Shown here: positions 1 to 64,000 of the stretch, piece by piece | How the letters are laid out: each line of letters opens with the position of its first letter | Position numbering within the stretch: position 1 is the first letter of the stretch | From: Candidatus Saccharimonadales bacterium | Lineage (GTDB): Bacteria > Patescibacteriota > Saccharimonadia > Saccharimonadales > 2-12-FULL-41-12 | Reading direction: 5' to 3' | DNA length: 64,000 bases | NCBI GenBank assembly: GCA_041906505.1 | Contig: JAYRJB010000007.1 | Coordinates: 18,964-82,963 of the forward strand | Position numbers and translations under genes: made by a program | Notes under the pieces: generated by a model | What the model was told of the DNA's origin: nothing | Seen by the model: the letters and a program-made list of their open reading frames with translations, nothing else | Database searches by the model: none

Positions 1-936
1 AGTTTTTTGTCGGATCGATTGAGATTTTTGGCAATCACGGCATGGGCACCGTCAAGAATGTGCTTTGTGCTCCTATAGTTTTGTTCGAGTCTAATCACCG
101 TGGAGCGAGGAAAGTCTTTTTCGAACATCAAGATGTTCTCGTAGTTTGCCCCGCGCCAAGAATAGATGCTTTGCCAATCATCACCCACAACTGCAATGTT
201 GCGGTCGGACCCAACCAGTAACTTTATTAAGCTATACTGTGCCGCGTTGGTGTCTTGATACTCGTCTACCAATATGTAATGAAACTGCTTTTGCCATTTT
301 GCTCGCACTTCTGGGTGAGCTTGCAACAATCCAACCGTTTTGGCGATGAGATCATCAAAATCTAGCGCCGAGGCATTTTTGAGCAACGCTTCATAGTGCG
401 GAAAGACCTTGCTGGCGATAGTCTGCAATGGGCCTTGTGCGCTTGCCTGGTAGTCGTGTGCCGATACGAGCTCATTCTTTGCACTACTGATTAAGCCCGA
501 GATTTGTCGGGGCAGATAGTCCTTTTCGTTAATGTGGAGTTGTTTGTAGACCTGCTTAATGGACGCCACGCGGTCGGCTTCATCAAATATCACAAAGTTT
601 GCTGGCACTCCAATGTAGGATCCGTCTTGGCGCAATATTTTTACACAAATGCTGTGAAAAGTGCCCATGAACGGTAAAAAATCTCGATTATCTGGATTTT
701 CTCTAAGCAATGCGGCCAGTCGCTGTCGCATCTCTTTGGCAGCTTTGTTAGTAAATGTGACCGCGAGAATGTTGTACGGCGAGGTTTTTTTATGCGAGAT
801 TATGTAGGCAATCCGGTGGGTAAGGGTTTTGGTTTTTCCGCTCCCGGCACCTGCTTGAATAAGCAAAGGCCCTTCAGTTGTAATAACTGCCCTCTGTTGC
901 TCGCTATTGAGGCCGTCAAGGATTGCGTCAGACATC
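1..936 (-). CDS. UvrD/PcrA-family ATP-dependent DNA helicase, N-terminal part (3' end of gene lies outside the window)
   Basis: Reverse translation from the ATG at 936 reads MSDAILDGLNSEQQRAVITTEGPLLIQAGAGSGKTKTLTHRIAYI..., a Walker A motif and UvrD-like motifs. The frame stays open to position 1. Confidence 0.8.
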
Positions 937-1012
937 TATACATTTTAGCAAGCTTCTTCGCATCTTAAGCGTTGTGCTTTAGACCAAAATTTTACTGCTA
1001 TATTTTTTCACT

Positions 1013-1657
1013 CTAGAGTATGTCGGTGAACGGTTCAAAACCCACATCAATCAATTCAGCATCAACCCCAAAATTGACTGCCAATACCACGATCACCAAA
1101 AACACTACCAGAAACATCAAGGCTCGCCGTCCAGACTTTCGGTGAGCTTCTTCCCCAATTGGTACAACATATTTTTTTGAATCAATTATCTTCTGAATTT
1201 CTTCGCGCTGTTTTTTGGCTTGGGCTTCTGCCTTTGAGGCTTCTTTTTTCGAACTTACCTCTTGGGCAAGCGCGTCAACCGCCCCCGCGTCCCCGCCGTC
1301 ATTCAGAGGTTCATCTTCGGTTTTAGTCTGATCACCGTTTTCTTCTTCGGGAACTTCTGTTGAAGTATCGTCACTTGAGGCGTTGTTCTTCATGTCATCA
1401 CTTATTGGGGCAATTACTTTTTTCTCAGTGATAACGGAGTCATTTGATTCGTCTTCTTGTAGTTTTGCGATCTCTACATCAGCATCTTTAATAACCGCAG
1501 TTTCTTTTTGTTTCACCATTGGGTCCTGGGTCATCCCTCCTGGATGCTGTGTGATAATCGGTCGCCCTGTTGCAGGCGGAGCTGCTTCGCCCGGTTTTGC
1601 AACATCAAATACTTTTGATTGGTCTGGGGATTCTTTTTTGTTGTTGGTTGTTGCCAT
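1013..1657 (-). CDS. Hypothetical acidic, low-complexity protein with a C-terminal transmembrane anchor
   Basis: 214-aa ORF rich in D/E/K/S with a single C-terminal hydrophobic helix (LMFLVVFLVIVVLAV). It abuts the tpiA stop, consistent with co-transcription. No recognisable domain. Confidence 0.5.
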   Translation of the reverse strand: MATTNNKKESPDQSKVFDVAKPGEAAPPATGRPIITQHPGGMTQDPMVKQKETAVIKDADVEIAKLQEDESNDSVITEKKVIAPISDDMKNNASSDDTSTEVPEEENGDQTKTEDEPLNDGGDAGAVDALAQEVSSKKEASKAEAQAKKQREEIQKIIDSKKYVVPIGEEAHRKSGRRALMFLVVFLVIVVLAVNFGVDAELIDVGFEPFTDIL

Positions 1658-2443
1658 TTATTCTTTTCTTTCTCTATGAAGACGATAGGTCGCATCGACA
1701 ATTGCAATAAATTTTCGATAATTTAAGCTTGCGCTGCCAACTAACGCGCCGTCGCAGCCCTCAATTTCAAGATACCCGCGGACGATATGTTCATCTACGC
1801 TACCTCCGTATAAAATTCGGACACTATCGGCGGCATCAGCGCCATACAACTCCATGATCTGATGACGAATAAAATCCATGCTCTTTTTTACTTCGTAAGG
1901 TTTTGCGAGTGTACCACCAAAGTTACTAATAGCCCACACTGGCTCGTACGCAACAACTACTTCACGAACATCTTCTGACGTAAGATCGCTCAAGCCACTT
2001 ACGATTTGATCATGCAGGACTTGCTTGGTTTCTCCGTTTCGTCGCTCTTCTCCAGTTTCTCCTACACAAAGTATTGGTGTGATGCCGTTTCGCACACTTG
2101 CGGCAACCTTATCACGGATCATGTCGAGCGATTCGTTAAAATAGATCCGTCGTTCAGAATGACCAATTATTGCGTAGTGCACAAGCTCTCTTAACATCGA
2201 AAAAGATACTTCTCCAGTTAGGGCGCCTTCGTCAGCAGGATGCGCGTCTTGGGCAGCCAGCCGAAATCTTCGTCGATCGATCTGCAGACTCAGCGGCTGA
2301 ATTGCAAGCATGCTTGGGGCGACCACGACTTCAATATCACGGTGCCCAGAAATGTGTTTTTGCAACCGCGCGAGCAACACACTAGATTGCGACACATTTA
2401 GGTGCATTTTCCAGTTTCCAGCTATAAGTGTGCGTTTTATCAT
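1658..2443 (-). CDS. tpiA: Triosephosphate isomerase
   Basis: IAGNWKMH, GHSERR and VAYEPVWAI motifs. Length 261 aa. Confidence 0.93.
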   Translation of the reverse strand: MIKRTLIAGNWKMHLNVSQSSVLLARLQKHISGHRDIEVVVAPSMLAIQPLSLQIDRRRFRLAAQDAHPADEGALTGEVSFSMLRELVHYAIIGHSERRIYFNESLDMIRDKVAASVRNGITPILCVGETGEERRNGETKQVLHDQIVSGLSDLTSEDVREVVVAYEPVWAISNFGGTLAKPYEVKKSMDFIRHQIMELYGADAADSVRILYGGSVDEHIVRGYLEIEGCDGALVGSASLNYRKFIAIVDATYRLHRERKE

Positions 2444-2462
2444 GATGCTTTCGCTTATTGTA

Positions 2463-3755
2463 TCACTTCGCCTCTAGGGCCTCTACTCCCGGTAGTTTCT
2501 TGCCGCTCATGAGCTCCATGCTTGCGCCACCGCCAGTAGAAACGTGATAGAAATGATTTACCAAATTTCTTCCTTCAACGTATCCTACAGTGTCGCCACC
2601 GCCCACAACTACCCTTGGTTGGTGACCGAACTGTCCCAGCATGGCCTCCACTACCAACTCGGTGCCTTGTGAGAACGGCCCACTTGGCGTTTGTAGACCA
2701 CTCACCTCTGTCACGCCCATCGTACCGTTCCATATTACCGTATTAGAAAGTTGCATGGTGCCCGCGATAAACGCGCCCGAGAAGGGCCCAATGTCGAGAA
2801 TTTTTTCCTTTGCAGAGACTTCGCTCGCTTCTGGCTTTGGTGGCTTTGGGTAGCTTTCGATGTCTGCAATCACTTGTGTTCCCCAGTCAACAATTCTTGT
2901 TCGAACTTTGCTGTCAATCTCTTTTGCAACTACGCCGTCTTGGGGCACATAAAAAATAAAGCGTTGTTCTTTGGCTTTCTTTTTTGCTTTGGCAATAATG
3001 TCTCGAGCAAGCGAAATATCATCCATCTCAACTAGACTGTCACCAACTCCAATACCCTGCGCCAACAGAAACGTATTGCTCATTGCGCCGCCAATTGCAA
3101 CCACGTCCGCAATATCTATCAAACGATTAAGCAGTGCAATTTTGTCAGATATTTTTGCGCCGCCGACCAGCGCCATGAGTGGCCGTTCTGGATGATGCAT
3201 AACCCCATTGATAGTGGTAACCTCGGCCTCTAAAAGCAAGCCACTCACCGACAACAGATGTTTGGTGATTGCATCGGTGCTCGCATGAGCTCGATGAACA
3301 ACTCCAAAGCCATCCTGGACAAACACGTCGATATCCTGGGCTAGTTGGCGCGCAAAACCGTCATCATTTGCTTCTTCTTCTTTGTGAAATCGTAAGTTTT
3401 CTAGCAACAGTACCTTGCCGTGTTCGAGGTTTCTTATGCGCTCGCGTGAGTCATCGCCAATGCAATCCTGGCTAAAATGAACTGGCGAATCAAGGAGGCT
3501 AGCCAGTCGCTTTGCAACAGGGTGAAGCGACAATACCTTGTCCTCTGGGCCTGCGGGACGACCAAGATGGGAGCAAATCACCACTTTGCAGTTTTTTTCC
3601 ATCAGATACTTAATCGTTGGCACCGAACGTGTAATCCGGTAGTCGTCGGTAATTTTTCCGTTCTTCAAAGGCACATTGTAGTCGGCCCTCACCAGCACGA
3701 TTTTTCCTAATATATCAATGTCCCTAATAGTTTTTTTATCAAAATGACTTGTCAT
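2463..3755 (-). CDS. pgk: Phosphoglycerate kinase
   Basis: LVRADYNVP N-terminal motif and GGGAS/GGGDT glycine-rich segments. Length 430 aa. Confidence 0.93.
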   Translation of the reverse strand: MTSHFDKKTIRDIDILGKIVLVRADYNVPLKNGKITDDYRITRSVPTIKYLMEKNCKVVICSHLGRPAGPEDKVLSLHPVAKRLASLLDSPVHFSQDCIGDDSRERIRNLEHGKVLLLENLRFHKEEEANDDGFARQLAQDIDVFVQDGFGVVHRAHASTDAITKHLLSVSGLLLEAEVTTINGVMHHPERPLMALVGGAKISDKIALLNRLIDIADVVAIGGAMSNTFLLAQGIGVGDSLVEMDDISLARDIIAKAKKKAKEQRFIFYVPQDGVVAKEIDSKVRTRIVDWGTQVIADIESYPKPPKPEASEVSAKEKILDIGPFSGAFIAGTMQLSNTVIWNGTMGVTEVSGLQTPSGPFSQGTELVVEAMLGQFGHQPRVVVGGGDTVGYVEGRNLVNHFYHVSTGGGASMELMSGKKLPGVEALEAK

Positions 3756-3763
3756 GATAGCGC

Positions 3764-5194
3764 CTACAGCACCCTTACCTTTATAGTGTCTGTTGTGCCC
3801 ATCACGCCGGGATATTTCCCAGAGGCGGTCACAACCACATCACCCCTTTTTAGCACTTTACTCCGATGAAGCCAATTGGTGAGCTTGGTAGCTTGAAGTT
3901 TATTGTCGGGGCGAACATAGCTTTTTGTGCCATACACAACTGCAAGCTGCTGGGCCACCCGCGGAACAGACGTGGCCGCGATTATTGGTATATTCGGCCT
4001 TCGAGATGAAACGTGAAGTGCGGTTGCACCAGATTTGGTTTCGGCAACAATTGCAACGGCACTAACCGAACTGGCCAAGCTGATAATAGCGTTTGATATA
4101 GCTCGGGTCTTACCGGGCAGACTATCTACATCAATAAGCATTGGACTATGCAGGGCGTGACTCTGCGTGTACGTTACCACACGCTTCATTACAGCAACGG
4201 CCTCTATCGGATATTTTCCGCTCGCGGTCTCGTCGCTTAACATTACTGCGTCTGTACCAAGCAATACGGCAGTGGCAACGTCAGACACTTCGGCTCGTGT
4301 TGGCTCGGGCGACTCACTCATGCTCGCCAGCATTTGGGTTGCTACAATAGTTGGCTTGGCATACTTCATCCCCAACTCAATAATTTTCCTCTGGATAATT
4401 GGCACTTCCTCGGGCATTGTCTCGGTGGCCAAGTCGCCACGGGCCACCATAAGGCCGTCGGACTCTTGTGCAATCGACTCCAGGTGCACAACCGCAAGTC
4501 TCGTCTCTATCTTTGCGATAATTTTTGCCGACGAACCCAAGTTAACCAATAATCGACGTAGTTTTTTTATGTCTTCGGGCGTCTGCACAAAGCTGAGCGC
4601 AACATAATCTATGTCGTTCGCAGAACCATAAGCAATATCTTCTTTATCTTTTCTGGTAATAATATCTCCCAAAAAATCTGTGTCCGGTACATTGATCCCC
4701 TTGCGTTTTATCAAAATTCCACCGTTCTCGGCGCGCACAAACACCTTTCTGTCTTTTACTGCAGTTACCCTGGTTCTAATCTTGCCATCATAAAGATAGA
4801 GTCGCTCACCACGCTTTACTTTTTTACTGAGGTCATACTGGATTGGCAGCACACCAGTCCGCTCATAATCAGCTTCATAACCTAATGTGAGACTTTGCCC
4901 TGGGGCAACATTTACGATACCTTCGAAGTCCCCCAGGCGTATCTTGGGGCCTTGCAAATCTTGAATAATTGCCACCGGCTTCCCCGCCGCTTTTGAGGCT
5001 TTGCGAATCCATTCTATCTGTTGATCTCGCTCTTTATGCGTACCATGACTAAAGTTAAGACGAAGACCGTTCGCACCCGACTTTATGAGCCGCTCTATCG
5101 ACTCGTATGAATTTGTAGAAGGACCAACCGTGGCCACAATCTTGGTTCTCTTAAACGCCTTAAGAGGCACGTTTGGTATTTTATGTGTTGACAC
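3764..5194 (-). CDS. pyk: Pyruvate kinase
   Basis: KIVATVGPS start motif and MVARGDL. Length 476 aa. Confidence 0.92.
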   Translation of the reverse strand: MSTHKIPNVPLKAFKRTKIVATVGPSTNSYESIERLIKSGANGLRLNFSHGTHKERDQQIEWIRKASKAAGKPVAIIQDLQGPKIRLGDFEGIVNVAPGQSLTLGYEADYERTGVLPIQYDLSKKVKRGERLYLYDGKIRTRVTAVKDRKVFVRAENGGILIKRKGINVPDTDFLGDIITRKDKEDIAYGSANDIDYVALSFVQTPEDIKKLRRLLVNLGSSAKIIAKIETRLAVVHLESIAQESDGLMVARGDLATETMPEEVPIIQRKIIELGMKYAKPTIVATQMLASMSESPEPTRAEVSDVATAVLLGTDAVMLSDETASGKYPIEAVAVMKRVVTYTQSHALHSPMLIDVDSLPGKTRAISNAIISLASSVSAVAIVAETKSGATALHVSSRRPNIPIIAATSVPRVAQQLAVVYGTKSYVRPDNKLQATKLTNWLHRSKVLKRGDVVVTASGKYPGVMGTTDTIKVRVL

Positions 5195-5374
5195 TCGAAA
5201 TCATCCCACCAGTTGATTTTCTGATTGTATATCTGTCAATAGTGTAACCGTTTATGGCTATTTGGAGCAACTATTCTACCCCGGATGTTTTTCTTAAGCT
5301 TCGAGCTAAAAGTCCTTGGTTCCAATCGAGTTTTTGGGCAATAGGGGTTCTCCCACGAACTATCAATGCAAAAA

Positions 5375-5399
5375 CCCCTCAAAACGAGGGGCTCTTGCA
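5375..5399 (-). terminator. Rho-independent terminator after tRNA-Glu
   Basis: On the minus strand: GCCCCTC-GTTTT-GAGGGG followed by TTTTTGC. Confidence 0.6.
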
Positions 5400-5400
5400 C

Positions 5401-5475
5401 TGGTGACCTCAAGGGGAATCGAACCCCTATTGCCGGGATGAAAACCCGGTGTCCTAACCGTTAGACGATGAGGCC
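5401..5475 (-). tRNA. tRNA-Glu (anticodon UUC), CCA encoded
   Basis: Manual cloverleaf: acceptor GGCCTCA/TGAGGTC, D-stem GTCT/GGAC, anticodon stem CCGGG/CCCGG with loop TTTTCAT, T-arm AGGGG-TTCGATT-CCCCT, then A-CCA. Confidence 0.85.
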
Positions 5476-5477
5476 AT
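5459..5477. repeat. 19-nt direct repeat, copy 1 (tRNA-Glu positions 1-17 plus 2 nt upstream)
   Basis: cgttagacgatgaggccat is identical to 5638..5656. Confidence 0.9.
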
Positions 5478-5637
5478 ATGCTGTGACATGTTTGAGTTGT
5501 TAAGTTTGCTGATTCGTTCTAGTGCTCTCTCGAACGGTTAAGATGTCCTGGTCACGTCCCGCGACGCCGAAACTTCGCGATTGGCAAACCAGTTGCCATC
5601 GGAAGGTTTCCTTGCAAACTGCCACTGGCAGTTCTCA

Positions 5638-5656
5638 CGTTAGACGATGAGGCCAT
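5638..5656. repeat. 19-nt direct repeat, copy 2 (orphan duplicate of the tRNA-Glu 5' segment)
   Basis: Identical 19-mer 160 bp upstream (in tRNA orientation) of the intact tRNA-Glu. No cloverleaf follows it. Confidence 0.9.
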
Positions 5657-5840
5657 TATCTCTTCTTTAGCTGGGTTATTTTAGCAAATAAACCCCAGAA
5701 GCTCCACCCTTCTGAGGTTTATCGTTTTTGCTAAATTGTAGTGTTAGTTTTTTGAGCGGTCAGTCGTTGCTCTCGTAACTAATGAAACATTAGCACATTT
5801 TGTGGTTCTTGACTAGACCACTTATCCACAGAATGCGGGT

Positions 5841-7466
5841 TTAGACGCGGTAGTACTTGCGAGAGAAGACGTAGTAGCCAACACCGCTCGCAAGACTGAC
5901 TGCAACAAAGATTGCGGCGACATCACCAGGACCTGTGTCCGGCAACGAGGTTGTAGTCGTGCCGGGAGGCGTAACGGGGGGAGTTGGAGGGGTTGGTGGC
6001 GTTGTAAAGTTGAGCGCCGCTGCACACTTATCGCTCTCAGCAATCTTTAGCTCACCGTTCACCAAAACCTCAACCTTTACCCGAGCAACATACTGTCCAT
6101 CTTTTGCATAGGTGTGCTCGACCATATTTTGGTCGGTCTTGAATTCTTCTGTGCCATCACCAAAGGTGTAGAAATATCGCTTGATGGTTGCACCATTGGT
6201 TGCCGTAGCGTTTGTAGTGAACTTAACTGTTCTACCTTGCAAAACTTGAGCTTGCAACAGATCACAACTATACGTTGGGTTTACTGGAGGATTACAGTTC
6301 TCTTTAGTAATAACTACGTCGGAGCTATCTTTTACTTCGTTCGGTGTTTGAGTCGATTTTGCATAAGCTACGTTTCTAACCCTTACCTCGCACCCTTCGA
6401 AGTCACCTTTTGTCACAGTATTAAAGATTATGTAACGTATTCCACCCGACGGATAGGTGCCGAGTCCTAGACCGCCCCCAAACAACGGAGCATCATTCTG
6501 GACTTTATCTTGATTTGCATCAATCATTCGAACACTACCAGGCACCAACTTTACGTGAGGAGGTAGTACATCACGAACATTTACTTGAGTCAGTGTTGAA
6601 TTGCTTATGTTCTTGGTGCCAAGGCGCCATTGAACCTCTGTTTCTGGTTTGGTCGATACTTCTTTCTTCCAGCCCTGGTCGCCCTTTACTTTAACTTCTT
6701 TAACAAGTTGTAGGTTAGGAGATTCTTGTGGAATTACCCTAACTTTTATCTGGACAACCGCTTCATACTGGAAACAGCCGGGTAGCTCACCGTTTAGAGC
6801 GTTAAACCCTATTGGTGCTCCTGTTGTTACTACTGAGTCGCTTAGCTTTGCGCCATTAATTGGACCATTGTTATAGATGATCGCAGAACCAGGCACATAT
6901 TCGACTCTAAACTTCTTGTTAGCAGTAAAGTCGACAGTGTCTTCTACCATACTCGCATTGCTTGCGCTTATGTAGCTTCGTGCGCGGAGCACTTGTTCAG
7001 TTGCGGTCGGAAGCGCGATACGCACTTTTGTGTTGTGAGCAATACCCTTGCCGCTCGCATTTGTATTTTGGTTGGCATTGTTATGCACATAGGTTCTAAG
7101 AACGATTTCCTTTGAACCTTCAGTGACCTCTGGTAGCACATTCTTGTAACTCCCCGCAGCGGTTTGGTCGCTTCGTCGAGCATCAAGGAAAGCTCGCTCG
7201 TCCCCGTAGCTTGGTGTATTAACGAAAGAGTTGAATACAGGGCCGTTTAATGAACCACAGCGTCCATTTTGGGTAGCTGGATCATTCGGATCAGTACAAT
7301 TACTATTTGCACTTCCCTTGTTGTAGTCAAATGTTGGTCGATCGGGATAAAACTCGGCATTCACCGCAAGCGGTACTGCGACCGCAAACCCGAGACCCAA
7401 GACAGCAATTGCGAGCTTGGTTTTTCTGCCGAGGGCACTTATCTTATTAGTAAATTTCATTCTCAT
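5841..7466 (-). CDS. Sortase-anchored cell-surface protein (signal peptide, PKD-like domain, Pro/Thr-rich stalk, LPXTG sorting signal)
   Basis: N-terminal signal peptide MRMKFTNKISALGRKTKLAIAVLGLGFAVAVPLAVNA. PKD-like segment YFYTFGDGT...HTY...GQYVARVKV. TPPTPPTPPVTPPGTTTT linker. C-terminal LPDTG, a hydrophobic stretch, then RKYYRV. Confidence 0.8.
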   Translation of the reverse strand: MRMKFTNKISALGRKTKLAIAVLGLGFAVAVPLAVNAEFYPDRPTFDYNKGSANSNCTDPNDPATQNGRCGSLNGPVFNSFVNTPSYGDERAFLDARRSDQTAAGSYKNVLPEVTEGSKEIVLRTYVHNNANQNTNASGKGIAHNTKVRIALPTATEQVLRARSYISASNASMVEDTVDFTANKKFRVEYVPGSAIIYNNGPINGAKLSDSVVTTGAPIGFNALNGELPGCFQYEAVVQIKVRVIPQESPNLQLVKEVKVKGDQGWKKEVSTKPETEVQWRLGTKNISNSTLTQVNVRDVLPPHVKLVPGSVRMIDANQDKVQNDAPLFGGGLGLGTYPSGGIRYIIFNTVTKGDFEGCEVRVRNVAYAKSTQTPNEVKDSSDVVITKENCNPPVNPTYSCDLLQAQVLQGRTVKFTTNATATNGATIKRYFYTFGDGTEEFKTDQNMVEHTYAKDGQYVARVKVEVLVNGELKIAESDKCAAALNFTTPPTPPTPPVTPPGTTTTSLPDTGPGDVAAIFVAVSLASGVGYYVFSRKYYRV

Positions 7467-7487
7467 ATTCTCCTTTACAATCTTGCT

Positions 7488-9056
7488 TTATCCTTGGGGA
7501 TTCGGGTCAGTAGTTGGTGCGGGGGTACCAGATCCGTTTGCTGGTTCAGCTGGAGCGGGTGTTGGCGTGCCTTCTTGGGCAGGACCTGTTGGGGCAGGTT
7601 GATTAGGTAGTGGTGGTGGGGTTGGTTCTTGTGCAGGTGTAGCGGGCTTTGATTCACCAGGAACATAGCCCGATTGATCGGGAGTTTGACCAGCAGGACC
7701 CTTCCCTGCCTTATCTGGAGTACCCTTGTCTTGGTCTGCAGGAACGTTCTTATTGCCAGGCAATCGTCCATCGTCTTTTTTGGGTGAAACTCTCACAACT
7801 CTTTCACCTCCAGTTTGGTTGGTGGTTGTAGTCTTGCTTGGTTTTGGCTTATTCACATTTCCGCCACCGGTTGTATTGGTAGTAGAAGTTCTTTGGCCTT
7901 GGCTCGTGCTAACAGTGGTTCCAACGAACTCACGTACACTTACGGGGTTTCCTTGAACATCATTCCAACAAGTTCCAATGGATTGATCACTTCCCCCACC
8001 AACCTTAAATAGTGCTTTCTTGCCATTTTCTAGGGTCATTTCCAAAAACAATACATTGCTAAAGTTCTGTCGAACACTAAATACGTCATGTTCGTTTCGT
8101 TGCGCCGCATTCTCGGAATTAGGAATAGACATTTTTAGAAGACGATAGTTCGTGTCTTCGTCAGCCATTTTGTTGAGTATCCAAGCACGAGCCTCGCCTA
8201 CGCTGGTTGGAAGCTCAGAAGTGAGCGGACGATCGTGAAGGTTGTTATAAGTTGTTACCACATTTCCATCGTCACTGTGTCGGCTAAGAGCTACCATCTC
8301 TATAGCGGTTTGAACTGTGATTGCTTCTTTATTGACAGCAGCGTGTGCTTGCTGATTATAAGCATGGGAAACACTTATTTCTGGTGAGTCGGCAATTTTT
8401 CTGACGTTTGCCTTCGCATCAGCAACCGAACCGCTCTTGATGAGCTTTGCAGCCTCGTTCAAGCTTGCACCTCGAAGTGCGTTATCACTTGGGAAGGCAG
8501 TTTTAGCGTGGGCGCTGGTATTGGACTTATGAGGTTTTTTGTTAACGTCCTTGAAGGATGCAAGGTCGAAACTAGCTTTGGGCGCTTTGTCATTAACGCC
8601 ATCTTTTGCCGCCACATAGATGCCGCCGCCAACAACAGCAGTAACCGCCATGGCGCCGATCGCTGCAAACTTTGCAGCTTTTCGCTTGAACCAATTCTCT
8701 TTCTTGTGTGCTGGAGAGTTATCTGCTGCACCTGTAGTGCTTACGTCAGCGTCTGCAGAGGCTTGTGCTCTCGACCCTTGAGACTGTTCGTTGTCTGCAA
8801 GACCAGCGATAACTGTCGTGTGTCCAAGCTGTTCTACGAGCGTGTCGAGCCGACTTCCCATAGCTCCCAAAGCACTTAGACGTTCTGCCATTTCAGCAAG
8901 CTCTTGCCTAACTTCATTCTGCAATTCGGCGAGTTTATCGCCTAGGGCTTGATTTTGAAGTTTTAGCTGTTCATTTTCTATGCGAAGAGCTGCAACTTGC
9001 TGCTCTGGCGCTTGCGGATTCGTATTGACTTCGTGTGACTGTGACATATATGTCAT
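7488..9056 (-). CDS. Hypothetical bitopic membrane protein: cytoplasmic coiled-coil, one TM helix, extracytoplasmic domain, Pro-rich C-terminal tail
   Basis: N-terminal heptad-rich region (LKLQNQALGDKLAELQNEVRQELAEMAERL). TM helix FAAIGAMAVTAVVGGGIYVAA. C-terminal PAPT/PTPP low complexity. Stop lies 21 nt upstream of the LPXTG gene start, so probably co-transcribed. Confidence 0.6.
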   Translation of the reverse strand: MTYMSQSHEVNTNPQAPEQQVAALRIENEQLKLQNQALGDKLAELQNEVRQELAEMAERLSALGAMGSRLDTLVEQLGHTTVIAGLADNEQSQGSRAQASADADVSTTGAADNSPAHKKENWFKRKAAKFAAIGAMAVTAVVGGGIYVAAKDGVNDKAPKASFDLASFKDVNKKPHKSNTSAHAKTAFPSDNALRGASLNEAAKLIKSGSVADAKANVRKIADSPEISVSHAYNQQAHAAVNKEAITVQTAIEMVALSRHSDDGNVVTTYNNLHDRPLTSELPTSVGEARAWILNKMADEDTNYRLLKMSIPNSENAAQRNEHDVFSVRQNFSNVLFLEMTLENGKKALFKVGGGSDQSIGTCWNDVQGNPVSVREFVGTTVSTSQGQRTSTTNTTGGGNVNKPKPSKTTTTNQTGGERVVRVSPKKDDGRLPGNKNVPADQDKGTPDKAGKGPAGQTPDQSGYVPGESKPATPAQEPTPPPLPNQPAPTGPAQEGTPTPAPAEPANGSGTPAPTTDPNPQG

Positions 9057-9267
9057 TCCTCCCCTAGTAACTCCACTAGGATTCTTACTTTAAGTTATTC
9101 CCCACACCTCTCGTGCTTATCGGCACAAAACGTGTTATGACATACAATATATCACAAGAATTCGTAATTGTCAATATTGTTAGATAATTATATTCATAAG
9201 CAAGTTCACCTCTGTCAAAGCAACGACTTCTAGTGCAATTGACTGGACTTTTGCTGTCAGTTACTGC

Positions 9268-10878
9268 TTACGGACTGGGTTTCGAAGAGGGCTTTGGAAG
9301 CAACTTTGTAATTTCGAAACAGAAGCCAAAAGTACTACCATTGCCTTCTTGGCTTTCAAACAAGATGGTGCCACCTTGAGCTACCACAACTTTCTTTGCC
9401 ATAAATAGGCCGAGGCCGCTGCCATCTGGGCGAGCCTTCCGTGCGTTTGACGCACGATAAAACTTGGTAAACATATGGGCTTGCTCGTTCTTGGGCACAC
9501 CAAAACCACTGTCCTTAACGGTAAAATAAAGATGTTTCTTATCTTGCTTCAGCTCAACCGCAATTTTACCGCCACTGGGCGTATAGTAAATTGCATTGTC
9601 AATATAGTTCATTATCACTTGGCGTATTTTTGTTTCGTCAAGCATGAGCGTTGGAAAATCCTTAGGTTTGGTGTAGGTTATCTGGAGCTTCTTGTTCGAA
9701 AAAGCCTCTTTTAGTTGGTCAATCTCACTCTGAATAACATCTGGCAAAAAGGACTCAACTGGATTAATTACAAACTTACCGGTTTTCAGTCTCGACACAT
9801 TCAAAAGATCAGCAATTAGATACACCATCCGCTGCGAGCTAGAAAACGCTTGCCCCAAGAGCTGACGTTGGAGAGGTGTTATTTTGCCCGCATCGCCCTC
9901 TAAAACCATGCTCACATAGCCCTTTACCGAAGTAAGGGGTGTTCGCAGCTGATGGCTGGCCATGCTAATAAATTCGTCCTTGGTGTCATCCATTTCCTTT
10001 AGTTTTTGGTTGGTACGACGAAGTTTTGCAGTGGCCTCTTCAATGCGCTCCTGGAGAAGTACGTTAAATTGCTGAATCTCTTCGAAACGCAGCGAGTTTT
10101 GGATCGCAATAAGAAGTTCGTCGGCAATAATTTCAATAATTCTTATGTCGTTGACGCTGTACGCTTTACCGCTTTTCTTTGGACCCAAAATAAGATACGC
10201 CACCGCCTCTTTTGTTTGGTAATACTCTTCTACAAGTGGGCGGACAATTGCTAGGTTATTCTCGACCAGCACTTTTTTTAGCTCACCTTCTGAATTATCA
10301 ATTTCGGCGGTAATCGCCATAATCTGGCCACGTTTTAGCAGCTCTTGTCGTAAATCGTCAAGATCATGAGCGCTAATTGTAACTTTCGATTCATTTCTTA
10401 TTTTTAGCTTGCCTAATTCCAGATCCTTGATCGCAATCAAACAAAACTGAGACTTTATGTTCTCCTCGATAACGCTTGCGACGCGGCGAAGCAGAATACC
10501 AACCTCGATGTTGGAGGCGATTGCGTGGTTCAGTTCATTTAAGAAGCCTTGTGGATCATAGCCGTCCCGGAAAAACAAACGATTGGTAATTTTATCGAAC
10601 GCCTGCTTGAAAAGTGGTGCCGTGGCGGCAACTAACAGCGCAGCTACGAACGGAATAATGTCATTTGGGCTCGAGGTATCGCTAGAAAATATTTGGGTGG
10701 ATCCAAAAATAATCCCCACATACAGTGCTCCAAGGATAGTAATTAGCAGCGTATATGCCAAAGATCTCGCAGCGATTAGGCGAACGTCAAAAAACCGCCT
10801 GCCTACGCCCCTATATAACAGCATGCTGGCGACAACAATAGCCAGAACCAGAATTAAGGCAGTTATGCTTATCCACAT
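9268..10878 (-). CDS. Two-component sensor histidine kinase (membrane-bound)
   Basis: Two N-terminal TM helices. H-box SHQLRTPLTSVKGY. G-boxes GSGLGL and GGTILFESQEGNGSTFGF. Confidence 0.85.
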   Translation of the reverse strand: MWISITALILVLAIVVASMLLYRGVGRRFFDVRLIAARSLAYTLLITILGALYVGIIFGSTQIFSSDTSSPNDIIPFVAALLVAATAPLFKQAFDKITNRLFFRDGYDPQGFLNELNHAIASNIEVGILLRRVASVIEENIKSQFCLIAIKDLELGKLKIRNESKVTISAHDLDDLRQELLKRGQIMAITAEIDNSEGELKKVLVENNLAIVRPLVEEYYQTKEAVAYLILGPKKSGKAYSVNDIRIIEIIADELLIAIQNSLRFEEIQQFNVLLQERIEEATAKLRRTNQKLKEMDDTKDEFISMASHQLRTPLTSVKGYVSMVLEGDAGKITPLQRQLLGQAFSSSQRMVYLIADLLNVSRLKTGKFVINPVESFLPDVIQSEIDQLKEAFSNKKLQITYTKPKDFPTLMLDETKIRQVIMNYIDNAIYYTPSGGKIAVELKQDKKHLYFTVKDSGFGVPKNEQAHMFTKFYRASNARKARPDGSGLGLFMAKKVVVAQGGTILFESQEGNGSTFGFCFEITKLLPKPSSKPSP

Positions 10879-10951
10879 TGGTAAGCATTATGTACTAATT
10901 TTGGCTAAAAACAAACGCCCTTGAAAAGAGATATGCTCACGCACAAATCTC

Positions 10952-10961
10952 GACACGTGTC
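10952..10961. promoter_or_regulatory. Perfect 10-bp palindrome GACACGTGTC in the divergent kinase/regulator intergenic region
   Basis: Seen directly. Located between the divergent starts at 10878 (-) and 11036 (+). Confidence 0.3.
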
Positions 10962-11035
10962 TCATAATTCGCAATGTATGCAACAACAAGCCTAGCCCAT
11001 AGATAGTTTTATTATTTTCATCTACAATAGGGCCT

Positions 11036-11422
11036 ATGCCGGACCAAACCTACAAAGTCGCTATTGTTGAAGACGATCAAGCGATTTCCCAGATGTACCG
11101 AATGAAGTTCGAAGCCGAAGGCTACGAGGTCGACACTGCAGAAAATGGAAGACTTGGCCTTGCGCTGGCTGAGTCCATGAAACCAGATATTATTTTGCTT
11201 GATTTGATGATGCCAGAGATGAACGGCGATGAGATGCTCGAAAAGCTACGACAAACTTCATGGGGCAAAAACACAAAAGTAATCATTCTTACCAATATGG
11301 GCGAACAGGAAATACCCCCACGCATTCGGGAACTTGGTGTGACGAACTTCATCTTAAAAGCTGACATGACCCCCCGCCAAGTGGCCGAGATTGTTCAAAA
11401 GAATCTTAGCAGCCAAGGATAA
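11036..11422 (+). CDS. Single-domain (CheY-like) response regulator receiver protein
   Basis: VAIVEDD...LLDLMMPEMNG...KVIILT: acidic pocket and conserved Lys of a REC domain. 128 aa with no output domain. Confidence 0.8.
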   Translation: MPDQTYKVAIVEDDQAISQMYRMKFEAEGYEVDTAENGRLGLALAESMKPDIILLDLMMPEMNGDEMLEKLRQTSWGKNTKVIILTNMGEQEIPPRIRELGVTNFILKADMTPRQVAEIVQKNLSSQG

Positions 11423-11428
11423 GCCGTC

Positions 11429-12742
11429 TTGAAAGTTGCTATCCTCGGTTACGGCGGTCAAGGGCAAAGTGCCCTCGAATACTGGTCGAATTTGGGTGCT
11501 AAGGTAACAGTTTGCGACAAAAACACTGGGGTTGCTGTTCCCCCAAACGCCTCAACCCAGCTCGGAGAGGACTATCTTGAAGGCTTAGACCAATTTGACC
11601 TTTTGGTACGAACACCAGCGCTTCATCCAAAGGATATTATTGCTGCAAACCAAGACACACCGTCAATACTTGCAAAAATTACTTCGGTCACCAATGAATT
11701 TTTCCGAGTCTGTCCAACCAAAAATCTCATTGGAGTAACCGGCACAAAAGGAAAGGGCACCACCAGCTCGTTGCTTGCAAAAATGCTCGAAGCCAGTGGC
11801 AAAAGAGTGCATCTAGGCGGCAACATTGGCATACCCCCACTAGAACTACTTAAAAACGGCATTACCGGCGATGACTGGGTTGTGTTGGAGCTTGCGAACT
11901 TTCAAACTCTTGACCTTAAATATTCACCGCCTATCGCCGTGTGTCTTATGATGGTGCCAGAACATCTGGATTGGCACCAAGATTTTCAAGACTACAAAAA
12001 CGCAAAAAAACCGCTGTTTTCCCACCAAAAAGAAAGTGATGTTGCGATTTATTTTGAAGAAAACGAGCATTCAAAAGAAATTGCCAGCTCCGGAAAGGCA
12101 AAACTCATCCCCTACTATTCGCCACCGGGAGCGTTCGTGAATTCAAAGCAAGAAATTCAGATAGACGGCGTCGTTATCTGTCACACGCGCGAGGTCGCGC
12201 TGTTAGGAAAACACAACTGGCAAAATATTTGTGCGGCAATCACCGCATTCTGGCAAATCAGCCACGATGCCAATGCGGTTCGCACGGTTGTTACCTCTTT
12301 TTCTGGACTCGAGCATCGACTTGAGTTCGTTCGCGAGTTGGATGGGGTCAAATATTACGACGATTCTTTTGGCACCACACCGGAGACGGCCTTGGTTGCA
12401 TTGCAAGCTTTTGCGCAACCAAAGGTACTTATTGTTGGCGGATCGGATAAAGGCGCCAACTTTGCAGCCCTCGCAAAAGGCATTGCCGAATACGGCGTGC
12501 ATTCGATTGTAAGTATCGGGGTTACTGGTCCAAAAATAGCTCAATTAGTCAAAAGCTTTAATCCCTCAATTAACGTTGTTGAGAATTTGCAAACTATGCC
12601 GGAAATTGTCCAATCCTCAAGAGAGCTTGCAAATCCTGGAGATGTGGTTTTGCTATCAACTGGTTGCGCTAGTTTTGGGCTATTTCAAAACTACAAAGAT
12701 CGCGGTGATCAGTTTAAGTCAGCCGTGAAAGCACTTTCCTAA
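11429..12742 (+). CDS. murD: UDP-N-acetylmuramoylalanine--D-glutamate ligase
   Basis: N-terminal KVAILGYGGQG Rossmann motif and Mur-ligase P-loop GVTGTKGKGTT. TTG start 6 nt after the regulator stop. Confidence 0.85.
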   Translation: MKVAILGYGGQGQSALEYWSNLGAKVTVCDKNTGVAVPPNASTQLGEDYLEGLDQFDLLVRTPALHPKDIIAANQDTPSILAKITSVTNEFFRVCPTKNLIGVTGTKGKGTTSSLLAKMLEASGKRVHLGGNIGIPPLELLKNGITGDDWVVLELANFQTLDLKYSPPIAVCLMMVPEHLDWHQDFQDYKNAKKPLFSHQKESDVAIYFEENEHSKEIASSGKAKLIPYYSPPGAFVNSKQEIQIDGVVICHTREVALLGKHNWQNICAAITAFWQISHDANAVRTVVTSFSGLEHRLEFVRELDGVKYYDDSFGTTPETALVALQAFAQPKVLIVGGSDKGANFAALAKGIAEYGVHSIVSIGVTGPKIAQLVKSFNPSINVVENLQTMPEIVQSSRELANPGDVVLLSTGCASFGLFQNYKDRGDQFKSAVKALS

Positions 12743-13361
12743 GCTTGGACACAATTGCTTGCTCTGGCTGAAGAACAATAGCCTTTTCTGCCGCGTACGT
12801 ACCAATTATCTGTTCTATCCAATGGTAGTGCGTACAGCCTAAAACAATAACGTCTGCATTTTGCTCGAGACAATCATCTATTGTGGCTTTTATCCGTTGT
12901 CGATCAATACTGTCTTGTTCGATCATAAGAGCCCAGTCTGAACAATTTGGCTCAATAATAACTGAGGTAGTAGCATACCTTGCACATAATTCTTTGTAGC
13001 GCGCACTCGCGAGCGTTCTTGGGGTTGCGCACACCGCAATTACACCACTTTTTGAAAGCGCTGTTGCTTGTTCAATCATTGGCTCCACACCAATCAATGG
13101 GACCCCTACGCTTTCTTGGAGCCTTAAAAGAATGGTCGTACTGATCGTATTGCAGGCTACGACGATCACCCCGCAACCACTCGCTTGGAGGCTCAAAACA
13201 TGGGGCAATGAGAGGTTATAGAGTTCCTCTTCGGTTTTTGTGCCATACGGAATGTGTTCGGCGTCATTTTCATAAACAATGTCGTAATTTGGAAACGATA
13301 ACTCAAGTGCGTTCGCCACCGACTTTCCGCCAACTCCAGAATCAAAAACCCCAATTTTCAT
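12714..13361 (-). CDS. murI: Glutamate racemase (short form)
   Basis: IGVFDSGVGG, ACNT and GCTHY catalytic motifs. 215 aa. Its 3' end overlaps murD by 29 nt (convergent). Confidence 0.8.
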   Translation of the reverse strand: MKIGVFDSGVGGKSVANALELSFPNYDIVYENDAEHIPYGTKTEEELYNLSLPHVLSLQASGCGVIVVACNTISTTILLRLQESVGVPLIGVEPMIEQATALSKSGVIAVCATPRTLASARYKELCARYATTSVIIEPNCSDWALMIEQDSIDRQRIKATIDDCLEQNADVIVLGCTHYHWIEQIIGTYAAEKAIVLQPEQAIVSKLRKVLSRLT

Positions 13362-13912
13362 GTGCTATATCTCCAGAGTTCTGAATCGGAGCCTAATTGT
13401 GACGGGATATACTCTGTAACAAGTGACTTATGGGGTATCTCAAGCTGGGTTCTTTGGTTAGGGTTACCACGATCCCAAACAGAAACTGCTAGGCTTATCT
13501 TGTTTGCAAGCGACTCAAAGCCTAAAACTTTGCGACTATTAGTAAAGCGATTGAACACATCCTCTATCATGACCCCCCTAAAACCATACTCAGCAATATA
13601 TTCCGAATGCTTGTCAGCATACGAAATATTTTTATCCGAATCTGCCTGTAGGACTACCAAATTTAGTTTTGTAAGATCTGCGACGCGTTCCGCGAGCCAG
13701 TTAGCACCATTTGGTACGCCCACCACAAAGTCTGGTGCGTCTTCAATTGCTAGCTTGCCAATTCTTTGGATGACTTTTTTTGAGAGATCTGGATTTTTAT
13801 GCAGTCGCTCAACATCAAGTTTGTTATTTGCAGCCACACCCGAAGCAAACACTGAATCTTCCCTCACAAAACATGTTTGTAAAACGGCTTCTCTGAGTTC
13901 TTTGATATCCAT
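13358..13912 (-). CDS. Phosphoribosyltransferase-fold protein with a degenerate PRPP loop (OPRTase-like)
   Basis: DFVVGVPNGANWLA and VMIEDVFNRFTNS resemble OPRTase D.V.G.ALGG.P.A and VLLVEDVITTGGS, but the TTGG loop is lost. Confidence 0.4.
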   Translation of the reverse strand: MDIKELREAVLQTCFVREDSVFASGVAANNKLDVERLHKNPDLSKKVIQRIGKLAIEDAPDFVVGVPNGANWLAERVADLTKLNLVVLQADSDKNISYADKHSEYIAEYGFRGVMIEDVFNRFTNSRKVLGFESLANKISLAVSVWDRGNPNQRTQLEIPHKSLVTEYIPSQLGSDSELWRYST

Positions 13913-14733
13913 TAGTTGTTTGCTATCTTGCTGGCTGAGCGGATAACATTCTCAAATAATGCGCAGACGGTTAATGGACCAACCCCACCCTTTGGGGGAG
14001 TCATCGTAAGATCATCACGCTTATATACCTCTGGCGCGAGATCGCCGACCGTTTTGCCATCTTCGCTTGCGGTGCCGGCATCTACCACCACCGCACCTTG
14101 CTTGATCATGTTCGAAAACAAAATGGCTGGACTTCCAGCCGCAGTAATAATGATATCTGCGTCTATACTTAACGTGTTAAGTGTTTTGGTTTGCCGGTTT
14201 GCGACTGTGAACTCATGGCCAGAATCTTTAAGTAGTTGGGCTAAAGGTTCTCCAACCAGTTTGCCTTGACCAATGATTAGGATTTTCTTGCCCCGTAAAT
14301 CAACGTTGTAACCAGCGAGCAACCACATAATTGCCATCGGCGTTGCTGGCTCAAAAATTGAACGTTTACCAAGCGCGTCAACATCTTTATTTGCGATTAC
14401 CATGTCACATATTTCATCTGTCTGACTTGGGTCACTAAGTGGCAGTTGCACAATAATTCCGTGAACCCCTGGTTCTGCATTTAATTGCGCAATGATATCT
14501 GGCGCAGCAGCTTGCGCAACGGTGTGAACTTCGACCTCGACCATGATATCGGCCCCGTAGGCCTTCTTTAGTCGTACGTACGTATTAATTACAGGATCAT
14601 CGTTAACTTGTACAATCGCAAGCTTTGGGATGATCTTATGAGCTTGCCGTAGCGTTCGTACCTGCTTTGCCTGGCGGGCTTTTATGTATCCAGCTAGTTC
14701 CGTTCCGCTCATCAATTTTTTTGCCATAGTCAT
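13912..14733 (-). CDS. folD: Bifunctional methylenetetrahydrofolate dehydrogenase/cyclohydrolase
   Basis: The ORF is trimmed to the internal Met (MTMAKKLMSGTEL...). The 138-aa upstream extension overlaps the divergent dedA gene and carries no similarity. Has the FolD NAD(P)-binding GxGxxG (ILIIGQGKLVG). Confidence 0.8.
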   Translation of the reverse strand: MTMAKKLMSGTELAGYIKARQAKQVRTLRQAHKIIPKLAIVQVNDDPVINTYVRLKKAYGADIMVEVEVHTVAQAAAPDIIAQLNAEPGVHGIIVQLPLSDPSQTDEICDMVIANKDVDALGKRSIFEPATPMAIMWLLAGYNVDLRGKKILIIGQGKLVGEPLAQLLKDSGHEFTVANRQTKTLNTLSIDADIIITAAGSPAILFSNMIKQGAVVVDAGTASEDGKTVGDLAPEVYKRDDLTMTPPKGGVGPLTVCALFENVIRSASKIANN

Positions 14734-14772
14734 AATAGTATCTTTTTGGTAACACCTCATCAAGGGAGCATA

Positions 14773-15390
14773 ATGTACTGCATGGATGTCACGGAGATCT
14801 TGCAGTCTGTGGGTTACCTTGGTATTTTTCTGTGCGTCTGTATCGAAAGCGGGATTATTTTTGGTTTGCTGGTGCCGTTGCCAGGCTTCTCGCTGCTTTT
14901 TGCGGCAGGTGTATTTGCTGCCAACGATCGCCTTAACATTTATCTTGTATTGTTGAGTGGCCTTTTGGGAGCAGTCTTGGGCTACATAATTGGATACATT
15001 ACCGGGAAACGCTACGGGAGAAGATTGTTTTACGAGTCCAGAAATAAGAGGTATTTCACTGCTGCCCAAGGAGAACGGACCGAGAAATTCATGCAAAAAC
15101 ACGGCTATATAACATTGTTTGTTGGGCGTTTTTTGCCCATTGTTCACACCGTCGCCCCCATCTTAAGCGGCGTTGCAAAAACGCCAATTGGCCCGTTTAT
15201 GATCATAAACCTGCTGGGTGCAGCAGTGTGGGTGTGTTCGGCCACATTTTTAGGGTATTTTGTTGGCGCTTCACTACCTGGAGCACAATACTACGTAGTG
15301 CCTTTTGTGGTCATCCTTGTAGTCATTCTCAACACTAGATTCGCCAGAGATTATATCAAGAGACTACTTGCCAGAATCGAATCGCTTTAA
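14773..15390 (+). CDS. DedA/SNARE-associated family membrane protein
   Basis: Start moved to the ATG at 14773, preceded by AAGGGAG with a 4-nt spacer. Typical DedA G-x-x-x-G/GRFLP signature (LFVGRFLPIVHTVAPILSGVAK). Confidence 0.75.
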   Translation: MYCMDVTEILQSVGYLGIFLCVCIESGIIFGLLVPLPGFSLLFAAGVFAANDRLNIYLVLLSGLLGAVLGYIIGYITGKRYGRRLFYESRNKRYFTAAQGERTEKFMQKHGYITLFVGRFLPIVHTVAPILSGVAKTPIGPFMIINLLGAAVWVCSATFLGYFVGASLPGAQYYVVPFVVILVVILNTRFARDYIKRLLARIESL

Positions 15391-16646
15391 GAAGCAGAAA
15401 CAAACGTGTACGCATACCCAGATCGTCCAGCACGTCCAGCACGACCAATTCGGTGAACATAGTCGTCGTATGACTGGGGCTGCGAGTAGTTGATAACGTG
15501 TGATACGTCGGCAACATCAATACCTCGGGCCGCCACGTCCGTCGCAACCAAAACTTTTACTTCGCTGTCACGAAATCTGCGGAGCGCTCGCTGTCTTTGT
15601 CCTTGAGATTTGCCTCCGTGAATGGCGTCAGCCTTAAAACCTCGATCGATGAGTTCTTTGCTGAGGCGCTCGACACTGCGCTGAGTATCATCAAAAAGCA
15701 ACACTTTCGAGACTTCGTCTTTAGTAAGGAGATCATGAAGTTGATGTAGTTTGTCTTGCGTCGTCTCGTACGCAACAATGTCTTGTTCGACATTTTTGCT
15801 TGCTGCGCTGGTACGAACAGAGATACTAACTGGGTCCTCAGAAAACTCTCGTATCAATTGATTAATTTTTGGATCAATGGTTGCCGAAAAAAACAGCGAC
15901 TGTCTTTTTGTTGCAAGTTCACCGAGAAGACTTCTGATGTCGCCAATGAATCCCATATCAAGCATTCTGTCGACTTCATCGAGGACTACGATATTAAATC
16001 GACCTAAATCTAGTGTGCGTCGTTCGACGTGATCTTTGATTCTGCCTGGTGTCCCAATAACCATACTAGGGTTAGCTTTTAGGTCGCGAATCTGAGCACC
16101 CATCGGTGAACCACCAATAAGTACCGCGCCACGAAGTCCGCTGTGTTTTGCAAAATCTCGACACGCCGCCTCAATCTGTTGAGCCAATTCACGTGTTGGA
16201 GCAATCACCAGGGCTCGAGCGGAAGAATCTGAAATTAATTTCGTTAGTATTGGTAGTGAAAAAGCCGCCGTTTTACCAGTACCTGTGTTGGCGATACCAA
16301 TAACGTCCCTGCCATCAAGAATAGGCTGGGTCGCTTCATCCTGTATTTGGGTCGGGGTAGTAAAGCCTAGTGCTTCGATATTTCTATGAAGCAGCGGATG
16401 CAAGGCAAAATCGGCAAATGTATGCTCGGCGGTATAGTGTGTTTCGGCCTGCTCTACGGCGGGACTCACGAACTTGCTTGGGTGAATATATTGTTTTTGA
16501 TTTTTTCTTCGTACATTGGTACTACGACCATTGTTCGAGTGAAAACGACGCTGTGGTCGCCTTTGTTGATATGACATAAAAATAGAATCCTTTGTCGTTA
16601 ATTTGCTTCTCATTGTTTTTGTCATGAAACCTGAGAAAATGAGCAA
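15387..16646 (-). CDS. DEAD-box ATP-dependent RNA helicase (DEVD variant)
   Basis: Q-motif region, Walker A TGTGKTAAF, DEVD, SAT and HRIGRAGRAGRSG. Basic N-terminal tail. The exact start is uncertain; Met 16646, 16625 and 16574 are all possible. Confidence 0.85.
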   Translation of the reverse strand: MLIFSGFMTKTMRSKLTTKDSIFMSYQQRRPQRRFHSNNGRSTNVRRKNQKQYIHPSKFVSPAVEQAETHYTAEHTFADFALHPLLHRNIEALGFTTPTQIQDEATQPILDGRDVIGIANTGTGKTAAFSLPILTKLISDSSARALVIAPTRELAQQIEAACRDFAKHSGLRGAVLIGGSPMGAQIRDLKANPSMVIGTPGRIKDHVERRTLDLGRFNIVVLDEVDRMLDMGFIGDIRSLLGELATKRQSLFFSATIDPKINQLIREFSEDPVSISVRTSAASKNVEQDIVAYETTQDKLHQLHDLLTKDEVSKVLLFDDTQRSVERLSKELIDRGFKADAIHGGKSQGQRQRALRRFRDSEVKVLVATDVAARGIDVADVSHVINYSQPQSYDDYVHRIGRAGRAGRSGYAYTFVSAS

Positions 16647-16699
16647 ACTAACTCGGATTCATTTGAAATACAATTGACTAAATTATAGCACAGACATAT

Positions 16700-16744
16700 A
16701 AAAAAATCAATAGCCAGGTGGGTCCATCCCTCGCCGGGCTATTG
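16700..16744 (-). terminator. Rho-independent terminator downstream of the DUF308 gene
   Basis: Minus strand: CAATAGCC...GGCTATTG 8-bp stem followed by ATTTTTTTAT. Confidence 0.55.
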
Positions 16745-16762
16745 ACGAATACCTCCCTGTAC

Positions 16763-17326
16763 TTATTTCTTATGCGTCGCTTCGAGGCTATGCTTGACGT
16801 CGAAGGATATGGCAACCATAAGTGGACCCATAATTAGTGCGTATAGCCCAAGAACCCACACAAACGCAACGCCGGCAGCAACTGATGAATTGAGCACAAT
16901 AATGCCAATTACAATCGCTGCTAGCCCAATGATGACATTGAGCGTTTTATAGGTTGCAGTTCCCTCATCAATCAACGCACTTACAATGTCGATCAACCCT
17001 CGTACGATTAGGGTAAAGCCAACTATCAAAATTAAGGTGCTAAACGTCACATTCGGATGCCGGACAAGATATACCCCAACACCGAGACCGATTAGGCCAA
17101 AAACCAGACTCAGCCACCAGTTGCTGCGATGTCTCATGCCAAGTAAGCCACCAACAATTTCAGCAACACCCCACACGAGTATAAAAGCGCTAAAAAGATA
17201 TACGAGCGTTTGCAGTGTTAGTCCTGGCCAAAAAAGTGCGGCAATACCAAACAGTATTGCTAGAACACCCTGGATAAGACCGATCCACCACAGCTCAGCT
17301 ACAGCTTTTTCTCCGTTCATGTTCAC
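16763..17326 (-). CDS. HdeD/DUF308-family membrane protein
   Basis: Repeated GxxxxxxG hydrophobic helices with W-rich ends (GIAALFWPG...VWGVAEIVGG), characteristic of DUF308. Confidence 0.5.
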   Translation of the reverse strand: MNMNGEKAVAELWWIGLIQGVLAILFGIAALFWPGLTLQTLVYLFSAFILVWGVAEIVGGLLGMRHRSNWWLSLVFGLIGLGVGVYLVRHPNVTFSTLILIVGFTLIVRGLIDIVSALIDEGTATYKTLNVIIGLAAIVIGIIVLNSSVAAGVAFVWVLGLYALIMGPLMVAISFDVKHSLEATHKK

Positions 17327-17341
17327 AAATCTCCATTAAAG

Positions 17342-17725
17342 TTAGCTGTCTTTTTTTGCGTCTCTTTGAAATGTTTTATGTATAGCAACACCTCCTCCCT
17401 TAAAATTGCGATAGATATTGACTGCCCCCGTCAACAGCAACAAACCACCTAAACCCCACCGAACTATTGGGACAGATACAATATTTAGTGATCGAAGAGT
17501 CAGAAAGAACCCCAACACAGTTAGCGGTATACCGATTTTATAGTTTCTTTGGTTTGGATCTTCAAATACTAGAATGAGGCCAGCACACAGTAGCACAAAA
17601 CAGAGCCAGAATGGCGCAACAGTAAGTTCGATTACCGCAAAAAGCAAGCACGTTCCAAGCGCAATAAGAAGCACGTCCACCACCGCTCGCACTGCTTGCA
17701 TAAACCGAACGTTTGGATGCTTCAT
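17342..17725 (-). CDS. Hypothetical membrane protein (3-4 TM helices)
   Basis: 127-aa hydrophobic ORF coupled 16 nt downstream of the next gene. Confidence 0.45.
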   Translation of the reverse strand: MKHPNVRFMQAVRAVVDVLLIALGTCLLFAVIELTVAPFWLCFVLLCAGLILVFEDPNQRNYKIGIPLTVLGFFLTLRSLNIVSVPIVRWGLGGLLLLTGAVNIYRNFKGGGVAIHKTFQRDAKKDS

Positions 17726-17764
17726 GTTAAAACCCCTTTGTCGTGACTTAAGGTTTATGTCTGT

Positions 17765-18184
17765 TTATACACCTATGAGACCAATGACCAATCCCATGAG
17801 CATTAGTGTTACAAACTCGTTGCCAACAGTAATCAGCGTTAGCTTAGCAGGCCGGCCTTCAAAAACATCGTGTGTAACAATCCGGGCGGCTGTGAGCCCT
17901 AGCCAAAGCCAAAAAGCAGTCGTCACACTATCTTGTAGAAAACTATTTTGAAAAAATTCATTCGACAGATACGCAACGTGCGCCACAACATACGCTGTAA
18001 TGAGACTCACCACAATCGTGATCACAATTGGCTTTGCCACATTTGTGTTATTTTTTGATAGATCTACCTTCGCAAGTTTTCCCCAAGTCGTACCAAATAC
18101 GGCCCGGGCATACCATATGCTGCCGACAACCAACGAGCTCGCCATAGCAGCAATTACCCCTAGAAAATTTACTTCTACGTCCAT
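17765..18184 (-). CDS. DUF1761-like small membrane protein
   Basis: 139 aa and four predicted helices. The N-terminal AAMASSLVVGSIWYARAVFG resembles the DUF1761 consensus. Confidence 0.4.
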   Translation of the reverse strand: MDVEVNFLGVIAAMASSLVVGSIWYARAVFGTTWGKLAKVDLSKNNTNVAKPIVITIVVSLITAYVVAHVAYLSNEFFQNSFLQDSVTTAFWLWLGLTAARIVTHDVFEGRPAKLTLITVGNEFVTLMLMGLVIGLIGV

Positions 18185-18297
18185 AGTTTCCCTCCTTATT
18201 GATTTGAATTATATACCAATTTTTCTACAAATAAACTGCTTCTTTGCATACATTCACGTTGCTCTCTGTTTGTTGACGAAAGAGTTATAATTGAAGC

Positions 18298-18885
18298 ATG
18301 AGTAAAAATAGACATTTGGTAAAAAATAAAATTCTGTGGTGGGTTTTGGCGGGCGGTTCGCTGGTTGGATTACTGGCGTCGTTTATTCAGACAATTGAAC
18401 GAATTAACTACGCAAAAAACCCGACCGTGCCACTCAAGTGCGACGTTAGTGCAATTTTTAGTTGTAGTAACGTATTCGACGCCTGGCAGTCATCAGTCTT
18501 TGGATTCTCCAACTCGCTAATGTGTATTGTGTTTTTTTCGATTACGCTTGGGGTAGCCTTCGCGGGAGCAACGAGCGGGGAAATTCGCAGAACATTAAGG
18601 CTATGGGTTCACTTTTTCGCCGTTTTCTTTCTCGGCTTTGGAGCGTGGTATTTATGGCAAAGTGCCTACGAGATTGGATATATCTGCATTTTTTGCGCCG
18701 CGTGTTACGGTGCAGTGATTGCGATGAACTGGGCCTGGCTCAGACTCAATGCTCGAGACATCTTTCGGTCAAAGTCCGCAACGTCTCGTTGGCAACGAAT
18801 CGAATCCAGTGGCGCTGACACTTTTGGATGGATTCTCTGGGCAGTCATAATTGCAACCATGGTTGCCGCACCATTCATCAACTAG
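18298..18885 (+). CDS. Vitamin K epoxide reductase (VKOR)-family thiol oxidoreductase
   Basis: Loop cysteine pair CDVSAIFSC followed by an in-membrane CxxC (YICIFCAACYG). About 5 TM helices. Confidence 0.75.
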   Translation: MSKNRHLVKNKILWWVLAGGSLVGLLASFIQTIERINYAKNPTVPLKCDVSAIFSCSNVFDAWQSSVFGFSNSLMCIVFFSITLGVAFAGATSGEIRRTLRLWVHFFAVFFLGFGAWYLWQSAYEIGYICIFCAACYGAVIAMNWAWLRLNARDIFRSKSATSRWQRIESSGADTFGWILWAVIIATMVAAPFIN

Positions 18886-18932
18886 TTAAAAGGTGTTTCT
18901 TGGTTTTAGGCCTTTTCTCGGGGAACCCAGAA

Positions 18933-19151
18933 CTATTCTTTTTTAGTGATCTTGATCGCCGTTTTGGCGCTCAACCCAAGCAAAAACGGGTAAATAACAA
19001 ACAACCACAACGAATCAAGAATATTTGGAATCCATGGGTCTGATAAGAATAAATACCAGCTCTCAAGACCCAGAATTGACCCAACAATATTAACAATAAT
19101 TGCCAGCGCTAGAATAATTATGCCAACAACAAAGGTGTTCATGTTCATCAT
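18933..19151 (-). CDS. Small two-TM membrane protein (72 aa), 87 nt downstream of heliorhodopsin
   Basis: Two hydrophobic helices on the same strand directly after the rhodopsin gene. No known domain. Confidence 0.4.
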   Translation of the reverse strand: MMNMNTFVVGIIILALAIIVNIVGSILGLESWYLFLSDPWIPNILDSLWLFVIYPFLLGLSAKTAIKITKKE

Positions 19152-19238
19152 ATTGTTTGCCTAATACTATAAATTGCAACCACCCTTTTCTTGGTTTTTA
19201 CTATAACAAACATGGCCTAACAAATGTATCTCGTCCGA

Positions 19239-20003
19239 CTAAGGTCGAAGAGTGCCGCCAAAAACTTGCCAAGCAAGAAGGGATTTTGCAACCAAGCTCA
19301 AGATAATGTATGCACGCTCACCGTACAAATAATCCTTCCAGGGGCCAACTTTTTTATACTGAAGCACCATGTTTAGAGCAAAGCAACTAAAGAAAATGAA
19401 GATGGAAACAAATATCCAATACACAAAGGTGGGAGCTCGACTGCCGTTTTCGGCGCCCAACCACATGTAAAGCGCAATCACAAGCCACGGTATAATCCCC
19501 GCAAAACACCCGATGTAGTAACTCAGCCAATTCGTTGTCTTGGTGGTCTGATTGTGGACCTCCATTACGAGTCCCATGAGGTTCATAACTGATGTAAGAA
19601 CAAATATCATTAGCAAACTACTTAGGTCGTACACTCCCACGAGCGCTGCGATCGCAACCATCATCACACTTGCAGAAATCGAATATTCAACCCACCTTAA
19701 TCTATTGATTCCTAGTTTTAGTTCTTTTTCGTATCGCCGATTGTAGCTTGTGGCAATTACAAAATGAAAAATTGCTGAAAGAAAGAAAAACGCTGCAATC
19801 AACCATGGCAACTCAACGCTAAACAAAGCCGTCGTAGTTGGCTGCAGCGACTGAGTTTGTTCATTAAAGAAAAGATAGGTACCAGAAACTGGTATCTCAA
19901 ACGACTTGCTTATTAGGAGGACGATTATGCCCTGCGCGAGGTGCAAAAACCCCGCAATGATGTTCAGCTGTTTTAGTTTTTGCGATGTTATTTTTCTTGC
20001 CAT
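19239..20003 (-). CDS. Heliorhodopsin (inverted-topology 7-TM retinal protein)
   Basis: 254 aa. Near-identity to heliorhodopsin hallmarks recalled from HeR 48C12: IAGFLHLAQ, FFLSAIFHF, RLRWVEYSISASVMMVAIA (counterion Glu), GCFAGIIPW, and LQYKKVGPWKDYLYGERAYIILSLVAKSLLAWQVFGG with the Schiff-base Lys in SLVAKS. Confidence 0.9.
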   Translation of the reverse strand: MARKITSQKLKQLNIIAGFLHLAQGIIVLLISKSFEIPVSGTYLFFNEQTQSLQPTTTALFSVELPWLIAAFFFLSAIFHFVIATSYNRRYEKELKLGINRLRWVEYSISASVMMVAIAALVGVYDLSSLLMIFVLTSVMNLMGLVMEVHNQTTKTTNWLSYYIGCFAGIIPWLVIALYMWLGAENGSRAPTFVYWIFVSIFIFFSCFALNMVLQYKKVGPWKDYLYGERAYIILSLVAKSLLAWQVFGGTLRP

Positions 20004-20071
20004 ATCTCGACTATAACATAAGTACTTTTCATAAAACCAAAATGTGCTTCCACCTAAGAACGGGATGGCAG

Positions 20072-21799
20072 CTAGCGAACCATGTCAGCTATTTTCCAGA
20101 CCTTATCCGCCGCTTTGCCCTCAAATGATCTGGCGATGGTACGAGCAATTCTGGTCACATTCGCGGTAGTTGTAAACTCCCTGTCATTAAACTCTATAGC
20201 CGCCCGTTCACTCGAGGCCCGCATTCGTGCATACTCCTTAGGATCGCTCATAAGCGCTGAGATAATTTCGGCGCCACGCTGCATGTCGTGATCTCGTTTC
20301 TGGTAGTCCAGTACATAGCCCGAAACACCTTCCTGCACTTGTAGCGGCATTCCTCCGTTGTTAAAAACAACCGCTGGAACACCGTGGCGAATCCAGTCGC
20401 TAATTCGCGTTTCGCAACCCTCTGCCTCAGAGGTTTGGACGCCAACAATTTGCGCTGTGTCGCTTCCGTCAAGCCCACCGGTTGGATACATCAAGGCGTT
20501 CATAGCGGTGTAATTATGTCGCAGTCTCATTATCACAATGTCTTCGCTGTCTTCAGAAAATTGCTCCCGCCTAAGACGAAGCATCTCTTCGTACATTGGC
20601 ACCCCGCTTGGATCGTCAACTGAACCATTACCGACCAACACTACTTGTGGTAATTCGTCAGCCTCGTATCCTCTCTGACGAAGAAGCTTTCGTACATCAC
20701 AACCCAACTTCATTGCTTTGTCCATTCCTTTGGATTCGTCAAATCGGGCAACCAGAACAATTCGTTTGCGATTCATGTCAATCCTAGACTGAATATCTTC
20801 CTCTCGCCCTTCGGCGCGAAGTATGGCGTTTTTGGCATCAATTTCAGTATTGATAAATTGCAGTCCTTCATGAATTTCTGAAGGGTTAAGCCTTCGATTT
20901 AGATCGTCAAACGGATCGGTTGTTGCCGGACCAAAATAGGTTTTTTCTGACATACCTGGGTGAATAAACTGCTCTACTGGATGCGCGATGACAGCATCAA
21001 CGTCCTGGATACCACATTGTTGCAAAATATAAGCTGCCACACCTCCTTGTGGCGTCGCGGGATCTGCCATCAGCTCAGCGTGAGTATCAATGTGGTTTCT
21101 CCACAGCCATTTACTGCTTGGCTTCACTGCTTCAGCTAAAAGGGTTTTTAAGGGCGCTGGCTGGGGGTCATCAATGAAAACCACGTCCGCTCGTTGAATT
21201 ACTTCCTGCCGGGACAACACGGCTGCATTCTGAGCATTCCAACTCCAGTGAATGCTCTTATCTTCTTCTGTTAAGAACTCATCTGGTGCGGTACGACGTT
21301 GAGAAATATTATGCATTTTCTTGGTGACCACGAAGGGGTCTGGATCATTTTCACTGCCCCGGCCTTGCATGACATACCAATGGGCGTCAACTCCCAACAA
21401 CTTCAGCATATGGACCACTGGTGGACGCAACATTGCAACCCCACCACCCTCCATTGTTGGATTAATAAACACTATCGACTTTCCGTGAAGTTTCTCAACA
21501 GTGGACACAAGCAACTCCCAATCCTGTTTCGGTGTCAGCTGACGATAATCCTCTAATGAAACATCACTGTCAACCGTTACTTCGTAGGTGTGCTCGTTGC
21601 GGCTAAGGCGATAGACTTCATTGCTTCTGTCAGCCTGCGTTTCTTGTTCCTGTGTACAATCTTGATCCGTAACCAGTCTACCTATTGCACCTGCAACACC
21701 GTTTATCGGTAAATTTTGTTCCTGCTCTTCTGTCAAACACCTCATTAATGGATCAATTTCCTGGAATAATGCTTGGTTACCGTCTAATGGGTGTGACAT
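20072..21799 (-). CDS. GT4-family retaining glycosyltransferase with ~100-aa N-terminal extension (trehalose synthase TreT-like)
   Basis: NPTMEGGGVAMLRP nucleotide-sugar-binding glycine loop typical of TreT/sucrose-synthase-like GT-B enzymes. C-terminal GT1 half. The closest call is by motif only. Confidence 0.5.
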   Translation of the reverse strand: MSHPLDGNQALFQEIDPLMRCLTEEQEQNLPINGVAGAIGRLVTDQDCTQEQETQADRSNEVYRLSRNEHTYEVTVDSDVSLEDYRQLTPKQDWELLVSTVEKLHGKSIVFINPTMEGGGVAMLRPPVVHMLKLLGVDAHWYVMQGRGSENDPDPFVVTKKMHNISQRRTAPDEFLTEEDKSIHWSWNAQNAAVLSRQEVIQRADVVFIDDPQPAPLKTLLAEAVKPSSKWLWRNHIDTHAELMADPATPQGGVAAYILQQCGIQDVDAVIAHPVEQFIHPGMSEKTYFGPATTDPFDDLNRRLNPSEIHEGLQFINTEIDAKNAILRAEGREEDIQSRIDMNRKRIVLVARFDESKGMDKAMKLGCDVRKLLRQRGYEADELPQVVLVGNGSVDDPSGVPMYEEMLRLRREQFSEDSEDIVIMRLRHNYTAMNALMYPTGGLDGSDTAQIVGVQTSEAEGCETRISDWIRHGVPAVVFNNGGMPLQVQEGVSGYVLDYQKRDHDMQRGAEIISALMSDPKEYARMRASSERAAIEFNDREFTTTANVTRIARTIARSFEGKAADKVWKIADMVR

Positions 21800-21920
21800 A
21801 TTGTTGCCGTTTTGGTCTTTGTTTGGTTGTTTACATGTTTATTTTTGCTTTCGTACCACTAATTATACGACTATTGTCAATAGCACTACAAAAAAGTTGT
21901 ATATTTACTTGCACAAATAC

Positions 21921-21936
21921 TGTAACGAGTGTTACA
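21921..21936. promoter_or_regulatory. TetR-type operator 1: perfect palindrome TGTAACGAGTGTTACA
   Basis: 16-bp inverted repeat TGTAAC-GAGT-GTTACA in the divergent intergenic region. Confidence 0.7.
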
Positions 21937-21943
21937 TTATGTT

Positions 21944-21959
21944 TGTAACGAGTGTTACA
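21944..21959. promoter_or_regulatory. TetR-type operator 2: identical palindrome TGTAACGAGTGTTACA, 5 nt before the tetR ATG
   Basis: Second identical copy, 23 bp centre-to-centre from operator 1 (about two helical turns). Confidence 0.7.
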
Positions 21960-21964
21960 AAATT

Positions 21965-22558
21965 ATGACAATAACAACCCGCCAGACCATCCTAACTACA
22001 TCAAAACAACTCTTTGCACGCCATGGGTATGAAGGGTTCTCTATGCGTACTCTTTCTAGTCAAAGTGGTGTTGGATTGTCTAGTGTGTACCACTTCTTCT
22101 CTGATAAGAACGAGATTCTAAAGGAACTTTTTGACAAAACCAACACCGAACTAGGAGAAGCCCGCAAAAAGCTTCCTAAAAAAACCTCTGCCAGCGACAT
22201 GCTGCTACAGAGAATCGTGTTTCAATTTCAGCACATCGAGGACGTAGTTTTTGTACTAAAATACTATCTCCACTTCCGGCCAAAGTTCCTAAAGGTTGAT
22301 TCTGGCTATATTCCAAAAAAAGGCTATCTACATATCGAAGAAGTGCTCCAAGTTGGCGTACGAACAAAAGAGTTCACGATAGACCCTTCCGAGATTGATG
22401 AGCAAGCAAAGATTATCACCCACGCCATCAACGGATTTCTGCTCGAGTACTATCCAAAAACCCTTCGGGGACACGAGCTTACCACAGTCGCCAGACCAAT
22501 CCACGCGTTTCTGCTTCGCAGCTTAACCAATAAGGAGGTTGTTATGAGAAAGCAATAA
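21965..22558 (+). CDS. TetR/AcrR-family transcriptional regulator
   Basis: Start moved to the ATG at 21965 (MTITTRQTIL...). HTH is TSKQLFARHGYEGFSMRTLSSQSGVGLSSVYHFF. Confidence 0.85.
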   Translation: MTITTRQTILTTSKQLFARHGYEGFSMRTLSSQSGVGLSSVYHFFSDKNEILKELFDKTNTELGEARKKLPKKTSASDMLLQRIVFQFQHIEDVVFVLKYYLHFRPKFLKVDSGYIPKKGYLHIEEVLQVGVRTKEFTIDPSEIDEQAKIITHAINGFLLEYYPKTLRGHELTTVARPIHAFLLRSLTNKEVVMRKQ

Positions 22559-22605
22559 CTTGAGCATCTATTATTGGGGTAAATCATTATAAGGGAGAAC
22601 AAGAC

Positions 22606-23184
22606 ATGGAAAAGAGTAAATCAACAGGACTTATCATCGGCCTCGTTGCCTTAGTTGTAATCGTAGGTGGTGTGCTTTGGGCAGTAAATCGAGACGATAA
22701 TAAAAAAACCGAAACAACAACTCAATCGCAACAGACACAAACTACCGAGAAGAAAGCAACCGCTAATATTGTGGTGTTGGCCTCGGACACACCAACACTT
22801 TCAACCCTTGTTACAGCGGTTAAGGCAGCAAATTTGGTTGAGACCCTCCAAGGCACTGGTCCATTCACCGTGTTTGCACCAACCAACAGCGCATTTGAAG
22901 CTTTGCCTGCCGGCACGCTTGATAATCTGTTGAAGCCAGAAAACGTAGAACAACTCAAGTCGATTTTGACCTATCACGTGGTCTCTGGAAAAGTAATGGC
23001 CGCTGATCTTAAGGACGGTCAAGAAATTACCACTGTTCAAGGTGGAAAACTCGTCGTAAAGATAACTGACGGAAAGGTCTATCTTGTTGATGCGAAGGGT
23101 AACCAAGTGATGGTTGAAAAAGCAGATGTCGATGCCAGTAACGGCGTTGTACATATAATAAACGGGGTACTGCTTCCTCAGTAA
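22606..23184 (+). CDS. Fasciclin (FAS1)-domain protein, N-terminal membrane anchor
   Basis: TLVTAVKAANLVETL...FTVFAPTNSAFEALP...NLLKPENVEQLKSILTYHVV are FAS1 H1/H2 motifs. TM helix LIIGLVALVVIVGGVLWAV. SD AAGGGAGAA upstream. Confidence 0.85.
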   Translation: MEKSKSTGLIIGLVALVVIVGGVLWAVNRDDNKKTETTTQSQQTQTTEKKATANIVVLASDTPTLSTLVTAVKAANLVETLQGTGPFTVFAPTNSAFEALPAGTLDNLLKPENVEQLKSILTYHVVSGKVMAADLKDGQEITTVQGGKLVVKITDGKVYLVDAKGNQVMVEKADVDASNGVVHIINGVLLPQ

Positions 23185-23205
23185 TAAATCTACAAATAAA
23201 CACTA

Positions 23206-23242
23206 TTAGCCCAGCCTCGAAAGAGACTGGGCTAATTTCTTT
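23206..23242 (+). terminator. Rho-independent terminator after the fasciclin gene
   Basis: TTAGCCCAG-(13 nt)-CTGGGCTAA followed by TTTCTTT. Confidence 0.6.
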
Positions 23243-23267
23243 CTATAGACCAAAGGTGTCGAGGCCC

Positions 23268-23603
23268 TTACACCTTACGTTTTGACGAACGCTGCTTGCG
23301 ACGGCTTCCGTGGGACCCACCAAAAATAATGCTTATACCAAACACATATCCAAGGTTATACCAATTGCCAGAATTTGGCGATTGGTAAATCGTTACCGTG
23401 TCAGCAAATAAACTCCAAAAGAACGTTGGCACGATGAAGATTCCATGCACAAAACCCCAAAAGAAATTCGTGTACACAGTTGAATAGGTATGCGGAATCA
23501 CCGTTTGGGCATACCAAACGAACAAGCCAATAAAGACTATGGCCATCAATATGGAGGCTATTACTCCACCAACAATCATTTTCGTCCGTTTTCCGCCACT
23601 CAT
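23268..23603 (-). CDS. Hypothetical membrane protein (111 aa, 3 TM, basic C-terminus)
   Basis: Hydrophobic ORF with an RRKQRSSKRKV tail. No domain recognised. Confidence 0.45.
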   Translation of the reverse strand: MSGGKRTKMIVGGVIASILMAIVFIGLFVWYAQTVIPHTYSTVYTNFFWGFVHGIFIVPTFFWSLFADTVTIYQSPNSGNWYNLGYVFGISIIFGGSHGSRRKQRSSKRKV

Positions 23604-23735
23604 ACTCGAAGTATATCAAACTTTTTTGACAATCAAACATACTGCCAAAGTCTTTTATCGGCCACATTAGGAGGCTCAAAAATGATGCTCTTTTACCGGA
23701 TTATGGTATAGAATTAGATAGAAGGAGAGTTGATT

Positions 23736-23990
23736 ATGGCGAAACAAATGTGTCAAAGTTGTGGCCGGCCCCTCAAAGACGAGATCAAGGGTACCGAGAA
23801 AGATGGCTCTTTGTCGGAAAAATATTGCAACTTGTGTTACGAAAACGGCGCTTTTATTAACCCCGATATGACACTCGAGCAGATGCAAGAAACCTGCGTG
23901 AAGGCCATGCAAGAAATGCATTTTCCAAAATTTTTGGCAAAGCGAATCGCAAAAGCTCAATTACCAAAGCTTGAACGCTGGAGTCAGTAA
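23736..23990 (+). CDS. Zinc-ribbon domain protein (CxxC...CxxC)
   Basis: ATG at 23736 preceded by GAAGGAGAG. MAKQMCQSCGRPL...EKYCNLCYENGAF has two CxxC pairs. Confidence 0.6.
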   Translation: MAKQMCQSCGRPLKDEIKGTEKDGSLSEKYCNLCYENGAFINPDMTLEQMQETCVKAMQEMHFPKFLAKRIAKAQLPKLERWSQ

Positions 23991-24022
23991 CATTTCTGAG
24001 AAATTATATAGCAAGCTCAAAC

Positions 24023-24226
24023 ATGGTTGGTTTTGTCGTGCGCGTCAATAAGGCAACCCTCAAAATTATCGCTCTTTTAGGAAATTGCTTGTTTGTGTTT
24101 TGGATTTTAGCAAACGGCGTTAATGAGGGCTTTACAGGAACTCGAGTAGAGGTTGCATCCTACTTGGCACTAGTTGTCTTGTTGCTTCTCAATGTGTATC
24201 TTCTCTACCCAAGCGACAAATCCTAA
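24023..24226 (+). CDS. Possible small two-TM membrane protein (67 aa)
   Basis: Hydrophobic ORF in an otherwise empty intergenic gap. No supporting motif. Confidence 0.25.
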   Translation: MVGFVVRVNKATLKIIALLGNCLFVFWILANGVNEGFTGTRVEVASYLALVVLLLLNVYLLYPSDKS

Positions 24227-24258
24227 ACACACCTATCTCGAAGGTGAAGCCAGCAAAA

Positions 24259-24675
24259 CTAATAGTTCTTTTTCATTGTTAAATATGAGTCGGAGATGAT
24301 TTTTTTAAGAACCTCCAGATTTATGTCTGACAATCGATTTATATAAAGACAAGAAACGCTTGTTTTGTGTTTGCCCAGCTTTGCGAGCTCTTTTTTATAC
24401 TTGCTAAATCCAGGAATAATATAGATGGCGAGGTTTTGCTTTCGAGGCGAAAAACCCGTCATCATCCAGTCGCCCTCCTGCGAGCTTCTCTCAGACTTAT
24501 AGTGATAACTGCCGTAACCAACAATACTCTTGCCCCACATAGCGGGTTTTTCTCCAATACATTCGTCAAATATTTCTAAGAGTTTTAGGCCATCCAGCCT
24601 TTTGGAATCATTGTCAATTGAATTAATAAAATCCTCGACACTTGCATCATTCTTCTGGGTTTTTAGCTCAGCCAT
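24259..24675 (-). CDS. DUF1801 (YdhG-like) domain protein
   Basis: Start trimmed to the internal Met (MAELKTQKND...). MWGKSIVGYGSYHYKSERSSQEGDWMMTGFSPRKQNLAIYI matches the DUF1801 core. Confidence 0.6.
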   Translation of the reverse strand: MAELKTQKNDASVEDFINSIDNDSKRLDGLKLLEIFDECIGEKPAMWGKSIVGYGSYHYKSERSSQEGDWMMTGFSPRKQNLAIYIIPGFSKYKKELAKLGKHKTSVSCLYINRLSDINLEVLKKIISDSYLTMKKNY

Positions 24676-24880
24676 AATGTCATTGTAGCAAAACATAGAA
24701 ACTAGTCGTCCTCGTTTTTGCCGAACTTGGAGGACCAGGAGGGACTCGACTTTGTCGCAAATCAAACTTAGATTTGCTTAACAAACCCCTCACGGGGCTA
24801 AAGGCGGTCAACTGCCACCGGCAGTTGCCGTTCGAGTTCCACGAAACTGAAGACTTTCAGTTTCTTCTTGGCTGCCAATT

Positions 24881-24903
24881 AAAAAACCCACCAGTTCTGG
24901 TGG
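24881..24903 (-). terminator. Rho-independent terminator after tRNA-Lys
   Basis: Minus strand: CCACCAG-aa-CTGGTGG followed by GTTTTT. Confidence 0.55.
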
Positions 24904-24913
24904 AATTTTTAAT

Positions 24914-24990
24914 TGGAGGGCCAGGAGGGACTCGAACCCTCGACACCCTGCTTAAGAGGCAGGTGCTCTAACCAGCTGAGCTACTGGCCC
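24914..24990 (-). tRNA. tRNA-Lys (anticodon CUU)
   Basis: Acceptor GGGCCAG/CTGGCCC, anticodon stem CCTGC/GCAGG with loop CTCTTAA, T-arm GAGGG-TTCGAGT-CCCTC, 3' TCCA. Confidence 0.85.
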
Positions 24991-25064
24991 GTAAACTTTT
25001 TTTGAATTTTATGAGAAACCGTGTTTGTATACGCACAGAATAGTAACAAACTACCTCTGTTTTA

Positions 25065-25598
25065 TCAAGATTTTTCCAGTTGTAGCAGTTTGTTCGCCCT
25101 TTTTGCAACCGAGCCGTGTTTGCTGTCCAACATCTTTTCTAAAACCGGTAGAATCCACTCTCTCAAAGACTGGTCACCCTCTGACCAATCAAATAACACT
25201 TGCATCGTGGTGTTTTGAACTATCCAATCATCGCTTTCTATCAAATTACGTTTCATTATTTCGGTTGCACTTTGTATCTGGGCTGGACTCATTTGAGCTC
25301 GTAGCATGCCGAATAGTTGTGCGAGCGTCCATTTGGTCGAGGCTTGGTCAATTTTAGATATGTCACTTATCAATCTGTCGACATATGGCACGAGCCAGTC
25401 TGGTTGCTCCCTGCACACTCTTTTTAAGCCGTTGGAAACCCGAAGTCTGACAACCTCATCAGAAGAAAAATAACAACTATATAAATCTTCGAGCCGACTT
25501 TGGTCAGCCAAAACTAGATCTACAACCTCTATCGTTCTACCAAGCGAGTTTGGATGTCCCCCACTAAGCATTGCCTCAAAATTTGGATCCGGCCTCAT
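25065..25598 (-). CDS. HEAT-repeat protein, possibly DNA alkylation-repair (AlkD/AlkC-like)
   Basis: 177-aa all-helical repeat pattern. Only weak resemblance to the DNA_alkylation family, no catalytic motif confirmed. Confidence 0.3.
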   Translation of the reverse strand: MRPDPNFEAMLSGGHPNSLGRTIEVVDLVLADQSRLEDLYSCYFSSDEVVRLRVSNGLKRVCREQPDWLVPYVDRLISDISKIDQASTKWTLAQLFGMLRAQMSPAQIQSATEIMKRNLIESDDWIVQNTTMQVLFDWSEGDQSLREWILPVLEKMLDSKHGSVAKRANKLLQLEKS

Positions 25599-25635
25599 AC
25601 AAAAATACTAACAAATAACAAGGCCGAAGCGCGAG

Positions 25636-26574
25636 CTATATTTCTTTTTCTTCAAGAATTTGATCAAGCAATGCCATTCTAATGTATAGACCGTTGCCTG
25701 CTTGTCGAAAATATTTCGCACGCGGGTCATTGTCAATCGCAGGGTCTATCTCGCCCCCTCTCGGTAGCGGATGCATAATAACTGCATGTTCCTCCGGAAG
25801 CACTTCTAGCGCTGAGGTATCAATTGTGAAGTTGGTATCCGTAACCAAATTAGGGTGCTCAAGTCGTTCTTTTTGCATACGTGTCCAATACACAATGTCA
25901 GCCGTCCTAAGCGCGTCGTACACTTCTACCGTTTCTCGGTATTCTACGTCGTGTTCGTCGAGTTTTGCCTTTACATCATCCTCCATTTGTAGCTCTGGAA
26001 CGGAGACGAATGTAATAGAATTGTTTTCGTATTTGGCTAGTAGTTGCGCCAACGAGCGAACAGTGCGCCCATACTTTAGATCGCCACCCATCACCACGTG
26101 TAAGTTGTCGAGGCGCCCTTGGGTTGTTTGAATAGTGTGCATATCAAGAAGCGCTTGGGTCGGGTGTTCGCCTTTTCCGTCACCGGCATTAATTATGGGA
26201 ACGTTACTGACCGCCGCCGCTTTATTGGCAGATCCTGTCTCTGGGTGTCGCAGGACTATGGCATCAAAATTATACTCGTTTAAAACCCTAATCGTGTCTT
26301 CTATGGTTTCACCTTTTGCAGCAGAGGAAAACTCTCCGCCATTTTCGGTGCTTACCACACCAATGCCAAACTTTACGGCAGCTTGCTCAAAGCTCACTCG
26401 AGTCCTGGTTGAGGGCTCATAGAAAAAACTGCATAATTGTCTGCCAATATGTCGAAAGGCAAGTTCCCTTCGAGAGCCATAGCCAGCACTGTCAGCTTCT
26501 CGTAAGGCCGATGCCCGCTCAAAAATAACTTCTAGTGCTGGTGGATCGAATTGTTCGGCAGAGAGTACATGCAT
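25636..26574 (-). CDS. pyrB: Aspartate carbamoyltransferase catalytic subunit
   Basis: STRTRVSFE carbamoyl-phosphate motif and HPLPRGGEI (ATCase-type rather than OTCase HCLP). 312 aa. Confidence 0.85.
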   Translation of the reverse strand: MHVLSAEQFDPPALEVIFERASALREADSAGYGSRRELAFRHIGRQLCSFFYEPSTRTRVSFEQAAVKFGIGVVSTENGGEFSSAAKGETIEDTIRVLNEYNFDAIVLRHPETGSANKAAAVSNVPIINAGDGKGEHPTQALLDMHTIQTTQGRLDNLHVVMGGDLKYGRTVRSLAQLLAKYENNSITFVSVPELQMEDDVKAKLDEHDVEYRETVEVYDALRTADIVYWTRMQKERLEHPNLVTDTNFTIDTSALEVLPEEHAVIMHPLPRGGEIDPAIDNDPRAKYFRQAGNGLYIRMALLDQILEEKEI

Positions 26575-26656
26575 TAAGTGTAGTTATAGCAAACTTATTT
26601 CCAAGAACATATTGCTAAAGCTTGGTTCACACAATTTTCTGCGATTGGAGCAATGT

Positions 26657-27058
26657 TCACTTTGGAGGTTTTATCGATTTAATCCATATAGGTGACATAT
26701 CATTAGGGTTACCATAGTTATAATTAACAGTCACTTCTTCGTCTTTTTCAATATTTTTTATAGCAATAAATTCTACAGTTCTATCAGCGAGATGCTTTTT
26801 GTAAGTTGCGTTGGGCCTATAAGAGTGGTTGTAAATTGATCCAAACCCAAGTGCAATTGCCGCATCTGGTTGTTTTTCCCAAAGAAAATAATAATTGTAA
26901 AGTTCGCTTTGTCTGAGTTTTTCTCCCTCGCCCTTAAGCAATACCACAGGGCTAATCTCAATTGTTTCACCTTCTTTGATTGGTGTAGACGCAAAAATTC
27001 CACGTCCTGCGCCCTTAATCTTTGAACTATCGAGGTAAATTTTTTGAGAAAGTTTCAT
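26657..27058 (-). CDS. SET-domain protein (putative protein-lysine methyltransferase)
   Basis: GRGIFASTPIKEGETI, NHSYRPN (NHSCxPN-like) and EEVTVNY post-SET-like segment. Start trimmed to the Met at 27058 because upstream codons overlap the tRNA. Confidence 0.7.
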   Translation of the reverse strand: MKLSQKIYLDSSKIKGAGRGIFASTPIKEGETIEISPVVLLKGEGEKLRQSELYNYYFLWEKQPDAAIALGFGSIYNHSYRPNATYKKHLADRTVEFIAIKNIEKDEEVTVNYNYGNPNDMSPIWIKSIKPPK

Positions 27059-27062
27059 AATA

Positions 27063-27139
27063 CTTATAGCTGTGGTACCCGCGGCAAGATTCGAACTTGC
27101 GACCAACTGGTTCGAAGCCAGCTACTCTAATCCACTGAG
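27063..27139 (-). tRNA. tRNA-Arg (anticodon UCG)
   Basis: Acceptor GCCCGCG/CGCGGGT (G1-U72), D-stem GCTC/GAGT, anticodon loop CTTCGAA, T-arm GCAAG-TTCGAAT-CTTGC, ACCA 3' end. Confidence 0.8.
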
Positions 27140-27194
27140 CTACGCGGGCTCAACAATATGACCATTATATCTTCAATCGCGATTTTAGAAAAAA

Positions 27195-27752
27195 CTACTT
27201 TATGTCTTGTTCGGGAGATTTAAGAAGTTTTTGACGCTTGCTGTCGTCGTGTTGCTTGAGAGTGTTTTGCAAAACTTCTATAACTTTTTCGGCGTGCTCT
27301 CGACTCATCCCAACCCGACTTACGCCAACCGGCTGATGGCCGCTAGCAGGCGTCTGCATAAACTGTAATGTCACGCCGTGGTCATTCACAGTCGCGTGCA
27401 TTGTATCGGTATATACGACCTTATTATCGACAGGTAGATACATAACAACTTGCTTCATCAGCATGTCTTCGATACCACTCGACAAAGCTTCTCCCGCTTG
27501 ATCCAGCTGACTTTCGGCTAGATCACGAAGGTCTTGGGCTTGGTCCTCTGTAAGCAAAAAATGGCTAATAAGCATGTCAAGTAGTTCCTTGGCAGGGAGT
27601 GTCGTTCCAGATTCAATTGCGAGTAGTGTTGATTCGTCGATTTCGAGTGTCCCTGAAACATCCTGGACTGTTTGTTGCCATTGTTCTCGGAGGAATTTTA
27701 GGCGGGCACCTAAAGCCTGGTACGGCTCATGATTTTGCTCACTCATGTACAT
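27195..27752 (-). CDS. XRE-family helix-turn-helix protein with uncharacterised C-terminal domain
   Basis: Start trimmed to MYMSEQ (the upstream extension overlaps divergent murB). HTH is LGARLKFLREQWQQTVQDVSGTLEIDESTLLAIESG. Confidence 0.55.
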   Translation of the reverse strand: MYMSEQNHEPYQALGARLKFLREQWQQTVQDVSGTLEIDESTLLAIESGTTLPAKELLDMLISHFLLTEDQAQDLRDLAESQLDQAGEALSSGIEDMLMKQVVMYLPVDNKVVYTDTMHATVNDHGVTLQFMQTPASGHQPVGVSRVGMSREHAEKVIEVLQNTLKQHDDSKRQKLLKSPEQDIK

Positions 27753-27799
27753 ATATACTACGCCCCTTTTTTGACCAATACAAGCTATAATGAGCAAGT

Positions 27800-28828
27800 A
27801 TGTTGCCAGAAATAAAACAAAATATCCCCCTAAAAGACTACTCCACGATGCGCCTGGGAGGGCCAGCACGTTTCTTGTGCGAAATTACTCAAACCGACCA
27901 GATCCCGGCTGTTATTGAATGGGCAAACGAACAGAATGTTCCTTTTGTGATGATTGGGGGTGGGAGTAATATTGTCTGGTCCGACCAAGGGTATCCTGGC
28001 GTAGTAATGGTCAACAAGTTGATGGGTTATGAGGTTCAAGATCAAGGCGAGGCGCAATATTTAATTGTTGGTGCTGGTGAAAACTGGGATTCTGTTGTTA
28101 TGCGAAGCGTCGAAGCAGGACTATCGGGACTGGAGCAACTTTCGCTGATTCCAGGTTCTGCTGGAGCTACCCCAATACAAAATGTTGGGGCTTATGGCAG
28201 AGAGGTTGCCGATGTTTTGGTGTGTGTCCAGGTGTATGATATTGCTCAAAAAAAGGTAATTGTGCTTCCCAAATCGGAATGTGGTTTTGGCTATCGTACC
28301 AGCCGTTTTAAAGCCACTGATAAGGGAAAGTTTTTAGTAACCTCTATTACTTTTGCCCTTTCAACCGCGCCTCCTTCGCCACCTTTTTACAGCAGCGTTG
28401 AGGACTACCTAAAAACCAATGGTATTACCGAGATGTCGTCAGCCACAATTCGCGAAGCCGTGATGGCCATTCGAAACGCAAAGCTCCCCAACCCTGCGGT
28501 GGTAGCAAACTGCGGATCGTTCTTCCATAACCCCATCATTCCAATGCTTGAACTCGAAAGAATAAAAAATGAAAACCCCAATATTGTGTATTGGCCTATA
28601 AGCGACGATGAGGCAAAGGTTTCTGCTGGGTGGCTTCTTGAGCAACTTGGCCTAAAAGGTTACCACGAACCAAACACAGGTATGGCTATTTGGGACAAGC
28701 AAGCTTTAGTGTTCGTTAACGAAAAAGCCACAAAAACAGCGCAACTTCTTGCCTTTCGCGATGCGATAGTTCAATCCGTTAGAGACAAATACGGTATTAG
28801 CTTGGTTCAAGAGCCAGAACTCATTTAG
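27800..28828 (+). CDS. murB: UDP-N-acetylenolpyruvoylglucosamine reductase
   Basis: FAD-binding DYSTMRLGGPARF...MIGGGSNIV. 342 aa. Confidence 0.85.
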   Translation: MLPEIKQNIPLKDYSTMRLGGPARFLCEITQTDQIPAVIEWANEQNVPFVMIGGGSNIVWSDQGYPGVVMVNKLMGYEVQDQGEAQYLIVGAGENWDSVVMRSVEAGLSGLEQLSLIPGSAGATPIQNVGAYGREVADVLVCVQVYDIAQKKVIVLPKSECGFGYRTSRFKATDKGKFLVTSITFALSTAPPSPPFYSSVEDYLKTNGITEMSSATIREAVMAIRNAKLPNPAVVANCGSFFHNPIIPMLELERIKNENPNIVYWPISDDEAKVSAGWLLEQLGLKGYHEPNTGMAIWDKQALVFVNEKATKTAQLLAFRDAIVQSVRDKYGISLVQEPELI

Positions 28829-28878
28829 TTCAAAAACGCGGAAACCTATGGCGGCTTGGAGTCTTTAACAAGTTATTG

Positions 28879-30174
28879 TTATTTTTTATCGCTGGGAAGC
28901 GGAAAGTCTTTGGTAAATTCGACGACCTCTTTTTTTAGAGTATCTAGACTTTTTTCATCGTTTCGGGCGTCAATCGCACGCTTCATCCAATCGGCCACCA
29001 ATGTCATATGCTCCTCTTCCATGCCACGAGACGTAATAGCCGGAGTACCAAGGCGAATGCCACTTGGCCGAAACGGCGGTAATGTGTCATTCGGTATGGC
29101 GTTCTTGTTCAATGTAAGCCCAATACGATCCAGAGCCTTCTCGGCAACATCGCCGTCAATACCAAATGAAGTATGGACATCAACCAACAGCAAATGATTG
29201 TCGGTGCCGTTGGTAATGAGCTTGAAACCTCTGCTCATTAGTTCTTCGGCAAGCTTTTGTGCGTTCTTGATTATCTGCTGTGCGTATACCTTAAACTCGG
29301 GCTTTTGAGCCTCACCAAATGCAACAGCTTTTGCAGCGACCGTATGCATGTGCGGACCACCTTGAAACCCTGGAAACACTTCACGATCTATAAGCGTCGG
29401 TAGGTTTTTTACCGTTTTTTCGGGTGCTTTTAGCGGGTTGCCTACCACTCCCTTACTTAAAATCAAACCACCCCGCGGGCCGCGTAGGGTCTTATGCGTT
29501 GTGCTGGTGATAATGTGAAACCCAAAATCAAACGGATTGGGAAGTGCCTTTCCAGCAATTAATCCAGCAATATGTGCCATATCCGCCATTAACACTGCCC
29601 CAACCTCATTCCCGATTTCTGCAAACTTTGCATAATCCAGACTTCGAGGGTACCCACTAAAGCCAGCAAGCAAGATCTTTGGTTTTTCTTTTAGGGCCAC
29701 TTGACGCATTTCTTCGTAGTCAATCTCGCCGGTTTCTACGTCCTTAATTCCGTAGCGCACAAAGTTATAAAGTTTGGCAGAGCTGGTGACTGGGTGACCA
29801 TGCGTAAGATGGCCGCCGTGATCAAGCTTCATACCCATTACCGTATCTCCCGGCTCAAGCCAGGCTTGATAAACAGCAATATTGGCAGGAGCACCAGAAT
29901 GAGCCTGGACGTTGGCGTGATCGGCGGCAAATAAGTCCTTTGCCCTATCAATGGCAAGCTGTTCGACTTGATCGGTATTTTCTTGGCCGCCGTAATATCT
30001 TTTTCCTGGATAGCCCTCGGAGTATTTGTTGGTAAACACACTTCCCATTGCCGTGAGCACGTCACGACTTACATAGTTCTCGCTTGGAATTAGTTCAAGA
30101 CCCTCACGCTGTCTCTGTTCTTCCGCGCGAATAAGGTCCGCAATTTGTGTGTCGTTCATGGTTGTTGCCTCCAA
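28879..30174 (-). CDS. glyA: Serine hydroxymethyltransferase
   Basis: LELIPSENYVS, PLP-lysine region TTHKTLRGPRGG. 431 aa. Confidence 0.93.
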   Translation of the reverse strand: MEATTMNDTQIADLIRAEEQRQREGLELIPSENYVSRDVLTAMGSVFTNKYSEGYPGKRYYGGQENTDQVEQLAIDRAKDLFAADHANVQAHSGAPANIAVYQAWLEPGDTVMGMKLDHGGHLTHGHPVTSSAKLYNFVRYGIKDVETGEIDYEEMRQVALKEKPKILLAGFSGYPRSLDYAKFAEIGNEVGAVLMADMAHIAGLIAGKALPNPFDFGFHIITSTTHKTLRGPRGGLILSKGVVGNPLKAPEKTVKNLPTLIDREVFPGFQGGPHMHTVAAKAVAFGEAQKPEFKVYAQQIIKNAQKLAEELMSRGFKLITNGTDNHLLLVDVHTSFGIDGDVAEKALDRIGLTLNKNAIPNDTLPPFRPSGIRLGTPAITSRGMEEEHMTLVADWMKRAIDARNDEKSLDTLKKEVVEFTKDFPLPSDKK

Positions 30175-30350
30175 ATTATTCCGCTTGATGTATGCCGACG
30201 AACACCCGCAAAGGTTATTGCTTTATTGTAACCGAACAAAAACCCAAAGGCCATCGCCGAACCCCCAATATTACACAGTGGCATTTTCTCTCAATATCAA
30301 GGATTATTTTTTGTTGCCAGATTTGTCATATGTGGTATATTTATGGTGTT

Positions 30351-31871
30351 ATGTTGAATACCAACGAAAAGATCGGTCAACTAATTTATCAAATTAGGCA
30401 AGAACGAGGACTTACCCAAGCCGAGTTTGCGCGGCGACTTGGAACATCTCAGAGTGCAGTCAATCGGATCGAAAAGGGACGACAAAACTTGAGCCTCGAA
30501 ACCCTTGGGCGGATAAGTGACGTGCTGAACAAACAGATTATCTCTCTTGGTGGTGGCGCCGTAAACCTAAGAATTGAGGGCGGACACGAACTTTCTGGCA
30601 GCATTGAAACCAAAGTATCGAAGAACGCTGCTGTTTGCCTCTTGTTTGCGGCGCTTTTGAATAAAGGCACAACTAGGCTCAAGCGCATGCCACGAATCGA
30701 AGAAGTTAATCGCCTTATCGAAGTACTTACTAGCATCGGGGTAAAAGTCCGATGGATGGCTGGCAATGATTTGGAGATCCGACCACCAGAAAAATTAGAT
30801 CTTTCCAGCATTGACGCCCAGGCCGCCCGTAAAACCCGGAGCGTAATAATGATGTTTGGGCCGCTAATTCATCTGTTTAATGACTTCAAGATACCTTATG
30901 CGGGTGGCTGCAAGCTCGGAACCCGCACCGTACAACCCCATTTGTTTGCCCTCGAAGAGTTTGGGGTCAACATTGTTGCAAAAACCGGCTACTACCACGT
31001 AAGTGTAGAGCACAAAACGCCATCCCACGTAGTCCTCTACGAGTCTGGAGACACCACCACAGAAAATGTGTTGATGGCTACCGCGAGACACGACAAAGAA
31101 GTCACAATCAAAATGGCTAGCGCCAACTACATGGTCCAAGATCTCTGTTACTTCCTAAAGAAGCTCGGGGTTAAGATCGAAGGAATTGGTACCAGCACAC
31201 TCAAAGTGACCGGCGTAAAACACATCAAAAAGAACGTGACTTACTATCCAACCGAAGATCCGATCGAATCAATGACATTTATTGCTGCAGCGGTCACAAC
31301 AAATTCTTCGATCACCGTCAAGCGCGCCCCGCTAGACTTCGTTGAGCTTGAGCTGCTAAAACTCAAAAAAATGGGGCTAAAAGTTGATATGAGCAAGTCC
31401 TACAAAGCCGCGAATGGGCACGCAGACTTGGTCGACATCACCGTTCATAAACACAACGGCAAGCTGACCGCGCTTGACGAAAAAATTTACGCCCGCCCCT
31501 ACCCAGGCCTTAACATTGATAACTTGCCCTATTTTGTACCGATCGCCGCCGTTGCAAAGGGACGAACACTTATTCATGACTGGGTGTACGAAGAGCGTGC
31601 TATTTATTATACCGAGCTGAGAAAGCTCGGGGTCAACGTTACCCTTGCTGATCCTCATAGAGCTTTCATTGACGGACCAACTCGTTGGCGAGTCGCCGAC
31701 ATTGTGTGCCCTCCCGCACTTCGGCCGGCCGTACTCTTACTTATTGGTATGTTAGCCGCAAATGGTACTTCAATGCTGAGAAATGTCTACTCGATAAATC
31801 GTGGCTATGAATATCTTGCGGAGCGCTTAAATGATCTGGGTGCCAAAATTACCATCTTGCATGACATATAG
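30351..31871 (+). CDS. murA: XRE-HTH domain fused in-frame to UDP-N-acetylglucosamine 1-carboxyvinyltransferase
   Basis: N-terminal IGQLIYQIRQERGLTQAEFARRLGTSQSAVNRIEKGRQNLSLETLGRISDVL (Cro/C1 HTH). It runs directly, with no stop and no internal Met, into the MurA N-terminus VSKNAAVCLLFAALL. Catalytic Cys in AGGCKLGTRTV. C-terminal SINRGYEYLAERL. Confidence 0.8.
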   Translation: MLNTNEKIGQLIYQIRQERGLTQAEFARRLGTSQSAVNRIEKGRQNLSLETLGRISDVLNKQIISLGGGAVNLRIEGGHELSGSIETKVSKNAAVCLLFAALLNKGTTRLKRMPRIEEVNRLIEVLTSIGVKVRWMAGNDLEIRPPEKLDLSSIDAQAARKTRSVIMMFGPLIHLFNDFKIPYAGGCKLGTRTVQPHLFALEEFGVNIVAKTGYYHVSVEHKTPSHVVLYESGDTTTENVLMATARHDKEVTIKMASANYMVQDLCYFLKKLGVKIEGIGTSTLKVTGVKHIKKNVTYYPTEDPIESMTFIAAAVTTNSSITVKRAPLDFVELELLKLKKMGLKVDMSKSYKAANGHADLVDITVHKHNGKLTALDEKIYARPYPGLNIDNLPYFVPIAAVAKGRTLIHDWVYEERAIYYTELRKLGVNVTLADPHRAFIDGPTRWRVADIVCPPALRPAVLLLIGMLAANGTSMLRNVYSINRGYEYLAERLNDLGAKITILHDI

Positions 31872-31910
31872 TTGCCAAGCTGCTATAATGACCTCTGTTT
31901 TATAGCCCTT

Positions 31911-31985
31911 GCGGGTGTCGTATAATGGCTAATATACCTGCCTTCCAAGCAAGTGATGCGAGTTCGATTCTCGCCACCCGCACCA
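31911..31985 (+). tRNA. tRNA-Gly (anticodon UCC)
   Basis: GCGGGTG...CACCCGC-A-CCA. Anticodon loop CTTCCAA. Closely resembles the canonical bacterial tRNA-Gly(UCC). Confidence 0.85.
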
Positions 31986-32011
31986 ATACTTAACATGTTA
32001 AGCACACCTAT

Positions 32012-32088
32012 GCCCCGGTAGCTCAGTGGATTAGAGCAATGGGCTTCTATCCCACAGGTCGGGGGTTCGAATCCCTCCCGGGGTGCCA
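32012..32088 (+). tRNA. tRNA-Arg (anticodon UCU)
   Basis: GCCCCGG-TA-GCTCAGTGGATTAGAGC, anticodon loop CTTCTAT, T-arm GGGGG-TTCGAAT-CCCTC, CCGGGGT-G-CCA. Confidence 0.8.
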
Positions 32089-32093
32089 ATTTA

Positions 32094-32120
32094 GAGAACG
32101 AACCTCGTTGTTCGTTTTTT
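32094..32120 (+). terminator. Rho-independent terminator after the tRNA-Gly/tRNA-Arg pair
   Basis: ACGAAC-CTCGTT-GTTCGT followed by TTTTT. Confidence 0.6.
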
Positions 32121-32218
32121 AAATTGATATCCGAGAGACGGATTCACCCCTCCGACCAAAAAGGTCAAGGCGAGAAATGCCAGCGGGCTTTAGAAGCTTG
32201 TCAGTCGACAGCTGTGGC

Positions 32219-33379
32219 TTAGTCTTCGTCGACGATGTTCGCCATGGTTCTGGCAGTTGCCTTCCACCACGGTTCGAAGTCACGGTAGCCTATCCAGTCC
32301 GCTGCCAGCCGCAGCGTCCACCCCAGCCACCCGTAAAACCGCAACCGACCCCAGACAACCGCAGCCCATCTTTCTCCCACAGGAATGATATACACCGGTT
32401 TTCTGTCTCTGTACGGTATTTTTGGTTGGTCATGATATTCGCGAACAAGATTGTTCGCCACACTCACGGCATCATGAAGCGCAGTTTGGGCCATTCCAGA
32501 GTAAGTCGTCTCGGCATTATCGCCAATTACATAAATATCATCACCCGCGGAGAGATACTCATCAACAACCACTTTTTTTCGAGGACTAAGTTCAAAGTCG
32601 TTGTGGTCAAAAAAGGGATTGTTGGCAATGCCGGCAGTCCAAATAACCGTTTTACTCTCGATCTTTGTATCATTCACCAACAATACATCTTTAGTTTCGC
32701 CTTGAACTGTGGCGTTTGTCATCACCTTTATGCCGAGTCGGCGAAGTCGACGCGTAATAGCCCGAGACGTCGATTTCGGTAGAGCCGGTAAAATTTGTTT
32801 CTTTGCCTCAATTAGCTCGACTTTTACCGGCTTTCTGCCAATGTAGTATTTTTTCATTAACTTATGGATGTAGTCTGGCAACACACTGGAAAACTCAATT
32901 CCCGTCGGCCCCGCGCCGACAACAATGTAGTTAAGATCGGGCGTATGAGCATTGATGAGCTGTTCTTGGAGATGAGCCTTGAGAGCCTCGGCCTTTTCAA
33001 CCGATTTCACTGAATAGCTGTTATCGGCAAGACCGTTTATTCCAAAATAATTTGTCACCGAACCCAACGACAGCACTAGCACATCGTAGGTGAGCTTTTT
33101 GCCGCCTTTTATGCTAAGTGTTTTTTGAGTCCTATCTACTTTTGTTGCCTCGCCCTTGATCATCTGTATTGGCTTGTTTGCAATCAGCTCGCCAATTGGA
33201 ATGCTCGACACCACTCTACTGCCACCTGCCGCGGTATGGTACAGCGAGGGGTAGTAATTAAATATCGTATCCGAAGCAACGAGTGTAATTAAGAAATCGT
33301 GGTGTTTTGCCAGTTCAAGGGCCGTCTTTAGTCCACCAAAGCCCCCACCGACTATCACCACCCTTGTTTGTCTTTTCAT
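32219..33379 (-). CDS. ndh: Type II NADH:quinone oxidoreductase (NDH-2)
   Basis: Two dinucleotide-binding folds: VVIVGGGFGGLKTA and YIVVGAGPTGIEFS. Confidence 0.85.
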   Translation of the reverse strand: MKRQTRVVIVGGGFGGLKTALELAKHHDFLITLVASDTIFNYYPSLYHTAAGGSRVVSSIPIGELIANKPIQMIKGEATKVDRTQKTLSIKGGKKLTYDVLVLSLGSVTNYFGINGLADNSYSVKSVEKAEALKAHLQEQLINAHTPDLNYIVVGAGPTGIEFSSVLPDYIHKLMKKYYIGRKPVKVELIEAKKQILPALPKSTSRAITRRLRRLGIKVMTNATVQGETKDVLLVNDTKIESKTVIWTAGIANNPFFDHNDFELSPRKKVVVDEYLSAGDDIYVIGDNAETTYSGMAQTALHDAVSVANNLVREYHDQPKIPYRDRKPVYIIPVGERWAAVVWGRLRFYGWLGWTLRLAADWIGYRDFEPWWKATARTMANIVDED

Positions 33380-33405
33380 AACTTCCTTGGTGTTTAGTAT
33401 ACACG

Positions 33406-35109
33406 ATGTTACAAAGCATAAGTGTAGTTTATGCTATGCTAGCTCAAGATAATATGCAGGATTTTATCCAAAAACTACAGACAACTGGCTTTAAGGGCGA
33501 TATCAAAACAGATCAAGACACGCTTGAATTTTATAGCCATGATGCATCATTGTTTGAGGTAAAGCCTAAGCTGGTGGTTGCCCCAAAGGACTCGGAAGAC
33601 GTTCAGTTGCTTACAAGGTTGGTTGCAGAGCAAAAAAATCAATCTCCAAACCTTAGCCTCACCGCCCGCAGCGGTGGCACCTGCATGTCAGGTGGATCAA
33701 TCAATGAATCAATTATTGTGGACTTTAATGCGCATATGCACGCTGTTGGGGAAGTTACCGAAAACTCGGCACGCGTACAACCCGGCATGTTTTATCGTGA
33801 CTTTGAAAAGAAAACACTCGAACACGGTGCAATTATGCCCTCTTATCCAGCAAGTCGAGAGCTCTGTACTGTTGGGGGCATGGTCGCAAATAATGCCGGC
33901 GGTGAAAAATCGCTTGAATTTGGCAAAACCGAAAAATTTGTCCAAGAACTACGGATTGTCTTGCGCGATGGAAATGAGTACATTGTAAAGCCGCTTAGTA
34001 AGGGCGAGCTGGACGTAAAAATGAGACAAGACAACTTAGAGGGGCAGCTCTATAGGGATACGTTTGATTTGGTAGAAAAGAATTATGAGTCACTGCAACG
34101 CGCCCGCCCGAGGGTTTCTAAGGATTCGACTGGGTATCACTTATGGAATGTCTGGGATCCAAAAAAAGAAATATTTGATCTCACGCAAGTCATTGTTGGT
34201 TCTCAAGGGACCTTGGGGCTGGTGACTGATATCAAATTTCGATTGGTAAAAAACCCGGCTCATTCTGGCACATTAGTTTTGTTCTTGCGCGATTTGCGCG
34301 ATCTTGGCGAGCTGATTAACGATGTCATGACGCATAAGCCTGCAACTTTCGAAGGCTTCGACAACTATACGCTAATGTTGAGCTTTAAGCTGTTCTTCTA
34401 TTTCAGAAAAACTCTCGGTTGGATTGGGATGATGAAATTAGGCATTCAGCTTATACCAGACGCTCTCAAGTTATTTAGGGGCATACCGAAGATGGTATTG
34501 CTTGTGCAGTTTACAGGTAACACGCCACAAGATGTCGCAGACAAAGTTCATGCCTTACGGCGCTCGCTCACAAAATACGACCACGAAACGCTGTTTGAAG
34601 AAGACGAAACCGAAATAAAGGAAAAGAAGTTCTGGATCATGCGTCACGAAAGTTTTAATTTGCTGCGTAAAAAAGTAAAAGATAAGCACACCGCGCCTTA
34701 TATCGATGACTTAGTTGTAAATCCAGAACACTTACCAAACTTTTTGCCCGAACTGCGAGCCATAATAAATAAGTATGGGCTTTTGGCAACAATTGCGGGG
34801 CATATGGGCGATGGCAATTTTCATGTGATACCGCTCATGAAGCTCGAGAATAAAGATGAGCGGGCAAAATTGCGCCCATCAATGAAAGAAGTGAACGAAT
34901 TAGTGCTTAAATACGGCGGATCGCTGTCGGGCGAACATAATGATGGTATGAGTAGAGGACCTTGGCTTGAGCAAATGTACGGCCCAGAAATACTAGAGCT
35001 CTTCAAAAAAACTAAACATATTTTTGATCCCGACAATCTTTTTAACCCCCACAAAAAGACTGACGCAGACTGGGATTATTCATTCTCGCATATTCGCGAC
35101 CACTTCTGA
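33406..35109 (+). CDS. FAD-linked oxidase (GlcD/D-lactate dehydrogenase-like, FAD_binding_4 plus C-terminal domain)
   Basis: SGGTCMSGGS FAD-binding motif and HMGDGNFH in the C-terminal domain. Start uncertain (Met 33406 vs 33436). Confidence 0.7.
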   Translation: MLQSISVVYAMLAQDNMQDFIQKLQTTGFKGDIKTDQDTLEFYSHDASLFEVKPKLVVAPKDSEDVQLLTRLVAEQKNQSPNLSLTARSGGTCMSGGSINESIIVDFNAHMHAVGEVTENSARVQPGMFYRDFEKKTLEHGAIMPSYPASRELCTVGGMVANNAGGEKSLEFGKTEKFVQELRIVLRDGNEYIVKPLSKGELDVKMRQDNLEGQLYRDTFDLVEKNYESLQRARPRVSKDSTGYHLWNVWDPKKEIFDLTQVIVGSQGTLGLVTDIKFRLVKNPAHSGTLVLFLRDLRDLGELINDVMTHKPATFEGFDNYTLMLSFKLFFYFRKTLGWIGMMKLGIQLIPDALKLFRGIPKMVLLVQFTGNTPQDVADKVHALRRSLTKYDHETLFEEDETEIKEKKFWIMRHESFNLLRKKVKDKHTAPYIDDLVVNPEHLPNFLPELRAIINKYGLLATIAGHMGDGNFHVIPLMKLENKDERAKLRPSMKEVNELVLKYGGSLSGEHNDGMSRGPWLEQMYGPEILELFKKTKHIFDPDNLFNPHKKTDADWDYSFSHIRDHF

Positions 35110-35116
35110 TCTACTA

Positions 35117-35389
35117 CTATGAATGGTCAAAGTTCTTGGCTTCAGCTTTTGCTGAAAGCCTTCTGCTAGCCATACCAACCCCAAAAGAAACCACGGTTAA
35201 ATATAGCAGTCCACTCATGCATGTTTTCAAAAGAGGAGCACCTGTAGCAATAACCAAGGCAGTTCCGCTGGCAAGCGTCCCGGCGATAAATGCGTATGCC
35301 CCGTATAATTTTGCCGTTGATGGACTAAAGTAAAGATAGGTAGTCCAAACTAGGCTGAGTAGGGCAATGGATATGTGTAGTAATAACAT
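35117..35389 (-). CDS. Possible small membrane protein (90 aa) downstream of the heme O synthase gene
   Basis: Three hydrophobic helices. No motif. Confidence 0.3.
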   Translation of the reverse strand: MLLLHISIALLSLVWTTYLYFSPSTAKLYGAYAFIAGTLASGTALVIATGAPLLKTCMSGLLYLTVVSFGVGMASRRLSAKAEAKNFDHS

Positions 35390-35421
35390 AAGCTAGATAA
35401 AGTATATACGTTTCGACTGGA

Positions 35422-36276
35422 CTATGGAAGAAGGCTATCCAAAGATATCATCATGGAAAACCCAAGCAAAACTATGAGAGAGACACCAAACATTTTTCGT
35501 GCCCATTTTGTGTCGTTTGTTGTGTGAAATTGTTTTGCGCCAACGTAAAACCATATGAGGCCTAGTCCACAGACCACGAACAAGTACGTGTACCCCGTAT
35601 AGTCAAACAGGGTAAGAAGTGAGGCCGCCCCTATAAATGCCGCGACATAATAAAGTATCTGTCGCTTAGTGGCACGCACACCTTTTACCAGCGGCAACAC
35701 CGGAATGTTTGCGTCAGAATAATCCTTGCGTCGAAAAATTGATATTGAATAAAAATGTGGCATTTGCCAACAAACTAAAATAACAAAAAGCAGTACTGCC
35801 CCAAAATCCAGTGTTGAGGTTACCGCCGTATACCCCGCCACCGGTGGGACAGCCCCCGATACGCTACCCACGAGTGTGCCAAACCGGGTCCTTCGCTTGA
35901 AAATGCTATAGACAACAACGTAGGCAAACCAACCGACTGCACCAACGAGCACTGTAGTGAAGTTGGTGAACGCTATGAGTGTTGCCATACCCAAAACACC
36001 AAGTACTGTTCCGAAAACCAGTGCACTTCTTTTGGATATTTCACCACTCACCAACGCTCTTTTTTGCGTTCTTTTCATTTTGGCGTCTATTTCTTGGTCG
36101 AGATAATTATTAAACACGCACCCAGAAGCCATAACCAACGCCGAACCAATAACTGTTTGTAGCAACAACCAGCCGTCGACCGTTCCCTTGGAAGCGAGCA
36201 AAAATCCGCCAATCACGGTAAGTAAGTTGCCTCGAATAATCCCAGGCTTTGTAAGCCGGTAATATTTATTGATCAA
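35422..36276 (-). CDS. cyoE: Protoheme IX farnesyltransferase (heme O synthase)
   Basis: UbiA-fold NNYLDQEIDAKMKRT...RALVSG motifs. 284 aa. Overlaps cyoD by 4 nt. Confidence 0.85.
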   Translation of the reverse strand: MINKYYRLTKPGIIRGNLLTVIGGFLLASKGTVDGWLLLQTVIGSALVMASGCVFNNYLDQEIDAKMKRTQKRALVSGEISKRSALVFGTVLGVLGMATLIAFTNFTTVLVGAVGWFAYVVVYSIFKRRTRFGTLVGSVSGAVPPVAGYTAVTSTLDFGAVLLFVILVCWQMPHFYSISIFRRKDYSDANIPVLPLVKGVRATKRQILYYVAAFIGAASLLTLFDYTGYTYLFVVCGLGLIWFYVGAKQFHTTNDTKWARKMFGVSLIVLLGFSMMISLDSLLP

Positions 36277-36668
36277 CGAGGATTGATTCCTTCGTCTTCG
36301 ATTATGTACGAGTCTGTCGGCTGCTCAATATGCGGGTGCCTATAGTCAAGATTGTCCATAATCCAAAGCGTGCCAGCCACCAGTACGGTTACCACCATCA
36401 CCATAAAGTACAGGGCAATAGTATTCCATCTCGGCTTTGATTCCCGGCCTAGATGAAGAAAGAAAACCACCTGAACGATAAATTGTATCATTGCCAAGAA
36501 GAGCACAACGTACATAATCGTCCGGTGCGAGGGAGAGTTATGCTGGGAGTTAATATGGGCGACGACGAGACTATACGCGATTAACGTCAACGCAATTGAA
36601 AGCACAAAACCAATCACATACGAAAACAAGCTTTGACGATCTTGCGAGGAAAGTTGCTGTTTTGCCAT
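36273..36668 (-). CDS. cyoD: Quinol oxidase subunit IV
   Basis: 131-aa three-TM protein in the canonical position between subunit III and heme O synthase. Confidence 0.65.
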   Translation of the reverse strand: MAKQQLSSQDRQSLFSYVIGFVLSIALTLIAYSLVVAHINSQHNSPSHRTIMYVVLFLAMIQFIVQVVFFLHLGRESKPRWNTIALYFMVMVVTVLVAGTLWIMDNLDYRHPHIEQPTDSYIIEDEGINPR

Positions 36669-36672
36669 ACGA

Positions 36673-37272
36673 CTACCCCGCTGCCCCTATTAAATACACG
36701 ACTGAAAAAATAAAGATCCAGATTATGTCCAAAAAGTGCCAGAACAAACTCAGCAAAATAAGTCTCTTTGTGATAGTGCTGGTTATTCCTTTTTGTATAA
36801 TGCTAACAGAGAGGACTGCCATCCAAGTCAGCCCAACGGCAATATGAAGCCCGTGGGTTCCAACAAGCGTGAAATATGATGATAAGAATGCACTGCGAGT
36901 CCAGCTATTTCCTTCCTCTACAAGATGACGGAACTCGGCGATCTCCATACCAAGAAAGGCAAGACCAAGCAAAAAAGTGACACCCAGCCAGAAAAGAACT
37001 TGGTTTTTTTGACGACGATGAAGCGCCCACATTGCAAGCCCAGCCGTAAAGCTACTCGTAAGCAGTAGTAGGGTTTCTACAAGCACATACGGCAACTCAA
37101 AGATCTCCTCTCCAGTGGGGCCACCAAAGGTGTTATTGTGGAGAACAGCATAGGTTGCAAACAAGCTCGCAAACACCACACAGTCGGTCATTAAGTATAC
37201 CCAAAAACCAAGCACCGTCTTTGAGTCGTCACTATGCGGCGATAGGGCTTGGCTCGGCAACGCTTTGCTCAT
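36673..37272 (-). CDS. cyoC: Quinol oxidase subunit III
   Basis: COX3-family motifs: [18 protein letters not shown]. Confidence 0.8.
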
Positions 37273-39257
37273 AGCTTTACTGCCCTCCTTGCCCTTTTTT
37301 GCTCAATTTTCTTTATGTCGGCTGCCGGTATCACGTACTCGGTATTTTCATCGTTTGAACGAATAATAAAGCTCACAATAACGCCGAGAAGCGATAATGC
37401 GGCAAGCCAAGGAATATGCCAAATTGCTGCAAACCCAAACAAAAAGGCAAAGCTAGCAATTATTATTCCAAAGCCAGTGTTCTTTGGCAGCGCAATATCT
37501 TGGTATGTTTGGTTTGCTGGCGAGTGTGCATGAGCCTTTTTAGCAACCCAAAATGCATCTCTTTCATGAACTACTGGCAAGTGTGCAAAGTTGTAGACTG
37601 GCGCGGGGGATGACGTCGACCACTCAAGAGTTCGGCCATCCCAGGGATCGCCGGTTGTGTCTCGGTTGTTATTCCGATCCTTTATACTCACGACAAATTG
37701 CAAAATCTGCATAACCACACCCAAACCAATAATTAGCGCACCGACCCCGGCAACAATAAATAATGACTGCCAACCCATTGATGCGTCATAGTGATCAAGC
37801 CGCCTGGTTGCCCCCATAAATCCAAGTGCATATAGTGGCAAAAACGCGGTTGCAAAACCAATGATCCAGCACCAAAACGCATACCGACCAAGTCTTTCGT
37901 TAAGCTTAAATCCAAAAACTTTCGGAAACCAGTAAGAAATGCCGGCAAAGTACCCAAACACCACACCGCCAATAACCATGTTATGAAAATGAGCAACTAA
38001 AAACAGACTGTTATGAAGCTGGAAATCTGCGGGTGGCACCGACATCATTACCCCCGTAACTCCGCCAATAGTAAATGTAACCACAAAACCCATAAACCAT
38101 AGCATTGGGGTGTTAAACCTAATTCTGCCCCGATACATTGTAAACAACCAGTTAAATACTTTTACCCCAGTAGGTATGGCAATCACCATGGTCATAATTC
38201 CAAAGAAGGCATTTACGTTTGCGCCAGCGCCCATGGTAAAGAAGTGGTGCAACCATACCACATACGACAAAATAGCTATTGCTCCAATTGCCCATACCAT
38301 CGACTTATAGCCAAAAAGTCGCTTTCCAGAAAACGTAGCAACGACCTCTGAAAAAATACCAAATGCTGGGAGAATTAGAATATATACTTCTGGATGGCCC
38401 CACGCCCAGATTAGATTGACATACATCATCGGGTTGCCACCAAAGTCTGAAGTAAAAAAGTGCATACCAAATGTTCTATCAAGCGCCAAGAGGGCTAACG
38501 ACACCGTTAAGATTGGAAAGGCAAAAATAACAAGCGACATGCTCCCGAGTACGCTCCAACAAAACACGGGCATCTTCATGAGCGACATCCCCTTGGTGCG
38601 CATTTTTAGAATCGTCACTAAGAAGTTGACCCCCGAGAGCAAGCTGCCTATTCCAGCGATCTGCACGCTCCAGATCCAATAGTCAACGCCTGGGCCAGGA
38701 CTATAGGCCAACCCCGAAAGTGGTGGATACGCCAGCCAGCCGGTAGCTGCAAATTCGCCACCTACCGCCAGTGAAATATTTATCAACACCGCCCCCGCCA
38801 CATAGAGCCAAAAGCTGACGGAATTCAAAAATGGAAACGCAACATCCCGTGCGCCAATCTGAAGCGGGACTATGAGATTAATCAGTCCGAACATAAGCCC
38901 CATGGCCACAAAAAATATCATTATGGTCCCATGTGCGGTAAACACCTGCTGAAAAGTGTCAGATGAAATGATTCCACTCGAGTCTCCCACCGAAGTTGCT
39001 TGCTGGATTCTCATCATCAGAGCATCAGCTGCACCGCGAAGCAACATCGCAATCGCAACAATAATATACATAACACCTATGCGTTTTGGGTCAAGCGACG
39101 TAAGCCACTCCTTCCAGAGCCACTTCCATTTTCTGAAATACGTAAGCGCTGCTGCTGCTCCAAGCACCGTCGCTACCATGGAAACTGTCGCTCCAACCAA
39201 CAGTTTGTCATCTAGAGGAAAAACGCTGGAGGCGGCGAAGAGCTGCAAAAAATTCAT
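37269..39257 (-). CDS. cyoB: Heme-copper quinol oxidase subunit I
   Basis: [17 protein letters not shown], and HHMF-like GHHFFTMG with His ligands. 662 aa. Confidence 0.9.
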
Positions 39258-40177
39258 CTCATCATCTCCGAATAGTGCGTTTTTCGTTCGTCATTCGGAC
39301 TATCAAGAAACGAGGGGGGTGATAAGAATTTCATTACTACTTGGTCATACAAGCCCGACTCGCTCGAAGCAAAATACATTTGTGGCACGTTCTTGCTTGG
39401 GGTCGACAATTCTTTGTACATATCTTTGTCTAAAACATTACCCAATTCCCTCACCGAGCCAACCCACTGGTCGAAATCATCTTGTGGCACCGATTCGGCA
39501 ACAAACTTCATTCCAGAAAATCCCTCGCCGCTAATATTTGCTGACGAGCCGGCAAAAGAGCCAGTTTCTGATGCCCGGAGACTCAAGCGAGTTGACATAC
39601 CGCTCATCGCATATATCTGTCCACTCAACTGAGGAATCCAGAAAGAATTCATCGGCGCATCAGCAGTTATTTCAAAATCTATCGGCCTATCTTTTGGAAT
39701 TTGCACATAATTAACCGTTGCAATATTTTCTTCTGGATAGATGAAAAGCCATTTCCACTGCAGCGCTACAACCTGCACCTTCATTGCTGCCTTATCAGAC
39801 TCGAGGGGCTTAAAAGGATCCAGGTTGTGCGTACTATTCCATGTAACAATCGACAAAATAAATATTAGCAGGATTGGCACACCCCACCACACCGCTTCCA
39901 ATGTTCGATTTCCGTCCCACTCGGGGGTGTATCGTGCGGTGTGGTTCGACGCCCGAAACTTCCAGATAATATAAAAGAACAAGGTAAATACTGGAATAAC
40001 TACTACCAATGAAAGGCCGGCCGCAAATAAAATTAGGTTGCGCTCTTTTTCGGCAATTTCTCCGCGCGTCTCTAGCAATGGAATGCTGTGTTTCTGAGAA
40101 AGAAACACTATTAGACCCACCAAACAGACAACGTAAAGCAGTGCGACTCCAACTCCAAAAAACTTTCTCATACACAC
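39254..40177 (-). CDS. cyoA: Quinol oxidase subunit II (no CuA cysteine ligands)
   Basis: Two N-terminal TM helices plus a cupredoxin-like domain lacking the CxxxC CuA motif. This argues for a quinol oxidase rather than a cytochrome c oxidase. Confidence 0.8.
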
Positions 40178-40336
40178 ATACCGCTAACAATAAGCATCTT
40201 GCCTATTACTATACCAGTCTGGAGCTAAAATAATTAACAATATGCGTCACCGACAAAAAGCTATTGACACCAAGAGGCGGTGCCTTGCTCGCCATATGAT
40301 AGTAAAATTGCTAAAATTACGTAGTCTCTTGCCGTT

Positions 40337-40414
40337 TGGCGGGTGTAGCTCAGTTGGTTAGAGCGCCGGGTTGTGGTTCCGGAGGCCGTGGGTTCAATTC
40401 CCATCACTCGCCCC
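40337..40414 (+). tRNA. tRNA-His (anticodon GUG) with genomically encoded G-1
   Basis: G(-1) followed by GCGGGTG. Anticodon stem CCGGG/TCCGG with loop TTGTGGT. T-arm GTGGG-TTCAATT-CCCAT. CACTCGC-C-CCA (G-1 pairs with C73). Confidence 0.85.
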
Positions 40415-40442
40415 AAGGTCAATTTTTTAAGGATTGGCTTTT

Positions 40443-41090
40443 TTAGTTTGGAAGCCCACTCAACAAAACAAGCACTGCCAGCGGGATGGTTATATTGTCT
40501 GTTCCGTACCAGGAAATGTTTTCTAATAACGTCAGCGCAACCGGCGCAAAGCCGAGCAACCAAAACGAAGATGGTAAGTTAAGTGGTTCGACAAACAGTA
40601 GAAGCGACAGCATTATCGAAAAAGAAACAAGATAAAAACTAAGCGAGCCAATTAGAGACTTCCCATGACTCAATATTTTGTAGTGCGACGATTTGCCCCA
40701 TCTTAATCCAACATACGCCGCGGCGGAATCGGCAACCGCAAGGTGAAGAATTGCGGCCGTGAACATCCATGCCGGTGGCTCAATGAACGCACACACCGCA
40801 ATCGCAACTGGATATAATATCTCCCCCCTCGTTATGCGCTTTACACTGTGAATTGATTGAAAAACATGAAGCTTATATGACAGTACTATTACCGCTAGAA
40901 AAGCTATGCTCAGAAGTTGAATATACGTCCAGTTAATAAACAAGGGCCAAAATGCAACATAGACACCTGTTGTTGTGTGAATAATTTTTCGGCTGGTCTC
41001 TACTTGAAGTTTTTTTGCCTCCCACAATCGATCCACCACAACCAGCAATATCCATATTGGCAAAATTGCCAGCAAAAGTTGCACTATCAT
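40443..41090 (-). CDS. CTP-dependent polyprenol/dolichol-kinase-like membrane protein (CTP_transf_1 superfamily, non-CdsA)
   Basis: SRKIIHTTTG N-terminal motif and C-terminal VADSAAAYVGLRWGKSSHYKILSHGKSLIGSLSF match the VTE5/DolK pattern (RKxxH; DxxAxxxGxxxG...KSxEGS). The CdsA PGHGG..DR motif is absent. Confidence 0.5.
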   Translation of the reverse strand: MIVQLLLAILPIWILLVVVDRLWEAKKLQVETSRKIIHTTTGVYVAFWPLFINWTYIQLLSIAFLAVIVLSYKLHVFQSIHSVKRITRGEILYPVAIAVCAFIEPPAWMFTAAILHLAVADSAAAYVGLRWGKSSHYKILSHGKSLIGSLSFYLVSFSIMLSLLLFVEPLNLPSSFWLLGFAPVALTLLENISWYGTDNITIPLAVLVLLSGLPN

Positions 41091-41875
41091 AATGGTTTCT
41101 TTTGAGGCAGCGGAACAAAAACGCTCGTTTTTCTTTTGTAGGCTTGATAACTGGGATCATTCTGGTATCTTTTTTCGAGCATTGGCACACCAGACACAAA
41201 TAGAATGAGACAGGTGATCGTCAGCGGCCCAATGATTGACCACCATACTGGATTAATACTCATGCTTAGAATCCAAACTCCCCACCAAAGTAGCACCTCG
41301 CCAAAATAATTTGGGTGTCTCGAATACTTCCACAATCCTTGATCCATCACTTGATTAGCTTTTTTACGAGTCTTCAGAAAATTCCGAAGTTGTCGGTCGG
41401 CAAATATCTCAATGATAAATCCGCTCAGCCAGGTCGCAAACCCAAGCGTAAGCCACAAATCAGAATTGAATACAGTAGGGCTTGTCGCGACTGCAATAAT
41501 TGGAAGTGACACGAGCAGCAACAAAAATCCTTGCAGCATAAACACTTTCAAAAATGCGTTTAGCGCAATCGAACCTTTCCACTTTTTTCTTAACTCAACA
41601 TATCTCTTGTCTTCTTTTTTTGACCAATTTCGCTTAAAGATATGATAGCTAAGCCGAAGACCCCATGTTGTCACCATTGCAGTCACAAGTACCTGCGCAT
41701 AGTAACTTTCTCCCCAATTCGCAAATAGCTGGGACCATGCAACTACTATAAATCCTCCGCCCCAAGCAATGTCGGCGAGATCAAACTTTTTTCTGGAGAG
41801 CGCAACGACAAACCAGAAGCAAAAGTAGATAAGTGTTGCCAATAAGGCAATCAAAAAATAATCTCTTTCGCTCAT
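41087..41875 (-). CDS. DUF1295 / steroid-5-alpha-reductase-superfamily membrane protein (putative NADPH-dependent reductase)
   Basis: C-terminal WKYSRHPNYFGEVLLWWGVW is the signature of the DUF1295/SRD5A/ICMT clan. 4-nt overlaps with both neighbouring genes. Confidence 0.6.
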   Translation of the reverse strand: MSERDYFLIALLATLIYFCFWFVVALSRKKFDLADIAWGGGFIVVAWSQLFANWGESYYAQVLVTAMVTTWGLRLSYHIFKRNWSKKEDKRYVELRKKWKGSIALNAFLKVFMLQGFLLLLVSLPIIAVATSPTVFNSDLWLTLGFATWLSGFIIEIFADRQLRNFLKTRKKANQVMDQGLWKYSRHPNYFGEVLLWWGVWILSMSINPVWWSIIGPLTITCLILFVSGVPMLEKRYQNDPSYQAYKRKTSVFVPLPQKKPL

Positions 41876-42246
41876 TCACCTATCACCATTTTGGTTACTG
41901 ACGCGGTTATGGCGGCAATGGTCACCCCCCACGCCATATCGACAATGGTTACAGTCTTTGGCCACTTTTCGAGGGTCGCTTGGTTCGTAAGGTCATAGGT
42001 CGCATATGTCACGAGGCCAAAAAACGCACCCATGATTAGGGCCTCTCCCGTGGTTTCGGCCGGCCGAATGACAAACACCACGAGACCTGCGAGAAAAATT
42101 ACATAAAACAGAACAGCAGCAACCCAGTTGGGCTTTTTAGCCATGATGAAACCAAGTTGTTTTTTGTAAAACTTTCGGGCAACAGCGCCAAGCCAAACTG
42201 CATCTAATGCACTAAAGACCAGCGCTGCAACAAGAAATTCGCTCAT
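41872..42246 (-). CDS. DUF2177-like small membrane protein
   Basis: 124-aa four-TM ORF translationally coupled within the operon. Confidence 0.4.
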   Translation of the reverse strand: MSEFLVAALVFSALDAVWLGAVARKFYKKQLGFIMAKKPNWVAAVLFYVIFLAGLVVFVIRPAETTGEALIMGAFFGLVTYATYDLTNQATLEKWPKTVTIVDMAWGVTIAAITASVTKMVIGE

Positions 42247-42899
42247 TCTTTTCTATCTCCTACAATGCTACTCTTTATGGCTACAAATGGTCTAATGAAC
42301 AGTTTTTCTGTAATGTTCGCGGCATTGTTAAGGAAATTGTAGCCCACCGCTGCCAACAAAATACCAAATGCAAGATTTGTACTAATAAAGCTAAGTGGTA
42401 TTGCAACTACTGCACAAACCATCGGGGTGAGAGTTCGTATTAGCGCGCCCTTTCTTTGCTCGGCGGTTCGTTCAATATGCTCAATGCTGTCGGCCTTTTC
42501 GACATATTCCCTCATGATCAATAGCGTAAGTCCGATACAAAACACATTCACCGCGTAGATAATTATTGCAAGCGGAGTATCATTGTATACGCCTAACATA
42601 TGGGTAGTAAACGGAACAACACCCACCAAAAAAAGAAATATCCCATTTAAGTTTAAAAGATTGATGTCAATATTTTTTGCCATGATTGTGATTACAAAAT
42701 TGTGTGCCCGCCAGTACACAAACAAGACAGCGAAACTAATGAAATAGCTCAAAAACAATGTCCATTCGTGGCGCAAGTAATCCCAAAGTGCATGATTAGT
42801 TGGTGTCGATAAAACCGGAAATTTTAGTTCTAAAACCAAAAGCGTCATAACGATCGCAAAAATTCCATCCGTCAGCGCGTGCAATCTATCGTGTTTCAC
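42243..42899 (-). CDS. TMEM175/DUF1211-family putative potassium channel
   Basis: RLHALTDGIFAIVMTLLVLEL matches the DUF1211 RxxxFSDGVFAIAITLLVLE helix-1 signature. Six TM. Confidence 0.7.
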   Translation of the reverse strand: MKHDRLHALTDGIFAIVMTLLVLELKFPVLSTPTNHALWDYLRHEWTLFLSYFISFAVLFVYWRAHNFVITIMAKNIDINLLNLNGIFLFLVGVVPFTTHMLGVYNDTPLAIIIYAVNVFCIGLTLLIMREYVEKADSIEHIERTAEQRKGALIRTLTPMVCAVVAIPLSFISTNLAFGILLAAVGYNFLNNAANITEKLFIRPFVAIKSSIVGDRKE

Positions 42900-42918
42900 T
42901 ATTGCTATGCATTATACC

Positions 42919-43902
42919 CTATGTGCGGGGCATTATTGTCGAAGATTCACCAGCACGAAATGATATTTTTAGCGCCGAATGATCCGTGACAAACCTCGAT
43001 AAAACCTGGGTCTTGTCTGCACCCAATTTTTCTTTTTCGGTGTACCCGCAATGATCAATTGGAAAATCTTTGCCGGTTGAGGTTGGTTTGGTGTTATAAC
43101 CAGTAATATAGCCAATGCGATTAAGTGCTGGTGCAATCTCTTCTGGGGAGGCGTTTGCATCCAAGCACACAATGGTGGGCCTTCCCTCTTCGGTGTCATC
43201 GCCAATGAACTCTACGAGCTCATCAAACTGTGCTCGTTTTACTGATGAGTTTCCTGATGGATGGCTAGTTATGATTCTAAGGTCTTTGTCCTCGGTTCCG
43301 TCGTAGTATTTTATTGTTAGGGCAACCGTGCTGCGGTTTGCTTGAATACCGCGTTTTGCTCTGTCGAAGTCAGTATCCGCATGGGCGATGTCCCCCGCTA
43401 GCCCGGTTACAAAACCGTACGCACTCTCGACAAGCGACGTTCCATCAATACGCGTTGAAGTAACAGACCTCGGTTTTTGCTGCGTGAGTATTGCATTTCC
43501 AAGACCACCCACAAGCAATCCGTCTTTTATGTCAGAATTTACGTAGGATATGTACCAGTTCGGAAGTGCCGCGTGTATGTCATCAACGTCGTCGGCTGCT
43601 ACTTCTTGCAGGGCAATGGCGTCGGGTTGATTTTGATCTATCATCTCTTTTAGATCTTCTGTTCTGCTTGCAGTTTCGTTGTGCATATTCCAGGTAATTA
43701 CATCAATATTTTGATCAATGGTTATGTGGTGCTGTTTATTGGGTTCGATTACTACTTTTTCCCCAGAATGTATTTGTTTATATTGCCAAGCGGCTCCTGT
43801 TATTACGCTGGCTGTTACTGCCAAGGCTCCGATTCTTTTTGCCACAGCGCTACGATTCCACCGAGACTCTTGGGCTGGTAGCAATTCTTTATTTTGCTCC
43901 AT
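42919..43902 (-). CDS. Endonuclease/exonuclease/phosphatase (EEP)-family protein with N-terminal membrane anchor/signal
   Basis: DVITWNMH...PDAIALQEV catalytic N-terminal motifs of the EEP fold. Hydrophobic N-terminus. Confidence 0.65.
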   Translation of the reverse strand: MEQNKELLPAQESRWNRSAVAKRIGALAVTASVITGAAWQYKQIHSGEKVVIEPNKQHHITIDQNIDVITWNMHNETASRTEDLKEMIDQNQPDAIALQEVAADDVDDIHAALPNWYISYVNSDIKDGLLVGGLGNAILTQQKPRSVTSTRIDGTSLVESAYGFVTGLAGDIAHADTDFDRAKRGIQANRSTVALTIKYYDGTEDKDLRIITSHPSGNSSVKRAQFDELVEFIGDDTEEGRPTIVCLDANASPEEIAPALNRIGYITGYNTKPTSTGKDFPIDHCGYTEKEKLGADKTQVLSRFVTDHSALKISFRAGESSTIMPRT

Positions 43903-43940
43903 TTTGTACTGATACTATCCACGCTTACAGCACATTAGTC

Positions 43941-43966
43941 AATAAAAAAGGCCCCTCAGCGGAGCC
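43941..43966 (-). terminator. Rho-independent terminator after tRNA-Pro
   Basis: Minus strand: GGCTCC-GCTGA-GGGGCC followed by TTTTTTATT. Confidence 0.6.
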
Positions 43967-43973
43967 AAATCTC

Positions 43974-44050
43974 TGGTCGGGGATAGAGGACTCGAACCTC
44001 CGACCTCGCGGTCCCAAACCGCGCGCGCTAGCCAACTGCGCCAATCCCCG
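43974..44050 (-). tRNA. tRNA-Pro (anticodon UGG), C1-G72 first pair
   Basis: CGGGGAT/ATCCCCG acceptor, anticodon stem CGCGG/CCGCG with loop TTTGGGA, T-arm GGAGG-TTCGAGT-CCTCT, A-CCA. Confidence 0.85.
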
Positions 44051-44091
44051 TTATCTTGTGCAACAGGGGCAGTATACGTCATTTCTATCTG

Positions 44092-44883
44092 TTATTCAAT
44101 GACTCTTTGGATGTGCTCTATTGTACGAGAGAGTCCTGTCGATTCATCAACGTCAATAACCACTGCATTAAATTGATAGGGTCCTTTGTCTTCAAGCTCG
44201 TTTTTGCTGGAATTTCCTGTCTTCCACCTATCAACAATTGTGCTAGTTTTTACGCCGAGGGATGAATGCAAACTGCCACACATACCAACATCAGTAATGT
44301 GGGCCGTCCCCTTTGGCAAAATCATTGCGTCTGCGGTTGGTACATGCCAATGGTCACCAATTACGGCACTCACTTTTCCGTCTAGGTAATAGCCAAATAC
44401 GCGCTTCTCGCTCGAAAAATCTCCATGAAAATTAACAATTCTAACTTTTACAGTAGAGCTGAGTTCCCCTAGAAGCTGGTCGATTTTATTGAGGGGGTTT
44501 GTAGTTTTAATTCGTTGTGCGCCTACGGTTTGACCCAAGATGCTCGCAACAAATACTTCTTGCCCCGCCGCCTTGACCACCTTAGAACCGCACCCCTCGT
44601 TGGTCTCGGTGTTTGCCGGTCGTGTAAGTGGAATGCCCGGATTGCTATGAAGCGACCGGGTTTCTTTGTTGCTAAAGCTATGATTCCCGCCTGTAAAAAA
44701 ATCTACTCCAACCTTTTGCATCTCATGAATATCTGCGGGGGTAGGACTTTTTCCGTGTGCGATATTTTCTGCCTGCGCGATGACAAAATCTATTCGCTGT
44801 TCCTTTTTTATGTCTGACAACACCGAAGATACAACCCGCTTTCCCGCGTCACCCATAATGTCGCCAATATAGAGAATCTTCAC
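44092..44883 (-). CDS. ymdB: YmdB-family metallophosphoesterase (2',3'-cyclic-nucleotide phosphodiesterase)
   Basis: MKILYIGDIMG...GK and downstream GNH metallophosphoesterase motifs. Conserved partner downstream of rny. Confidence 0.8.
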   Translation of the reverse strand: MKILYIGDIMGDAGKRVVSSVLSDIKKEQRIDFVIAQAENIAHGKSPTPADIHEMQKVGVDFFTGGNHSFSNKETRSLHSNPGIPLTRPANTETNEGCGSKVVKAAGQEVFVASILGQTVGAQRIKTTNPLNKIDQLLGELSSTVKVRIVNFHGDFSSEKRVFGYYLDGKVSAVIGDHWHVPTADAMILPKGTAHITDVGMCGSLHSSLGVKTSTIVDRWKTGNSSKNELEDKGPYQFNAVVIDVDESTGLSRTIEHIQRVIE

Positions 44884-45435
44884 CTAAAGAACTTTTTCAT
44901 CGATTATTGTGAGCAACTCTGGAAATGAGTCAAATTGGGGATCTAATCTTTTTGAAAAGTGCTGTTTACCAGGCATAAGAATAAACTGTGCCCCAAGCTT
45001 TTCAGCGATCCATTTTGCGCCCTCAACAGGACAATGCGGATCATTATCTGAATGAATCACAAAAAATTGTTTGGCCTTGGATTTTATTTTTTCATAATCA
45101 AATGGCACATCAACTCCATGAAGCGCATCCCACCCAAGATCTCCCCTAAATGTTCCGACCAAAATTGCCGTATTGATCGTGACACCTTCGGGAAGGGCTT
45201 GAAGCAGGCCGTTGATTGCAACAGAACCCGCCGAATGCCCAATAATGACAGCATTGTCAAAGTCATAGCCGCTGGCAAGCAGGAATGCGTTATATCTTGC
45301 TATGTCGGGTTGGGCGGCTCCAGGGAGGTCCGGCACCCAGACTTCGTGTCCCCTTGCTTCCAATTGCGTTTTGAGCCACGGGAACCAATTGCTCTCATGG
45401 GTAGCTGACGTGCCATGCAAAATAACAAACTTCAT
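44884..45435 (-). CDS. RBBP9/YdeN-family alpha/beta serine hydrolase
   Basis: 183 aa. ILHG...W...GHSAGS nucleophile elbow. Confidence 0.7.
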
Positions 45436-45525
45436 ACACCTAGTCTATCCGATAGAAATGTGTGCTCGCCAATTTTTTAAACGGATCCCATATTTGTTTG
45501 GCTTTCTGTATGAGTCCACCGCCGT

Positions 45526-47040
45526 TTATTTGGCAAATTCTATGGCTCGAGTCTCTCTGATCACGTTTACTTTTATGGTTCCCGGGTATTGCATGGTTGA
45601 CTCAATTTTGGTTGCAACATCTCGCGCAAGCTTAATAGAACCGAGATCGTCTAGGTCTGTTGGTTTGACGAACACCCGAACTTCGCGCCCGGCACTGATT
45701 GCGTACGCCTTTTCGACACCCTTAAATCCAGTGGCAACGTTCTCAAGATCACGCATGCGCTCTGCAAAATTCTCAGCCGAGACATTTCGGGCGCCCGGTC
45801 GTGCGGCACTTATCGCATCCACAACTCTTACTACGAGCGCTTCTGGGGTTGTCGCATCCATGTCGTCGTGATGAGCTTCGGCAGCATGAGCAACATTTTC
45901 TGGCACACCATATTTTCGCGCAATTTCACCAGTGATGTGGTGATGCTTCCCTTCCATCTTATGAGTAAGCGCTTTACCCATGTCATGGATGAGAGCCGCG
46001 TACTTTGCAACCTTTACGTCCGCACCGATCTGATCAGCAAGTACACCAGCAAGATTTGCCATTTCGGTGCTGTGCTTTAATACATTTTGCCCGTAACTCG
46101 TCCGAAACTTCAGCTCCCCAAGATACTGTAGGATTTCTTTCGGAATCCCAATAATGCCGACTTCTCTGGCTGCATCTTCTGCAGTCCGCATCACGTCTTT
46201 TTGCACTTGTTTTTGAGCCTTATCAACGACCTCCTCAATCCGACCAGGATGTACGCGCCCGTCTTTTAGAAGCATCTCGAGCGCAACCCGAGCAACTTCT
46301 CTTCGAACTGGGTCAAATGAGCTTAGGATTATCATCCCAGGCGTATCGTCGACCATGATGTCGACGCCTGTTGCCCGTTGTAGCGCCTGGATATTCCTTC
46401 CCTCTTTGCCGATAATTCGGCCTTTCATTTCTTCGTCCTCAAGCTTTACGGCTGTTACTGTACGCTCTGCGGTAACTTCGCTCGCCATTCGCTCCATAGT
46501 CTCAATAAGAATCGCCCCGGCCTTTTCCTCGGCCAGGTCACGAGTTTCGTTTTGAATTTTGGTGACAAGCCCAATAAGATCTTGTCGAATATCACGCTCG
46601 GTCATGGTCATCAGCTTCTCGGCAGCATCAGCCTTGGTAAGCTTGGCAATTTTTTCTAGCTTTTCCTGCTGCTTGCCTCGTATGTCTCGAATCTCGTTTT
46701 TGAGAGCCTCTACTTCGTCCTCACCTTTTCGAAGTTGTTCGCTTCGCTTGTCAAGATTGTCGAGCTTTTTATCAAGAGCTTCTTCCCTAGAAAGCAGTCG
46801 AGATTCAATATCTTTAAATTCGTTGCGTCGGGATTTTTCCTCTTTGCGAGCGTCTTCGGCAATCTTTAGCGCTTCTTCTCGCGCTTCGGCAATTTGCTTT
46901 TCGGCTTCTTTTTTAGCTTTTTTTAATTCTTTTTCTATCTGTTGTTCGGCAGTTCCTAGCTTGCGCTTCGTTTGCACAGTGCTCGCCCCGTATCCCACAC
47001 CCAAGCCAGCCAACGCTAAGACGATGGTAATTGGTTCCAT
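45526..47040 (-). CDS. rny: Ribonuclease Y
   Basis: N-terminal TM, long coiled-coil, KH domain (GRIIGKEGRNIQAL), HD domain (HDMGK). Confidence 0.9.
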   Translation of the reverse strand: MEPITIVLALAGLGVGYGASTVQTKRKLGTAEQQIEKELKKAKKEAEKQIAEAREEALKIAEDARKEEKSRRNEFKDIESRLLSREEALDKKLDNLDKRSEQLRKGEDEVEALKNEIRDIRGKQQEKLEKIAKLTKADAAEKLMTMTERDIRQDLIGLVTKIQNETRDLAEEKAGAILIETMERMASEVTAERTVTAVKLEDEEMKGRIIGKEGRNIQALQRATGVDIMVDDTPGMIILSSFDPVRREVARVALEMLLKDGRVHPGRIEEVVDKAQKQVQKDVMRTAEDAAREVGIIGIPKEILQYLGELKFRTSYGQNVLKHSTEMANLAGVLADQIGADVKVAKYAALIHDMGKALTHKMEGKHHHITGEIARKYGVPENVAHAAEAHHDDMDATTPEALVVRVVDAISAARPGARNVSAENFAERMRDLENVATGFKGVEKAYAISAGREVRVFVKPTDLDDLGSIKLARDVATKIESTMQYPGTIKVNVIRETRAIEFAK

Positions 47041-47293
47041 GTATTTTCCCTTCTCACTCGCGAAACGAGGAGCTCGCCATTTTTATTGTAAGCACTCTAT
47101 CGCACGATCACTATCACTTCTTTAGTGCGAACGTAATTGGCCTAAGTATTTCTAATGCGAGGCACTCCTCGGAGTAAATTGTAATTACGTTAGTTAAATA
47201 TTGTTCAAATAAGCCAGCATAAGAAAGCTAGAATGCATGTCTCACCGACTTGCTTATAACTATACTGTGCTTCGATTACCTGGCGCAAGCAAA

Positions 47294-47683
47294 TTATTTC
47301 GTCGGTGCTGTGGTTTTGGGCGCCGCACCATAATTGGGTACCGCAACATCATTCTGGCCGTTTTGCAGCGCCAATAAACCGCTTGTTATCCATTTGTCGC
47401 CATCGGCTTGGACTAGTCTTATTCCTAGACTTGTCGCCAGAGAATTTGCGACTGTCGCTCCAATGCGAAGACCGGTAAAACTTCCTGGCCCTCCATAATA
47501 AACAATCGCGTCAATGTCCCCCCAATCGAACCCACATTTACCAAGCAGTTCTTTTATCGACGTATGTATGCTTACACTCAGTTGTTTGTGAGCTAACCAT
47601 TGCTTCCTTGCCTGCTCTTTACCATCCTTATAAAGTGCAATATCCGCCTCTGGCCTATCTGTTCGAATGCCTAGGACTATCAT
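47294..47683 (-). CDS. tsaB: tRNA t6A biosynthesis protein TsaB (truncated, N-terminal domain only)
   Basis: MIVLGIRTD...DIDAIVYYGGPGSFTGLRIG. 129 aa versus about 230 aa for the typical form. Confidence 0.75.
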   Translation of the reverse strand: MIVLGIRTDRPEADIALYKDGKEQARKQWLAHKQLSVSIHTSIKELLGKCGFDWGDIDAIVYYGGPGSFTGLRIGATVANSLATSLGIRLVQADGDKWITSGLLALQNGQNDVAVPNYGAAPKTTAPTK

Positions 47684-48135
47684 AGCTTCAGATAACTCCG
47701 TTTTGCGGGTAATGAAATGTGTACCGATCGTTCATTTTCTTGCAGCGGCTGAAGCGAGACAACAATATGGGCACCTTGAAGTACCGGCGGCACATTCTGC
47801 GCCCATTCAAGTACTGCGACGCTGTGCTCATCTTCGGCTGCCTCTTCAATCTCATGGGCCATCAAAGAATCGTTCTGAATACGATAAAGATCAAAGTGAT
47901 GGAGCGAAAGCCTGCCCTTATATACATTGCGTAGTGTAAACGTTGGGCTACTTACTTCGTCTTTGGAGTCTAGGCCACGCGCGAGGCCGCGAACGAATGT
48001 TGTTTTGCCAGCTCCGAGATCACCAACCAACTCAATAACTTCGCCACCTTGAAGCAGCGAGCCAAATTTTTCCCCGAGCAGCTCAGTTTCTTCTGAACTT
48101 GCGGATTTGATTTCTGATATCTCCGCGGTACTCAT
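47680..48135 (-). CDS. tsaE: tRNA t6A biosynthesis ATPase TsaE
   Basis: Walker A GDLGAGKTTFVRG. Start set at Met 48135; it overlaps the upstream gene end by about 50 nt and overlaps tsaB by 4 nt. Confidence 0.75.
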   Translation of the reverse strand: MSTAEISEIKSASSEETELLGEKFGSLLQGGEVIELVGDLGAGKTTFVRGLARGLDSKDEVSSPTFTLRNVYKGRLSLHHFDLYRIQNDSLMAHEIEEAAEDEHSVAVLEWAQNVPPVLQGAHIVVSLQPLQENERSVHISLPAKRSYLKL

Positions 48136-49513
48136 ATACGCCATATAGTAGCGCGAGCGAACCCATAAAACCAAGCACCGCTGGATGTAGTGGTTGTCCC
48201 TCTACCAGAGCGGCGGCTTGGTTACTGGGATTCGGAGGTTTTGTAGTTTTTGGTTTTGAACTACTGGCTTTTTTGGCAGTCACAGTTTTTGCCGATGCAA
48301 CTTTTGGGGCTGAAGCTTTTTTTGTCGCAGCCTTTTTGGGCACCACTTTCACGGCACTTGAGACACCAAAAATGGGCGGGGCAACTACATTTTGAGTTGC
48401 TGGCGATGACACAGTAGACCACTGCCAGACATTATTGGTTATCTGCCAGCTTTGACCTTCGGGAGCGTCGCTATAGGCATCAGATGCGGCAATGCTTGCA
48501 CCGCTTGGATCAAAAAGCACTGCCCTGCCAGCAGCATTGGACAACACTAGGTCTGTATCTTTGCTATAAAGCACCAGATACGTCTTTGGCCCAATCGAAA
48601 GACCATTAAGATTTTGATGATACGTGAGGTTAGTTCCCGTTTTTAACACGTAGCCCGCAAGGTCGATTGTTTGGTCATTTGGGTTAAATAATTCTACAAA
48701 CTCATCGTTATCATCGGAGGCTGGCGCAGCTGGATTTGGTAGTAGTTCAGTTATTTGTAAGGGCAAGATTGCCACGACTGGCGGCGCTGGTGTTTCCGGC
48801 GCGGGAATCGGTTCTTCTGGAGGTGGCGTTTCAATCACCGGGTCGGTCGGTGGGTCGACCACTGGATCAACTGGAGGGGTAGTCTCTGGAGGGTCTTCAG
48901 CGGGCGGAATAACACTATCTGATATCGGATTTCCGTCAGCTTTTACAAAGTCGTTACTGTTTATGTCGGTATCTTGAAGGCTAACGCTGTCAATGCTTTT
49001 TCGGGTGAGAGTTTTTAGATTGCCTGGAGCCGGTGCAGCTACAGCTTCTGGTGATTTTGCTGTTCCCCAACCAACAAGATCATGCTGCGTAAGCGAACCT
49101 GCGGCTAGGTCACTACTGACCAGCCGCAAATGACCACCGCTATCAGCAAGTGGCTCGGAAAATGATTGATTGACTTGACCCGTGTAATACGTCGCTCTGC
49201 CAAGCAGATAGTGCTTCCGCGCACCAACCAGACCATTTAACGTCACCGACTGTGATGGCGATCCAAAATCATTATTCACACGACTTGCTGGGTGATATTC
49301 AAGCTTCCAATTGTTTATGTTTATTGTTTGGTCGCTATTATTATAGAGCTCGATAAATTCATCGTTGGCATTCACAATCCCACCGAGAGTCGAACCAGTT
49401 TGAATTTCGCTAATACGCATCCCCGCCTCGTTTGGGGTTGCTGAAGCGAGCTGTGGAGGCAAAAAAGCACACACGGCGATCAAGACGCAAGCGAGGTGAA
49501 ATATTTTTCTCAT
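48083..49513 (-). CDS. Secreted/membrane-anchored protein with two lamin-tail (LTD) domains and a Pro-rich linker
   Basis: Signal peptide. Two copies of the LTD signature (NDEFIELYNNSDQTININNWKL; DDNDEFVELFNPNDQTIDLAGYVL). PPETTPPVDPVVDPPTDP linker. C-terminal TM plus basic tail. Confidence 0.65.
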   Translation of the reverse strand: MRKIFHLACVLIAVCAFLPPQLASATPNEAGMRISEIQTGSTLGGIVNANDEFIELYNNSDQTININNWKLEYHPASRVNNDFGSPSQSVTLNGLVGARKHYLLGRATYYTGQVNQSFSEPLADSGGHLRLVSSDLAAGSLTQHDLVGWGTAKSPEAVAAPAPGNLKTLTRKSIDSVSLQDTDINSNDFVKADGNPISDSVIPPAEDPPETTPPVDPVVDPPTDPVIETPPPEEPIPAPETPAPPVVAILPLQITELLPNPAAPASDDNDEFVELFNPNDQTIDLAGYVLKTGTNLTYHQNLNGLSIGPKTYLVLYSKDTDLVLSNAAGRAVLFDPSGASIAASDAYSDAPEGQSWQITNNVWQWSTVSSPATQNVVAPPIFGVSSAVKVVPKKAATKKASAPKVASAKTVTAKKASSSKPKTTKPPNPSNQAAALVEGQPLHPAVLGFMGSLALLYGVYEYRGDIRNQIRKFRRN

Positions 49514-49584
49514 TGTGAGTTGGACCGAATTGTATGCTTCTTATGTTTAGCCTGCAAGCACATTTTGTATAATATAGTTCGACC

Positions 49585-50109
49585 ATGCTAAAGCTATTCG
49601 AGTCAACCAAGGGTACGTATGTCCTGTCACTTCGAACAGGCGGGCCGATTGCTGTTGTTGGAGACCCAATAATTAACCCAAATAATTTGTTTATTGAGGG
49701 CTGGTATGTGCAGGATACCCGAACCAAAGAAGTTTTGATTCTTCTCAGCCAAGACATTCGAGAAGTATTGCCACAGGGTTTCGCTGTCAACGACCACGAA
49801 GTGCTAAGTTCAGAGGACGAGCTGGTACGACTAAAAGAACTCATCGGTATTGGCTTTGGATTAATTGGGCTTCGCGTTTCTTCAACGAGTGGAAAAAACT
49901 ACGGAAAAGTGACCGACTTTGCACTCGAGACTAATTCTTTTTACATCCAAAAACTCTATGCTTCACAACCCATTGTAAAAAACTTCTCTGGGGGCACACT
50001 CAGTATTGATCGAATGCAGATAATTGAAATCACCAATCGACGAGTTGTCATAGAAGAACCATCAGAAAAGGTGCGAGCACCGGCAGTGTCGCCTACGGTT
50101 GCGGCTTAA
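49585..50109 (+). CDS. PRC-barrel domain protein (two tandem PRC-like modules)
   Basis: Weak PRC-barrel pattern (GxxVxxxxGxxxGxVxDxxxD) occurs twice. Confidence 0.4.
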   Translation: MLKLFESTKGTYVLSLRTGGPIAVVGDPIINPNNLFIEGWYVQDTRTKEVLILLSQDIREVLPQGFAVNDHEVLSSEDELVRLKELIGIGFGLIGLRVSSTSGKNYGKVTDFALETNSFYIQKLYASQPIVKNFSGGTLSIDRMQIIEITNRRVVIEEPSEKVRAPAVSPTVAA

Positions 50110-50695
50110 GTGCATCTTTGATGTCGCCATAGCTATAACCCTGGCGGGACAAGTACGCAATAAGTTTTTTGTCATCTTGATACCTTGTTTGACGGCGTTT
50201 TCTTGTTATTTCCTCCTGCAACACATCTTTGTCGTTGGTGGTGTCAGATGATAGGACTTCGCTGATGATCTCATCCGAAATGCGCTTTGCTTTTAGTTCG
50301 GCAACGAGTTTACGACGGCTGGTAGGTTTAAGGAGTCGGCGATTTTCAACCCAAACGTATGCAAACTTGCTGTCATCAACATATCCGCGCTCACTTAACA
50401 TGTTAAGTATTAATTGAATTTTTTCATTTGTCACGCCTTTTCGACGCAAGTAAGTCGTTATTTCCCACTTACTTCGAGACCGGCGCGAAAGCAGCCGAAG
50501 TACAGCCGCGTAGTACTTTTCTGTAGTTGATTGCTCTTTATATTGAAGAATTTGCTCCTTTGATACATCTTGACCAACCCGAATGGTGGCGTGAATTAGG
50601 GTGAATTCACCAACTCCGAAGCTAAACTTTCCATCAACAAAAACAGAGTATCTTCCTTTGTCTTTGGACTGTTGTTTGATGGCGGTAATCTTCAT
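50093..50695 (-). CDS. recX: RecA regulator RecX
   Basis: Start trimmed to MKITAIKQQ. Three helical repeats with YAAVLRLLSRRSRSKWEITTYLRRKGV. Confidence 0.75.
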   Translation of the reverse strand: MKITAIKQQSKDKGRYSVFVDGKFSFGVGEFTLIHATIRVGQDVSKEQILQYKEQSTTEKYYAAVLRLLSRRSRSKWEITTYLRRKGVTNEKIQLILNMLSERGYVDDSKFAYVWVENRRLLKPTSRRKLVAELKAKRISDEIISEVLSSDTTNDKDVLQEEITRKRRQTRYQDDKKLIAYLSRQGYSYGDIKDALKPQP

Positions 50696-51159
50696 AAAAG
50701 AGGCGCGATGATAATGATTGAGATGGTCGTTCCCCACAACAGTTCGATGTAAAGCCCCCTTTGGCGCTCGCCCCACTGAATGTTGCTATGAAATTTCGAA
50801 AACCAGCTTTTAGAAATTGCCACCTTCTCTGTTAGTTCCCGATATAATCGGTATCCCCAGACAAGATCGGGGCAAATCGCCGCAAACATGCACGCCCACA
50901 CTATCCATATATTCATAGCAAGACTTTGGGTAATCCATGGGGCAATCAGAAACAAAATGGCACAAATTGCTAAATCGAGGGTAGTCACCGTTCGAAAAAG
51001 ACTGGATGAATTACGAGTTTTGGGGTTTTTTGAAACCCCAAAATGTGGCAGCACATCAAGCGCAAAGTGCGAGGCAAAGGCAATGGGAATTGCCAGCAGC
51101 GGTTCGTCAATTACCGTCGCAATGAGTGCTCCAGTGAGGGCGTGATTAGTGGCCGTCAT
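50692..51159 (-). CDS. DUF457/YdjM-like membrane-bound metal-dependent hydrolase
   Basis: N-terminal TNHALTGALIA and His-rich helices. Such genes are SOS-regulated in Firmicutes. Sits between mazG and recX. Confidence 0.45.
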   Translation of the reverse strand: MTATNHALTGALIATVIDEPLLAIPIAFASHFALDVLPHFGVSKNPKTRNSSSLFRTVTTLDLAICAILFLIAPWITQSLAMNIWIVWACMFAAICPDLVWGYRLYRELTEKVAISKSWFSKFHSNIQWGERQRGLYIELLWGTTISIIIIAPLL

Positions 51160-51457
51160 TTGAATATTTTGGGCGGGAAGCATTCTTTGCTTCCTTATGA
51201 ATAAACGCCTTTTCTAGGTCGATCTTGTGTCGGTTACAAAGATCTAGCAACAGCCAAAAAATGTCAGCCAACTCATCCTCAAGCTCACGTCTTTTCGAGT
51301 GATCACCTATCTTCATGCCATGCGTTCGGCGTATCGCTTTTGCCAACTCACCTACTTCTTCGGTTAAGAGCAAGAATACCTCCGGGATCGTTTCCTTGTC
51401 ATAGCCTCGTTCAACGACAAGTTTTGCAATGCGTGCTTGGTACTCTGGAAGTGTCAT
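51146..51457 (-). CDS. MazG-like nucleoside triphosphate pyrophosphohydrolase (small)
   Basis: LLLTEEVGELAKAIR...ELEDELADIFWLLLDLCN EExxE/DxxD helices. Confidence 0.75.
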   Translation of the reverse strand: MTLPEYQARIAKLVVERGYDKETIPEVFLLLTEEVGELAKAIRRTHGMKIGDHSKRRELEDELADIFWLLLDLCNRHKIDLEKAFIHKEAKNASRPKYSNDGH

Positions 51458-51461
51458 CTGA

Positions 51462-52487
51462 TTACTCGGTCACAACCGCCTTTTTAACTTTATCGGCAAT
51501 TTCTTTCATGGTTTTTGGGTTGGCCTCGAGATATTCTTTTGTCGCTTCTCTTCCCTGGCCAATTTTGCCCTCACCATACGCAAACCAAGCGCCGCTTTTT
51601 TCCACAATACCGTGTTCGACAGCTAGATCTAGAATGTCGCCCGACCGGCTAATTCCTTGGTTGTACATAATGTCAAATTCGGCTTGACGAAACGGCGGAG
51701 CGACCTTATTCTTTACGACCTTAACTCGAGTCCGATTGCCTACAACTTCCTCGCCAACTTTTATCTGAGATATCCGCCGAATATCCATTCGTACTGAAGA
51801 ATAGAATTTGAGGGCATTCCCGCCAGTCGTGGTCTCTGGATTACCGAACATCACACCAATCTTCATCCTAATTTGGTTAATGAAAATGATGGTGGTATTC
51901 GACCGACTGATGATGCCGGTAAGTTTTCGAAGCGCTTGGCTCATTAATCGAGCTTGAAGACCCATGTGAGAGTCACCCATGTCTCCTTCGATCTCTGCAC
52001 GGGGCACTAGTGCCGCAACTGAGTCAACGACAATAAGATCAACCGCGTTGCTTCTTACTAGCGTCTCGGTGATCTCGAGTGCTTGTTCGCCGTTGTCGGG
52101 CTGCGAAATGAGTAAGTTGTCAGTATCTACCCCCAACCGCTTTGCGTACGCGGGATCAAGCGCGTGTTCTGCGTCAATAAACGCGGCGGTGCCACCTTGT
52201 TTTTGTATTTCCGCGATGGCATGCAAGGTCAAGGTTGTTTTACCAGAACTTTCTGGTCCATAAATCTCAATAATTCGGCCTTTTGGTATCCCGCCACCAA
52301 GCGCAATATCAAGGCTTAAGCTGCCAGTTGAGACCGTCTCTACAGCCGTCTTATGAGCCTCGCCAAGCTTCATAATAGAGCCCTTGCCAAATTGTTTTTC
52401 TATAGTTTCTAGTGCCAGACCAAGAGCTTTGGTTTTACCTGCACTTTCTTCGCCACCTTTTTCTGTCCTTGCTGTCTTATCAGCCAC
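51462..52487 (-). CDS. recA: Recombinase RecA
   Basis: [13 protein letters not shown] Walker A and loop L1/L2 regions. Probable GTG start at 52487, 5 nt after GGAGG. The track's TTG at 52499 lies inside the SD. Confidence 0.9.
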
Positions 52488-52596
52488 ACGCACCTCCAAT
52501 GTGAGAATATTATTAGGCTATGCGGCTAGTATAGCACTCGGTTCTCATATATTTACGCTTGTGCTTATTTGATTTACACTACTAAACTAAGTGGTT

Positions 52597-53181
52597 ATGA
52601 AAAAATTAGAACTTCTCGGCAAAAAAGGTTTTACGCTCATAGAATTACTGATGATAATTACCCTTATTGGCATACTCTCGGGCATTACCTACTCTGTCGC
52701 AGTGCCTAGATGGCGAGAGCGAACCTATTATACCCGCAGCGTTGCTGAGATGTCGTCAATTGCAAACGGCATGAAGTTGTACGTTGCAAAATACAACGAC
52801 TTCCCTCCAGACGCCAGTCGTAATCTCCCGTCTGGTATTCAAGAATTTGTGCAGGGCCAAGAAGCAAAAGATGACTGGCCCTCAGCGCCGTTTCCAGGCA
52901 GTGTGTATGACTGGGATAATTGGCCACCAGACGGTAATGGTCCTTTGCAAACTTACCAAATAAGCATCCGCTTTTGTGGCGTTGGCGATGACGCAACGTG
53001 CAAGAAAATGGCCAAGAAATATCTGGCAGGCAGAACATCCGACACAATACTCAACAGCTGGGATAGCTACAGCGCCATGTATTACTGCGTAAAAGGTTCT
53101 TGTCGTTCACATCAGAGCAAGCCCATAAACCACCCCGGTTTTTGCATCAATTGCGGATCTAGTCAGTCACAGATCTACTAG
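52597..53181 (+). CDS. Type IV pilin-like protein (prepilin with class III signal peptide, Cys-rich C-terminal domain)
   Basis: MKKLELLGKKG|FTLIELLMIITLIGILSG prepilin cleavage/methylation motif. Eight cysteines in the C-terminal half. Confidence 0.8.
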   Translation: MKKLELLGKKGFTLIELLMIITLIGILSGITYSVAVPRWRERTYYTRSVAEMSSIANGMKLYVAKYNDFPPDASRNLPSGIQEFVQGQEAKDDWPSAPFPGSVYDWDNWPPDGNGPLQTYQISIRFCGVGDDATCKKMAKKYLAGRTSDTILNSWDSYSAMYYCVKGSCRSHQSKPINHPGFCINCGSSQSQIY

Positions 53182-53247
53182 CAGGCGCTAAGAAGTCACA
53201 GCACTCGACATCACGCTTGTGTTTTTCATGTATACTACATAATAACT

Positions 53248-55065
53248 ATGCGTATTTCAGATGGCCTGGTGGAGCAATTACTTCGAGATGCAAATAAAGT
53301 CGATGAAGCACAGCTAACGTCCCTCCGAGAGCAAGAAAAAACCGAAAAAAAGCCGCTTCAAGATATCGTTATCAAGAACAATTTGATAAGCGAAAAAGAT
53401 TTGACCAAGCTGTATTCGAAGGAAATTGACGTTCCTTATATTGAGCTCAACGCCAAAGAACTAAAAAGGGAAATTTTGCGATTAGTTCCAGAGCGAATTG
53501 CAAAACAGTACAAAGTGGTCCTATTTGGGGTTGAAGATGATGGCTCAAAATTGTTGGCCATGGAAGACCCCGATGACATTCAAGCACTTAATTTTCTACA
53601 AAAGCAGCTGGGGTCCAAAATTAAAGTACACGTTGCGACGAGCTCAAATATTTCTCAAGCACTCGATCAATATCGAGAAAATGTCAGCAGTGAACTCACG
53701 AAGGTTCTTAGTCCAGAAGAGAGCGAAAATGAGGGAGACGATGAAGACATTAGCGAAGAGGATCTGGCCGAAGACTCACCAATTGCCCAAACCGTAAATC
53801 TAATAATTGAATATGCCGTTCGCGCGGGAGCAAGTGACATTCACATCGAACCCAGAGATGACTACATTGTTGTTCGGTATCGGATTGACGGCATTCTTAA
53901 AGAGGCCAATAAATTACCAAAGAAAGTTCATGGGGCACTCGTAAGTCGCATAAAGATTCTTAGTAATTTAAAGATTGATGAGCGTCGTTCACCCCAAGAT
54001 GGTCGCTTTAAGATTCAGATTGGTAGCGGAATCTATGCGCTGCGCGTCTCTACGCTCCCGATAACTGACGGCGAAAAAGTAGTAATGCGTATCTTAAGCG
54101 AATCGAGCAAAGCCGCCACGCTCGATGAACTTGGATTTTGGGGGTCAGCACTAAACACAATCAACGATGCGATTATACAGCCGCACGGCATGATTTTGGT
54201 CACAGGACCAACAGGATCTGGGAAATCAACTACACTTTTTAGCATTCTAAGCTTACTCAACAAACCGAGTGTAAATATTTCAACAATCGAAGATCCGGTT
54301 GAATACAAAATCCCTGGCGCAAATCAGACACAAGTAAACCCCAAGGCCAACATGACTTTTGCAGCCGGTCTGCGCGCCCTGCTGAGACAAGATCCTAACA
54401 TCATTATGGTTGGCGAGATTAGGGACGGCGAGACGTCCGCACTTGGGGTTCAAGCAGCGCTCACAGGTCACCTTGTATTTGCAACTCTCCACACCAATAA
54501 TGCTGCGACTTGTCTGCCGCGCTTACTCGATATGGGTATTGAGCCATTTTTGATTGCTAGCACAGTTCGCGCGGTGGTTGGTCAAAGATTAGTCCGCAGA
54601 CTATGTGTCGATTGCCGAGAGCCCCATGCTCCAGATGAAGCAACCTTAAAACAAATTGCAAAAATTTTTCACACTGATGATGCGAAGTATATGAAGTTTA
54701 TTCATGGACTCGAAAAAGAGGCGCTGGATGCAGGAATTGGTAAGTCAAACACCAGCAAAGTAAACAAAAACTCGCCCGAAGCACTCGGAACCAGTGACGC
54801 AAAAATATTAAAAATCTGGAAGGCCAAAGACAAGGGCTGCGAATCTTGTAACCACACCGGCTATAAAGGGCGAATTGGCATCTACGAAGTTCTTGGCAAT
54901 TCCGAAAAGGTTCAACATCTTATAGTAGCCAATTCAACCAGTGATGAGATACAATCACAAGCAATAACCGACGGGATGCTTACCATGCAGCTTGACGGAT
55001 TTATTAAAGCCCTTCGCGGACAAACAAGCATTGAAGAAATTCTTCGCGTCACATCAGAGAGTTAG
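53248..55065 (+). CDS. pilB: Type IV pilus assembly ATPase PilB (GspE family)
   Basis: Walker A LVTGPTGSGKSTT, Asp/His boxes, tetracysteine motif CVDC...CESC. Confidence 0.9.
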   Translation: MRISDGLVEQLLRDANKVDEAQLTSLREQEKTEKKPLQDIVIKNNLISEKDLTKLYSKEIDVPYIELNAKELKREILRLVPERIAKQYKVVLFGVEDDGSKLLAMEDPDDIQALNFLQKQLGSKIKVHVATSSNISQALDQYRENVSSELTKVLSPEESENEGDDEDISEEDLAEDSPIAQTVNLIIEYAVRAGASDIHIEPRDDYIVVRYRIDGILKEANKLPKKVHGALVSRIKILSNLKIDERRSPQDGRFKIQIGSGIYALRVSTLPITDGEKVVMRILSESSKAATLDELGFWGSALNTINDAIIQPHGMILVTGPTGSGKSTTLFSILSLLNKPSVNISTIEDPVEYKIPGANQTQVNPKANMTFAAGLRALLRQDPNIIMVGEIRDGETSALGVQAALTGHLVFATLHTNNAATCLPRLLDMGIEPFLIASTVRAVVGQRLVRRLCVDCREPHAPDEATLKQIAKIFHTDDAKYMKFIHGLEKEALDAGIGKSNTSKVNKNSPEALGTSDAKILKIWKAKDKGCESCNHTGYKGRIGIYEVLGNSEKVQHLIVANSTSDEIQSQAITDGMLTMQLDGFIKALRGQTSIEEILRVTSES

Positions 55066-55073
55066 AAAAACAC

Positions 55074-56288
55074 ATGGCACAATTTAGCTTTACTGCTACA
55101 AAAAACGGAAAAAAGTTTAATGGCACCCTCGAGGCAACCAGCAAGGATGCGGTACTAGAAGCGCTCCACAAACAAGGAATGCAGCCTTTAGTTGTAAAGC
55201 TTACGAGTGCAAAAAATGACGGAAAACATCGCCGGGGAAGAGTAAAGCAAAAAGATCTCGTTGTATTTACGCGCCAGCTTTCGACAATGATATCCGCTGG
55301 TGTGCCGCTCACGCGGTCAATGACCACCCTACAACAACAAGCCGACAACAAATATTTTAAAGAGGTTATCAGCGGGGTGACGAAAGACATCGAGGGCGGA
55401 GTTTCTTTGGCTGATTCGCTTGCGAAATACCCAAGAGTATTCAGTGATGTATATGTCAACATGGTGCGAGCAGGAGAGGCTGGCGGTATACTCGACGAAA
55501 TCTTGAAACGACTTGCAGAACAAGTAGAAAAAGATGCAACTATTCGAAAAAAAATAAAAAGCGCCTCAGCTTATCCAACAGTAATTTTTGGAGTAACCAT
55601 TATTGCTTTTTTTGGAATTATGATTGTTGTAATTCCCAAACTCGGAAAAATCATCAAAGACTTGGGTGGGCCGGACGCAAAGCTTCCTGTATATACCCAG
55701 GCGATGCTTAATTTGAGCAATTTTATGCAAAAAAATGCCATCTTTCTCATTATCGGAGCAGTGGTGACGGTCGTTCTTGTCCGTCGCTACATACGAACAC
55801 CAAACGGAAAATATAAGTTTCATGCGCTTTTACTACGAACCCCCATCATAAAGACCATTATTACGAAGATCGCGATCGCTCGGTTTGCGCGAACGTTTGC
55901 TTCGCTTATGTCGGCTGGGGTTGGTGTGCTTGATGCCTTGGAAGTAACGGGAGGTGCCATTGGCAACAAAGTTATAGAAGCAGAATTAAAAGACGCTGCC
56001 AAGCAAGTCAAAAACGGAAAACAACTTTCTGAGCCGTTGTCGAAAAGTGCCCACTTCCCACCTATTATTGCCCAGATGTTGGCAATTGGCGAAGAAACTG
56101 GCCAAATAGACACCATACTCGTGAAAGTCGCAGACTTTTACGAAGAAGAGGTAGATGCGGTCATCGACGGAGTAAGTGCGCTCATTGAGCCGTTAATGAT
56201 TATTGTGCTTGGCAGTATTGTTGGACTGATTGCTGCAAGCGTTATGGGACCAATCGCAAGCTTGAGCCAGAATGTGAGTGGCGGTTAA
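55074..56288 (+). CDS. pilC: Type IV pilus platform protein PilC (GspF family)
   Basis: Two T2SSF repeats, three TM segments. 404 aa. Confidence 0.85.
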   Translation: MAQFSFTATKNGKKFNGTLEATSKDAVLEALHKQGMQPLVVKLTSAKNDGKHRRGRVKQKDLVVFTRQLSTMISAGVPLTRSMTTLQQQADNKYFKEVISGVTKDIEGGVSLADSLAKYPRVFSDVYVNMVRAGEAGGILDEILKRLAEQVEKDATIRKKIKSASAYPTVIFGVTIIAFFGIMIVVIPKLGKIIKDLGGPDAKLPVYTQAMLNLSNFMQKNAIFLIIGAVVTVVLVRRYIRTPNGKYKFHALLLRTPIIKTIITKIAIARFARTFASLMSAGVGVLDALEVTGGAIGNKVIEAELKDAAKQVKNGKQLSEPLSKSAHFPPIIAQMLAIGEETGQIDTILVKVADFYEEEVDAVIDGVSALIEPLMIIVLGSIVGLIAASVMGPIASLSQNVSGG

Positions 56289-56323
56289 GGACCACGTCCT
56301 CTTAAAAAATGAGCACAAAGTGC

Positions 56324-56352
56324 TTGACCTCTTAGAGCTAATGCTTAATAAT
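56324..56352 (+). promoter_or_regulatory. Putative sigma70-type promoter of the major pilin gene
   Basis: TTGACC, 16-nt spacer, TAATAAT. About 95-nt leader ending in AGGAGGGTGGG SD before the ATG at 56448. Confidence 0.35.
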
Positions 56353-56447
56353 CAGTTCTCAGATACTTATCTATCTCTTAAAGCATTAGTGAAGAGTAGA
56401 AAGATCGTAATGTTACAAAACAAATTAAACAAGGAGGGTGGGTCCTT

Positions 56448-56897
56448 ATGATCTCACTAAAACGTAAAGATAGCGGTTTTACCATCGTCGAGCTCTTGAT
56501 TGTGATCGTCGTGATTGGTATTTTGGCTGCTTTAGTAGTAACAACATTTAGCGGTATTCAGAAGAAGGCCCGTGATAGCGAGCGCCAAACTGACATTAAC
56601 GCGCTGCATGGACAAGTTGAGGCATACTATGCGCAAAATGGTAAGTATCCAACACTTGCGAACCTCAACGACACTACGTGGGTTTCAGCAAATCTAAAGG
56701 GACTTGATCCCGCTGCCTTAAAGGATCCTCGTGGTACAGGCAGCACGCTGGCTGCAACAGCAGCATCGGGCACCTATTCATACGCAGTAACGCCTGCTGG
56801 TTGTGATAACGGTACCGGTGGCGATTGTACAGGCTATACACTGACTGCAACAAACGAAGGTTCACCTGCGACATACGTCAAAACAAGCTTGAACTAG
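56448..56897 (+). CDS. pilA: Major type IV pilin
   Basis: MISLKRKDSG|FTIVELLIVIVVIGILAALVV. Strong SD. Strong terminator immediately downstream. Confidence 0.85.
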   Translation: MISLKRKDSGFTIVELLIVIVVIGILAALVVTTFSGIQKKARDSERQTDINALHGQVEAYYAQNGKYPTLANLNDTTWVSANLKGLDPAALKDPRGTGSTLAATAASGTYSYAVTPAGCDNGTGGDCTGYTLTATNEGSPATYVKTSLN

Positions 56898-56926
56898 ATT
56901 GTAGTATCTACACTAAAGTTTTAATC

Positions 56927-56958
56927 AAAACCCTAGGCAAATAGCCTAGGGTTTTTAA
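56927..56958 (+). terminator. Strong rho-independent terminator after pilA
   Basis: AAAACCCTAGGC-AAATA-GCCTAGGGTTTT, a perfect 11-12-bp stem followed by a T-run. Confidence 0.75.
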
Positions 56959-57011
56959 TAGATCAAAGCTAGTGCTTATTGCACAATAAAGCGATATACT
57001 AAACCATAAGC

Positions 57012-57434
57012 ATGGGTGTGAAAATAGAAACTGAAGATGGTTTTTCTGTAGTTGAATTACTTATAACTCTCATAATTATTGGTATTTTCTTTGGTTCGTT
57101 TACGCTAGCTTTTACCTCAATCCAAGGAATAAACAAAAAAGCCAATGATGTTATCGATGCAAATCAAATCGCATTTTCTAAAATGCAGGAATATGAAAAC
57201 AAATCCTTTACTTCAATAACCACTACCACACCTATTGGTAGCCTGGTAGAAGTCGAAAATTTCAGCAGCAGCCTTCCCACCAAGCTTGAAGCGCCACGAA
57301 CGGGAAAGGTATATGTTAATACTCTCTCTCCTACCCTAAAACAGGTTATTATCACGGTTGAATTTGGAAGCGGCAGCGCCATTCGCCGCGTACAGTACGG
57401 TAATTTTATTCAAGCTCAAGGAATAGGCAGATGA
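57012..57434 (+). CDS. Minor pilin/pseudopilin
   Basis: MGVKIETEDG|FSVVELLITLIIIGIFFG prepilin motif. Confidence 0.75.
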   Translation: MGVKIETEDGFSVVELLITLIIIGIFFGSFTLAFTSIQGINKKANDVIDANQIAFSKMQEYENKSFTSITTTTPIGSLVEVENFSSSLPTKLEAPRTGKVYVNTLSPTLKQVIITVEFGSGSAIRRVQYGNFIQAQGIGR

Positions 57435-58168
57435 AGCTGTCTCGATTCAATCAGTCCACCAAAGGCTTTACGCTCATAGAGGTTTTGGTGATCTCACCAG
57501 TCGTAATGATTACAGTTATCCTTACTATGAGTTATCTATTTAACCAGTACGGTGAGCTCACGAAGCAAGGAACCCAAATTATATTAAAAACCCAAGCCCA
57601 GACTATTTCGTTTAGCATGCAAGACGATGTATTCTTCTCAACTAGTTTCGCTAGCGATAAAAACGACAACCTAGTAGATGCCTACGCACCGTCTGGTGGC
57701 TGGAAAAGCAACACAAATCCACCTACACTTATACTGTCGTCCGTGGCCCTCACCCAAAGTCGAAAAAATGCCTCAAGAAGCCCGGTCTATATTAATACTC
57801 TCGGCTGCTCACCAGACGATGTGAAGGCTCAGAACGACGAGCTTCAAAATAACATTATTTATTTTGTGAATGGTACAAATCTTTACAAGCGCATATTGAC
57901 CGCGCCGAGTAGTCTGTCGACGTGTGGCACGAGCTACCAAAAGCAAAGCTGCCCAGAGCCGAACGCCACTGCCGCCTGCCCCAAAGACATACTTCTCACT
58001 GACAAATTGAGTAGTTTTGGCGTCACCTACTATGACGTCAACAACGCTGTGACAACCACTCCAGAGCTGGCTGAAAAAATAAAGGTTGACCTCACACTCC
58101 AAGACAAGGCTGACGCCGAAGACATCACAGCCTCGAGTAGCTTAGTTCTAAAGAAGTTAAACGAATGA
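57431..58168 (+). CDS. Minor pilin/pseudopilin (PilW/FimT-like)
   Basis: MKLSRFNQSTKG|FTLIEVLV prepilin motif. 4-nt overlap with the upstream gene. Confidence 0.75.
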   Translation: MKLSRFNQSTKGFTLIEVLVISPVVMITVILTMSYLFNQYGELTKQGTQIILKTQAQTISFSMQDDVFFSTSFASDKNDNLVDAYAPSGGWKSNTNPPTLILSSVALTQSRKNASRSPVYINTLGCSPDDVKAQNDELQNNIIYFVNGTNLYKRILTAPSSLSTCGTSYQKQSCPEPNATAACPKDILLTDKLSSFGVTYYDVNNAVTTTPELAEKIKVDLTLQDKADAEDITASSSLVLKKLNE

Positions 58169-60075
58169 AAAAGATACGAATAGTACCACGCGAAGAATCA
58201 GCCTATGCACTCCCGATGGTGTTAATATTGGTTACAATCCTAACTGTCGTAGCCTATGCCACCTTACTTCAAGCAAACAACGGCCTTAACCTCGCCTACA
58301 AGCAAACCTATATTCAAGTTGCACGAATTGCCAGTAAGGCCGCGGTCGATTTTGCTCAAGAGCAGTTTGACAACAGCGCCTGCGGCAATTACACAGGCTC
58401 AGCAGAACAAGACCTTATTGCAAACGAACGTTATCGGGCAACTATAAAATCAGAAGTAATATCTACCTCGGCAGACGGCTACGAAAAAGTAATTAAGGGC
58501 ACTGGGAGTATCTATCTGCCAAAAGCATCCTCGACCGCAAAATACGTCTTTGATATTCGTTCTGAGATCGTTCGGACCTATGCAACTTGTAAAACACCAG
58601 ACAATTTTGCGCCCAAGCTGTGGCTCGATGCAAGCGACACCTCAACGTTAAAAAAGGTTGGCAGCAGCACAACCCCCCTCACACCAACTCCGTCAACCAC
58701 ATTTGTCAACGCGGCTGACTCCACCAGAGACACGCTGGAAGAAAGAGTAGATAATGGCGGGCAAACTACAAATTCGTGGCAAAGCAATGATTTTGAGATG
58801 CACACCTGCGACAGTACAGAGTTCAGCGCCTCAGTTTGTTCAACAAACAGCACAAAGTATTTATATAACGGCATGGTGTATTCGAATGTAAATATACCTA
58901 AAAATTCAACCATAACCAGCGCCACCATTACACTCGCCTGTACGACGCCTTCAGGAACAAGCGGGGCGCTTGCTTCAGATATATACGGCCTATATAAGTC
59001 TGCGGGTAATCCTCATATTGACCTTTTTACCTCAACAGGATCAAATCAACTCAAAACACCCATGACAACAAGTTCACTTCGAACAACCGCCAAAGCGTCG
59101 GTCAGCTCAAACAACTGCCCTCCAGGAAACAATACGGTTTTTGACGTAACAAATGTGGTTCAAGAAATGGTGAACAATTCTAGCTGGAACCCAACCGGAC
59201 CCGGAAATGGCGGGCGAATGGGGTTTGGGTTTGTTCGAACCAGCGGTAATGGCAGCAGGCACCTTTTAAAAGCTGGCAATTTGCTAAACATTTCCTATTC
59301 CACGACTACCGTTAACCCCGCAAATAACCTAGACTCTATTGGCATATGGCAAGACAAGTCGGGCAACAACAATCACGCTGTTTTTGCATATGGCACAGCA
59401 CCAACCAGACAAGACGGACAAATTAACTCAAAAACAGTGGTGAGATTTAACAATGGGGCACTCTTGAGTGCCCTTAATTCAGCAATTACAAACGGCAGGG
59501 AAATGACAGTTTTCGCAGTTTCAAAAGCAAATTACACTACCTCATCCAATGCCGGTCGCCTCATCACAGGCATGAGCTCAACCGGCACCAACGACACAAC
59601 CAGCGCGCAATCAATTATCCCGATTAGACGCGAAGGACTTAACAATGCGTTTGCCCATGTCTACTCTGGGTCGGTAAATACCAATAGTTATCTTTGTGGC
59701 GGCACCTGCGCATCGACCCCCTATATATACACCTCCGCTTTCTCAATAAACAGCACCAACAACACTATTACCGCAATCCTAAAGGGCAATGGATCACCAG
59801 TTGCGACCACAAACAATGTTTCACCAAGCACAGCCACACCACCTTATACATTTTCGATTGATCAGTTTTATATTGGTGGACGGCGCAATGGAACCATGGC
59901 AACTGGCAACGGACAAGACTATTTTAACGGTGATTATGCAGAAATTGTCGTGTATGACAAGGCGCTTACCTGTAGACAGATAGAAGCCCTGGAAGAATAT
60001 TTTCGAGCAAAGTGGAACATCAACACCTCGGCATATCCAACGACCTGTCCAGCTGATGTGATTCCCACCCTTTAA
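58165..60075 (+). CDS. PilX-like N-terminus fused to large C-terminal LamG/concanavalin-like domain (putative pilus-tip adhesin)
   Basis: N-terminal ESAYALPMVLILVTILTVVAYA (PilX-type hydrophobic segment). C-terminal FNGDYAEIVVYDKALTCRQIEALEEYFRAKWNI is typical of LamG-like jellyroll domains. Ser/Thr/Asn-rich middle. Confidence 0.55.
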   Translation: MKKIRIVPREESAYALPMVLILVTILTVVAYATLLQANNGLNLAYKQTYIQVARIASKAAVDFAQEQFDNSACGNYTGSAEQDLIANERYRATIKSEVISTSADGYEKVIKGTGSIYLPKASSTAKYVFDIRSEIVRTYATCKTPDNFAPKLWLDASDTSTLKKVGSSTTPLTPTPSTTFVNAADSTRDTLEERVDNGGQTTNSWQSNDFEMHTCDSTEFSASVCSTNSTKYLYNGMVYSNVNIPKNSTITSATITLACTTPSGTSGALASDIYGLYKSAGNPHIDLFTSTGSNQLKTPMTTSSLRTTAKASVSSNNCPPGNNTVFDVTNVVQEMVNNSSWNPTGPGNGGRMGFGFVRTSGNGSRHLLKAGNLLNISYSTTTVNPANNLDSIGIWQDKSGNNNHAVFAYGTAPTRQDGQINSKTVVRFNNGALLSALNSAITNGREMTVFAVSKANYTTSSNAGRLITGMSSTGTNDTTSAQSIIPIRREGLNNAFAHVYSGSVNTNSYLCGGTCASTPYIYTSAFSINSTNNTITAILKGNGSPVATTNNVSPSTATPPYTFSIDQFYIGGRRNGTMATGNGQDYFNGDYAEIVVYDKALTCRQIEALEEYFRAKWNINTSAYPTTCPADVIPTL

Positions 60076-60146
60076 TTTAACGAAATCTGATATACTAAAC
60101 CCTATAAATAAGGCACAAGCTTAATTAAATAAAAACCCAGGGTGGC

Positions 60147-61214
60147 ATGCATACTTCATCACATTTCTACAAAGACAAACCATTGTTCGGGTTAGATATT
60201 GGTTTTAGTAGCGTCAAGGTTATCCAGCTTGAACCACACGGCAAGAAACAAAAAGTTGTTGGTTACGGCATTGGAAAATTTGATAGCAAAGCAGTGAAGG
60301 ATGGAGTTATCGTCGACTATGAACTTATTGCTCGTTCAATAAAAGAACTCTTCGAGAAAAATATTATTGGTCGAATAAATACACGGCGAGTAGCAATTAC
60401 CGTACCGGCAACCAGAACCTTCACCAGAACTATGACACTTCCCTCACTGGATGATTCCGAGCTAGAGGAAGCAGTTCGTTTAGAGGCCGAGCAATACATC
60501 CCTATGCCACTTGACGATCTTTATCTGGACTACAGTGTCATCAGAAAAGACGACAAGGGCGTTGAGCTTCTTGCAGTTGCGGCACCAAAAAACTTAATTG
60601 ACTCTAATGTCGCGCTCGCGGAAATACTTGGTCTCGAACCAATTGCGTTCGATACAAGCATTCTTGCCGCGGGGCGACTTTTTGAGAAACAGGATATACA
60701 TAATGATATTCCAGCCGTACTTATCGATTTTGGATCGGTTTCATCAGATATAACGGTGCACGACAAAACAGTCATTGTAACTGGAACTATTTCGTCTGGT
60801 GGCGATACCTTCACCGAACAAATTTCTGAAAAACTCAACATTTCCCATGCCGAAGCTCATGTTGTAAAGACAAAGTATGGACTTGGAAAGAGCAAGAAAC
60901 AAAAAGAGATAACTGAGGCGCTCAAGCCTTCGCTGGATAACCTAGTAAAGGAAGTCCAGAGAATGATTCGCTATCATGAAGAACGCTCTGGCTCAAAGCA
61001 AAAAATCGGACAAGTCATTACTATGGGAGGTGGGGCGAATATGCCTGGTTTGAGTGATTTCCTAACAAGCGCCATGCGTATTCCCGTTCGCATGTGTGAC
61101 CCATGGGAGAGCTTGGAGTTCAACAAGCTACAACCGCCGAGTCCGCTCGAAAAATCTATGTACGTAACCGTGGCGGGTTTGTCGCTTATTAGCCCAAAGG
61201 AACTGTTCGCATGA
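60147..61214 (+). CDS. pilM: Type IV pilus assembly protein PilM (actin-like ATPase)
   Basis: FGLDIGFSSVKVIQLE and downstream actin-fold motifs. 355 aa. Confidence 0.85.
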   Translation: MHTSSHFYKDKPLFGLDIGFSSVKVIQLEPHGKKQKVVGYGIGKFDSKAVKDGVIVDYELIARSIKELFEKNIIGRINTRRVAITVPATRTFTRTMTLPSLDDSELEEAVRLEAEQYIPMPLDDLYLDYSVIRKDDKGVELLAVAAPKNLIDSNVALAEILGLEPIAFDTSILAAGRLFEKQDIHNDIPAVLIDFGSVSSDITVHDKTVIVTGTISSGGDTFTEQISEKLNISHAEAHVVKTKYGLGKSKKQKEITEALKPSLDNLVKEVQRMIRYHEERSGSKQKIGQVITMGGGANMPGLSDFLTSAMRIPVRMCDPWESLEFNKLQPPSPLEKSMYVTVAGLSLISPKELFA

Positions 61215-61831
61215 TTAATCTTCTGCCTCCAGAACGCAAAGAAGACATCCGATTTGCGCGATACAATACCAGGCTTGCTGGCTGGACTACTGTTGCCATT
61301 TTTGCGTTAGTAGGCGTTGGACTCATAGTTGGGGGAGGGCTAGTTCTGATGAAACAATCAAGCAAAAACTTCTCCCGGCAGGTTGCAGAATCGAACCAAA
61401 AGCTCCAACAAGAAAATGTGGACGAAACCAAGAAGCGTGTCGATAGTATTTCAAGCAATACAAAACTCGTCGTCCAAGTTCTTTCCAGAGAAATACTATT
61501 CTCTAAACTCCTGCGACAACTTGGTGCATCGGTGCCAGCCGACACGGAGTTATTATCATTTCAAGTCGAAAAGCTTCAAGGAGGACTAACCCTCACTGCA
61601 GCTGCAAAAGATATCAATTCAGCAACACAGCTACAGCTAAATCTACAGGACCCCAAGAACAAAATTTTTGAAAAGGCTGACATCGAAAATATTAACTGTG
61701 CAGGTGCATCAAATGAGAGCAAAAAAAACCTTCCCTGCGTTGTCCAAATTCGGGCACTTTTTACAAAGAATAACCCCTACCTCTATATAACGCCGACTGG
61801 CTCAACCAACACCACGGAGAAAAAACCATGA
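61211..61831 (+). CDS. pilN: Type IV pilus assembly protein PilN
   Basis: MINLLPPERKEDIRFARYN followed by a single TM, the canonical PilN N-terminus. 4-nt overlap with pilM. Confidence 0.75.
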   Translation: MINLLPPERKEDIRFARYNTRLAGWTTVAIFALVGVGLIVGGGLVLMKQSSKNFSRQVAESNQKLQQENVDETKKRVDSISSNTKLVVQVLSREILFSKLLRQLGASVPADTELLSFQVEKLQGGLTLTAAAKDINSATQLQLNLQDPKNKIFEKADIENINCAGASNESKKNLPCVVQIRALFTKNNPYLYITPTGSTNTTEKKP

Positions 61832-62463
61832 AGCCTAAGAAGTACTTCTTCGTTATGCTAGGTGTTTTCTTGCTGCTTGTTGTGGCTATTTTGGGCGCAA
61901 CTGTCGGAGGCAACGCACTGCTACAAAAAGAGTCAAAAAAACTCACCGAGCTAAAGGTGCAAGACAAAGCTACTGAGCAACAAAAGTCTGCGCTCGCCCA
62001 AGCAAAGAAGGACATTGAAAAATACAAAGAACTAGAAACAATATCAAAAAGCATAGTCCCCCAAGACAAGGATCAAGCAAAAACTGTAAGAGAAATAACC
62101 AAAATTGCTGAAGAAAGCGGCATCCGGCTTAAGTCCTTTGTATTCCAAAGCTCAAACCTCGGCCAAGCTCCAGTTGCAGCTCCCAAGCCAGCCGAAGGCG
62201 AATCAAACGCCAGTACGCCCACGACCCCGGCTGCGCCACCCTTAAGTCAAGTGAAGCCCGTTGATGGAATTCCAGGGGTATACGCACTCGAGATTATTGT
62301 AAGTCCACAGGATAAGCAAAATATTTCCTATCAAAACTTTCTTACTTTTTTGGAGCGACTGGAAAGCAACCGCCGAACCGCCCATGTTGACAAAATCAGC
62401 GTAAGTCCTAATGAATACGGGGTAACCTTTTCGCTTACCTTAAAGGCGTACGTAAAGCCATGA
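61828..62463 (+). CDS. pilO: PilO-like pilus assembly protein
   Basis: N-terminal TM, coiled-coil, C-terminal ferredoxin-like region. 4-nt overlap with pilN. Confidence 0.55.
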   Translation: MKPKKYFFVMLGVFLLLVVAILGATVGGNALLQKESKKLTELKVQDKATEQQKSALAQAKKDIEKYKELETISKSIVPQDKDQAKTVREITKIAEESGIRLKSFVFQSSNLGQAPVAAPKPAEGESNASTPTTPAAPPLSQVKPVDGIPGVYALEIIVSPQDKQNISYQNFLTFLERLESNRRTAHVDKISVSPNEYGVTFSLTLKAYVKP

Positions 62464-62759
62464 AGCTCGACACAAAAATACTTATCAAAAAAGCCAAAGA
62501 TCTTTTGGCAAAGTACAAAAAGTATTCTGGCTTTGTGTTTATTGTCATCATACTTGGACTATACTCATTTTTGGTATTCCAGATAAGTCGACTCACTCTC
62601 GCCGATCCCGCACCGTCTGCGGTTGACCAACAGGTGCAAAACACGGGAAGAATTAAGATCGACCAGGAATCAATCAATAAAATACAACAGCTCGAAGACC
62701 AAAGCGTTCAAGTGCAGTCGCTGTTTGAATCAGCTCGAGACAATCCGTTTCAAGACTAA
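62460..62759 (+). CDS. Small membrane-anchored protein (possible PilP-like accessory)
   Basis: 99 aa, one TM, coupled by a 4-nt overlap to the pilO-like gene. Confidence 0.4.
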   Translation: MKLDTKILIKKAKDLLAKYKKYSGFVFIVIILGLYSFLVFQISRLTLADPAPSAVDQQVQNTGRIKIDQESINKIQQLEDQSVQVQSLFESARDNPFQD

Positions 62760-62762
62760 TAG

Positions 62763-63422
62763 CTAGTTGTTGTCTTTGTGGGCATACTTCTGCTCATACA
62801 TCGCCCGGGCATCAAGTAGGGCTTTTGCGTAGGCATTGGGGTTGGGACAATAATGAAAAATAAAATTATTTTGCTCGCCCGCAGTTTCTATCTTGAGCGT
62901 GCCATAGTTAAAAAGTGTCGCGAATATCCCTTTCTGTTGAGCTGTAACATCCTCGACATTGCTCATTGAAAGCTCTGATACTTTTCGATTAAATAGTCCG
63001 ACTTGTAACACTTGCGTAATATTCTGGTCAGTCACAATCAGTTGATGAGAGTTGTAAATTCGCGTTGCCAATATCATGAAAACTATTCCAAATGCGACTG
63101 CCAACAACGCAAATAAATACACAAGGGCATTTGCGGCTGCTGAACTTAAGTTCAGCGACTCTAACACCCCGCCAATAAGAAAAAATATTAACCCAAGGCT
63201 TAGTAGCAGTCCCAGCGATATTTGCAAATATACCAGCAACAAACCAAAGGGATGCTGCCGCACATCCGCAACACGTACTTCATCATTATTTATGTTCTCT
63301 ATCTTGCCTGTAGGATCATAGACTGGCTGTCTTCGGTCAAAAGCCTTTGGAGTTACTTCGCTATCAACAGGAGCAGTTCTTGGCTCTTCGTTTGACGGCG
63401 ATGCTTCTTGGTTTGGTGGCAT
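62763..63422 (-). CDS. Bacterial PH-domain (bPH_2/YdbS-like) membrane protein
   Basis: Two TM helices followed by the GIFATLFNYGTLKIETAGE PH-like motif. Confidence 0.6.
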   Translation of the reverse strand: MPPNQEASPSNEEPRTAPVDSEVTPKAFDRRQPVYDPTGKIENINNDEVRVADVRQHPFGLLLVYLQISLGLLLSLGLIFFLIGGVLESLNLSSAAANALVYLFALLAVAFGIVFMILATRIYNSHQLIVTDQNITQVLQVGLFNRKVSELSMSNVEDVTAQQKGIFATLFNYGTLKIETAGEQNNFIFHYCPNPNAYAKALLDARAMYEQKYAHKDNN

Positions 63423-63435
63423 GGTAATTGACGTA

Positions 63436-64000
63436 TTATATCAGCTTGGTTTGATCAGACTTTGCATTGATTGGAATATCGAAATGCTCATACGCTAAAC
63501 GAGTTGCCTTTCTGCCCCTCGGTGTTCGTTCTAAAAGTCCAACCTGCATTAAATATGGTTCAAAAAAATCTTCAATGGTGGTACGTTCGTCCCCCGTTAA
63601 AGCCGCCAAGGTTTCAACACCGACCGGACCACCGTGATGCCTTTCAATGAGGGTAATCAACACCTTTCTGTCAGCTGGATCTAAACCTAAACTATCTATC
63701 TCCATCATATCAAGCGCTTTTTTAGTAGTGGGGGCATCAATAATACCATCGCCATTCACGTCAGCGTAATCTCGAACCCTTTTTAGTAATCTGTTGGCAA
63801 TTCTCGGTGTTAGACGTGCTCTTTTTGCAAGATACAATGCCGAATCTCTATCAATTGGAACGCCTATTATTCCGGCCGCTCTCTCAATAATTTCTGCAAT
63901 CTCCTGGTCGCTATAAAACTCTAAACGATATTGGTGGCCGAATCGATCTCTTAGAGGAGCGGCCAGGGCGCCAGTTCTGGTGGTTGCCCCTATGATTGTA
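63436..64000 (-). CDS. ruvB: Holliday junction helicase RuvB, C-terminal part (5' end outside the window)
   Basis: Reverse frame reads TIIGATTRTGALAAPLRDRFGHQYRLEFY...LAKRARLTPRIANRLLKRVRDYADV. The ORF is open to the window edge. Confidence 0.85.
   Translation of the reverse strand, partial: TIIGATTRTGALAAPLRDRFGHQYRLEFYSDQEIAEIIERAAGIIGVPIDRDSALYLAKRARLTPRIANRLLKRVRDYADVNGDGIIDAPTTKKALDMMEIDSLGLDPADRKVLITLIERHHGGPVGVETLAALTGDERTTIEDFFEPYLMQVGLLERTPRGRKATRLAYEHFDIPINAKSDQTKLI

Follow-up and report, generated by a model that had tools for sequence, protein, structure and literature searches.

A canonical heliorhodopsin gene of Saccharimonadales in a probably incidental gene neighbourhood

Introduction

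Can the genes that surround a heliorhodopsin (HeR) tell what this protein does in a Saccharimonadales bacterium? The question is raised by a 64-kb stretch of contig JAYRJB010000007.1 from Candidatus Saccharimonadales bacterium, here called the window. In it, a HeR gene is located between the genes for a GT4 glycosyltransferase and a small membrane protein with two transmembrane helices (TM), and a tetR gene is oriented divergently from this gene string (Table 1). An earlier sequence-only reading considered glycosyltransferase, tiny membrane protein and repressor as a defined local context and, hence, a functional lead.

HeRs are viewed as regulatory or sensory rhodopsins (PMC8612252, PMC11109279). 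Demonstrated HeR partners include, as summarized in PMC11109279 (its references 12 and 13), glutamine synthetase, photolyase and the ABC transporter OmrDE. Ten groups of HeR neighbours have been published, and GT4, TetR and DUF7672, the family of the small membrane protein, are not among them (PMC11109279). HeRs have already been catalogued in Saccharimonadia, to which 80 of 98 CPR HeRs belong (Chiriac et al., 2022, PMC9166423).

Table 1. Features of the HeR region with their positions in the window
Feature	Position	Strand	Remarks
DUF7672 small two-TM protein	18933..19151	-	72 aa from first ATG; 87-nt gap to HeR
HeR-DUF7672 intergenic region	19152..19238	-	second TGTTATAGT box, 19200-19208
HeR gene	19239..20003	-	254 aa; contains RWVEYS and SLVAKSLLAW
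HeR promoter-like element	20004..20021	-	extended -10 box TGTTATAGT at 20010-20018, 6 nt before ATG
GT-B/GT4 glycosyltransferase, TreT-like N-terminal domain	20072..21799	-	575 aa; 68-nt gap to HeR
GT4/tetR divergent intergenic region	21800..21964	.	inferred promoter-like elements facing each way
Twin candidate TetR operators TGTAAC-N4-GTTACA	21921..21959	+	21921-36 and 21944-59
TetR-family repressor gene	21965..22558	+	197 aa; first gene of tetR-fasciclin operon
Fasciclin-domain protein gene	22606..23184	+	PF02469, 133 bits; delimits neighbouring unit, outside HeR unit

Results

Identity, key residues and topology of the heliorhodopsin

Judged by profile and structure-based homology, the ORF is a genuine, full-length, canonical heliorhodopsin, as its hallmarks had suggested. 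It matches Pfam PF18761 with 328.4 bits (cut-off 26.7, E=3e-98) across profile positions 1-242 of 242 and the NCBIfam HeR equivalog NF038020 with 334.4 bits (cut-off 100). Its match to TaHeR, the heliorhodopsin of the Thermoplasmatales archaeon SG8-52-1 (PDB 6is6, 7u55; E108D mutant 7clj), has E=2.8e-81 (6is6), and the two proteins are 54.9% identical across 246 residues. Both motifs named in the sequence-only reading are present. In the alignment with TaHeR that had been suggested as a check, both decisive positions are conserved: the counterion Glu E106 in TM3 (RWxEYS) corresponds to TaHeR E108 and the Schiff-base Lys K240 in TM7 to TaHeR K238. Both are invariant in 122 sequences. The same holds for S236, which together with K240 forms the SxxxK motif (S236-L-V-A-K240), and for H21, H80 and S110. 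HeR and TaHeR belong to the same length class, and equivalents of TaHeR E108, K238, H23, H82, S112 and S234 are all found. They differ in their hosts, which are bacterial (CPR) here and archaeal for TaHeR, and at HeR position 105, where Val (Ile/Val in Saccharibacteria) replaces Phe107 of TaHeR.

HeR topology was assessed by a positive-inside count, for which the 7-TM frame was taken from TaHeR by homology, since a crude hydropathy scan had failed to separate TM3 from TM4. About 15 Lys and Arg residues are located in the N-terminus and the TM2-3, TM4-5 and TM6-7 loops vs 3 on the opposite side. The predicted topology is inverted, with a cytoplasmic N-terminus and a C-terminus outside.

The best genome matches of HeR are nearly all from Candidatus Saccharibacteria/Saccharimonadales, and many database entries are 72-96% identical to it. 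Public annotation pipelines assign the name to the protein automatically, as in the NCBI entries 'heliorhodopsin HeR [Candidatus Saccharibacteria bacterium]'.

Retinal supply

Among the 50 Pfam-scanned ORFs of the 64-kb window, no member of the crt or blh families was found, in agreement with what had been noted before. Saccharibacteria lack blh and take up external retinal (PMC9296517). Since retinal genes are missing from the window and, according to the literature, genome-wide, the chromophore must be scavenged; the earlier proposal to this effect is supported but not new. Type-1 rhodopsins of Saccharibacteria and TaHeR bind external retinal within seconds (PMC9296517). The TaHeR host, too, is described in PMC9296517, with reference to Shihoya (2019), as devoid of retinal synthesis, and TaHeR as loading external retinal; an opening in TaHeR is also described there. 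By analogy, the apoprotein encoded in the window would be loaded with retinal supplied by the environment or the host bacterium, and the cell itself would make none.

A promoter-like element in front of HeR

The motif TGTTATAGT occurs only twice in the window, directly upstream of HeR and in the HeR-DUF7672 gap (Table 1). The geometry TGnTAnnnT-N6-ATG found at HeR is also present in the sibling species and at locus L009. A -10 geometry before the HeR ATG is common to 44 of 79 species, 36 of which also have the TG. The spacing of the -10 box to the ATG, with a peak at d=6, is part of a general grammar of these genomes. Because the extended -10 box abuts the start codon, HeR is probably transcribed from its own promoter as a leaderless mRNA. 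An own promoter would make a three-gene operon unnecessary.

Scans of the region for sigma-70 and terminator consensus sequences yielded no more matches than shuffled sequences. Similarly, the folds of the GT4-HeR and HeR-DUF7672 gaps in the window were not better than those of shuffles (z=+0.9 and 0.05), and no significant hairpin was found between HeR and DUF7672. At L085, a somewhat better hairpin follows GT4 (z=-1.6).

The GT4 glycosyltransferase gene

GT4 lies on the same strand as HeR at exactly the distance given in the sequence-only reading. Its product matches the N-terminal domain profile PF21269 (TreT_GT1) with 98 bits, remains slightly below the threshold of Glycos_transf_1 (26.0 vs 26.4) and fails the TreT equivalog NF041139 (104.8 bits, cut-off 775). 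PDB TreT 2x6q matches residues 80-321 only (E=1e-23). It is best filed as a predicted TreT-like GT-B/GT4 glycosyltransferase and not as trehalose synthase TreT. Its dN/dS is 0.077.

GT4 is carried by L085-L092 and precisely deleted in L001-L005, which have the same architecture of the HeR region. An insertion as the cause of this difference was considered and rejected: because contigs with an identical HeR carry GT4 and L001-L005 retain the remnant ATGGTTCGCTAG, the latter are regarded as secondary deletions. In none of 80 other HeR loci, L009 included, was GT4 found next to HeR. On comparative grounds, GT4 is a dispensable, strain-variable gene.

TetR operators and the tetR-fasciclin operon

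The divergent region between GT4 and tetR is almost identical among sibling strains. The candidate promoter-like sequence TTGTAG-N18-TATAAT at ~21862-21891 (-) faces GT4. The predicted tetR promoter TTGCAC-N18-TACATT is located at 21909-21938 (+), and its pattern is kept in L108-L111 and L009. The candidate operator TGTAACGAGTGTTACA has two matches in the window and no others, at an expectation of 0.17. Thus, both operators noticed before are present; their description as perfect palindromes was overstated, as only the 6-bp arms are perfect and the 4-nt core is not palindromic. Relative to the tetR ATG they are at -44 and -21 in the window, and they are conserved at -46/-22 in 5-6 distant loci (including L009 and L108-L111) that differ in their upstream neighbours. 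They sit inside the tetR promoter and at least ~30 nt upstream of the -35 box of the GT4-facing element.

TetR has an N-terminal HTH (PF00440, 42.5 bits, cut-off 24), which spans residues 21-67 if the ORF is read from its GTG. As start codon, however, this GTG (21929) is rejected in favour of the ATG at 21965. In the sibling, TetR is intact and 92% identical, and orthologues form at least 120 clusters in Saccharibacteria. A metagenome scan with TetR returned generic HTH matches only. Downstream of tetR and in the same orientation, the fasciclin gene is found in four of four independently chosen orthologue loci as well as in L009 and the siblings. Elsewhere, the tetR-fasciclin pair with its operators lies beside upstream genes for UPF0259, DsbD/thioredoxin or an ABC transporter. 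Because the operators are conserved at tetR whatever gene lies upstream, they are assigned to the tetR-fasciclin operon: as candidate sites, they are predicted to autoregulate this conserved operon, which is kept independently of HeR. With classical TetR/tetO units, this arrangement shares the N-terminal HTH, two inverted-repeat operators over the own promoter and a divergent gene. In contrast to these units, the operators are close to tetR and clear of the divergent promoter-like element, and the conserved partner is a downstream fasciclin-domain gene instead of an efflux pump.

Apart from the window lineage, TetR adjoins HeR only at L009 (divergent) and L110 (tandem). In the GT4-deleted strains (L001-L005), tetR is directly divergent from HeR. 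Given these arrangements, some co-regulation of HeR by TetR may occur.

Comparison of HeR loci

A comparison of 81 HeR loci from different species revealed no conserved neighbour. The HeR gene occupies a stretch of variable content that is flanked by conserved blocks of genes. GT4 recurs at none of the 80 other loci, DUF7672 at none of 79 other Saccharibacteria loci and otherwise only at L114 (see below), and TetR at L009 and L110. Genes for ABC transporters, histidine kinases and response regulators recur near some Saccharibacteria HeRs. In the window, a gene pair for a histidine kinase and a response regulator is located ~8 kb away from HeR.

The small membrane protein DUF7672

The ORF matches PF24717 with 45.8 bits (cut-off 27) and is 100% identical to the 69-aa protein P0001. 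Both the public annotation and the sibling species start DUF7672 at the third ATG (start 19142), which yields 69 aa and a 96-nt gap. The two-TM ORF noted before is therefore there, while its start is probably the third ATG, so that 72 aa and 87 nt would have to be replaced by these values. The family comprises 93 representatives, and all 85 members examined match PF24717. Conserved columns in this ~70-aa two-TM protein are N18, W29-Y30, Y51-P52 and L55-G56. A dN/dS of 0.135 indicates purifying selection.

In all 13 related contigs of the window lineage, DUF7672 is the next gene after HeR and has the same orientation. In L114, which belongs to an unrelated lineage, it is found 18 nt downstream of HeR. 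There, HeR is 57% and DUF7672 40% identical to the proteins of the window, and every other neighbour is different. A search of the +/-10 kb around HeR at 79 further loci of Saccharibacteria did not detect DUF7672, even when the family HMM was used. It occurs without HeR in L112/L113 and in L115, a contig of Flavobacteriaceae (diderm). A 239-aa ORF upstream of DUF7672 in L115 was checked and is not a rhodopsin. A relationship of L114 DUF7672 to PF15461 (Blh) was dismissed as noise, as it appeared with E=0.045 in only one of 85 family members. A viral collection scanned with the L114 HeR gave zero matches.

Discussion

The data are very probably best explained by a canonical Saccharimonadales HeR that uses external retinal and is encoded by a self-contained gene with its own promoter, the neighbours of which are largely incidental. 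By analogy with TaHeR, it would be a seven-helix retinal protein in inverted orientation, in which K240 forms the Schiff base with all-trans retinal and E106 serves as counterion. Homology to TaHeR and the characterised HeRs suggests a slow-cycling light sensor and not an ion pump. It probably acts through direct contact with a partner protein, which it modulates. HeRs with known partners belong to the same family and likely act in the same way, i.e. by light-dependent partner binding and regulation. None of their partners, glutamine synthetase, photolyase and OmrDE, adjoins HeR here. Transcription would start at the extended -10 promoter, the geometry of which recurs in 44 of 79 species, and yield a leaderless mRNA. 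The TetR operators would autoregulate tetR-fasciclin, and GT4 would be dispensable.

Alternatively, HeR could form one functional unit or operon with GT4 and the small membrane protein, controlled by the divergent TetR via the two operators, and this context would reveal the function of HeR, e.g. light-controlled glycosylation. The genes are on the same strand with short gaps (68 and 87 nt), a strong terminator was not found between them, and tetR is divergent from the gene string, in L009 and L001-L005 directly from HeR. However, GT4 is deleted in strains of like architecture and missing from L009 and 79 other HeR loci. HeR has a -10-like box of its own, and so has DUF7672. Moreover, the operators lie inside the tetR promoter, away from the GT4-facing -35 box, and together with tetR-fasciclin they are found downstream of quite different genes elsewhere. 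An operon of this kind is thus very unlikely, and the comparative data largely refute it. The proposal that the local context is a functional lead is not supported for GT4, which is strain-variable, nor for the operators, which are attributed to tetR-fasciclin, and HeR probably has its own promoter; for DUF7672, weak comparative support is left. The neighbours appear to be largely incidental, mostly an accident of this lineage.

Somewhat less improbable, though still unlikely, is a two-gene module of HeR and DUF7672, in which, in a minority of lineages, the two-TM mini-protein would serve HeR as an accessory protein in the membrane or as a partner in signalling. Such a module would account for the adjacency in all 13 contigs, for its recurrence in L114 despite a 57%-identical HeR and no other common neighbour, and for the purifying selection on DUF7672. 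HeR adjoins DUF7672 in two of four independent contexts, but just these four were sampled. Against a module speak the 79 other Saccharibacteria loci without DUF7672, the contexts without HeR (L112/L113, L115), and the promoter-like box of DUF7672 in the window with a gap of ~90 nt. DUF7672 is the sole neighbour with a sparse recurrent link to HeR, so the neighbourhood may not be wholly uninformative. The least probable explanation is that the HeR gene is a relic, the apoprotein of which would have no light-dependent role or a retinal-independent one. This would fit with the absence of a retinal pathway from the window and from Saccharibacteria generally (PMC9296517), but it can hardly be reconciled with strong purifying selection on HeR (dN/dS 0.039 vs the sibling), with the invariant Schiff-base Lys, counterion Glu and pocket His/Ser, with relatives kept in the genomes of at least 512 species, and with the binding of external retinal by the close relative TaHeR and by Saccharibacteria type-1 rhodopsins (PMC9296517).

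Returning to the self-contained canonical HeR, both its occurrence in Saccharimonadia and its dependence on external retinal are already known from the literature, and the present gene is one more member. It shares clade, family and the lack of retinal genes with the published Saccharimonadia/CPR HeRs, from which it differs in nothing essential; what sets this species group apart is the gene order tetR / GT4 / HeR / DUF7672. The discovery value is therefore small, and what can be gained from the analysis is negative or incremental. The neighbourhood, with a strain-variable GT4 and operators that would belong to a separate tetR-fasciclin operon, is unfit for inferring the function of HeR. DUF7672 is a cheap candidate for a HeR partner. 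For the family, the results suggest that HeR genes of Saccharibacteria are self-contained, probably leaderless single-gene units in shifting contexts, which fits the view of HeR as a promiscuous sensor.

Heliorhodopsin and its retinal supply

The HeR (heliorhodopsin) assignment of the ORF at 19239-20003 is beyond doubt. PF18761 (Pfam) covers it end to end (328 bits), and with the NCBIfam equivalog 'heliorhodopsin HeR' it reaches 334 bits (cut-off 100). The top solved-structure match (E=2.8e-81, 54.9% identity), and thus the nearest solved structure, is TaHeR from Thermoplasmatales archaeon SG8-52-1 (PDB 6is6), from which the E108D mutant 7clj differs solely at position E108. In an alignment of 122 sequences (120 close homologues, TaHeR and the window HeR), E106 pairs with TaHeR E108 and K240 with K238, and H21, H80, R103, W104, E106, Y107, S110, N141, S236 and K240 are identical in 122/122. 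The counterion Glu and Schiff-base Lys proposed by the sequence-only reading are therefore correct, and all its ORF positions were exactly confirmed. Within a seven-TM frame set by homology (a crude hydropathy scan fused TM3 and TM4), about 15 Lys and Arg residues lie on the N-terminal side vs. 3 on the other, so that the positive-inside rule supports the predicted inverted topology. Judged by its sequence, the protein shows every testable defining feature of the family and is a canonical HeR under selection with all chromophore-binding residues present.

The nearest genomic loci are almost all MAGs of Candidatus Saccharibacteria/Saccharimonadales, the best being GCA_964573095.1 (HeR identity 96%). 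Many database Saccharibacteria HeRs are 72-96% identical to the window HeR, and some are already named 'heliorhodopsin HeR' by NCBI. A relative is encoded in at least 512 species genomes of the GTDB set, and at E<=1e-10 there are matches to 7,697 protein clusters. Pfam scans of 50 ORFs, among them all those from about 180 aa upwards, detected no member of the CrtE/B/I/Y or Blh families, so the claim that the 64 kb lack carotenoid and retinal genes is true for the window. That HeRs occur in reduced genomes without retinal genes has been published before: 98 HeRs were found in screened CPR genomes, 80 of them from Saccharimonadia (Chiriac et al., PMC9166423), and rhodopsin-bearing Saccharibacteria, which lack blh, acquire retinal from outside within 30 s (Jaffe et al., PMC9296517). 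In TaHeR-type HeRs, according to the same article, retinal enters via an opening in the apoprotein.

Features of the window discussed in the text
Feature	Position	Strand	Remarks
VTT/DedA-like gene	13362-13946	opposite to FolD-like gene	194-aa ORF; matches sibling-locus annotation
DUF7672 (PF24717), small ORF	18933-19151	-	72 aa; 87 nt downstream of HeR
HeR	19239-20003	-	254-aa ORF
GT4 glycosyltransferase	20072-21799	-	575 aa; 68 nt upstream of HeR
tetR	start ATG 21965	+	divergent from HeR/GT4
tetR-fasciclin operon	21909-23184	+	two genes; also in L009 and L108-L111
XRE-type HTH (HTH_3)/EPSP-synthase-family (MurA-like) fusion	30192-31871	+	559 aa; HTH N-terminal
Cytochrome bo3-type quinol oxidase operon	35422-40177	-	COX2 with COX_ARM, COX1, COX3 and UbiA-family gene
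Type IV pilus cluster	52591-62463	+	prepilin, PilB-like ATPase, PilC-like platform protein, PilM

Predicted promoter of the heliorhodopsin gene

In the region 20004-20018, an extended -10 box, TGTTATAGT, stops precisely 6 nt short of the HeR ATG. The equivalent box is TGCTATAGT in a sibling and TGGTATATT in L009 (Ca. Saccharibacteria AQU-11), at unchanged distance. Across 81 Saccharibacteria loci (L005-L084 and the window), TAnnnT is located 5-8 nt before the HeR ATG in 44 of 79 species, nearly always at 6 nt and in 36 of the 44 with the upstream TG; 15 other HeR genes have a Shine-Dalgarno sequence in its place. Among 837 non-HeR genes of these loci, TAnnnT occurs 151 times at 6 nt (background about 45); with the TG included, the count is 72 (background about 5). 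Because of this sharp peak, TG-n-TAnnnT ending 6 nt before the ATG can be read as the general leaderless-promoter grammar of the clade. As the geometry is three times commoner for HeR (56% vs. 18%), HeR would usually be the first gene of its own transcription unit. No significant terminator folds were detected between GT4, HeR and DUF7672 in the window, so read-through between the three genes is possible. A quick literature search found no paper on leaderless transcription in Saccharibacteria by title or abstract.

Genomic context of the heliorhodopsin gene

The sequence-only reading had regarded the glycosyltransferase, the TetR repressor and the small membrane protein as a lead on HeR function. 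For GT4 and TetR, this lead is not supported. In 81 HeR loci from different species (6-10 kb flank on each side), neither tblastn with the window neighbours nor unbiased ORF clustering revealed a conserved HeR neighbour. The commonest neighbours were histidine kinases (12 loci), response regulators (10) and ABC ATPases (9, in 6 loci with an ABC-2 permease), in agreement with published data in which two-component and redox genes are enriched (PMC8612252) and with the published ABC-transporter neighbour group (PMC11109279). A VKOR-family thiol oxidoreductase was found near HeR in 7 of the 81 loci, which fits the redox-gene enrichment, although several of these loci are mutual close relatives; examples are L040, L041, L044 and L045 (divergent from HeR, 39-76 nt), L009 and the window (18298-18885).

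GT4 is absent from all 80 other HeR loci compared. It is present between tetR and HeR in contigs L085-L092 (including GCA_041907465.1), which encode the identical HeR, P0003, and is missing in the siblings L001-L005 (GCA_964573095.1 and three SRA assemblies). A comparison of window 20072-21799 with L002:7930-8000 and L001:9050-9110 shows that its loss is a clean, precise secondary deletion of a 1.7-kb gene: The tetR-proximal intergenic region is retained as far as the GT4 start and fused directly to ATGGTTCGCTAG, which corresponds to the final four GT4 codons of the window; the HeR promoter region comes next. The remnant, a mini-ORF ATG GTT CGC TAG, is closer to the window's allele than to that of L085. 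Where GT4 is present, purifying selection acts on it (dN/dS 0.077); its dS of 1.26, roughly double the values of the adjacent genes (0.45-0.76), is consistent with a recombining, variable spot. Since it reaches 105 bits with the TreT equivalog model (cut-off 775), the predicted enzyme is no more than TreT-like.

Both TetR operators (TGTAACGAGTGTTACA at 21921-36 and 21944-59) are real and the only TGTAAC-N4-GTTACA sites in 64 kb (0.17 expected). They had been called perfect palindromes, which holds for the 6-bp arms but not for the non-symmetric core. TetR, with its start corrected to ATG 21965, is intact and 92% identical in all sibling strains (in-frame search). In L009 (HeR 77% identical), a TetR orthologue (64% identity) is encoded directly divergent from HeR over 88 nt, with two operators at the same 23-nt spacing. 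This arrangement might suggest a TetR-HeR link, and it was examined from the TetR side. At least 120 TetR orthologue clusters exist in Saccharibacteria. In four orthologue loci, picked solely for long contigs, a fasciclin-domain gene invariably lies 10-140 nt 3' of tetR on the same strand, while upstream UPF0259, DsbD with thioredoxin, a tandem HeR or a divergent ABC transporter is found. In these four loci and L009, a conserved TTGCAy-N18-TACAyT promoter encloses twin operators at positions -46 and -22 relative to the tetR ATG. The window shows the same layout: the promoter reads TTGCAC-N18-TACATT, the operators are at -44 and -21, and the fasciclin gene follows tetR after 47 nt. Because the arrangement recurs with differing upstream neighbours as well as in the window, the operators are best read as serving the autoregulation of a tetR-fasciclin operon whose occurrence does not depend on HeR or GT4. 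Operator control of the divergent genes is possible but unsupported, as 30 nt or more separate the operators from the -35, further downstream, of the promoter-like element that faces GT4 (TTGTAG-N18-TATAAT). The operon is conserved in distantly related Saccharibacteria, and its fasciclin-domain protein is secreted or surface-located.

The surroundings of HeR vary. In the window, a 6.6-kb island (~15387-21964) between a conserved Mur-ligase/Asp-Glu racemase/FolD block and tetR contains a DEAD helicase, DUF308, a 127-aa ORF, DUF1761, VKOR, DUF7672, HeR and GT4; the corresponding island comprises a single gene in L108 and four in L111. In L093/L094 (HeR 82% identical), HeR is flanked on one side by a type I restriction-modification system and on the other by an M23 peptidase. 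Such a setting in a fairly close relative indicates that HeR context changes quickly in the clade.

The small membrane protein DUF7672

The small two-TM protein belongs to PF24717 (45.8 bits, cut-off 27) and most likely starts at the third ATG (69 aa), as the public form P0001 (100% identity) and the sibling's 96-nt gap agree on this start. The gene evolves under purifying selection (dN/dS 0.135), and the conserved core of the family comprises N18, W29-Y30, Y51-P52 and L55-G56. With 93 of 1.84 billion representatives, this family is small, the nearest non-self member having 46% identity. Neither jackhmmer nor the family HMM detected DUF7672 in the 79 remaining Saccharibacteria HeR loci. It recurs beside HeR in L114. 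There, DUF7672 (40% identity) lies 18 nt downstream of HeR on the same strand; this HeR shares 57% identity with that of the window and is equidistant from all compared HeRs, and the contig (GC 36%) shares no other neighbour with the window. The family clearly also occurs without HeR: in L112/L113 (46% identity), where it adjoins a VTT/DedA-like gene, and on the marine Flavobacteriaceae contig L115. Together with these three further contexts, HeR adjacency is found in 2/4 lineages, a tiny sample; this is above what chance readily gives and constitutes a low-probability lead on a HeR partner.

Other genes in the window

The Pfam scan also revealed glycolytic enzymes, Mur ligases, RecA/RecX and RNase Y. 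A histidine kinase adjoins a 128-aa ORF whose sibling orthologue is a response regulator. The UbiA-family gene of the oxidase operon is probably a haem O synthase. An oxidase operon in this CPR genome agrees with reports of a terminal oxidase retained by some environmental Saccharibacteria. Type IV pilus clusters are typical of episymbiotic Saccharibacteria; several ORFs within the one found here had no family match. By ORF clustering, the HTH_3/EPSP-synthase-family fusion is also present near HeR in five other Saccharibacteria loci. In the 13362-15147 region, the longest-ORF call overestimates the length of the FolD-like gene (411 aa), as the Pfam domains begin at residue 146 and relatives have 275 aa.

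Implications

According to PMC11109279, characterised prokaryotic HeRs bind and modulate partners: glutamine synthetase, photolyase and the ABC transporter OmrDE. The window HeR is probably a light sensor, loaded with retinal from host or environment and translated from a putatively leaderless message that would be monocistronic or comprise HeR-DUF7672. It would act on a partner protein outside what the locus reveals. For CPR gene regulation, the tetR-fasciclin operon with its twin operators and the leaderless-promoter grammar may be of modest use, as may the GT4 deletion polymorphism and the sparse HeR-DUF7672 adjacency.

Follow-up and report, generated by a model that had tools for sequence, protein, structure and literature searches.

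The tetR gene at 21965 and the fasciclin gene behind it probably form an autoregulated operon with a tandem operator inside the tetR promoter; on comparative sequence grounds we put the probability of this reading at about 0.85. Two identical 16-bp sites stand immediately in front of tetR in the window (the whole 64,000-nt stretch of DNA that was analysed). The adjacent TetR very probably uses them as its operators and would thereby control itself, because the site is conserved in about 90 promoters of orthologous tetR genes, is exclusive to them and co-varies with the recognition helix of the protein. To our knowledge, Saccharibacteria and other bacteria of the candidate phyla radiation have a very small set of transcription factors, and their gene regulation is almost entirely uncharted. 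The locus offers a comparatively validated regulatory unit made up of a repressor, a defined 16-bp operator, a promoter architecture and a conserved surface FAS1 cargo. The mechanism is that of standard TetR biology, and the value of the finding lies in annotation and tractability, not in concept.

The operator pair and the predicted tetR promoter

The features of the proposed unit are as follows.

21909-21914, + strand: predicted −35, TTGCAC, assigned by conservation (TTGnnn at the same place in 56/60 promoters)
21921-21936, no strand: operator 1, TGTAAC and GTTACA around a GAGT centre, exact match; fills the promoter spacer, its right arm overlapping the −10
21933-21938, + strand: predicted −10, TACATT, formed by the four terminal bases of operator 1 and the TT after them; assigned from the conserved TAnnnT
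21944-21959, no strand: operator 2, identical to operator 1, exact match; covers the predicted start near 21945 and nearly all of the leader
21965-22558, + strand: tetR gene, 197 aa, PF00440 E 5e-11, M1 invariant in the alignment
22591-22597, + strand: Shine-Dalgarno sequence AAGGGAG of the fasciclin gene, read from the sequence
22606-23184, + strand: fasciclin (FAS1) gene, 192 aa, PF02469 E 1e-38
23205-23244, no strand: 14-bp GC-rich hairpin followed by TTTCTTTCT (+ strand), from the terminator scan and the sequence

Exactly two exact copies of the 16-mer TGTAACGAGTGTTACA are found in the 64-kb window, both on the + strand. Their starts are 23 bp apart, the 7-bp gap between them reads TTATGTT, and operator 2 ends at 21959, which leaves 5 nt before the tetR ATG. 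The sequence-only reading was thus accurate as to two identical 16-mers in front of tetR, as to their spacing and their distance from the start codon, and as to the surrounding genes, namely TetR and fasciclin on the + strand and a GT4 glycosyltransferase and a heliorhodopsin on the − strand. It went wrong in calling the 16-mer perfectly palindromic. Only the 6-bp arms TGTAAC and GTTACA are complementary, the 4-bp centre GAGT is asymmetric, and the reverse complement, TGTAACACTCGTTACA, differs from the 16-mer itself. It is because of this asymmetric centre that no match is obtained on the minus strand even when 3 mismatches are allowed. No further sites within 3 mismatches of the 16-mer were found in the 64-kb window, and the pattern TGTAAC-N4-GTTACA with at most 2 mismatches gave 3 other matches in the window against 2.6 expected in all, which is chance level.

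The anatomy of the promoter emerges from the comparison of the 60 distinct two-operator promoters of the orthologous set described below. In 56 of them, operator 1 is preceded at a distance of a few bases by a TTGnnn hexamer (TTGACA 17 times and TTGCAT 15 times; TTGCAC in the window), and in 53 of these 56 the hexamer is followed after 16-18 nt by TAnnnT. Position +17 of operator 1 is a T in 57/60. Where the right arm of operator 1 is GTTACA the −10 overlaps it (TACAnT), and where the arm is GTTCTA the −10 begins 2 nt further downstream. In the window, the spacer between the predicted −35 and −10 measures 18 nt and the predicted start, near 21945, falls inside operator 2, giving a tetR leader of about 20 nt without a Shine-Dalgarno sequence; operator 2 would span +1 to about +15. 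The window hexamers match the E. coli sigma-70 consensus at 7 of 12 positions, a consensus that may not be that of Saccharibacteria, and the −35 and −10 of tetR were not reported by a consensus promoter scan of the window. It is from conservation that we infer the promoter elements and the start site of tetR; with this assignment, both operators would lie inside the tetR promoter and downstream of its −35.

Conservation and exclusivity of the operator

The comparative set was assembled from a scan of species-representative genomes, which provided 30 orthologous loci (L001-L030, all metagenome-assembled), and from a metagenome scan, which provided 72 more (L077-L148). These 102 orthologous tetR loci are nearly all from Saccharibacteria and, together with the window, make up 803 kb centred on orthologous tetR genes. 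Promoters were counted in the 92 loci with at least 140 bp of upstream sequence, and the degenerate motif T[AG][GT]AAC-N4-GTT[AC][CT]A (T-R-K-A-A-C-N4-G-T-T-M-Y-A) was sought within 80 bp of the tetR ATG. It is present in 87/92 promoters, with two copies in 60 and one copy in 27. The proximal operator is found in 87 of the 92, in most cases with 2-9 nt between its end and the ATG; the upstream member of the pair, orthologous to operator 1, is found in 60/92. The start-to-start spacing of the paired copies is 23 bp in 28 loci, 24 bp in 23 and 19-22 bp in a minority.

Across the 803 kb, the degenerate motif has 139 matches, against 1.2 expected from base composition. All except one (138/139) fall in the 90 bp that precede a tetR start; the exception is situated 132 bp upstream of tetR in L138. 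Recurrence of the palindrome in many unrelated intergenic regions had been named in the sequence-only reading as the mark of a generic repeat; in the 803 kb the motif is confined to tetR promoters, which rejects a generic repeat. Across the family, the consensus of the site reads TGTAACGATCGTTACA, fully palindromic over its 16 bp, and L008, L024, L025, L027 and L030 carry it in this form. The GAGT centre is a lineage variant common to the window, L001, L003, L005, L006 and L011.

Co-variation of the half-site with the recognition helix

The sequence of the operator arms changes with that of the recognition helix of the neighbouring TetR. Of the 58 loci whose helix is of the type G(L/I)SS(I/V)YHFF, 56 have one or more TGTAAC/GTTACA half-sites, and all 32 loci with helices of the types PSV(L/I)YH(H/Y)F or LSVTYHHY carry only TAGAAC/GTTCTA. 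The comparison of 56:2 against 0:32 gives a Fisher p of 2e-22, which is uncorrected for phylogeny and is inflated because of shared ancestry, the two helix types largely following two clades in the tree. Even so, the joint switch of helix residues and half-site bases 2-3 is what direct recognition would predict. It suggests a specificity code in which a helix SS..HFF goes with TGTAAC and a helix SV..HHF with TAGAAC.

The TetR protein

The product of tetR contains the TetR_N helix-turn-helix at residues 9-55 (PF00440, E 4.9e-11, 42.7 bits against a cutoff of 24). The ATG at 21965 is the conserved start, as M1 is invariant among 35 aligned homologues. A total of 393 homologues were obtained at E <= 1e-5; the best 120 of these 393 show 58-92% identity at about 195 aa and are named Candidatus Saccharibacteria where the source names them. 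The AlphaFold2 model (pLDDT 89, pTM 0.84) has ten helices, and with this model Foldseek returned only TetR-family structures (TM 0.5-0.67 by query length, 12-23% identity), the best superposition being that on QacR and FadR-type proteins. Judged by its domain, the model and the structural matches, the protein is a bona fide TetR-fold regulator. Two traits of the TetR/AcrR family are found here: an all-helical C-terminal ligand-binding and dimerisation domain, seen in the model and in its TetR-family structural matches, and an operator of about 15-16 bp on the gene's own promoter, with 6-bp inverted arms that overlap the −10 and the start.

The assignment of a ligand, by sequence or by fold, was attempted and failed. 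Matches in the profile search against the PDB are mostly confined to the helix-turn-helix region, and the structures recovered are generic TetR proteins at the low identities given above. The few full-length alignments, which include Bacillus FadR, Thermus PfmR, MbdR and QacR, have E values of about 1e-9 or weaker, and none of the NCBIfam equivalogs came near its cutoff with the TetR. By these sequence comparisons, the protein does not belong to any characterised TetR subfamily. A hydrophobic molecule is the usual expectation for the ligand of a TetR fold.

The fasciclin gene and the proposed transcription unit

The fasciclin protein has a conserved membrane anchor at its N-terminus, followed by a low-complexity, Thr/Gln-rich linker and a single FAS1 domain. 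Its gene lies directly downstream of tetR and on the same strand in 53 of the 66 loci with enough downstream sequence, and it is the only conserved neighbour of tetR across the loci. The connection of tetR with the fasciclin gene, already suggested in the sequence-only reading, has therefore turned out to be the strongest part of that interpretation. The gap between the two genes has a median of 49 bp across the loci and measures 47 bp in the window, and in nearly all orthologous loci the fasciclin start has a strong Shine-Dalgarno motif (AGGAG/GGGAG) in front of it. Neither a promoter nor a terminator was detected by the scan in the 47-bp gap of the window; an internal promoter missed by the scan might place the fasciclin gene only partly under TetR control. 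The hairpin at 23205-23236 is likely a two-way terminator that ends the tetR-fasciclin unit.

Variant contexts were also observed. In two clades of the tree, tetR is followed by a gene for a small DUF378 membrane protein and sometimes then by fasciclin. In a basal clade, tetR is followed by crtI: L028 and L029, where enough sequence is available, have crtI-crtB-UbiA-type prenyltransferase-CruF downstream of tetR, and in L131 and L143, both short contigs, only the crtI homologue was detected. In all of these contexts, a short unit begins with tetR, whose promoter carries the operators. Genes for an ABC-F ATPase, an NAD-binding protein, DUF2177, DUF1801, FolD, MurB and a PAS histidine kinase appear in 5-9 loci each at variable positions, and were rejected on that account as members of the unit.

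The divergent side

To the left of the operators, the following features lie on the − strand.

19239-20003, − strand: heliorhodopsin gene, PF18761 E 3e-98
20010-20018, − strand: extended −10, TGtTATAGT, separated by 6 nt from the heliorhodopsin ATG (20003)
20072-21799, − strand: GT4 glycosyltransferase gene, TreT-like N-terminal domain PF21269 E 4e-28
21862-21867, − strand: predicted leftward −10, TATAAT, read from the sequence; the intergenic region has no other good −10 in this direction
21891-21886, − strand: predicted weak leftward −35, TTGTAG, read from the sequence

The glycosyltransferase scores far below the cutoff of the trehalose-synthase equivalog (105 against 775 bits). The pair TATAAT/TTGTAG is a candidate for the promoter of its gene; it was not reported by the consensus promoter scan, and it is conserved in L001, although that locus is 86% identical to the window overall. 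Operator 1 is situated about 30 bp beyond the leftward −35 and 122 bp from the start codon of the glycosyltransferase. The heliorhodopsin gene, from which the operators are 1.9 kb away, appears to have a leaderless-type promoter of its own, because the extended −10 ends 6 nt before its ATG. The same layout, TGnTAnnnT followed after 6 or 7 nt by ATG, is also found in L001, L008, L078, L084 and L085.

The glycosyltransferase gene was absent from all of the 102 related loci when sought by tblastn. At 86% nucleotide identity, the window and L001 are collinear except for window 20043-21805, which contains the glycosyltransferase and corresponds to 24 bp in L001. L001 retains the last 12 nt of the gene (ATGGTTCGCTAG) fused to the 5′ flank of the gene; the gene has therefore been deleted in L001 and not inserted in the window. 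With its absence from the 102 loci and its deletion in L001, the glycosyltransferase was rejected as a conserved divergent target, and more generally the upstream neighbour of tetR is not conserved across the loci.

The heliorhodopsin adjoins tetR-fasciclin in 11 loci of five crown-group sublineages, interspersed with loci that have no adjacent heliorhodopsin. It is divergent in the window, L001, L008, L078/79, L082, L084 and L085/86; in L004 it lies upstream in tandem, and in L089 it follows the fasciclin gene. The heliorhodopsins adjacent to tetR are of two types, which are about 44% identical to each other. By a rough estimate, random placement of one heliorhodopsin in a genome of about 1 Mb would give fewer than one such case in the sample. 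The pattern could have come from shared ancestry and repeated loss, and we regard the association as a lead, not as evidence of co-regulation. A paper on heliorhodopsin neighbourhoods makes no mention of TetR or fasciclin, and the recurrent neighbourhood would be a modest new lead on a protein family of debated function.

These results bear on the earlier suggestion of the textbook geometry in which a TetR repressor controls itself and a divergent target. That geometry was not borne out: the operators are in the tetR promoter only, the candidate leftward promoter is about 30 bp away and the divergent gene varies. The regulatory link from TetR to the glycosyltransferase and heliorhodopsin genes, put forward at the same time, fares no better with the former absent from the related loci and the latter provided with a predicted promoter far from the operators. 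Direct occlusion of the glycosyltransferase or heliorhodopsin promoters by TetR in the window is not supported.

Alternative readings of the operator pair

Control in both directions would mean that TetR represses its own operon together with the divergent glycosyltransferase-heliorhodopsin block, as in tetR/tetA of Tn10, and this we consider unlikely. The sites do lie in a divergent intergenic region, and the recurrence of heliorhodopsin beside tetR-fasciclin in five sublineages and three arrangements is in its favour, as are the compact intergenic regions of L084 and L085, where operator 1 ends 18 nt upstream of the heliorhodopsin −10 and thus at the position of a −35. The last argument is weakened, because promoters of the extended −10 type are independent of −35 contacts. 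In the window, moreover, both operators are on the tetR side of the tetR −35, operator 1 is well past the −35 of the sole plausible leftward promoter, and the heliorhodopsin has its own extended −10 at a distance; among the related loci, neither the glycosyltransferase nor any other upstream neighbour is kept.

The inverted repeats might instead not be protein-binding sites but act in the RNA, folding the tetR leader into a hairpin with an effect on translation or stability. Operator 1 can pair with operator 2 at −13.3 kcal/mol (z = −2.0 against shuffles), a value that 8 of 200 shuffled sequences equal, and the arms change together from TGTAAC/GTTACA to TAGAAC/GTTCTA with base-pairing preserved. 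These changes follow the sequence of the recognition helix, however, and hybrid sites such as TAGAAC-N4-GTTACA, which are common at operator 1, break the complementarity of the arms. Operator 1 is also upstream of the predicted start, in the spacer and the −10, and would not be transcribed. No Rfam family matches the repeats, and no riboswitch or other known RNA was found by Rfam at E <= 1 in the region 19000-24000. A role in the RNA is very improbable on this evidence. Hardly any credence at all is due to the idea that the sites are bound by a different regulator or belong to a dispersed repeat, REP-like or from the end of a mobile element: the motif matches sit almost without exception at tetR promoters, further copies are lacking in the 64-kb window, the site travels with tetR as both flanks vary, and its sequence co-varies with the TetR helix.

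The proposed switch and its possible functions

The preferred reading is accordingly that of a repressor acting on its own operon. Each 16-bp operator would bind one TetR dimer. TetR would occupy operator 1, which lies between the −35 and the −10 and overlaps the −10, and operator 2, which covers the start and the leader, and by sitting over the promoter at both sites it would shut RNA polymerase out. The transcription unit would comprise tetR and the fasciclin gene, co-transcribed up to the hairpin at 23205-23236. A small-molecule ligand would release TetR and so switch on the regulator along with a FAS1 protein that is anchored in the membrane and faces outward. FAS1 is a domain class tied to adhesion, and an inducible surface adhesin would be a plausible host-contact function for epibiotic bacteria. 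Moreover, the operator and repressor could serve as a native genetic switch. We found no literature linking Saccharibacteria with fasciclin or describing a TetR-fasciclin unit in Saccharibacteria.

A more speculative proposition, which we regard as improbable, is that TetR and FAS1 constitute a light or isoprenoid-pigment module. TetR would sense a hydrophobic, carotenoid- or retinoid-like ligand and control a surface FAS1 protein that takes up such pigment from the host or the environment or, in the basal branch, a carotenoid operon. The leads are contextual. In L028 and L029, carotenoid operons begin with a TetR orthologue whose operators are of the same type; the divergent gene of L028 encodes a pyrimidine-dimer glycosylase. 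Another lead is the heliorhodopsin beside tetR-fasciclin in 11 loci. FAS1 domains can bind carotenoids in algal AstaP, in which this binding is a newly gained function, and a cyanobacterial homologue bound none (PMC10147662). For the rhodopsins of Saccharibacteria, a reliance on external retinal has been proposed (PMC9296517). If true, the pigment module would supply or protect the neighbouring heliorhodopsin in organisms unable to make retinal.

Comparison with known systems

The closest analogy to the proposed operon is that of TetR from Tn10 with tetO1 and tetO2. The likeness would consist in a TetR-fold homodimer, two separate palindromic operators on its own promoter, autoregulation and, as expected here, induction via ligand-driven release. 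In Tn10, the operators lie between the divergent tetR and tetA promoters and control both. Here, in contrast, both operators are predicted to lie in the single tetR promoter, with the fasciclin cargo downstream in the same unit; the candidate leftward promoter is at least 30 bp off and the divergent gene is not conserved, unlike in the divergent geometry of the Tn10 type. The centre-to-centre spacing is 23-24 bp here, against some 30 bp in Tn10, and the two sequence motifs are unrelated. Where Tn10 has an efflux pump as its cargo, the unit here has a surface FAS1 protein.

QacR of Staphylococcus aureus gives the best overall superposition with the model (1jt0_D, TM 0.67-0.71, rmsd 3.8), although its sequence identity with the window TetR is only 15%. 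At IR1, two QacR dimers occupy one promoter-proximal region that overlaps the transcription start, an arrangement predicted here as well. The QacR dimers share one 28-bp inverted repeat, on which their footprints overlap, whereas two discrete 16-bp sites, 7 bp apart, are present here. The target of QacR is a divergent efflux gene, and QacR does not regulate its own expression. Bacillus-type FadR (YsiA) and Thermus PfmR resemble the window TetR in giving full-length alignments (1vi0, 3whb, 5gp9 and 3vpr, E 1e-9 to 1e-10), and the NCBIfam FadR model aligns over residues 7-187 with a protein of similar size, about 190 aa. The NCBIfam score of 38.7 bits is nevertheless far from the cutoff of 200, which places the window TetR outside this family, the identity to FadR and PfmR is 15-22%, and the operator motif differs. 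No fad (fatty-acid degradation) genes were found in the tetR neighbourhoods examined.

As for the cargo, other bacterial single-domain FAS1 proteins to which it can be likened are MPT70 and CupS, and the closest solved bacterial relative is Fdp of Rhodobacter sphaeroides, also a single outward-facing FAS1 protein (1w7d, E 5e-40). AstaP is matched at E 4e-18 (8c18), against the 5e-40 of Fdp, and the cargo was not classed as AstaP-type. Fdp is associated with adherence and is controlled by the global Prr two-component pathway (PMC7561615). It has no dedicated TetR control, and the Saccharibacteria protein differs from it further in having an N-terminal membrane anchor and a Thr/Gln-rich linker.

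Heliorhodopsin genes adjoining tetR and fasciclin

Heliorhodopsin directly adjoins the pair formed by the TetR-family regulator gene and the fasciclin gene in the window (19239-20003) and in the orthologous loci L004, L008, L078-L086 and L089, which fall into five sublineages of the TetR tree. The heliorhodopsins in this position are of two types, about 44% identical to each other, and are placed in three different orientations relative to the pair. The promoter element read in the window sequence is the following:

20001-20018, - strand, extended -10 (TGnTAnnnT) upstream of heliorhodopsin, together with the heliorhodopsin ATG

Since the distance from this motif to the heliorhodopsin ATG is only 6-7 nt in the window, L001, L008, L078, L084 and L085, the tetR-adjoining heliorhodopsin mRNAs are predicted to be leaderless in several Saccharibacteria lineages.

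A run of small membrane-protein genes (16763-18885), for which L001, the closest relative of the window locus, is syntenic, lies upstream of heliorhodopsin and includes:

16763-17326, uncharacterised 187-aa membrane protein
within 16763-18885, DUF1761 gene
within 16763-18885, VKOR-family thiol oxidoreductase gene

A VKOR gene is also found close to tetR in L008, L018 and L021.

Divergent glycosyltransferase gene

L001 and the window are 86% identical. Window positions 20043-21805 correspond to L001 5821-5844, and the TreT-like GT4 glycosyltransferase gene is the sole difference in that stretch. Its last 12 nt (ATGGTTCGCTAG) are still present in L001, so the gene was lost there by deletion. A GT4 glycosyltransferase homologue was found near tetR in none of the 102 loci.

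Leader of the DUF378 subclade and carotenoid genes

In the subclade that has a DUF378 membrane-protein gene downstream of tetR (L024, L025, L027, L030, L102, L105-L111 and L145), a conserved leader of 25-33 nt (GTAGCTACAA...CCTGCAGG...), containing two short palindromes, separates operator 2 from the tetR ATG.

In L028, L029, L131 and L143, a crtI homologue lies downstream of the gene for a distant TetR orthologue (42-45% identity). Two of these regions were delimited:

L028 5496-10491, tetR-carotenoid gene region
L029 6512-10505, tetR-carotenoid gene region

Both hold a run of crtI, crtB, a UbiA-type prenyltransferase gene and a CruF-like gene (PF04240), which is a C50/bacterioruberin-type gene set. 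One TAGAAC..GTTCTA operator each was found in L028, L029 and L143, and none by the strict pattern in L131. In L028, tetR is divergent from a gene for a pyrimidine-dimer DNA glycosylase (PF03013). Pseudomonadales is given as the label of the genome bins concerned, which looks like mis-binning.

Fasciclin variants and known relatives

Two tandem fasciclin paralogues lie downstream of tetR in L008 (6648-7800), L147 and L148. In L138 tetR and fasciclin are divergent with the operator in between. In PDB sequence searches, the closest matches of the window fasciclin (22606-23184) were the adhesion-type proteins Fdp and TGFBIp; the protein also matched CupS, a cyanobacterial NDH-1 subunit (E 3e-27), and AstaP, an algal astaxanthin-binding FAS1 protein (8c18; E 4e-18).

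Follow-up and report, generated by a model that had tools for sequence, protein, structure and literature searches.

The gene at the centre of this analysis lies on the forward strand at positions 30351..31871 of the window, i.e., of the whole 64-kb stretch of DNA analyzed, and encodes in one polypeptide a helix-turn-helix (HTH) domain of the XRE/Cro-C1 type and the enzyme MurA (UDP-GlcNAc enolpyruvyl transferase), which catalyses the first committed step of bacterial peptidoglycan synthesis. Its open reading frame runs from the ATG at 30351 to the stop codon at 31869-31871, which is the only stop within it, and specifies 506 amino acids. These comprise the HTH domain (aa 1-62; 30351..30536), a Gly-rich linker of 8-10 aa (aa 63-72, ISLGGGAVNL; 30537..30566) with a pLDDT <50 at residues 65-68 of the AF2 model, and a complete MurA domain (aa 73-506; 30567..31868), all on the forward strand. 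The gene was assigned from this ORF, from Pfam matches to HTH_3 and EPSP_synthase, from a PRK09369 score above the cut-off, and from full-length homologues. At a distance of 1.5 kb upstream is murB (27800..28828, forward strand), which encodes the next enzyme of the pathway and was recognized by Pfam MurB_C and FAD_binding_4 and by conserved synteny. It is divergent from a reverse-strand gene (27195..27752) for a separate 185-aa XRE-HTH protein that matches HTH_19 with 30.9 bits (cut-off 30.2) and, weakly, DUF3467. This divergent pair had been pointed out in the earlier note; Pfam confirmed both members, and the two genes are paired likewise in 58 related loci. The divergent upstream neighbour of the fusion gene is glyA (serine hydroxymethyltransferase; 28879..30159, reverse strand, identified from its ORF translation), which is a conserved neighbour in 76 loci.

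The in-frame fusion of an XRE HTH to a complete MurA that carries the active-site Cys and the RGYE motif, as described in the earlier note, is borne out by the single ORF with matches to both domains, by Cys187 (codon 30909-30911) in the motif YAGGCKLGTR, and by RGYE at aa 484-487. The note had also seen no internal Met at the junction; indeed, the stretch between aa 59 and aa 97 is free of in-frame ATG, GTG, and TTG codons, so that a separate MurA start at the domain boundary is impossible and an internal translation start yielding free MurA is ruled out. Upstream of 30351 the frame is open as far as an ATG at 30192, which would give a 559-aa version. We reject this longer ORF and place the true start at 30351, because the homologues all begin there, at MxxTNEKIG, and are ~506 aa long, and because the predicted promoter and operator lie within the extension.

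The EPSP-synthase/MurA two-domain fold spans the full MurA region according to Pfam (EPSP_synthase, aa 76-493, E = 5e-45, profile positions 2-417 of 417), the AF2 model (pLDDT 89), and Foldseek comparison to MurA structures (target-normalised TM 0.90-0.93). The MurA subfamily profile PRK09369 of NCBIfam is matched with 324 bits (cut-off 297), while the murA equivalog TIGR01072 (306.8 bits) and PRK12830 (217.6 bits) score under their cut-offs of 392.7 and 552, respectively. In phmmer searches, aa 71-504 aligned to MurAs in the PDB with E = 5.6e-55 as compared with 2.4e-18 for the UMP-specific homologue NikO, which makes MurA the nearer relative. Equivalents of E. coli K22, R91, R120, D305, and R397 are all found in the window protein. 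The seven key residues (K91, R163, C187, R192, D390, R458, and R484 in window numbering) are intact as K, R, C, R, D, R, and R in every tabulated fusion outside a degenerate sister clade. Judging from these residues and the modelled fold, the MurA domain looks catalytically active. It has the fold (TM ~0.9), the Cys loop, and the five equivalent residues in common with canonical MurA (E. coli or E. cloacae, PDB 1uae, 3swd), but sequence identity is merely ~25-30%, and the window protein differs by an insertion at ~aa 345-380 and by the extra 72-aa HTH plus linker. By sequence comparison it is a member of a distinct Patescibacteria-type MurA clade.

In the sister clade, catalytic residues are lost while the HTH and the operator are kept. 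In three of the four contexts read, the degenerate-clade gene is divergent from a canonical stand-alone murA that has murB or a Mur ligase gene behind it, and the promoter region with the operator is common to, or close to, this stand-alone murA. Downstream of the degenerate-clade gene follow Mur-ligase or ddl genes. The retention of HTH and operator indicates a regulatory role that was selected independently of catalysis, and the MurA fold in this clade is evidently kept for a non-catalytic role. These dead paralogues beside canonical murA-murB would be a natural case of an enzyme becoming the sensor domain of a transcription factor.

An alternative reading of the window protein follows the same lines, namely that its MurA domain is a mere sensor or scaffold of a transcription factor and that catalysis is performed by another MurA encoded elsewhere. 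In the degenerate clade, labour is divided in this way, with a stand-alone murA alongside in three of the four contexts read, and the TIGR01072 score under the cut-off would be in line with it. We nevertheless consider it improbable. All seven key residues are kept in every catalytic-type fusion examined, and it is in the degenerate clade that their loss accompanies an adjoining stand-alone murA (three of four contexts). No second MurA-like gene is present within the 64-kb window, and none was noticed in the ~4-kb flanks of 80 Saccharibacteria loci, in a flank search that was not MurA-specific. Moreover, Saccharibacteria have small genomes of ~1 Mb, in which few paralogues are expected. We thus prefer the reading that the fusion protein is an active MurA with an additional DNA-binding function.

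The N-terminal domain matches Pfam HTH_3 over aa 12-62 (E = 1.2e-16, 60.9 bits, cut-off 23), and the AF2 model has five helices in this region (residues 2-18, 23-30, 34-41, 49-59, and 64-67), as is characteristic of HTH_3-type XRE/Cro-C1 regulators. In the PDB, HipB of Legionella (8ezt, E = 2.6e-7) matches it best. The recognition helix TSQSAVNRIE (aa 32-41; nt 30444-30473, forward strand) contains five residues, T32, Q34, S35, R39, and E41, that are invariant among 79 diverse fusions. Column conservation across 121 Saccharibacteria sequences amounts to 92% in the HTH and 87% in MurA; the fusion is evidently under strong purifying selection.

A sigma-70-type promoter is predicted at 30314..30341 on the forward strand, with the -35 box TTGCCA at 30314-30319 and the TG-extended -10 box TATATT at 30336-30341. 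The promoter scan gave 10 of 12 hexamer matches plus the TG at a spacer of 16 nt, and related loci have a TTG-type -35 and a TATAAT-type -10 at the equivalent place. The -10 box ends 9 nt ahead of the ATG at 30351, so that the mRNA would be leaderless or nearly so. A 16-bp palindrome that characterizes the family, ATAYC-N6-GRTAT, occupies the spacer between the -35 and -10 boxes and reaches into the TG-extended -10 box. The window copy, i.e., the predicted operator TTGTC-atatgt-GGTAT (TTGTCatatgtGGTAT) at 30323..30338, matches at 8 of 10 half-site positions, with a degenerate 5' half (TTGTC instead of ATAYC), and is among the weakest copies: across the window and 78 related loci, 54 sites are perfect, 18 match at 9/10, and seven at 8/10. 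From the end of the palindrome to the ATG there are 11-14 nt in these loci (15 in one of them). The centres of the two half-sites are separated by 11 bp, a distance at which a dimer could contact both from the same side of the DNA helix. Comparative inference places a palindromic cognate site upstream of the protein's own gene, and XRE regulators are typically autoregulatory dimers on palindromes upstream of their own ORFs (PMC12565409). The 3' half-site coincides with the extended -10 (TGnTATAAT), which is conserved as a promoter element anyway, so that independent evidence comes only from the 5' half and from co-variation with the protein.

The palindrome is specific to this promoter. In 653 kb of Saccharibacteria loci, for which shuffles expect 3.2 +/- 1.6 perfect copies, 54 of the 56 copies found are at the fusion promoter. 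Eighty more diverse metagenomic loci, which were collected with patterns from the MurA domain alone, contain 65 perfect copies (5.6 expected). The HTH is carried by 69 of these 80 loci, and a perfect palindrome stands at the start of 47 of the 69 fusion genes and of none of the 11 HTH-less relatives. The site also occurs upstream of relatives that share only 33-43% identity, and it persists in actinobacterial genomes of 70% GC. In Nonomuraea, Streptomyces iranensis, and Marinactinospora, the variant ATCTC-N6-GAGAT lies 11-13 nt before the ATG, embedded in otherwise unrelated GC-rich intergenic DNA. The putative operator travels with the gene, and differences in the HTH recognition helix are matched by differences in the half-sites. 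Helices of the type xSQSA pair with ATAT/ATAC half-sites (179/192), xTQS helices with ATAG half-sites (19/26, versus 2/192 among xSQSA), and TSQSS[IV]P helices with ATCT half-sites (7/12), in classes that are phylogenetically clustered and thus reflect few independent events.

We consider it likely that the protein is a catalytically competent MurA that doubles, through its HTH, as an autorepressor on the palindrome in its own promoter, in the manner of BirA and PutA and probably as a dimer. With a conserved target site that overlaps its own promoter, the HTH-MurA enzyme most likely controls its own production. Briefly, the N-terminal XRE-type HTH would bind the 16-bp palindrome at 30323-30338, probably as a dimer; canonical MurA is described as a monomer. 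As the operator overlaps the -10 box, protein bound there and on the spacer should block RNA polymerase and repress its own synthesis, and this self-repression would hold MurA at a set level. We infer from the comparative pattern that it is the fusion protein itself that binds, that binding is dimeric, and that it results in repression rather than activation. As in trigger enzymes, a catalytic and a DNA-binding domain are combined in a single polypeptide, and regulation of the own pathway is suggested by the operator position and by the mur contexts of the degenerate clade. The earlier note had envisaged a coupling of cell-wall synthesis to transcription or nucleoid localisation. The former gains from the cognate palindrome over the own -10 box, its co-occurrence only with the HTH, and the co-variation with the helix, whereas non-specific nucleoid localisation is not indicated, as the site is specific to one promoter.

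It is intriguing, if speculative and based on analogy to BirA, that DNA binding might be tuned by the ligand that the MurA domain has bound (UDP-GlcNAc, PEP, or UDP-MurNAc) and by its open or closed state. Canonical MurA is known to form a 'dormant' closed complex with UDP-MurNAc, which is a feedback ligand. We advance only tentatively, and with more doubt than conviction, that the MurA fold could sense metabolites in addition to its role in catalysis, with ligand occupancy shifting dimerisation or HTH geometry and thereby setting promoter occupancy. If so, Patescibacteria would regulate the supply of peptidoglycan precursors by a feedback loop made of one protein, the dead paralogues would be dedicated precursor-sensing transcription factors for murA-murB and mur-ligase operons, and Actinobacteria would have acquired their version of the circuit by horizontal transfer.

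The position of the palindrome within the -35/-10 spacer, where MerR-type activators bind, could also suggest that the protein activates the promoter, e.g., by MerR-type spacer remodelling. This is unlikely, however, as the spacer of 16 nt between good hexamers (10/12) contrasts with the over-long 19 nt needed for MerR-type activation, the overlap with the -10 box is a classic repressor position, and XRE autoregulators are generally known to be mostly repressors (PMC12565409). We likewise give little credence to the proposal that the HTH tethers the enzyme non-specifically to DNA or the nucleoid, or contacts a protein, and that the palindrome is a promoter element or the site of another regulator. 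The coincidence of the 3' half with the extended -10 and the degenerate 5' half in the window would agree with it. Yet the 5' half, for which there is no known promoter role, is conserved where the proteins are 33-99% identical to that of the window. Moreover, neither the promoters of HTH-less murA genes nor those nearby have the site, which accompanied the gene into Actinobacteria and changes in step with the recognition helix of the fusion protein. The location of an inverted repeat near the start codon might finally bring to mind an RNA or DNA hairpin, e.g., a 5' structure for translation or stability control, but this can be dismissed because the overlap with the -10 box leaves most of the repeat untranscribed, the stem would have five pairs, mostly A-T, folding of 30310-30365 (z = -1.31, 22 of 200 shuffles as good) leaves the half-sites unpaired, and mixed half-sites (ATACC...GATAT), which a hairpin would disfavour, are common.

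A wider regulon of the proposed autorepressor within the 64-kb window is not supported, as a search with one mismatch allowed gave nine matches versus 4.5 expected, a number reached by six of 100 shuffles, and the sole perfect extra match (34483-34498) lies inside a coding sequence. The intergenic region between murB and the 185-aa XRE gene contains no copy of ATAYC-N6-GRTAT, only promoter-like -35/-10 elements being conserved there, and we therefore reject a common operator. The HTH-mur associations that the earlier note saw recurring within 3 kb thus both exist but are probably separate.

A fusion that was initially considered unusual is so for bacteria at large, but in the Patescibacteria MurA clade it is the rule (69 of the 80 diverse loci). 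A relative was found in the genomes of at least 307 GTDB species representatives. The best 80 of these are nearly all labelled Saccharibacteria and align from query residue 1-6 to 504-506, i.e., over essentially the entire protein, and the top 120 protein matches all have ~506 aa and both domains. The fusion is widespread in further Patescibacteria, and cultured Actinobacteria such as Streptomyces and Nonomuraea have it as well. Around the genes of the HTH-less relatives, the ~3 kb on each side lack any HTH gene of the fusion's family, which indicates that the HTH was lost and not split off; consistently split orthologues, which would have spoken against the fusion, were not seen. That a missed stop or frameshift, as an assembly or sequencing artefact, joined an XRE gene to murA is a caveat that can be set aside, because hundreds of assemblies, made independently from several sources and covering several phyla, contain the uninterrupted fusion with the same architecture and length, the linker sequence itself is conserved, and relatives are not split. 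Full-text searches of the literature on MurA with DNA-binding domains, fusions, Patescibacteria, and Streptomyces gave no description of an HTH-MurA fusion; a study that treats murA gene order leaves the HTH fusion unmentioned (PMC8871954).

The closest parallel is BirA, the biotin-protein ligase and bio-operon repressor of E. coli, which likewise combines an N-terminal DNA-binding domain and a complete enzyme in one polypeptide and regulates its own pathway from a palindromic operator over a promoter, as predicted here. BirA differs in its winged HTH, as opposed to the XRE type, and in repressing the bio operon instead of its own gene. For BirA, both the corepressor (biotinyl-5'-AMP) and dimerisation driven by ligand have been proven, whereas ligand control of the fusion is conjecture. 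The trigger enzymes PutA and NadR are also metabolic enzymes with an N-terminal DNA-binding module that regulates genes of their own pathway. They are, however, different enzymes with different switches (PutA has a ribbon-helix-helix and a redox and membrane-binding switch), and neither functions in peptidoglycan synthesis. XRE autoregulators such as HipB, DdrO, ImmR, and SinR-like proteins share the five-helix Cro/C1 HTH and a palindrome upstream of their own ORF, but at the C-terminus they have small domains for dimerisation or sensing, or protease-related ones, and not a full biosynthetic enzyme. An N-terminal XRE HTH on a biosynthetic enzyme is also found in PRK08154 (XRE-HTH plus shikimate kinase), a weak HTH match of the window protein in NCBIfam; the enzyme is a different one, and the relation to the fusion is confined to the HTH. 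The function of PRK08154 fusions is poorly characterized.

How peptidoglycan flux is set at MurA is an active question. In Firmicutes, ClpCP acts with ReoM/ReoY/MurZ under PrkA, and in Pseudomonas MurA is coupled to LpxC. The control point, i.e., the amount or activity of MurA, is the same as proposed here, but these systems use proteolysis or protein contact and several partners, whereas the fusion is a single polypeptide that would act at transcription. A self-regulating MurA would be a third and much simpler solution. Patescibacteria are ultra-small, have few recognizable regulators, and are mostly uncultured; if true, the circuit would be among the few regulatory circuits that their genomes reveal directly. 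As protein and operator are also present in cultured Streptomyces, Nonomuraea, and relatives, the hypothesis is testable now by ordinary genetics and biochemistry. It also bears on annotation, as thousands of database entries named only 'UDP-N-acetylglucosamine 1-carboxyvinyltransferase' or 'helix-turn-helix domain-containing protein' would be of this bifunctional type, a minority of them probably being non-enzymes.

Comparative sequence analysis makes it quite likely that a single protein of this bacterium serves both as the cell's MurA and as the repressor of its own promoter. The 506-aa open reading frame (ATG at 30351, stop codon 31869-31871, forward strand) matches an XRE (Cro/C1-type) helix-turn-helix (HTH) domain at aa 12-62 (Pfam HTH_3, E = 1.2e-16) and a full-length EPSP_synthase/MurA domain at aa 76-493 (Pfam, E = 5e-45). 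The domains are joined by the linker ISLGGGAVNL; the junction contains no stop codon, and aa 59 to 97 are free of in-frame ATG, GTG or TTG. The active-site cysteine and RGYE motif claimed for the MurA part in an earlier note are both present (Cys187, codon 30909-30911, forward strand, by MurA alignment), as are equivalents of E. coli K22, R91, C115, R120, D305 and R397. In phmmer searches of the PDB, aa 71-504 align end to end with solved MurAs (5ujs, E = 5.6e-55), and the HTH taken alone, a member of the XRE family, finds its best match in Legionella HipB (8ezt, E = 2.6e-7). In the AlphaFold2 model (79 diverse homologues as input; pLDDT 89.1, pTM 0.87), the HTH has five helices, confidence is low for the linker (residues 65-68), and the MurA body has a target-normalised TM of 0.90-0.93 to MurA crystal structures. 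Judged by modelled fold and catalytic residues, the protein is a MurA family member with predicted activity. Its C-terminal part belongs to MurA subfamily PRK09369 (NCBIfam, 324 bits, cut-off 297) and scores 306.8 bits on the murA equivalog TIGR01072 (cut-off 392.7); it represents a divergent, Patescibacteria-type clade that misses this one equivalog threshold. The in-frame fusion reported in the earlier note is thus confirmed.

A frameshift or assembly artefact joining an XRE gene to murA is ruled out by the occurrence of the same fusion across many loci and taxa. The best 120 of 8000 scored protein matches all have 496-522 aa (nearly all 506), are 79-99% identical and carry both domains; named sources among them are Saccharimonadales and Patescibacteria. 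Scanning one genome per GTDB species identified the fusion in related genomes, as the earlier note had proposed to check: 307 stretches encode a relative, and the best 80 span essentially the whole protein and are nearly all labelled Saccharibacteria or unclassified. A metagenome-assembled contig (CAZNIK010000001.1) is 99% identical to the window. Across 121 Saccharibacteria sequences, column conservation is higher in the HTH (92%) than in MurA (87%). A search that started from a distant member retrieved fusions of roughly 500-515 aa from Liptonbacteria, Paceibacterota, Taylorbacteria, Colwellbacteria, Doudnabacteria and others. Two fusions 77-83% identical to the window's lie on contigs labelled Candidatus Limnocylindria (Chloroflexota; L027, DATHJH010000018.1) and Candidatus Parcubacteria (L012, JAHWKM010000003.1), the latter with the gene order of the window; both contigs are probably mis-binned or mis-labelled Saccharibacteria.

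In a metagenome scan with search patterns from the MurA domain only, the HTH was present in 69 of the best 80 loci and absent in 11, one of which is truncated at a contig end. The HTH-less genes fall inside the same MurA clade, and no HTH gene of the fusion's family lies in the roughly 3 kb to either side of them; the HTH was therefore lost rather than split off, and the consistent split among relatives that the earlier note had named as counter-evidence was not observed. Among bacteria as a whole the fusion is unusual, but the architecture is not rare in this lineage, given its share of the loci found by MurA pattern.

The regulatory part of our proposal builds on a predicted operator. We aligned the 60 nt that precede the start codon in the window and in 78 Saccharibacteria loci, and all contain the palindrome ATAYC-N6-GRTAT, ending 11-14 nt before the ATG (15 in one locus), with 54 perfect, 18 nine-of-ten and seven eight-of-ten matches in otherwise diverged intergenic sequence. 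Within 653 kb of Saccharibacteria loci, 54 of 56 perfect palindromes are at the fusion promoter (3.2 +/- 1.6 expected from shuffles). The window copy, TTGTCatatgtGGTAT (30323-30338), is among the weaker ones because its 5' half is degenerate. A consensus scan placed a -35 element (TTGCCA, 30314-30319) and, after a 16-nt spacer, a TG-extended -10 element (TATATT, 30336-30341) on the forward strand, so that the palindrome takes up the spacer and extends into the -10. The latter ends 9 nt before the ATG, no Shine-Dalgarno-like sequence was seen by eye upstream of the ATG, and the mRNA would have little or no leader. Reading the palindrome as an RNA hairpin finds no support (fold z = -1.31, half-sites unpaired). 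The only perfect ATAYC-N6-GRTAT in the window (ATACCgaagatGGTAT, 34483-34498), located within an FAD-linked oxidase-like open reading frame (33406..35109, 567 aa) and also found in the 99% identical locus L001, is treated as a chance match.

Several lines of evidence suggest that the fusion's own HTH reads this operator, namely co-occurrence, phylogenetic depth, portability and co-variation. The diverse metagenomic set contains 65 perfect matches to the extended pattern family (5.6 +/- 2.6 expected); a perfect operator lies at the start of 47 of the 69 fusion genes and 122-361 nt upstream of six more, compared with none near the start of the 11 HTH-less genes. Even relatives only 33-43% identical have ATATC-N6-GATAT, or a close variant of it, directly upstream. 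Recognition helices with TSQSA accompany ATAT or ATAC half-sites (179/192), those with threonine second (TTQS/STQS) accompany ATAG...CTAT (19/26 versus 2/192 for TSQSA), and those with TSQSS[IV]P accompany ATCT...AGAT (7/12); these classes are phylogenetically clustered and therefore represent few independent events. The direction of co-variation is the one that a cognate protein-DNA pair predicts. Two sub-clades carry a second operator copy within the HTH coding sequence, at +142 from the start codon and 170 bp further downstream than the promoter copy (L123, L130, L134, L138, L141, L145, L153, L157, L159, L165; partly L081, at 6140). It coincides with codons N-I-S-L-D-M (AAT ATC AGC CTT GAT ATG) and varies in step with the upstream operator of the respective clade (ATCTC...GAGAT in L159 and L165). 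A possible role is that of an auxiliary operator in looping; the window gene has no such copy.

On comparative grounds, the fusion, its intact active site and the position, specificity and co-variation of the predicted operator are established, and we infer that the protein binds this operator as a dimer, with repression as the effect. In this model, the promoter spacer and the -10 would be occluded by two HTHs sitting on the same face of the DNA, on half-sites spaced 11 bp apart. The coupling of cell-wall synthesis to transcription put forward in the earlier note gains support from the predicted operator in the gene's own promoter, HTH co-occurrence and helix co-variation. No second MurA-like gene is present in the 64-kb window, and none turned up in the flanks of the best 80 Saccharibacteria loci, where searches were aimed at other features. 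It is conceivable, if rather doubtful, that DNA binding depends on the ligand state of the MurA domain in the manner of BirA, a conjecture made because canonical MurA has an open/closed transition and UDP-MurNAc-bound dormant complexes (PDB 3swd, 3su9 and 8d84, for example).

MurA levels are controlled by ClpCP with ReoM in Firmicutes, and MurA is controlled via LpxC in Pseudomonas; to our knowledge, control of its level by a DNA-binding MurA is without precedent. The proposed system resembles the trigger enzymes BirA, PutA and NadR, in which an enzyme with a DNA-binding domain regulates its own pathway, and also ordinary XRE autoregulators, whose palindromic binding site precedes their own open reading frame (PMC12565409). 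Full-text literature searches gave no description of the HTH-MurA architecture or its operator, and databases name these proteins only MurA or 'helix-turn-helix domain-containing protein'. Our analysis extends the first observation by a predicted, conserved cognate operator, a sister clade of putatively dead enzymes and a probable transfer to cultured Actinobacteria.

The sister clade, small and long-branched (P0127, P0130, P0143-P0145, P0175, P0189, P0286-P0290), retains the HTH, the invariant recognition helix, the MurA fold and the operator and lacks the Cys loop, R91, R120 and usually also R397. Genomic context was read for four of its genes (L082 3498-5003, L083 5001-6503, L085 5001-6530, L086 1474-2952). 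At three loci the degenerate gene is transcribed away from a canonical, stand-alone murA with the K, C, R and D motifs. Next after this murA comes murB or a Mur ligase gene, and the stop codon of the degenerate gene overlaps the start of a Mur-ligase or ddl gene. The operator is located in the short region that holds the degenerate gene's promoter. This region is directly shared with murA at two loci (60 and 84 bp); at the third it measures 25 bp, and one small gene intervenes. Since this predicted-dead clade keeps HTH, operator and mur-gene context, it shows that the HTH and MurA-fold module would be kept for a regulatory role even where another protein catalyses, with peptidoglycan-precursor genes as its likely targets. 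Its members, annotated as MurA in databases, are probably dedicated regulators.

The earlier note had also seen a recurring HTH-mur association in murB (27800..28828, forward strand) and the divergent gene for XRE-185, a separate 185-aa XRE-HTH protein (27195..27752, reverse strand; HTH_19 just above cut-off, C-terminal half with a weak DUF3467 match only). The pair is real, and the order XRE-185(-)/murB(+) ... glyA(-)/HTH-murA(+) is kept in 58 loci, but a single circuit is unsupported: the 47-bp intergenic region (27753-27799) contains no copy of the MurA operator, and conservation there is confined to -35-like and -10-like elements near the two start codons. The XRE-185 and murB start codons of relatives each have a -10-like box no more than about 10 nt away, as at the fusion gene. 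Transcripts with a very short leader or none may be widespread in this lineage. Downstream of the fusion gene, tRNA-Gly(TCC) (31911-31985) starts 40 nt past the stop codon and is followed by tRNA-Arg(TCT) (32012-32088). A 201-aa open reading frame (32177-32782, forward strand) antisense to an NADH-dehydrogenase-like gene (32219..33379, reverse strand, 386 aa) is likely spurious, because its translation is low-complexity and Pro/Arg-rich.

The fusion also occurs in cultured Actinobacteria (Nonomuraea, many Streptomyces, Streptacidiphilus, Actinacidiphila, Peterkaempfera, Marinactinospora, Thermoactinospora), which makes the hypothesis testable. At 509 aa, these proteins share 58% identity with the window protein and, across orders, 86-96% with the Nonomuraea query. 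Genomic contexts differ among Nonomuraea (L081 6001-7530), Streptomyces iranensis (L167 and L168, each 8001-9530) and Marinactinospora (L169 8001-9530), and all three carry ATCTCatatgtGAGAT or ATCTCatatttGAGAT 11-13 nt before the ATG in surrounding DNA of roughly 70% GC. Because the actinobacterial fusions nest within the Patescibacteria MurA clade beside Saccharibacteria in a rough neighbour-joining tree, their placement suggests a transfer from epibionts to actinobacterial hosts, followed by spread among actinomycetes. The Nonomuraea fusion adjoins a phage-type integrase.
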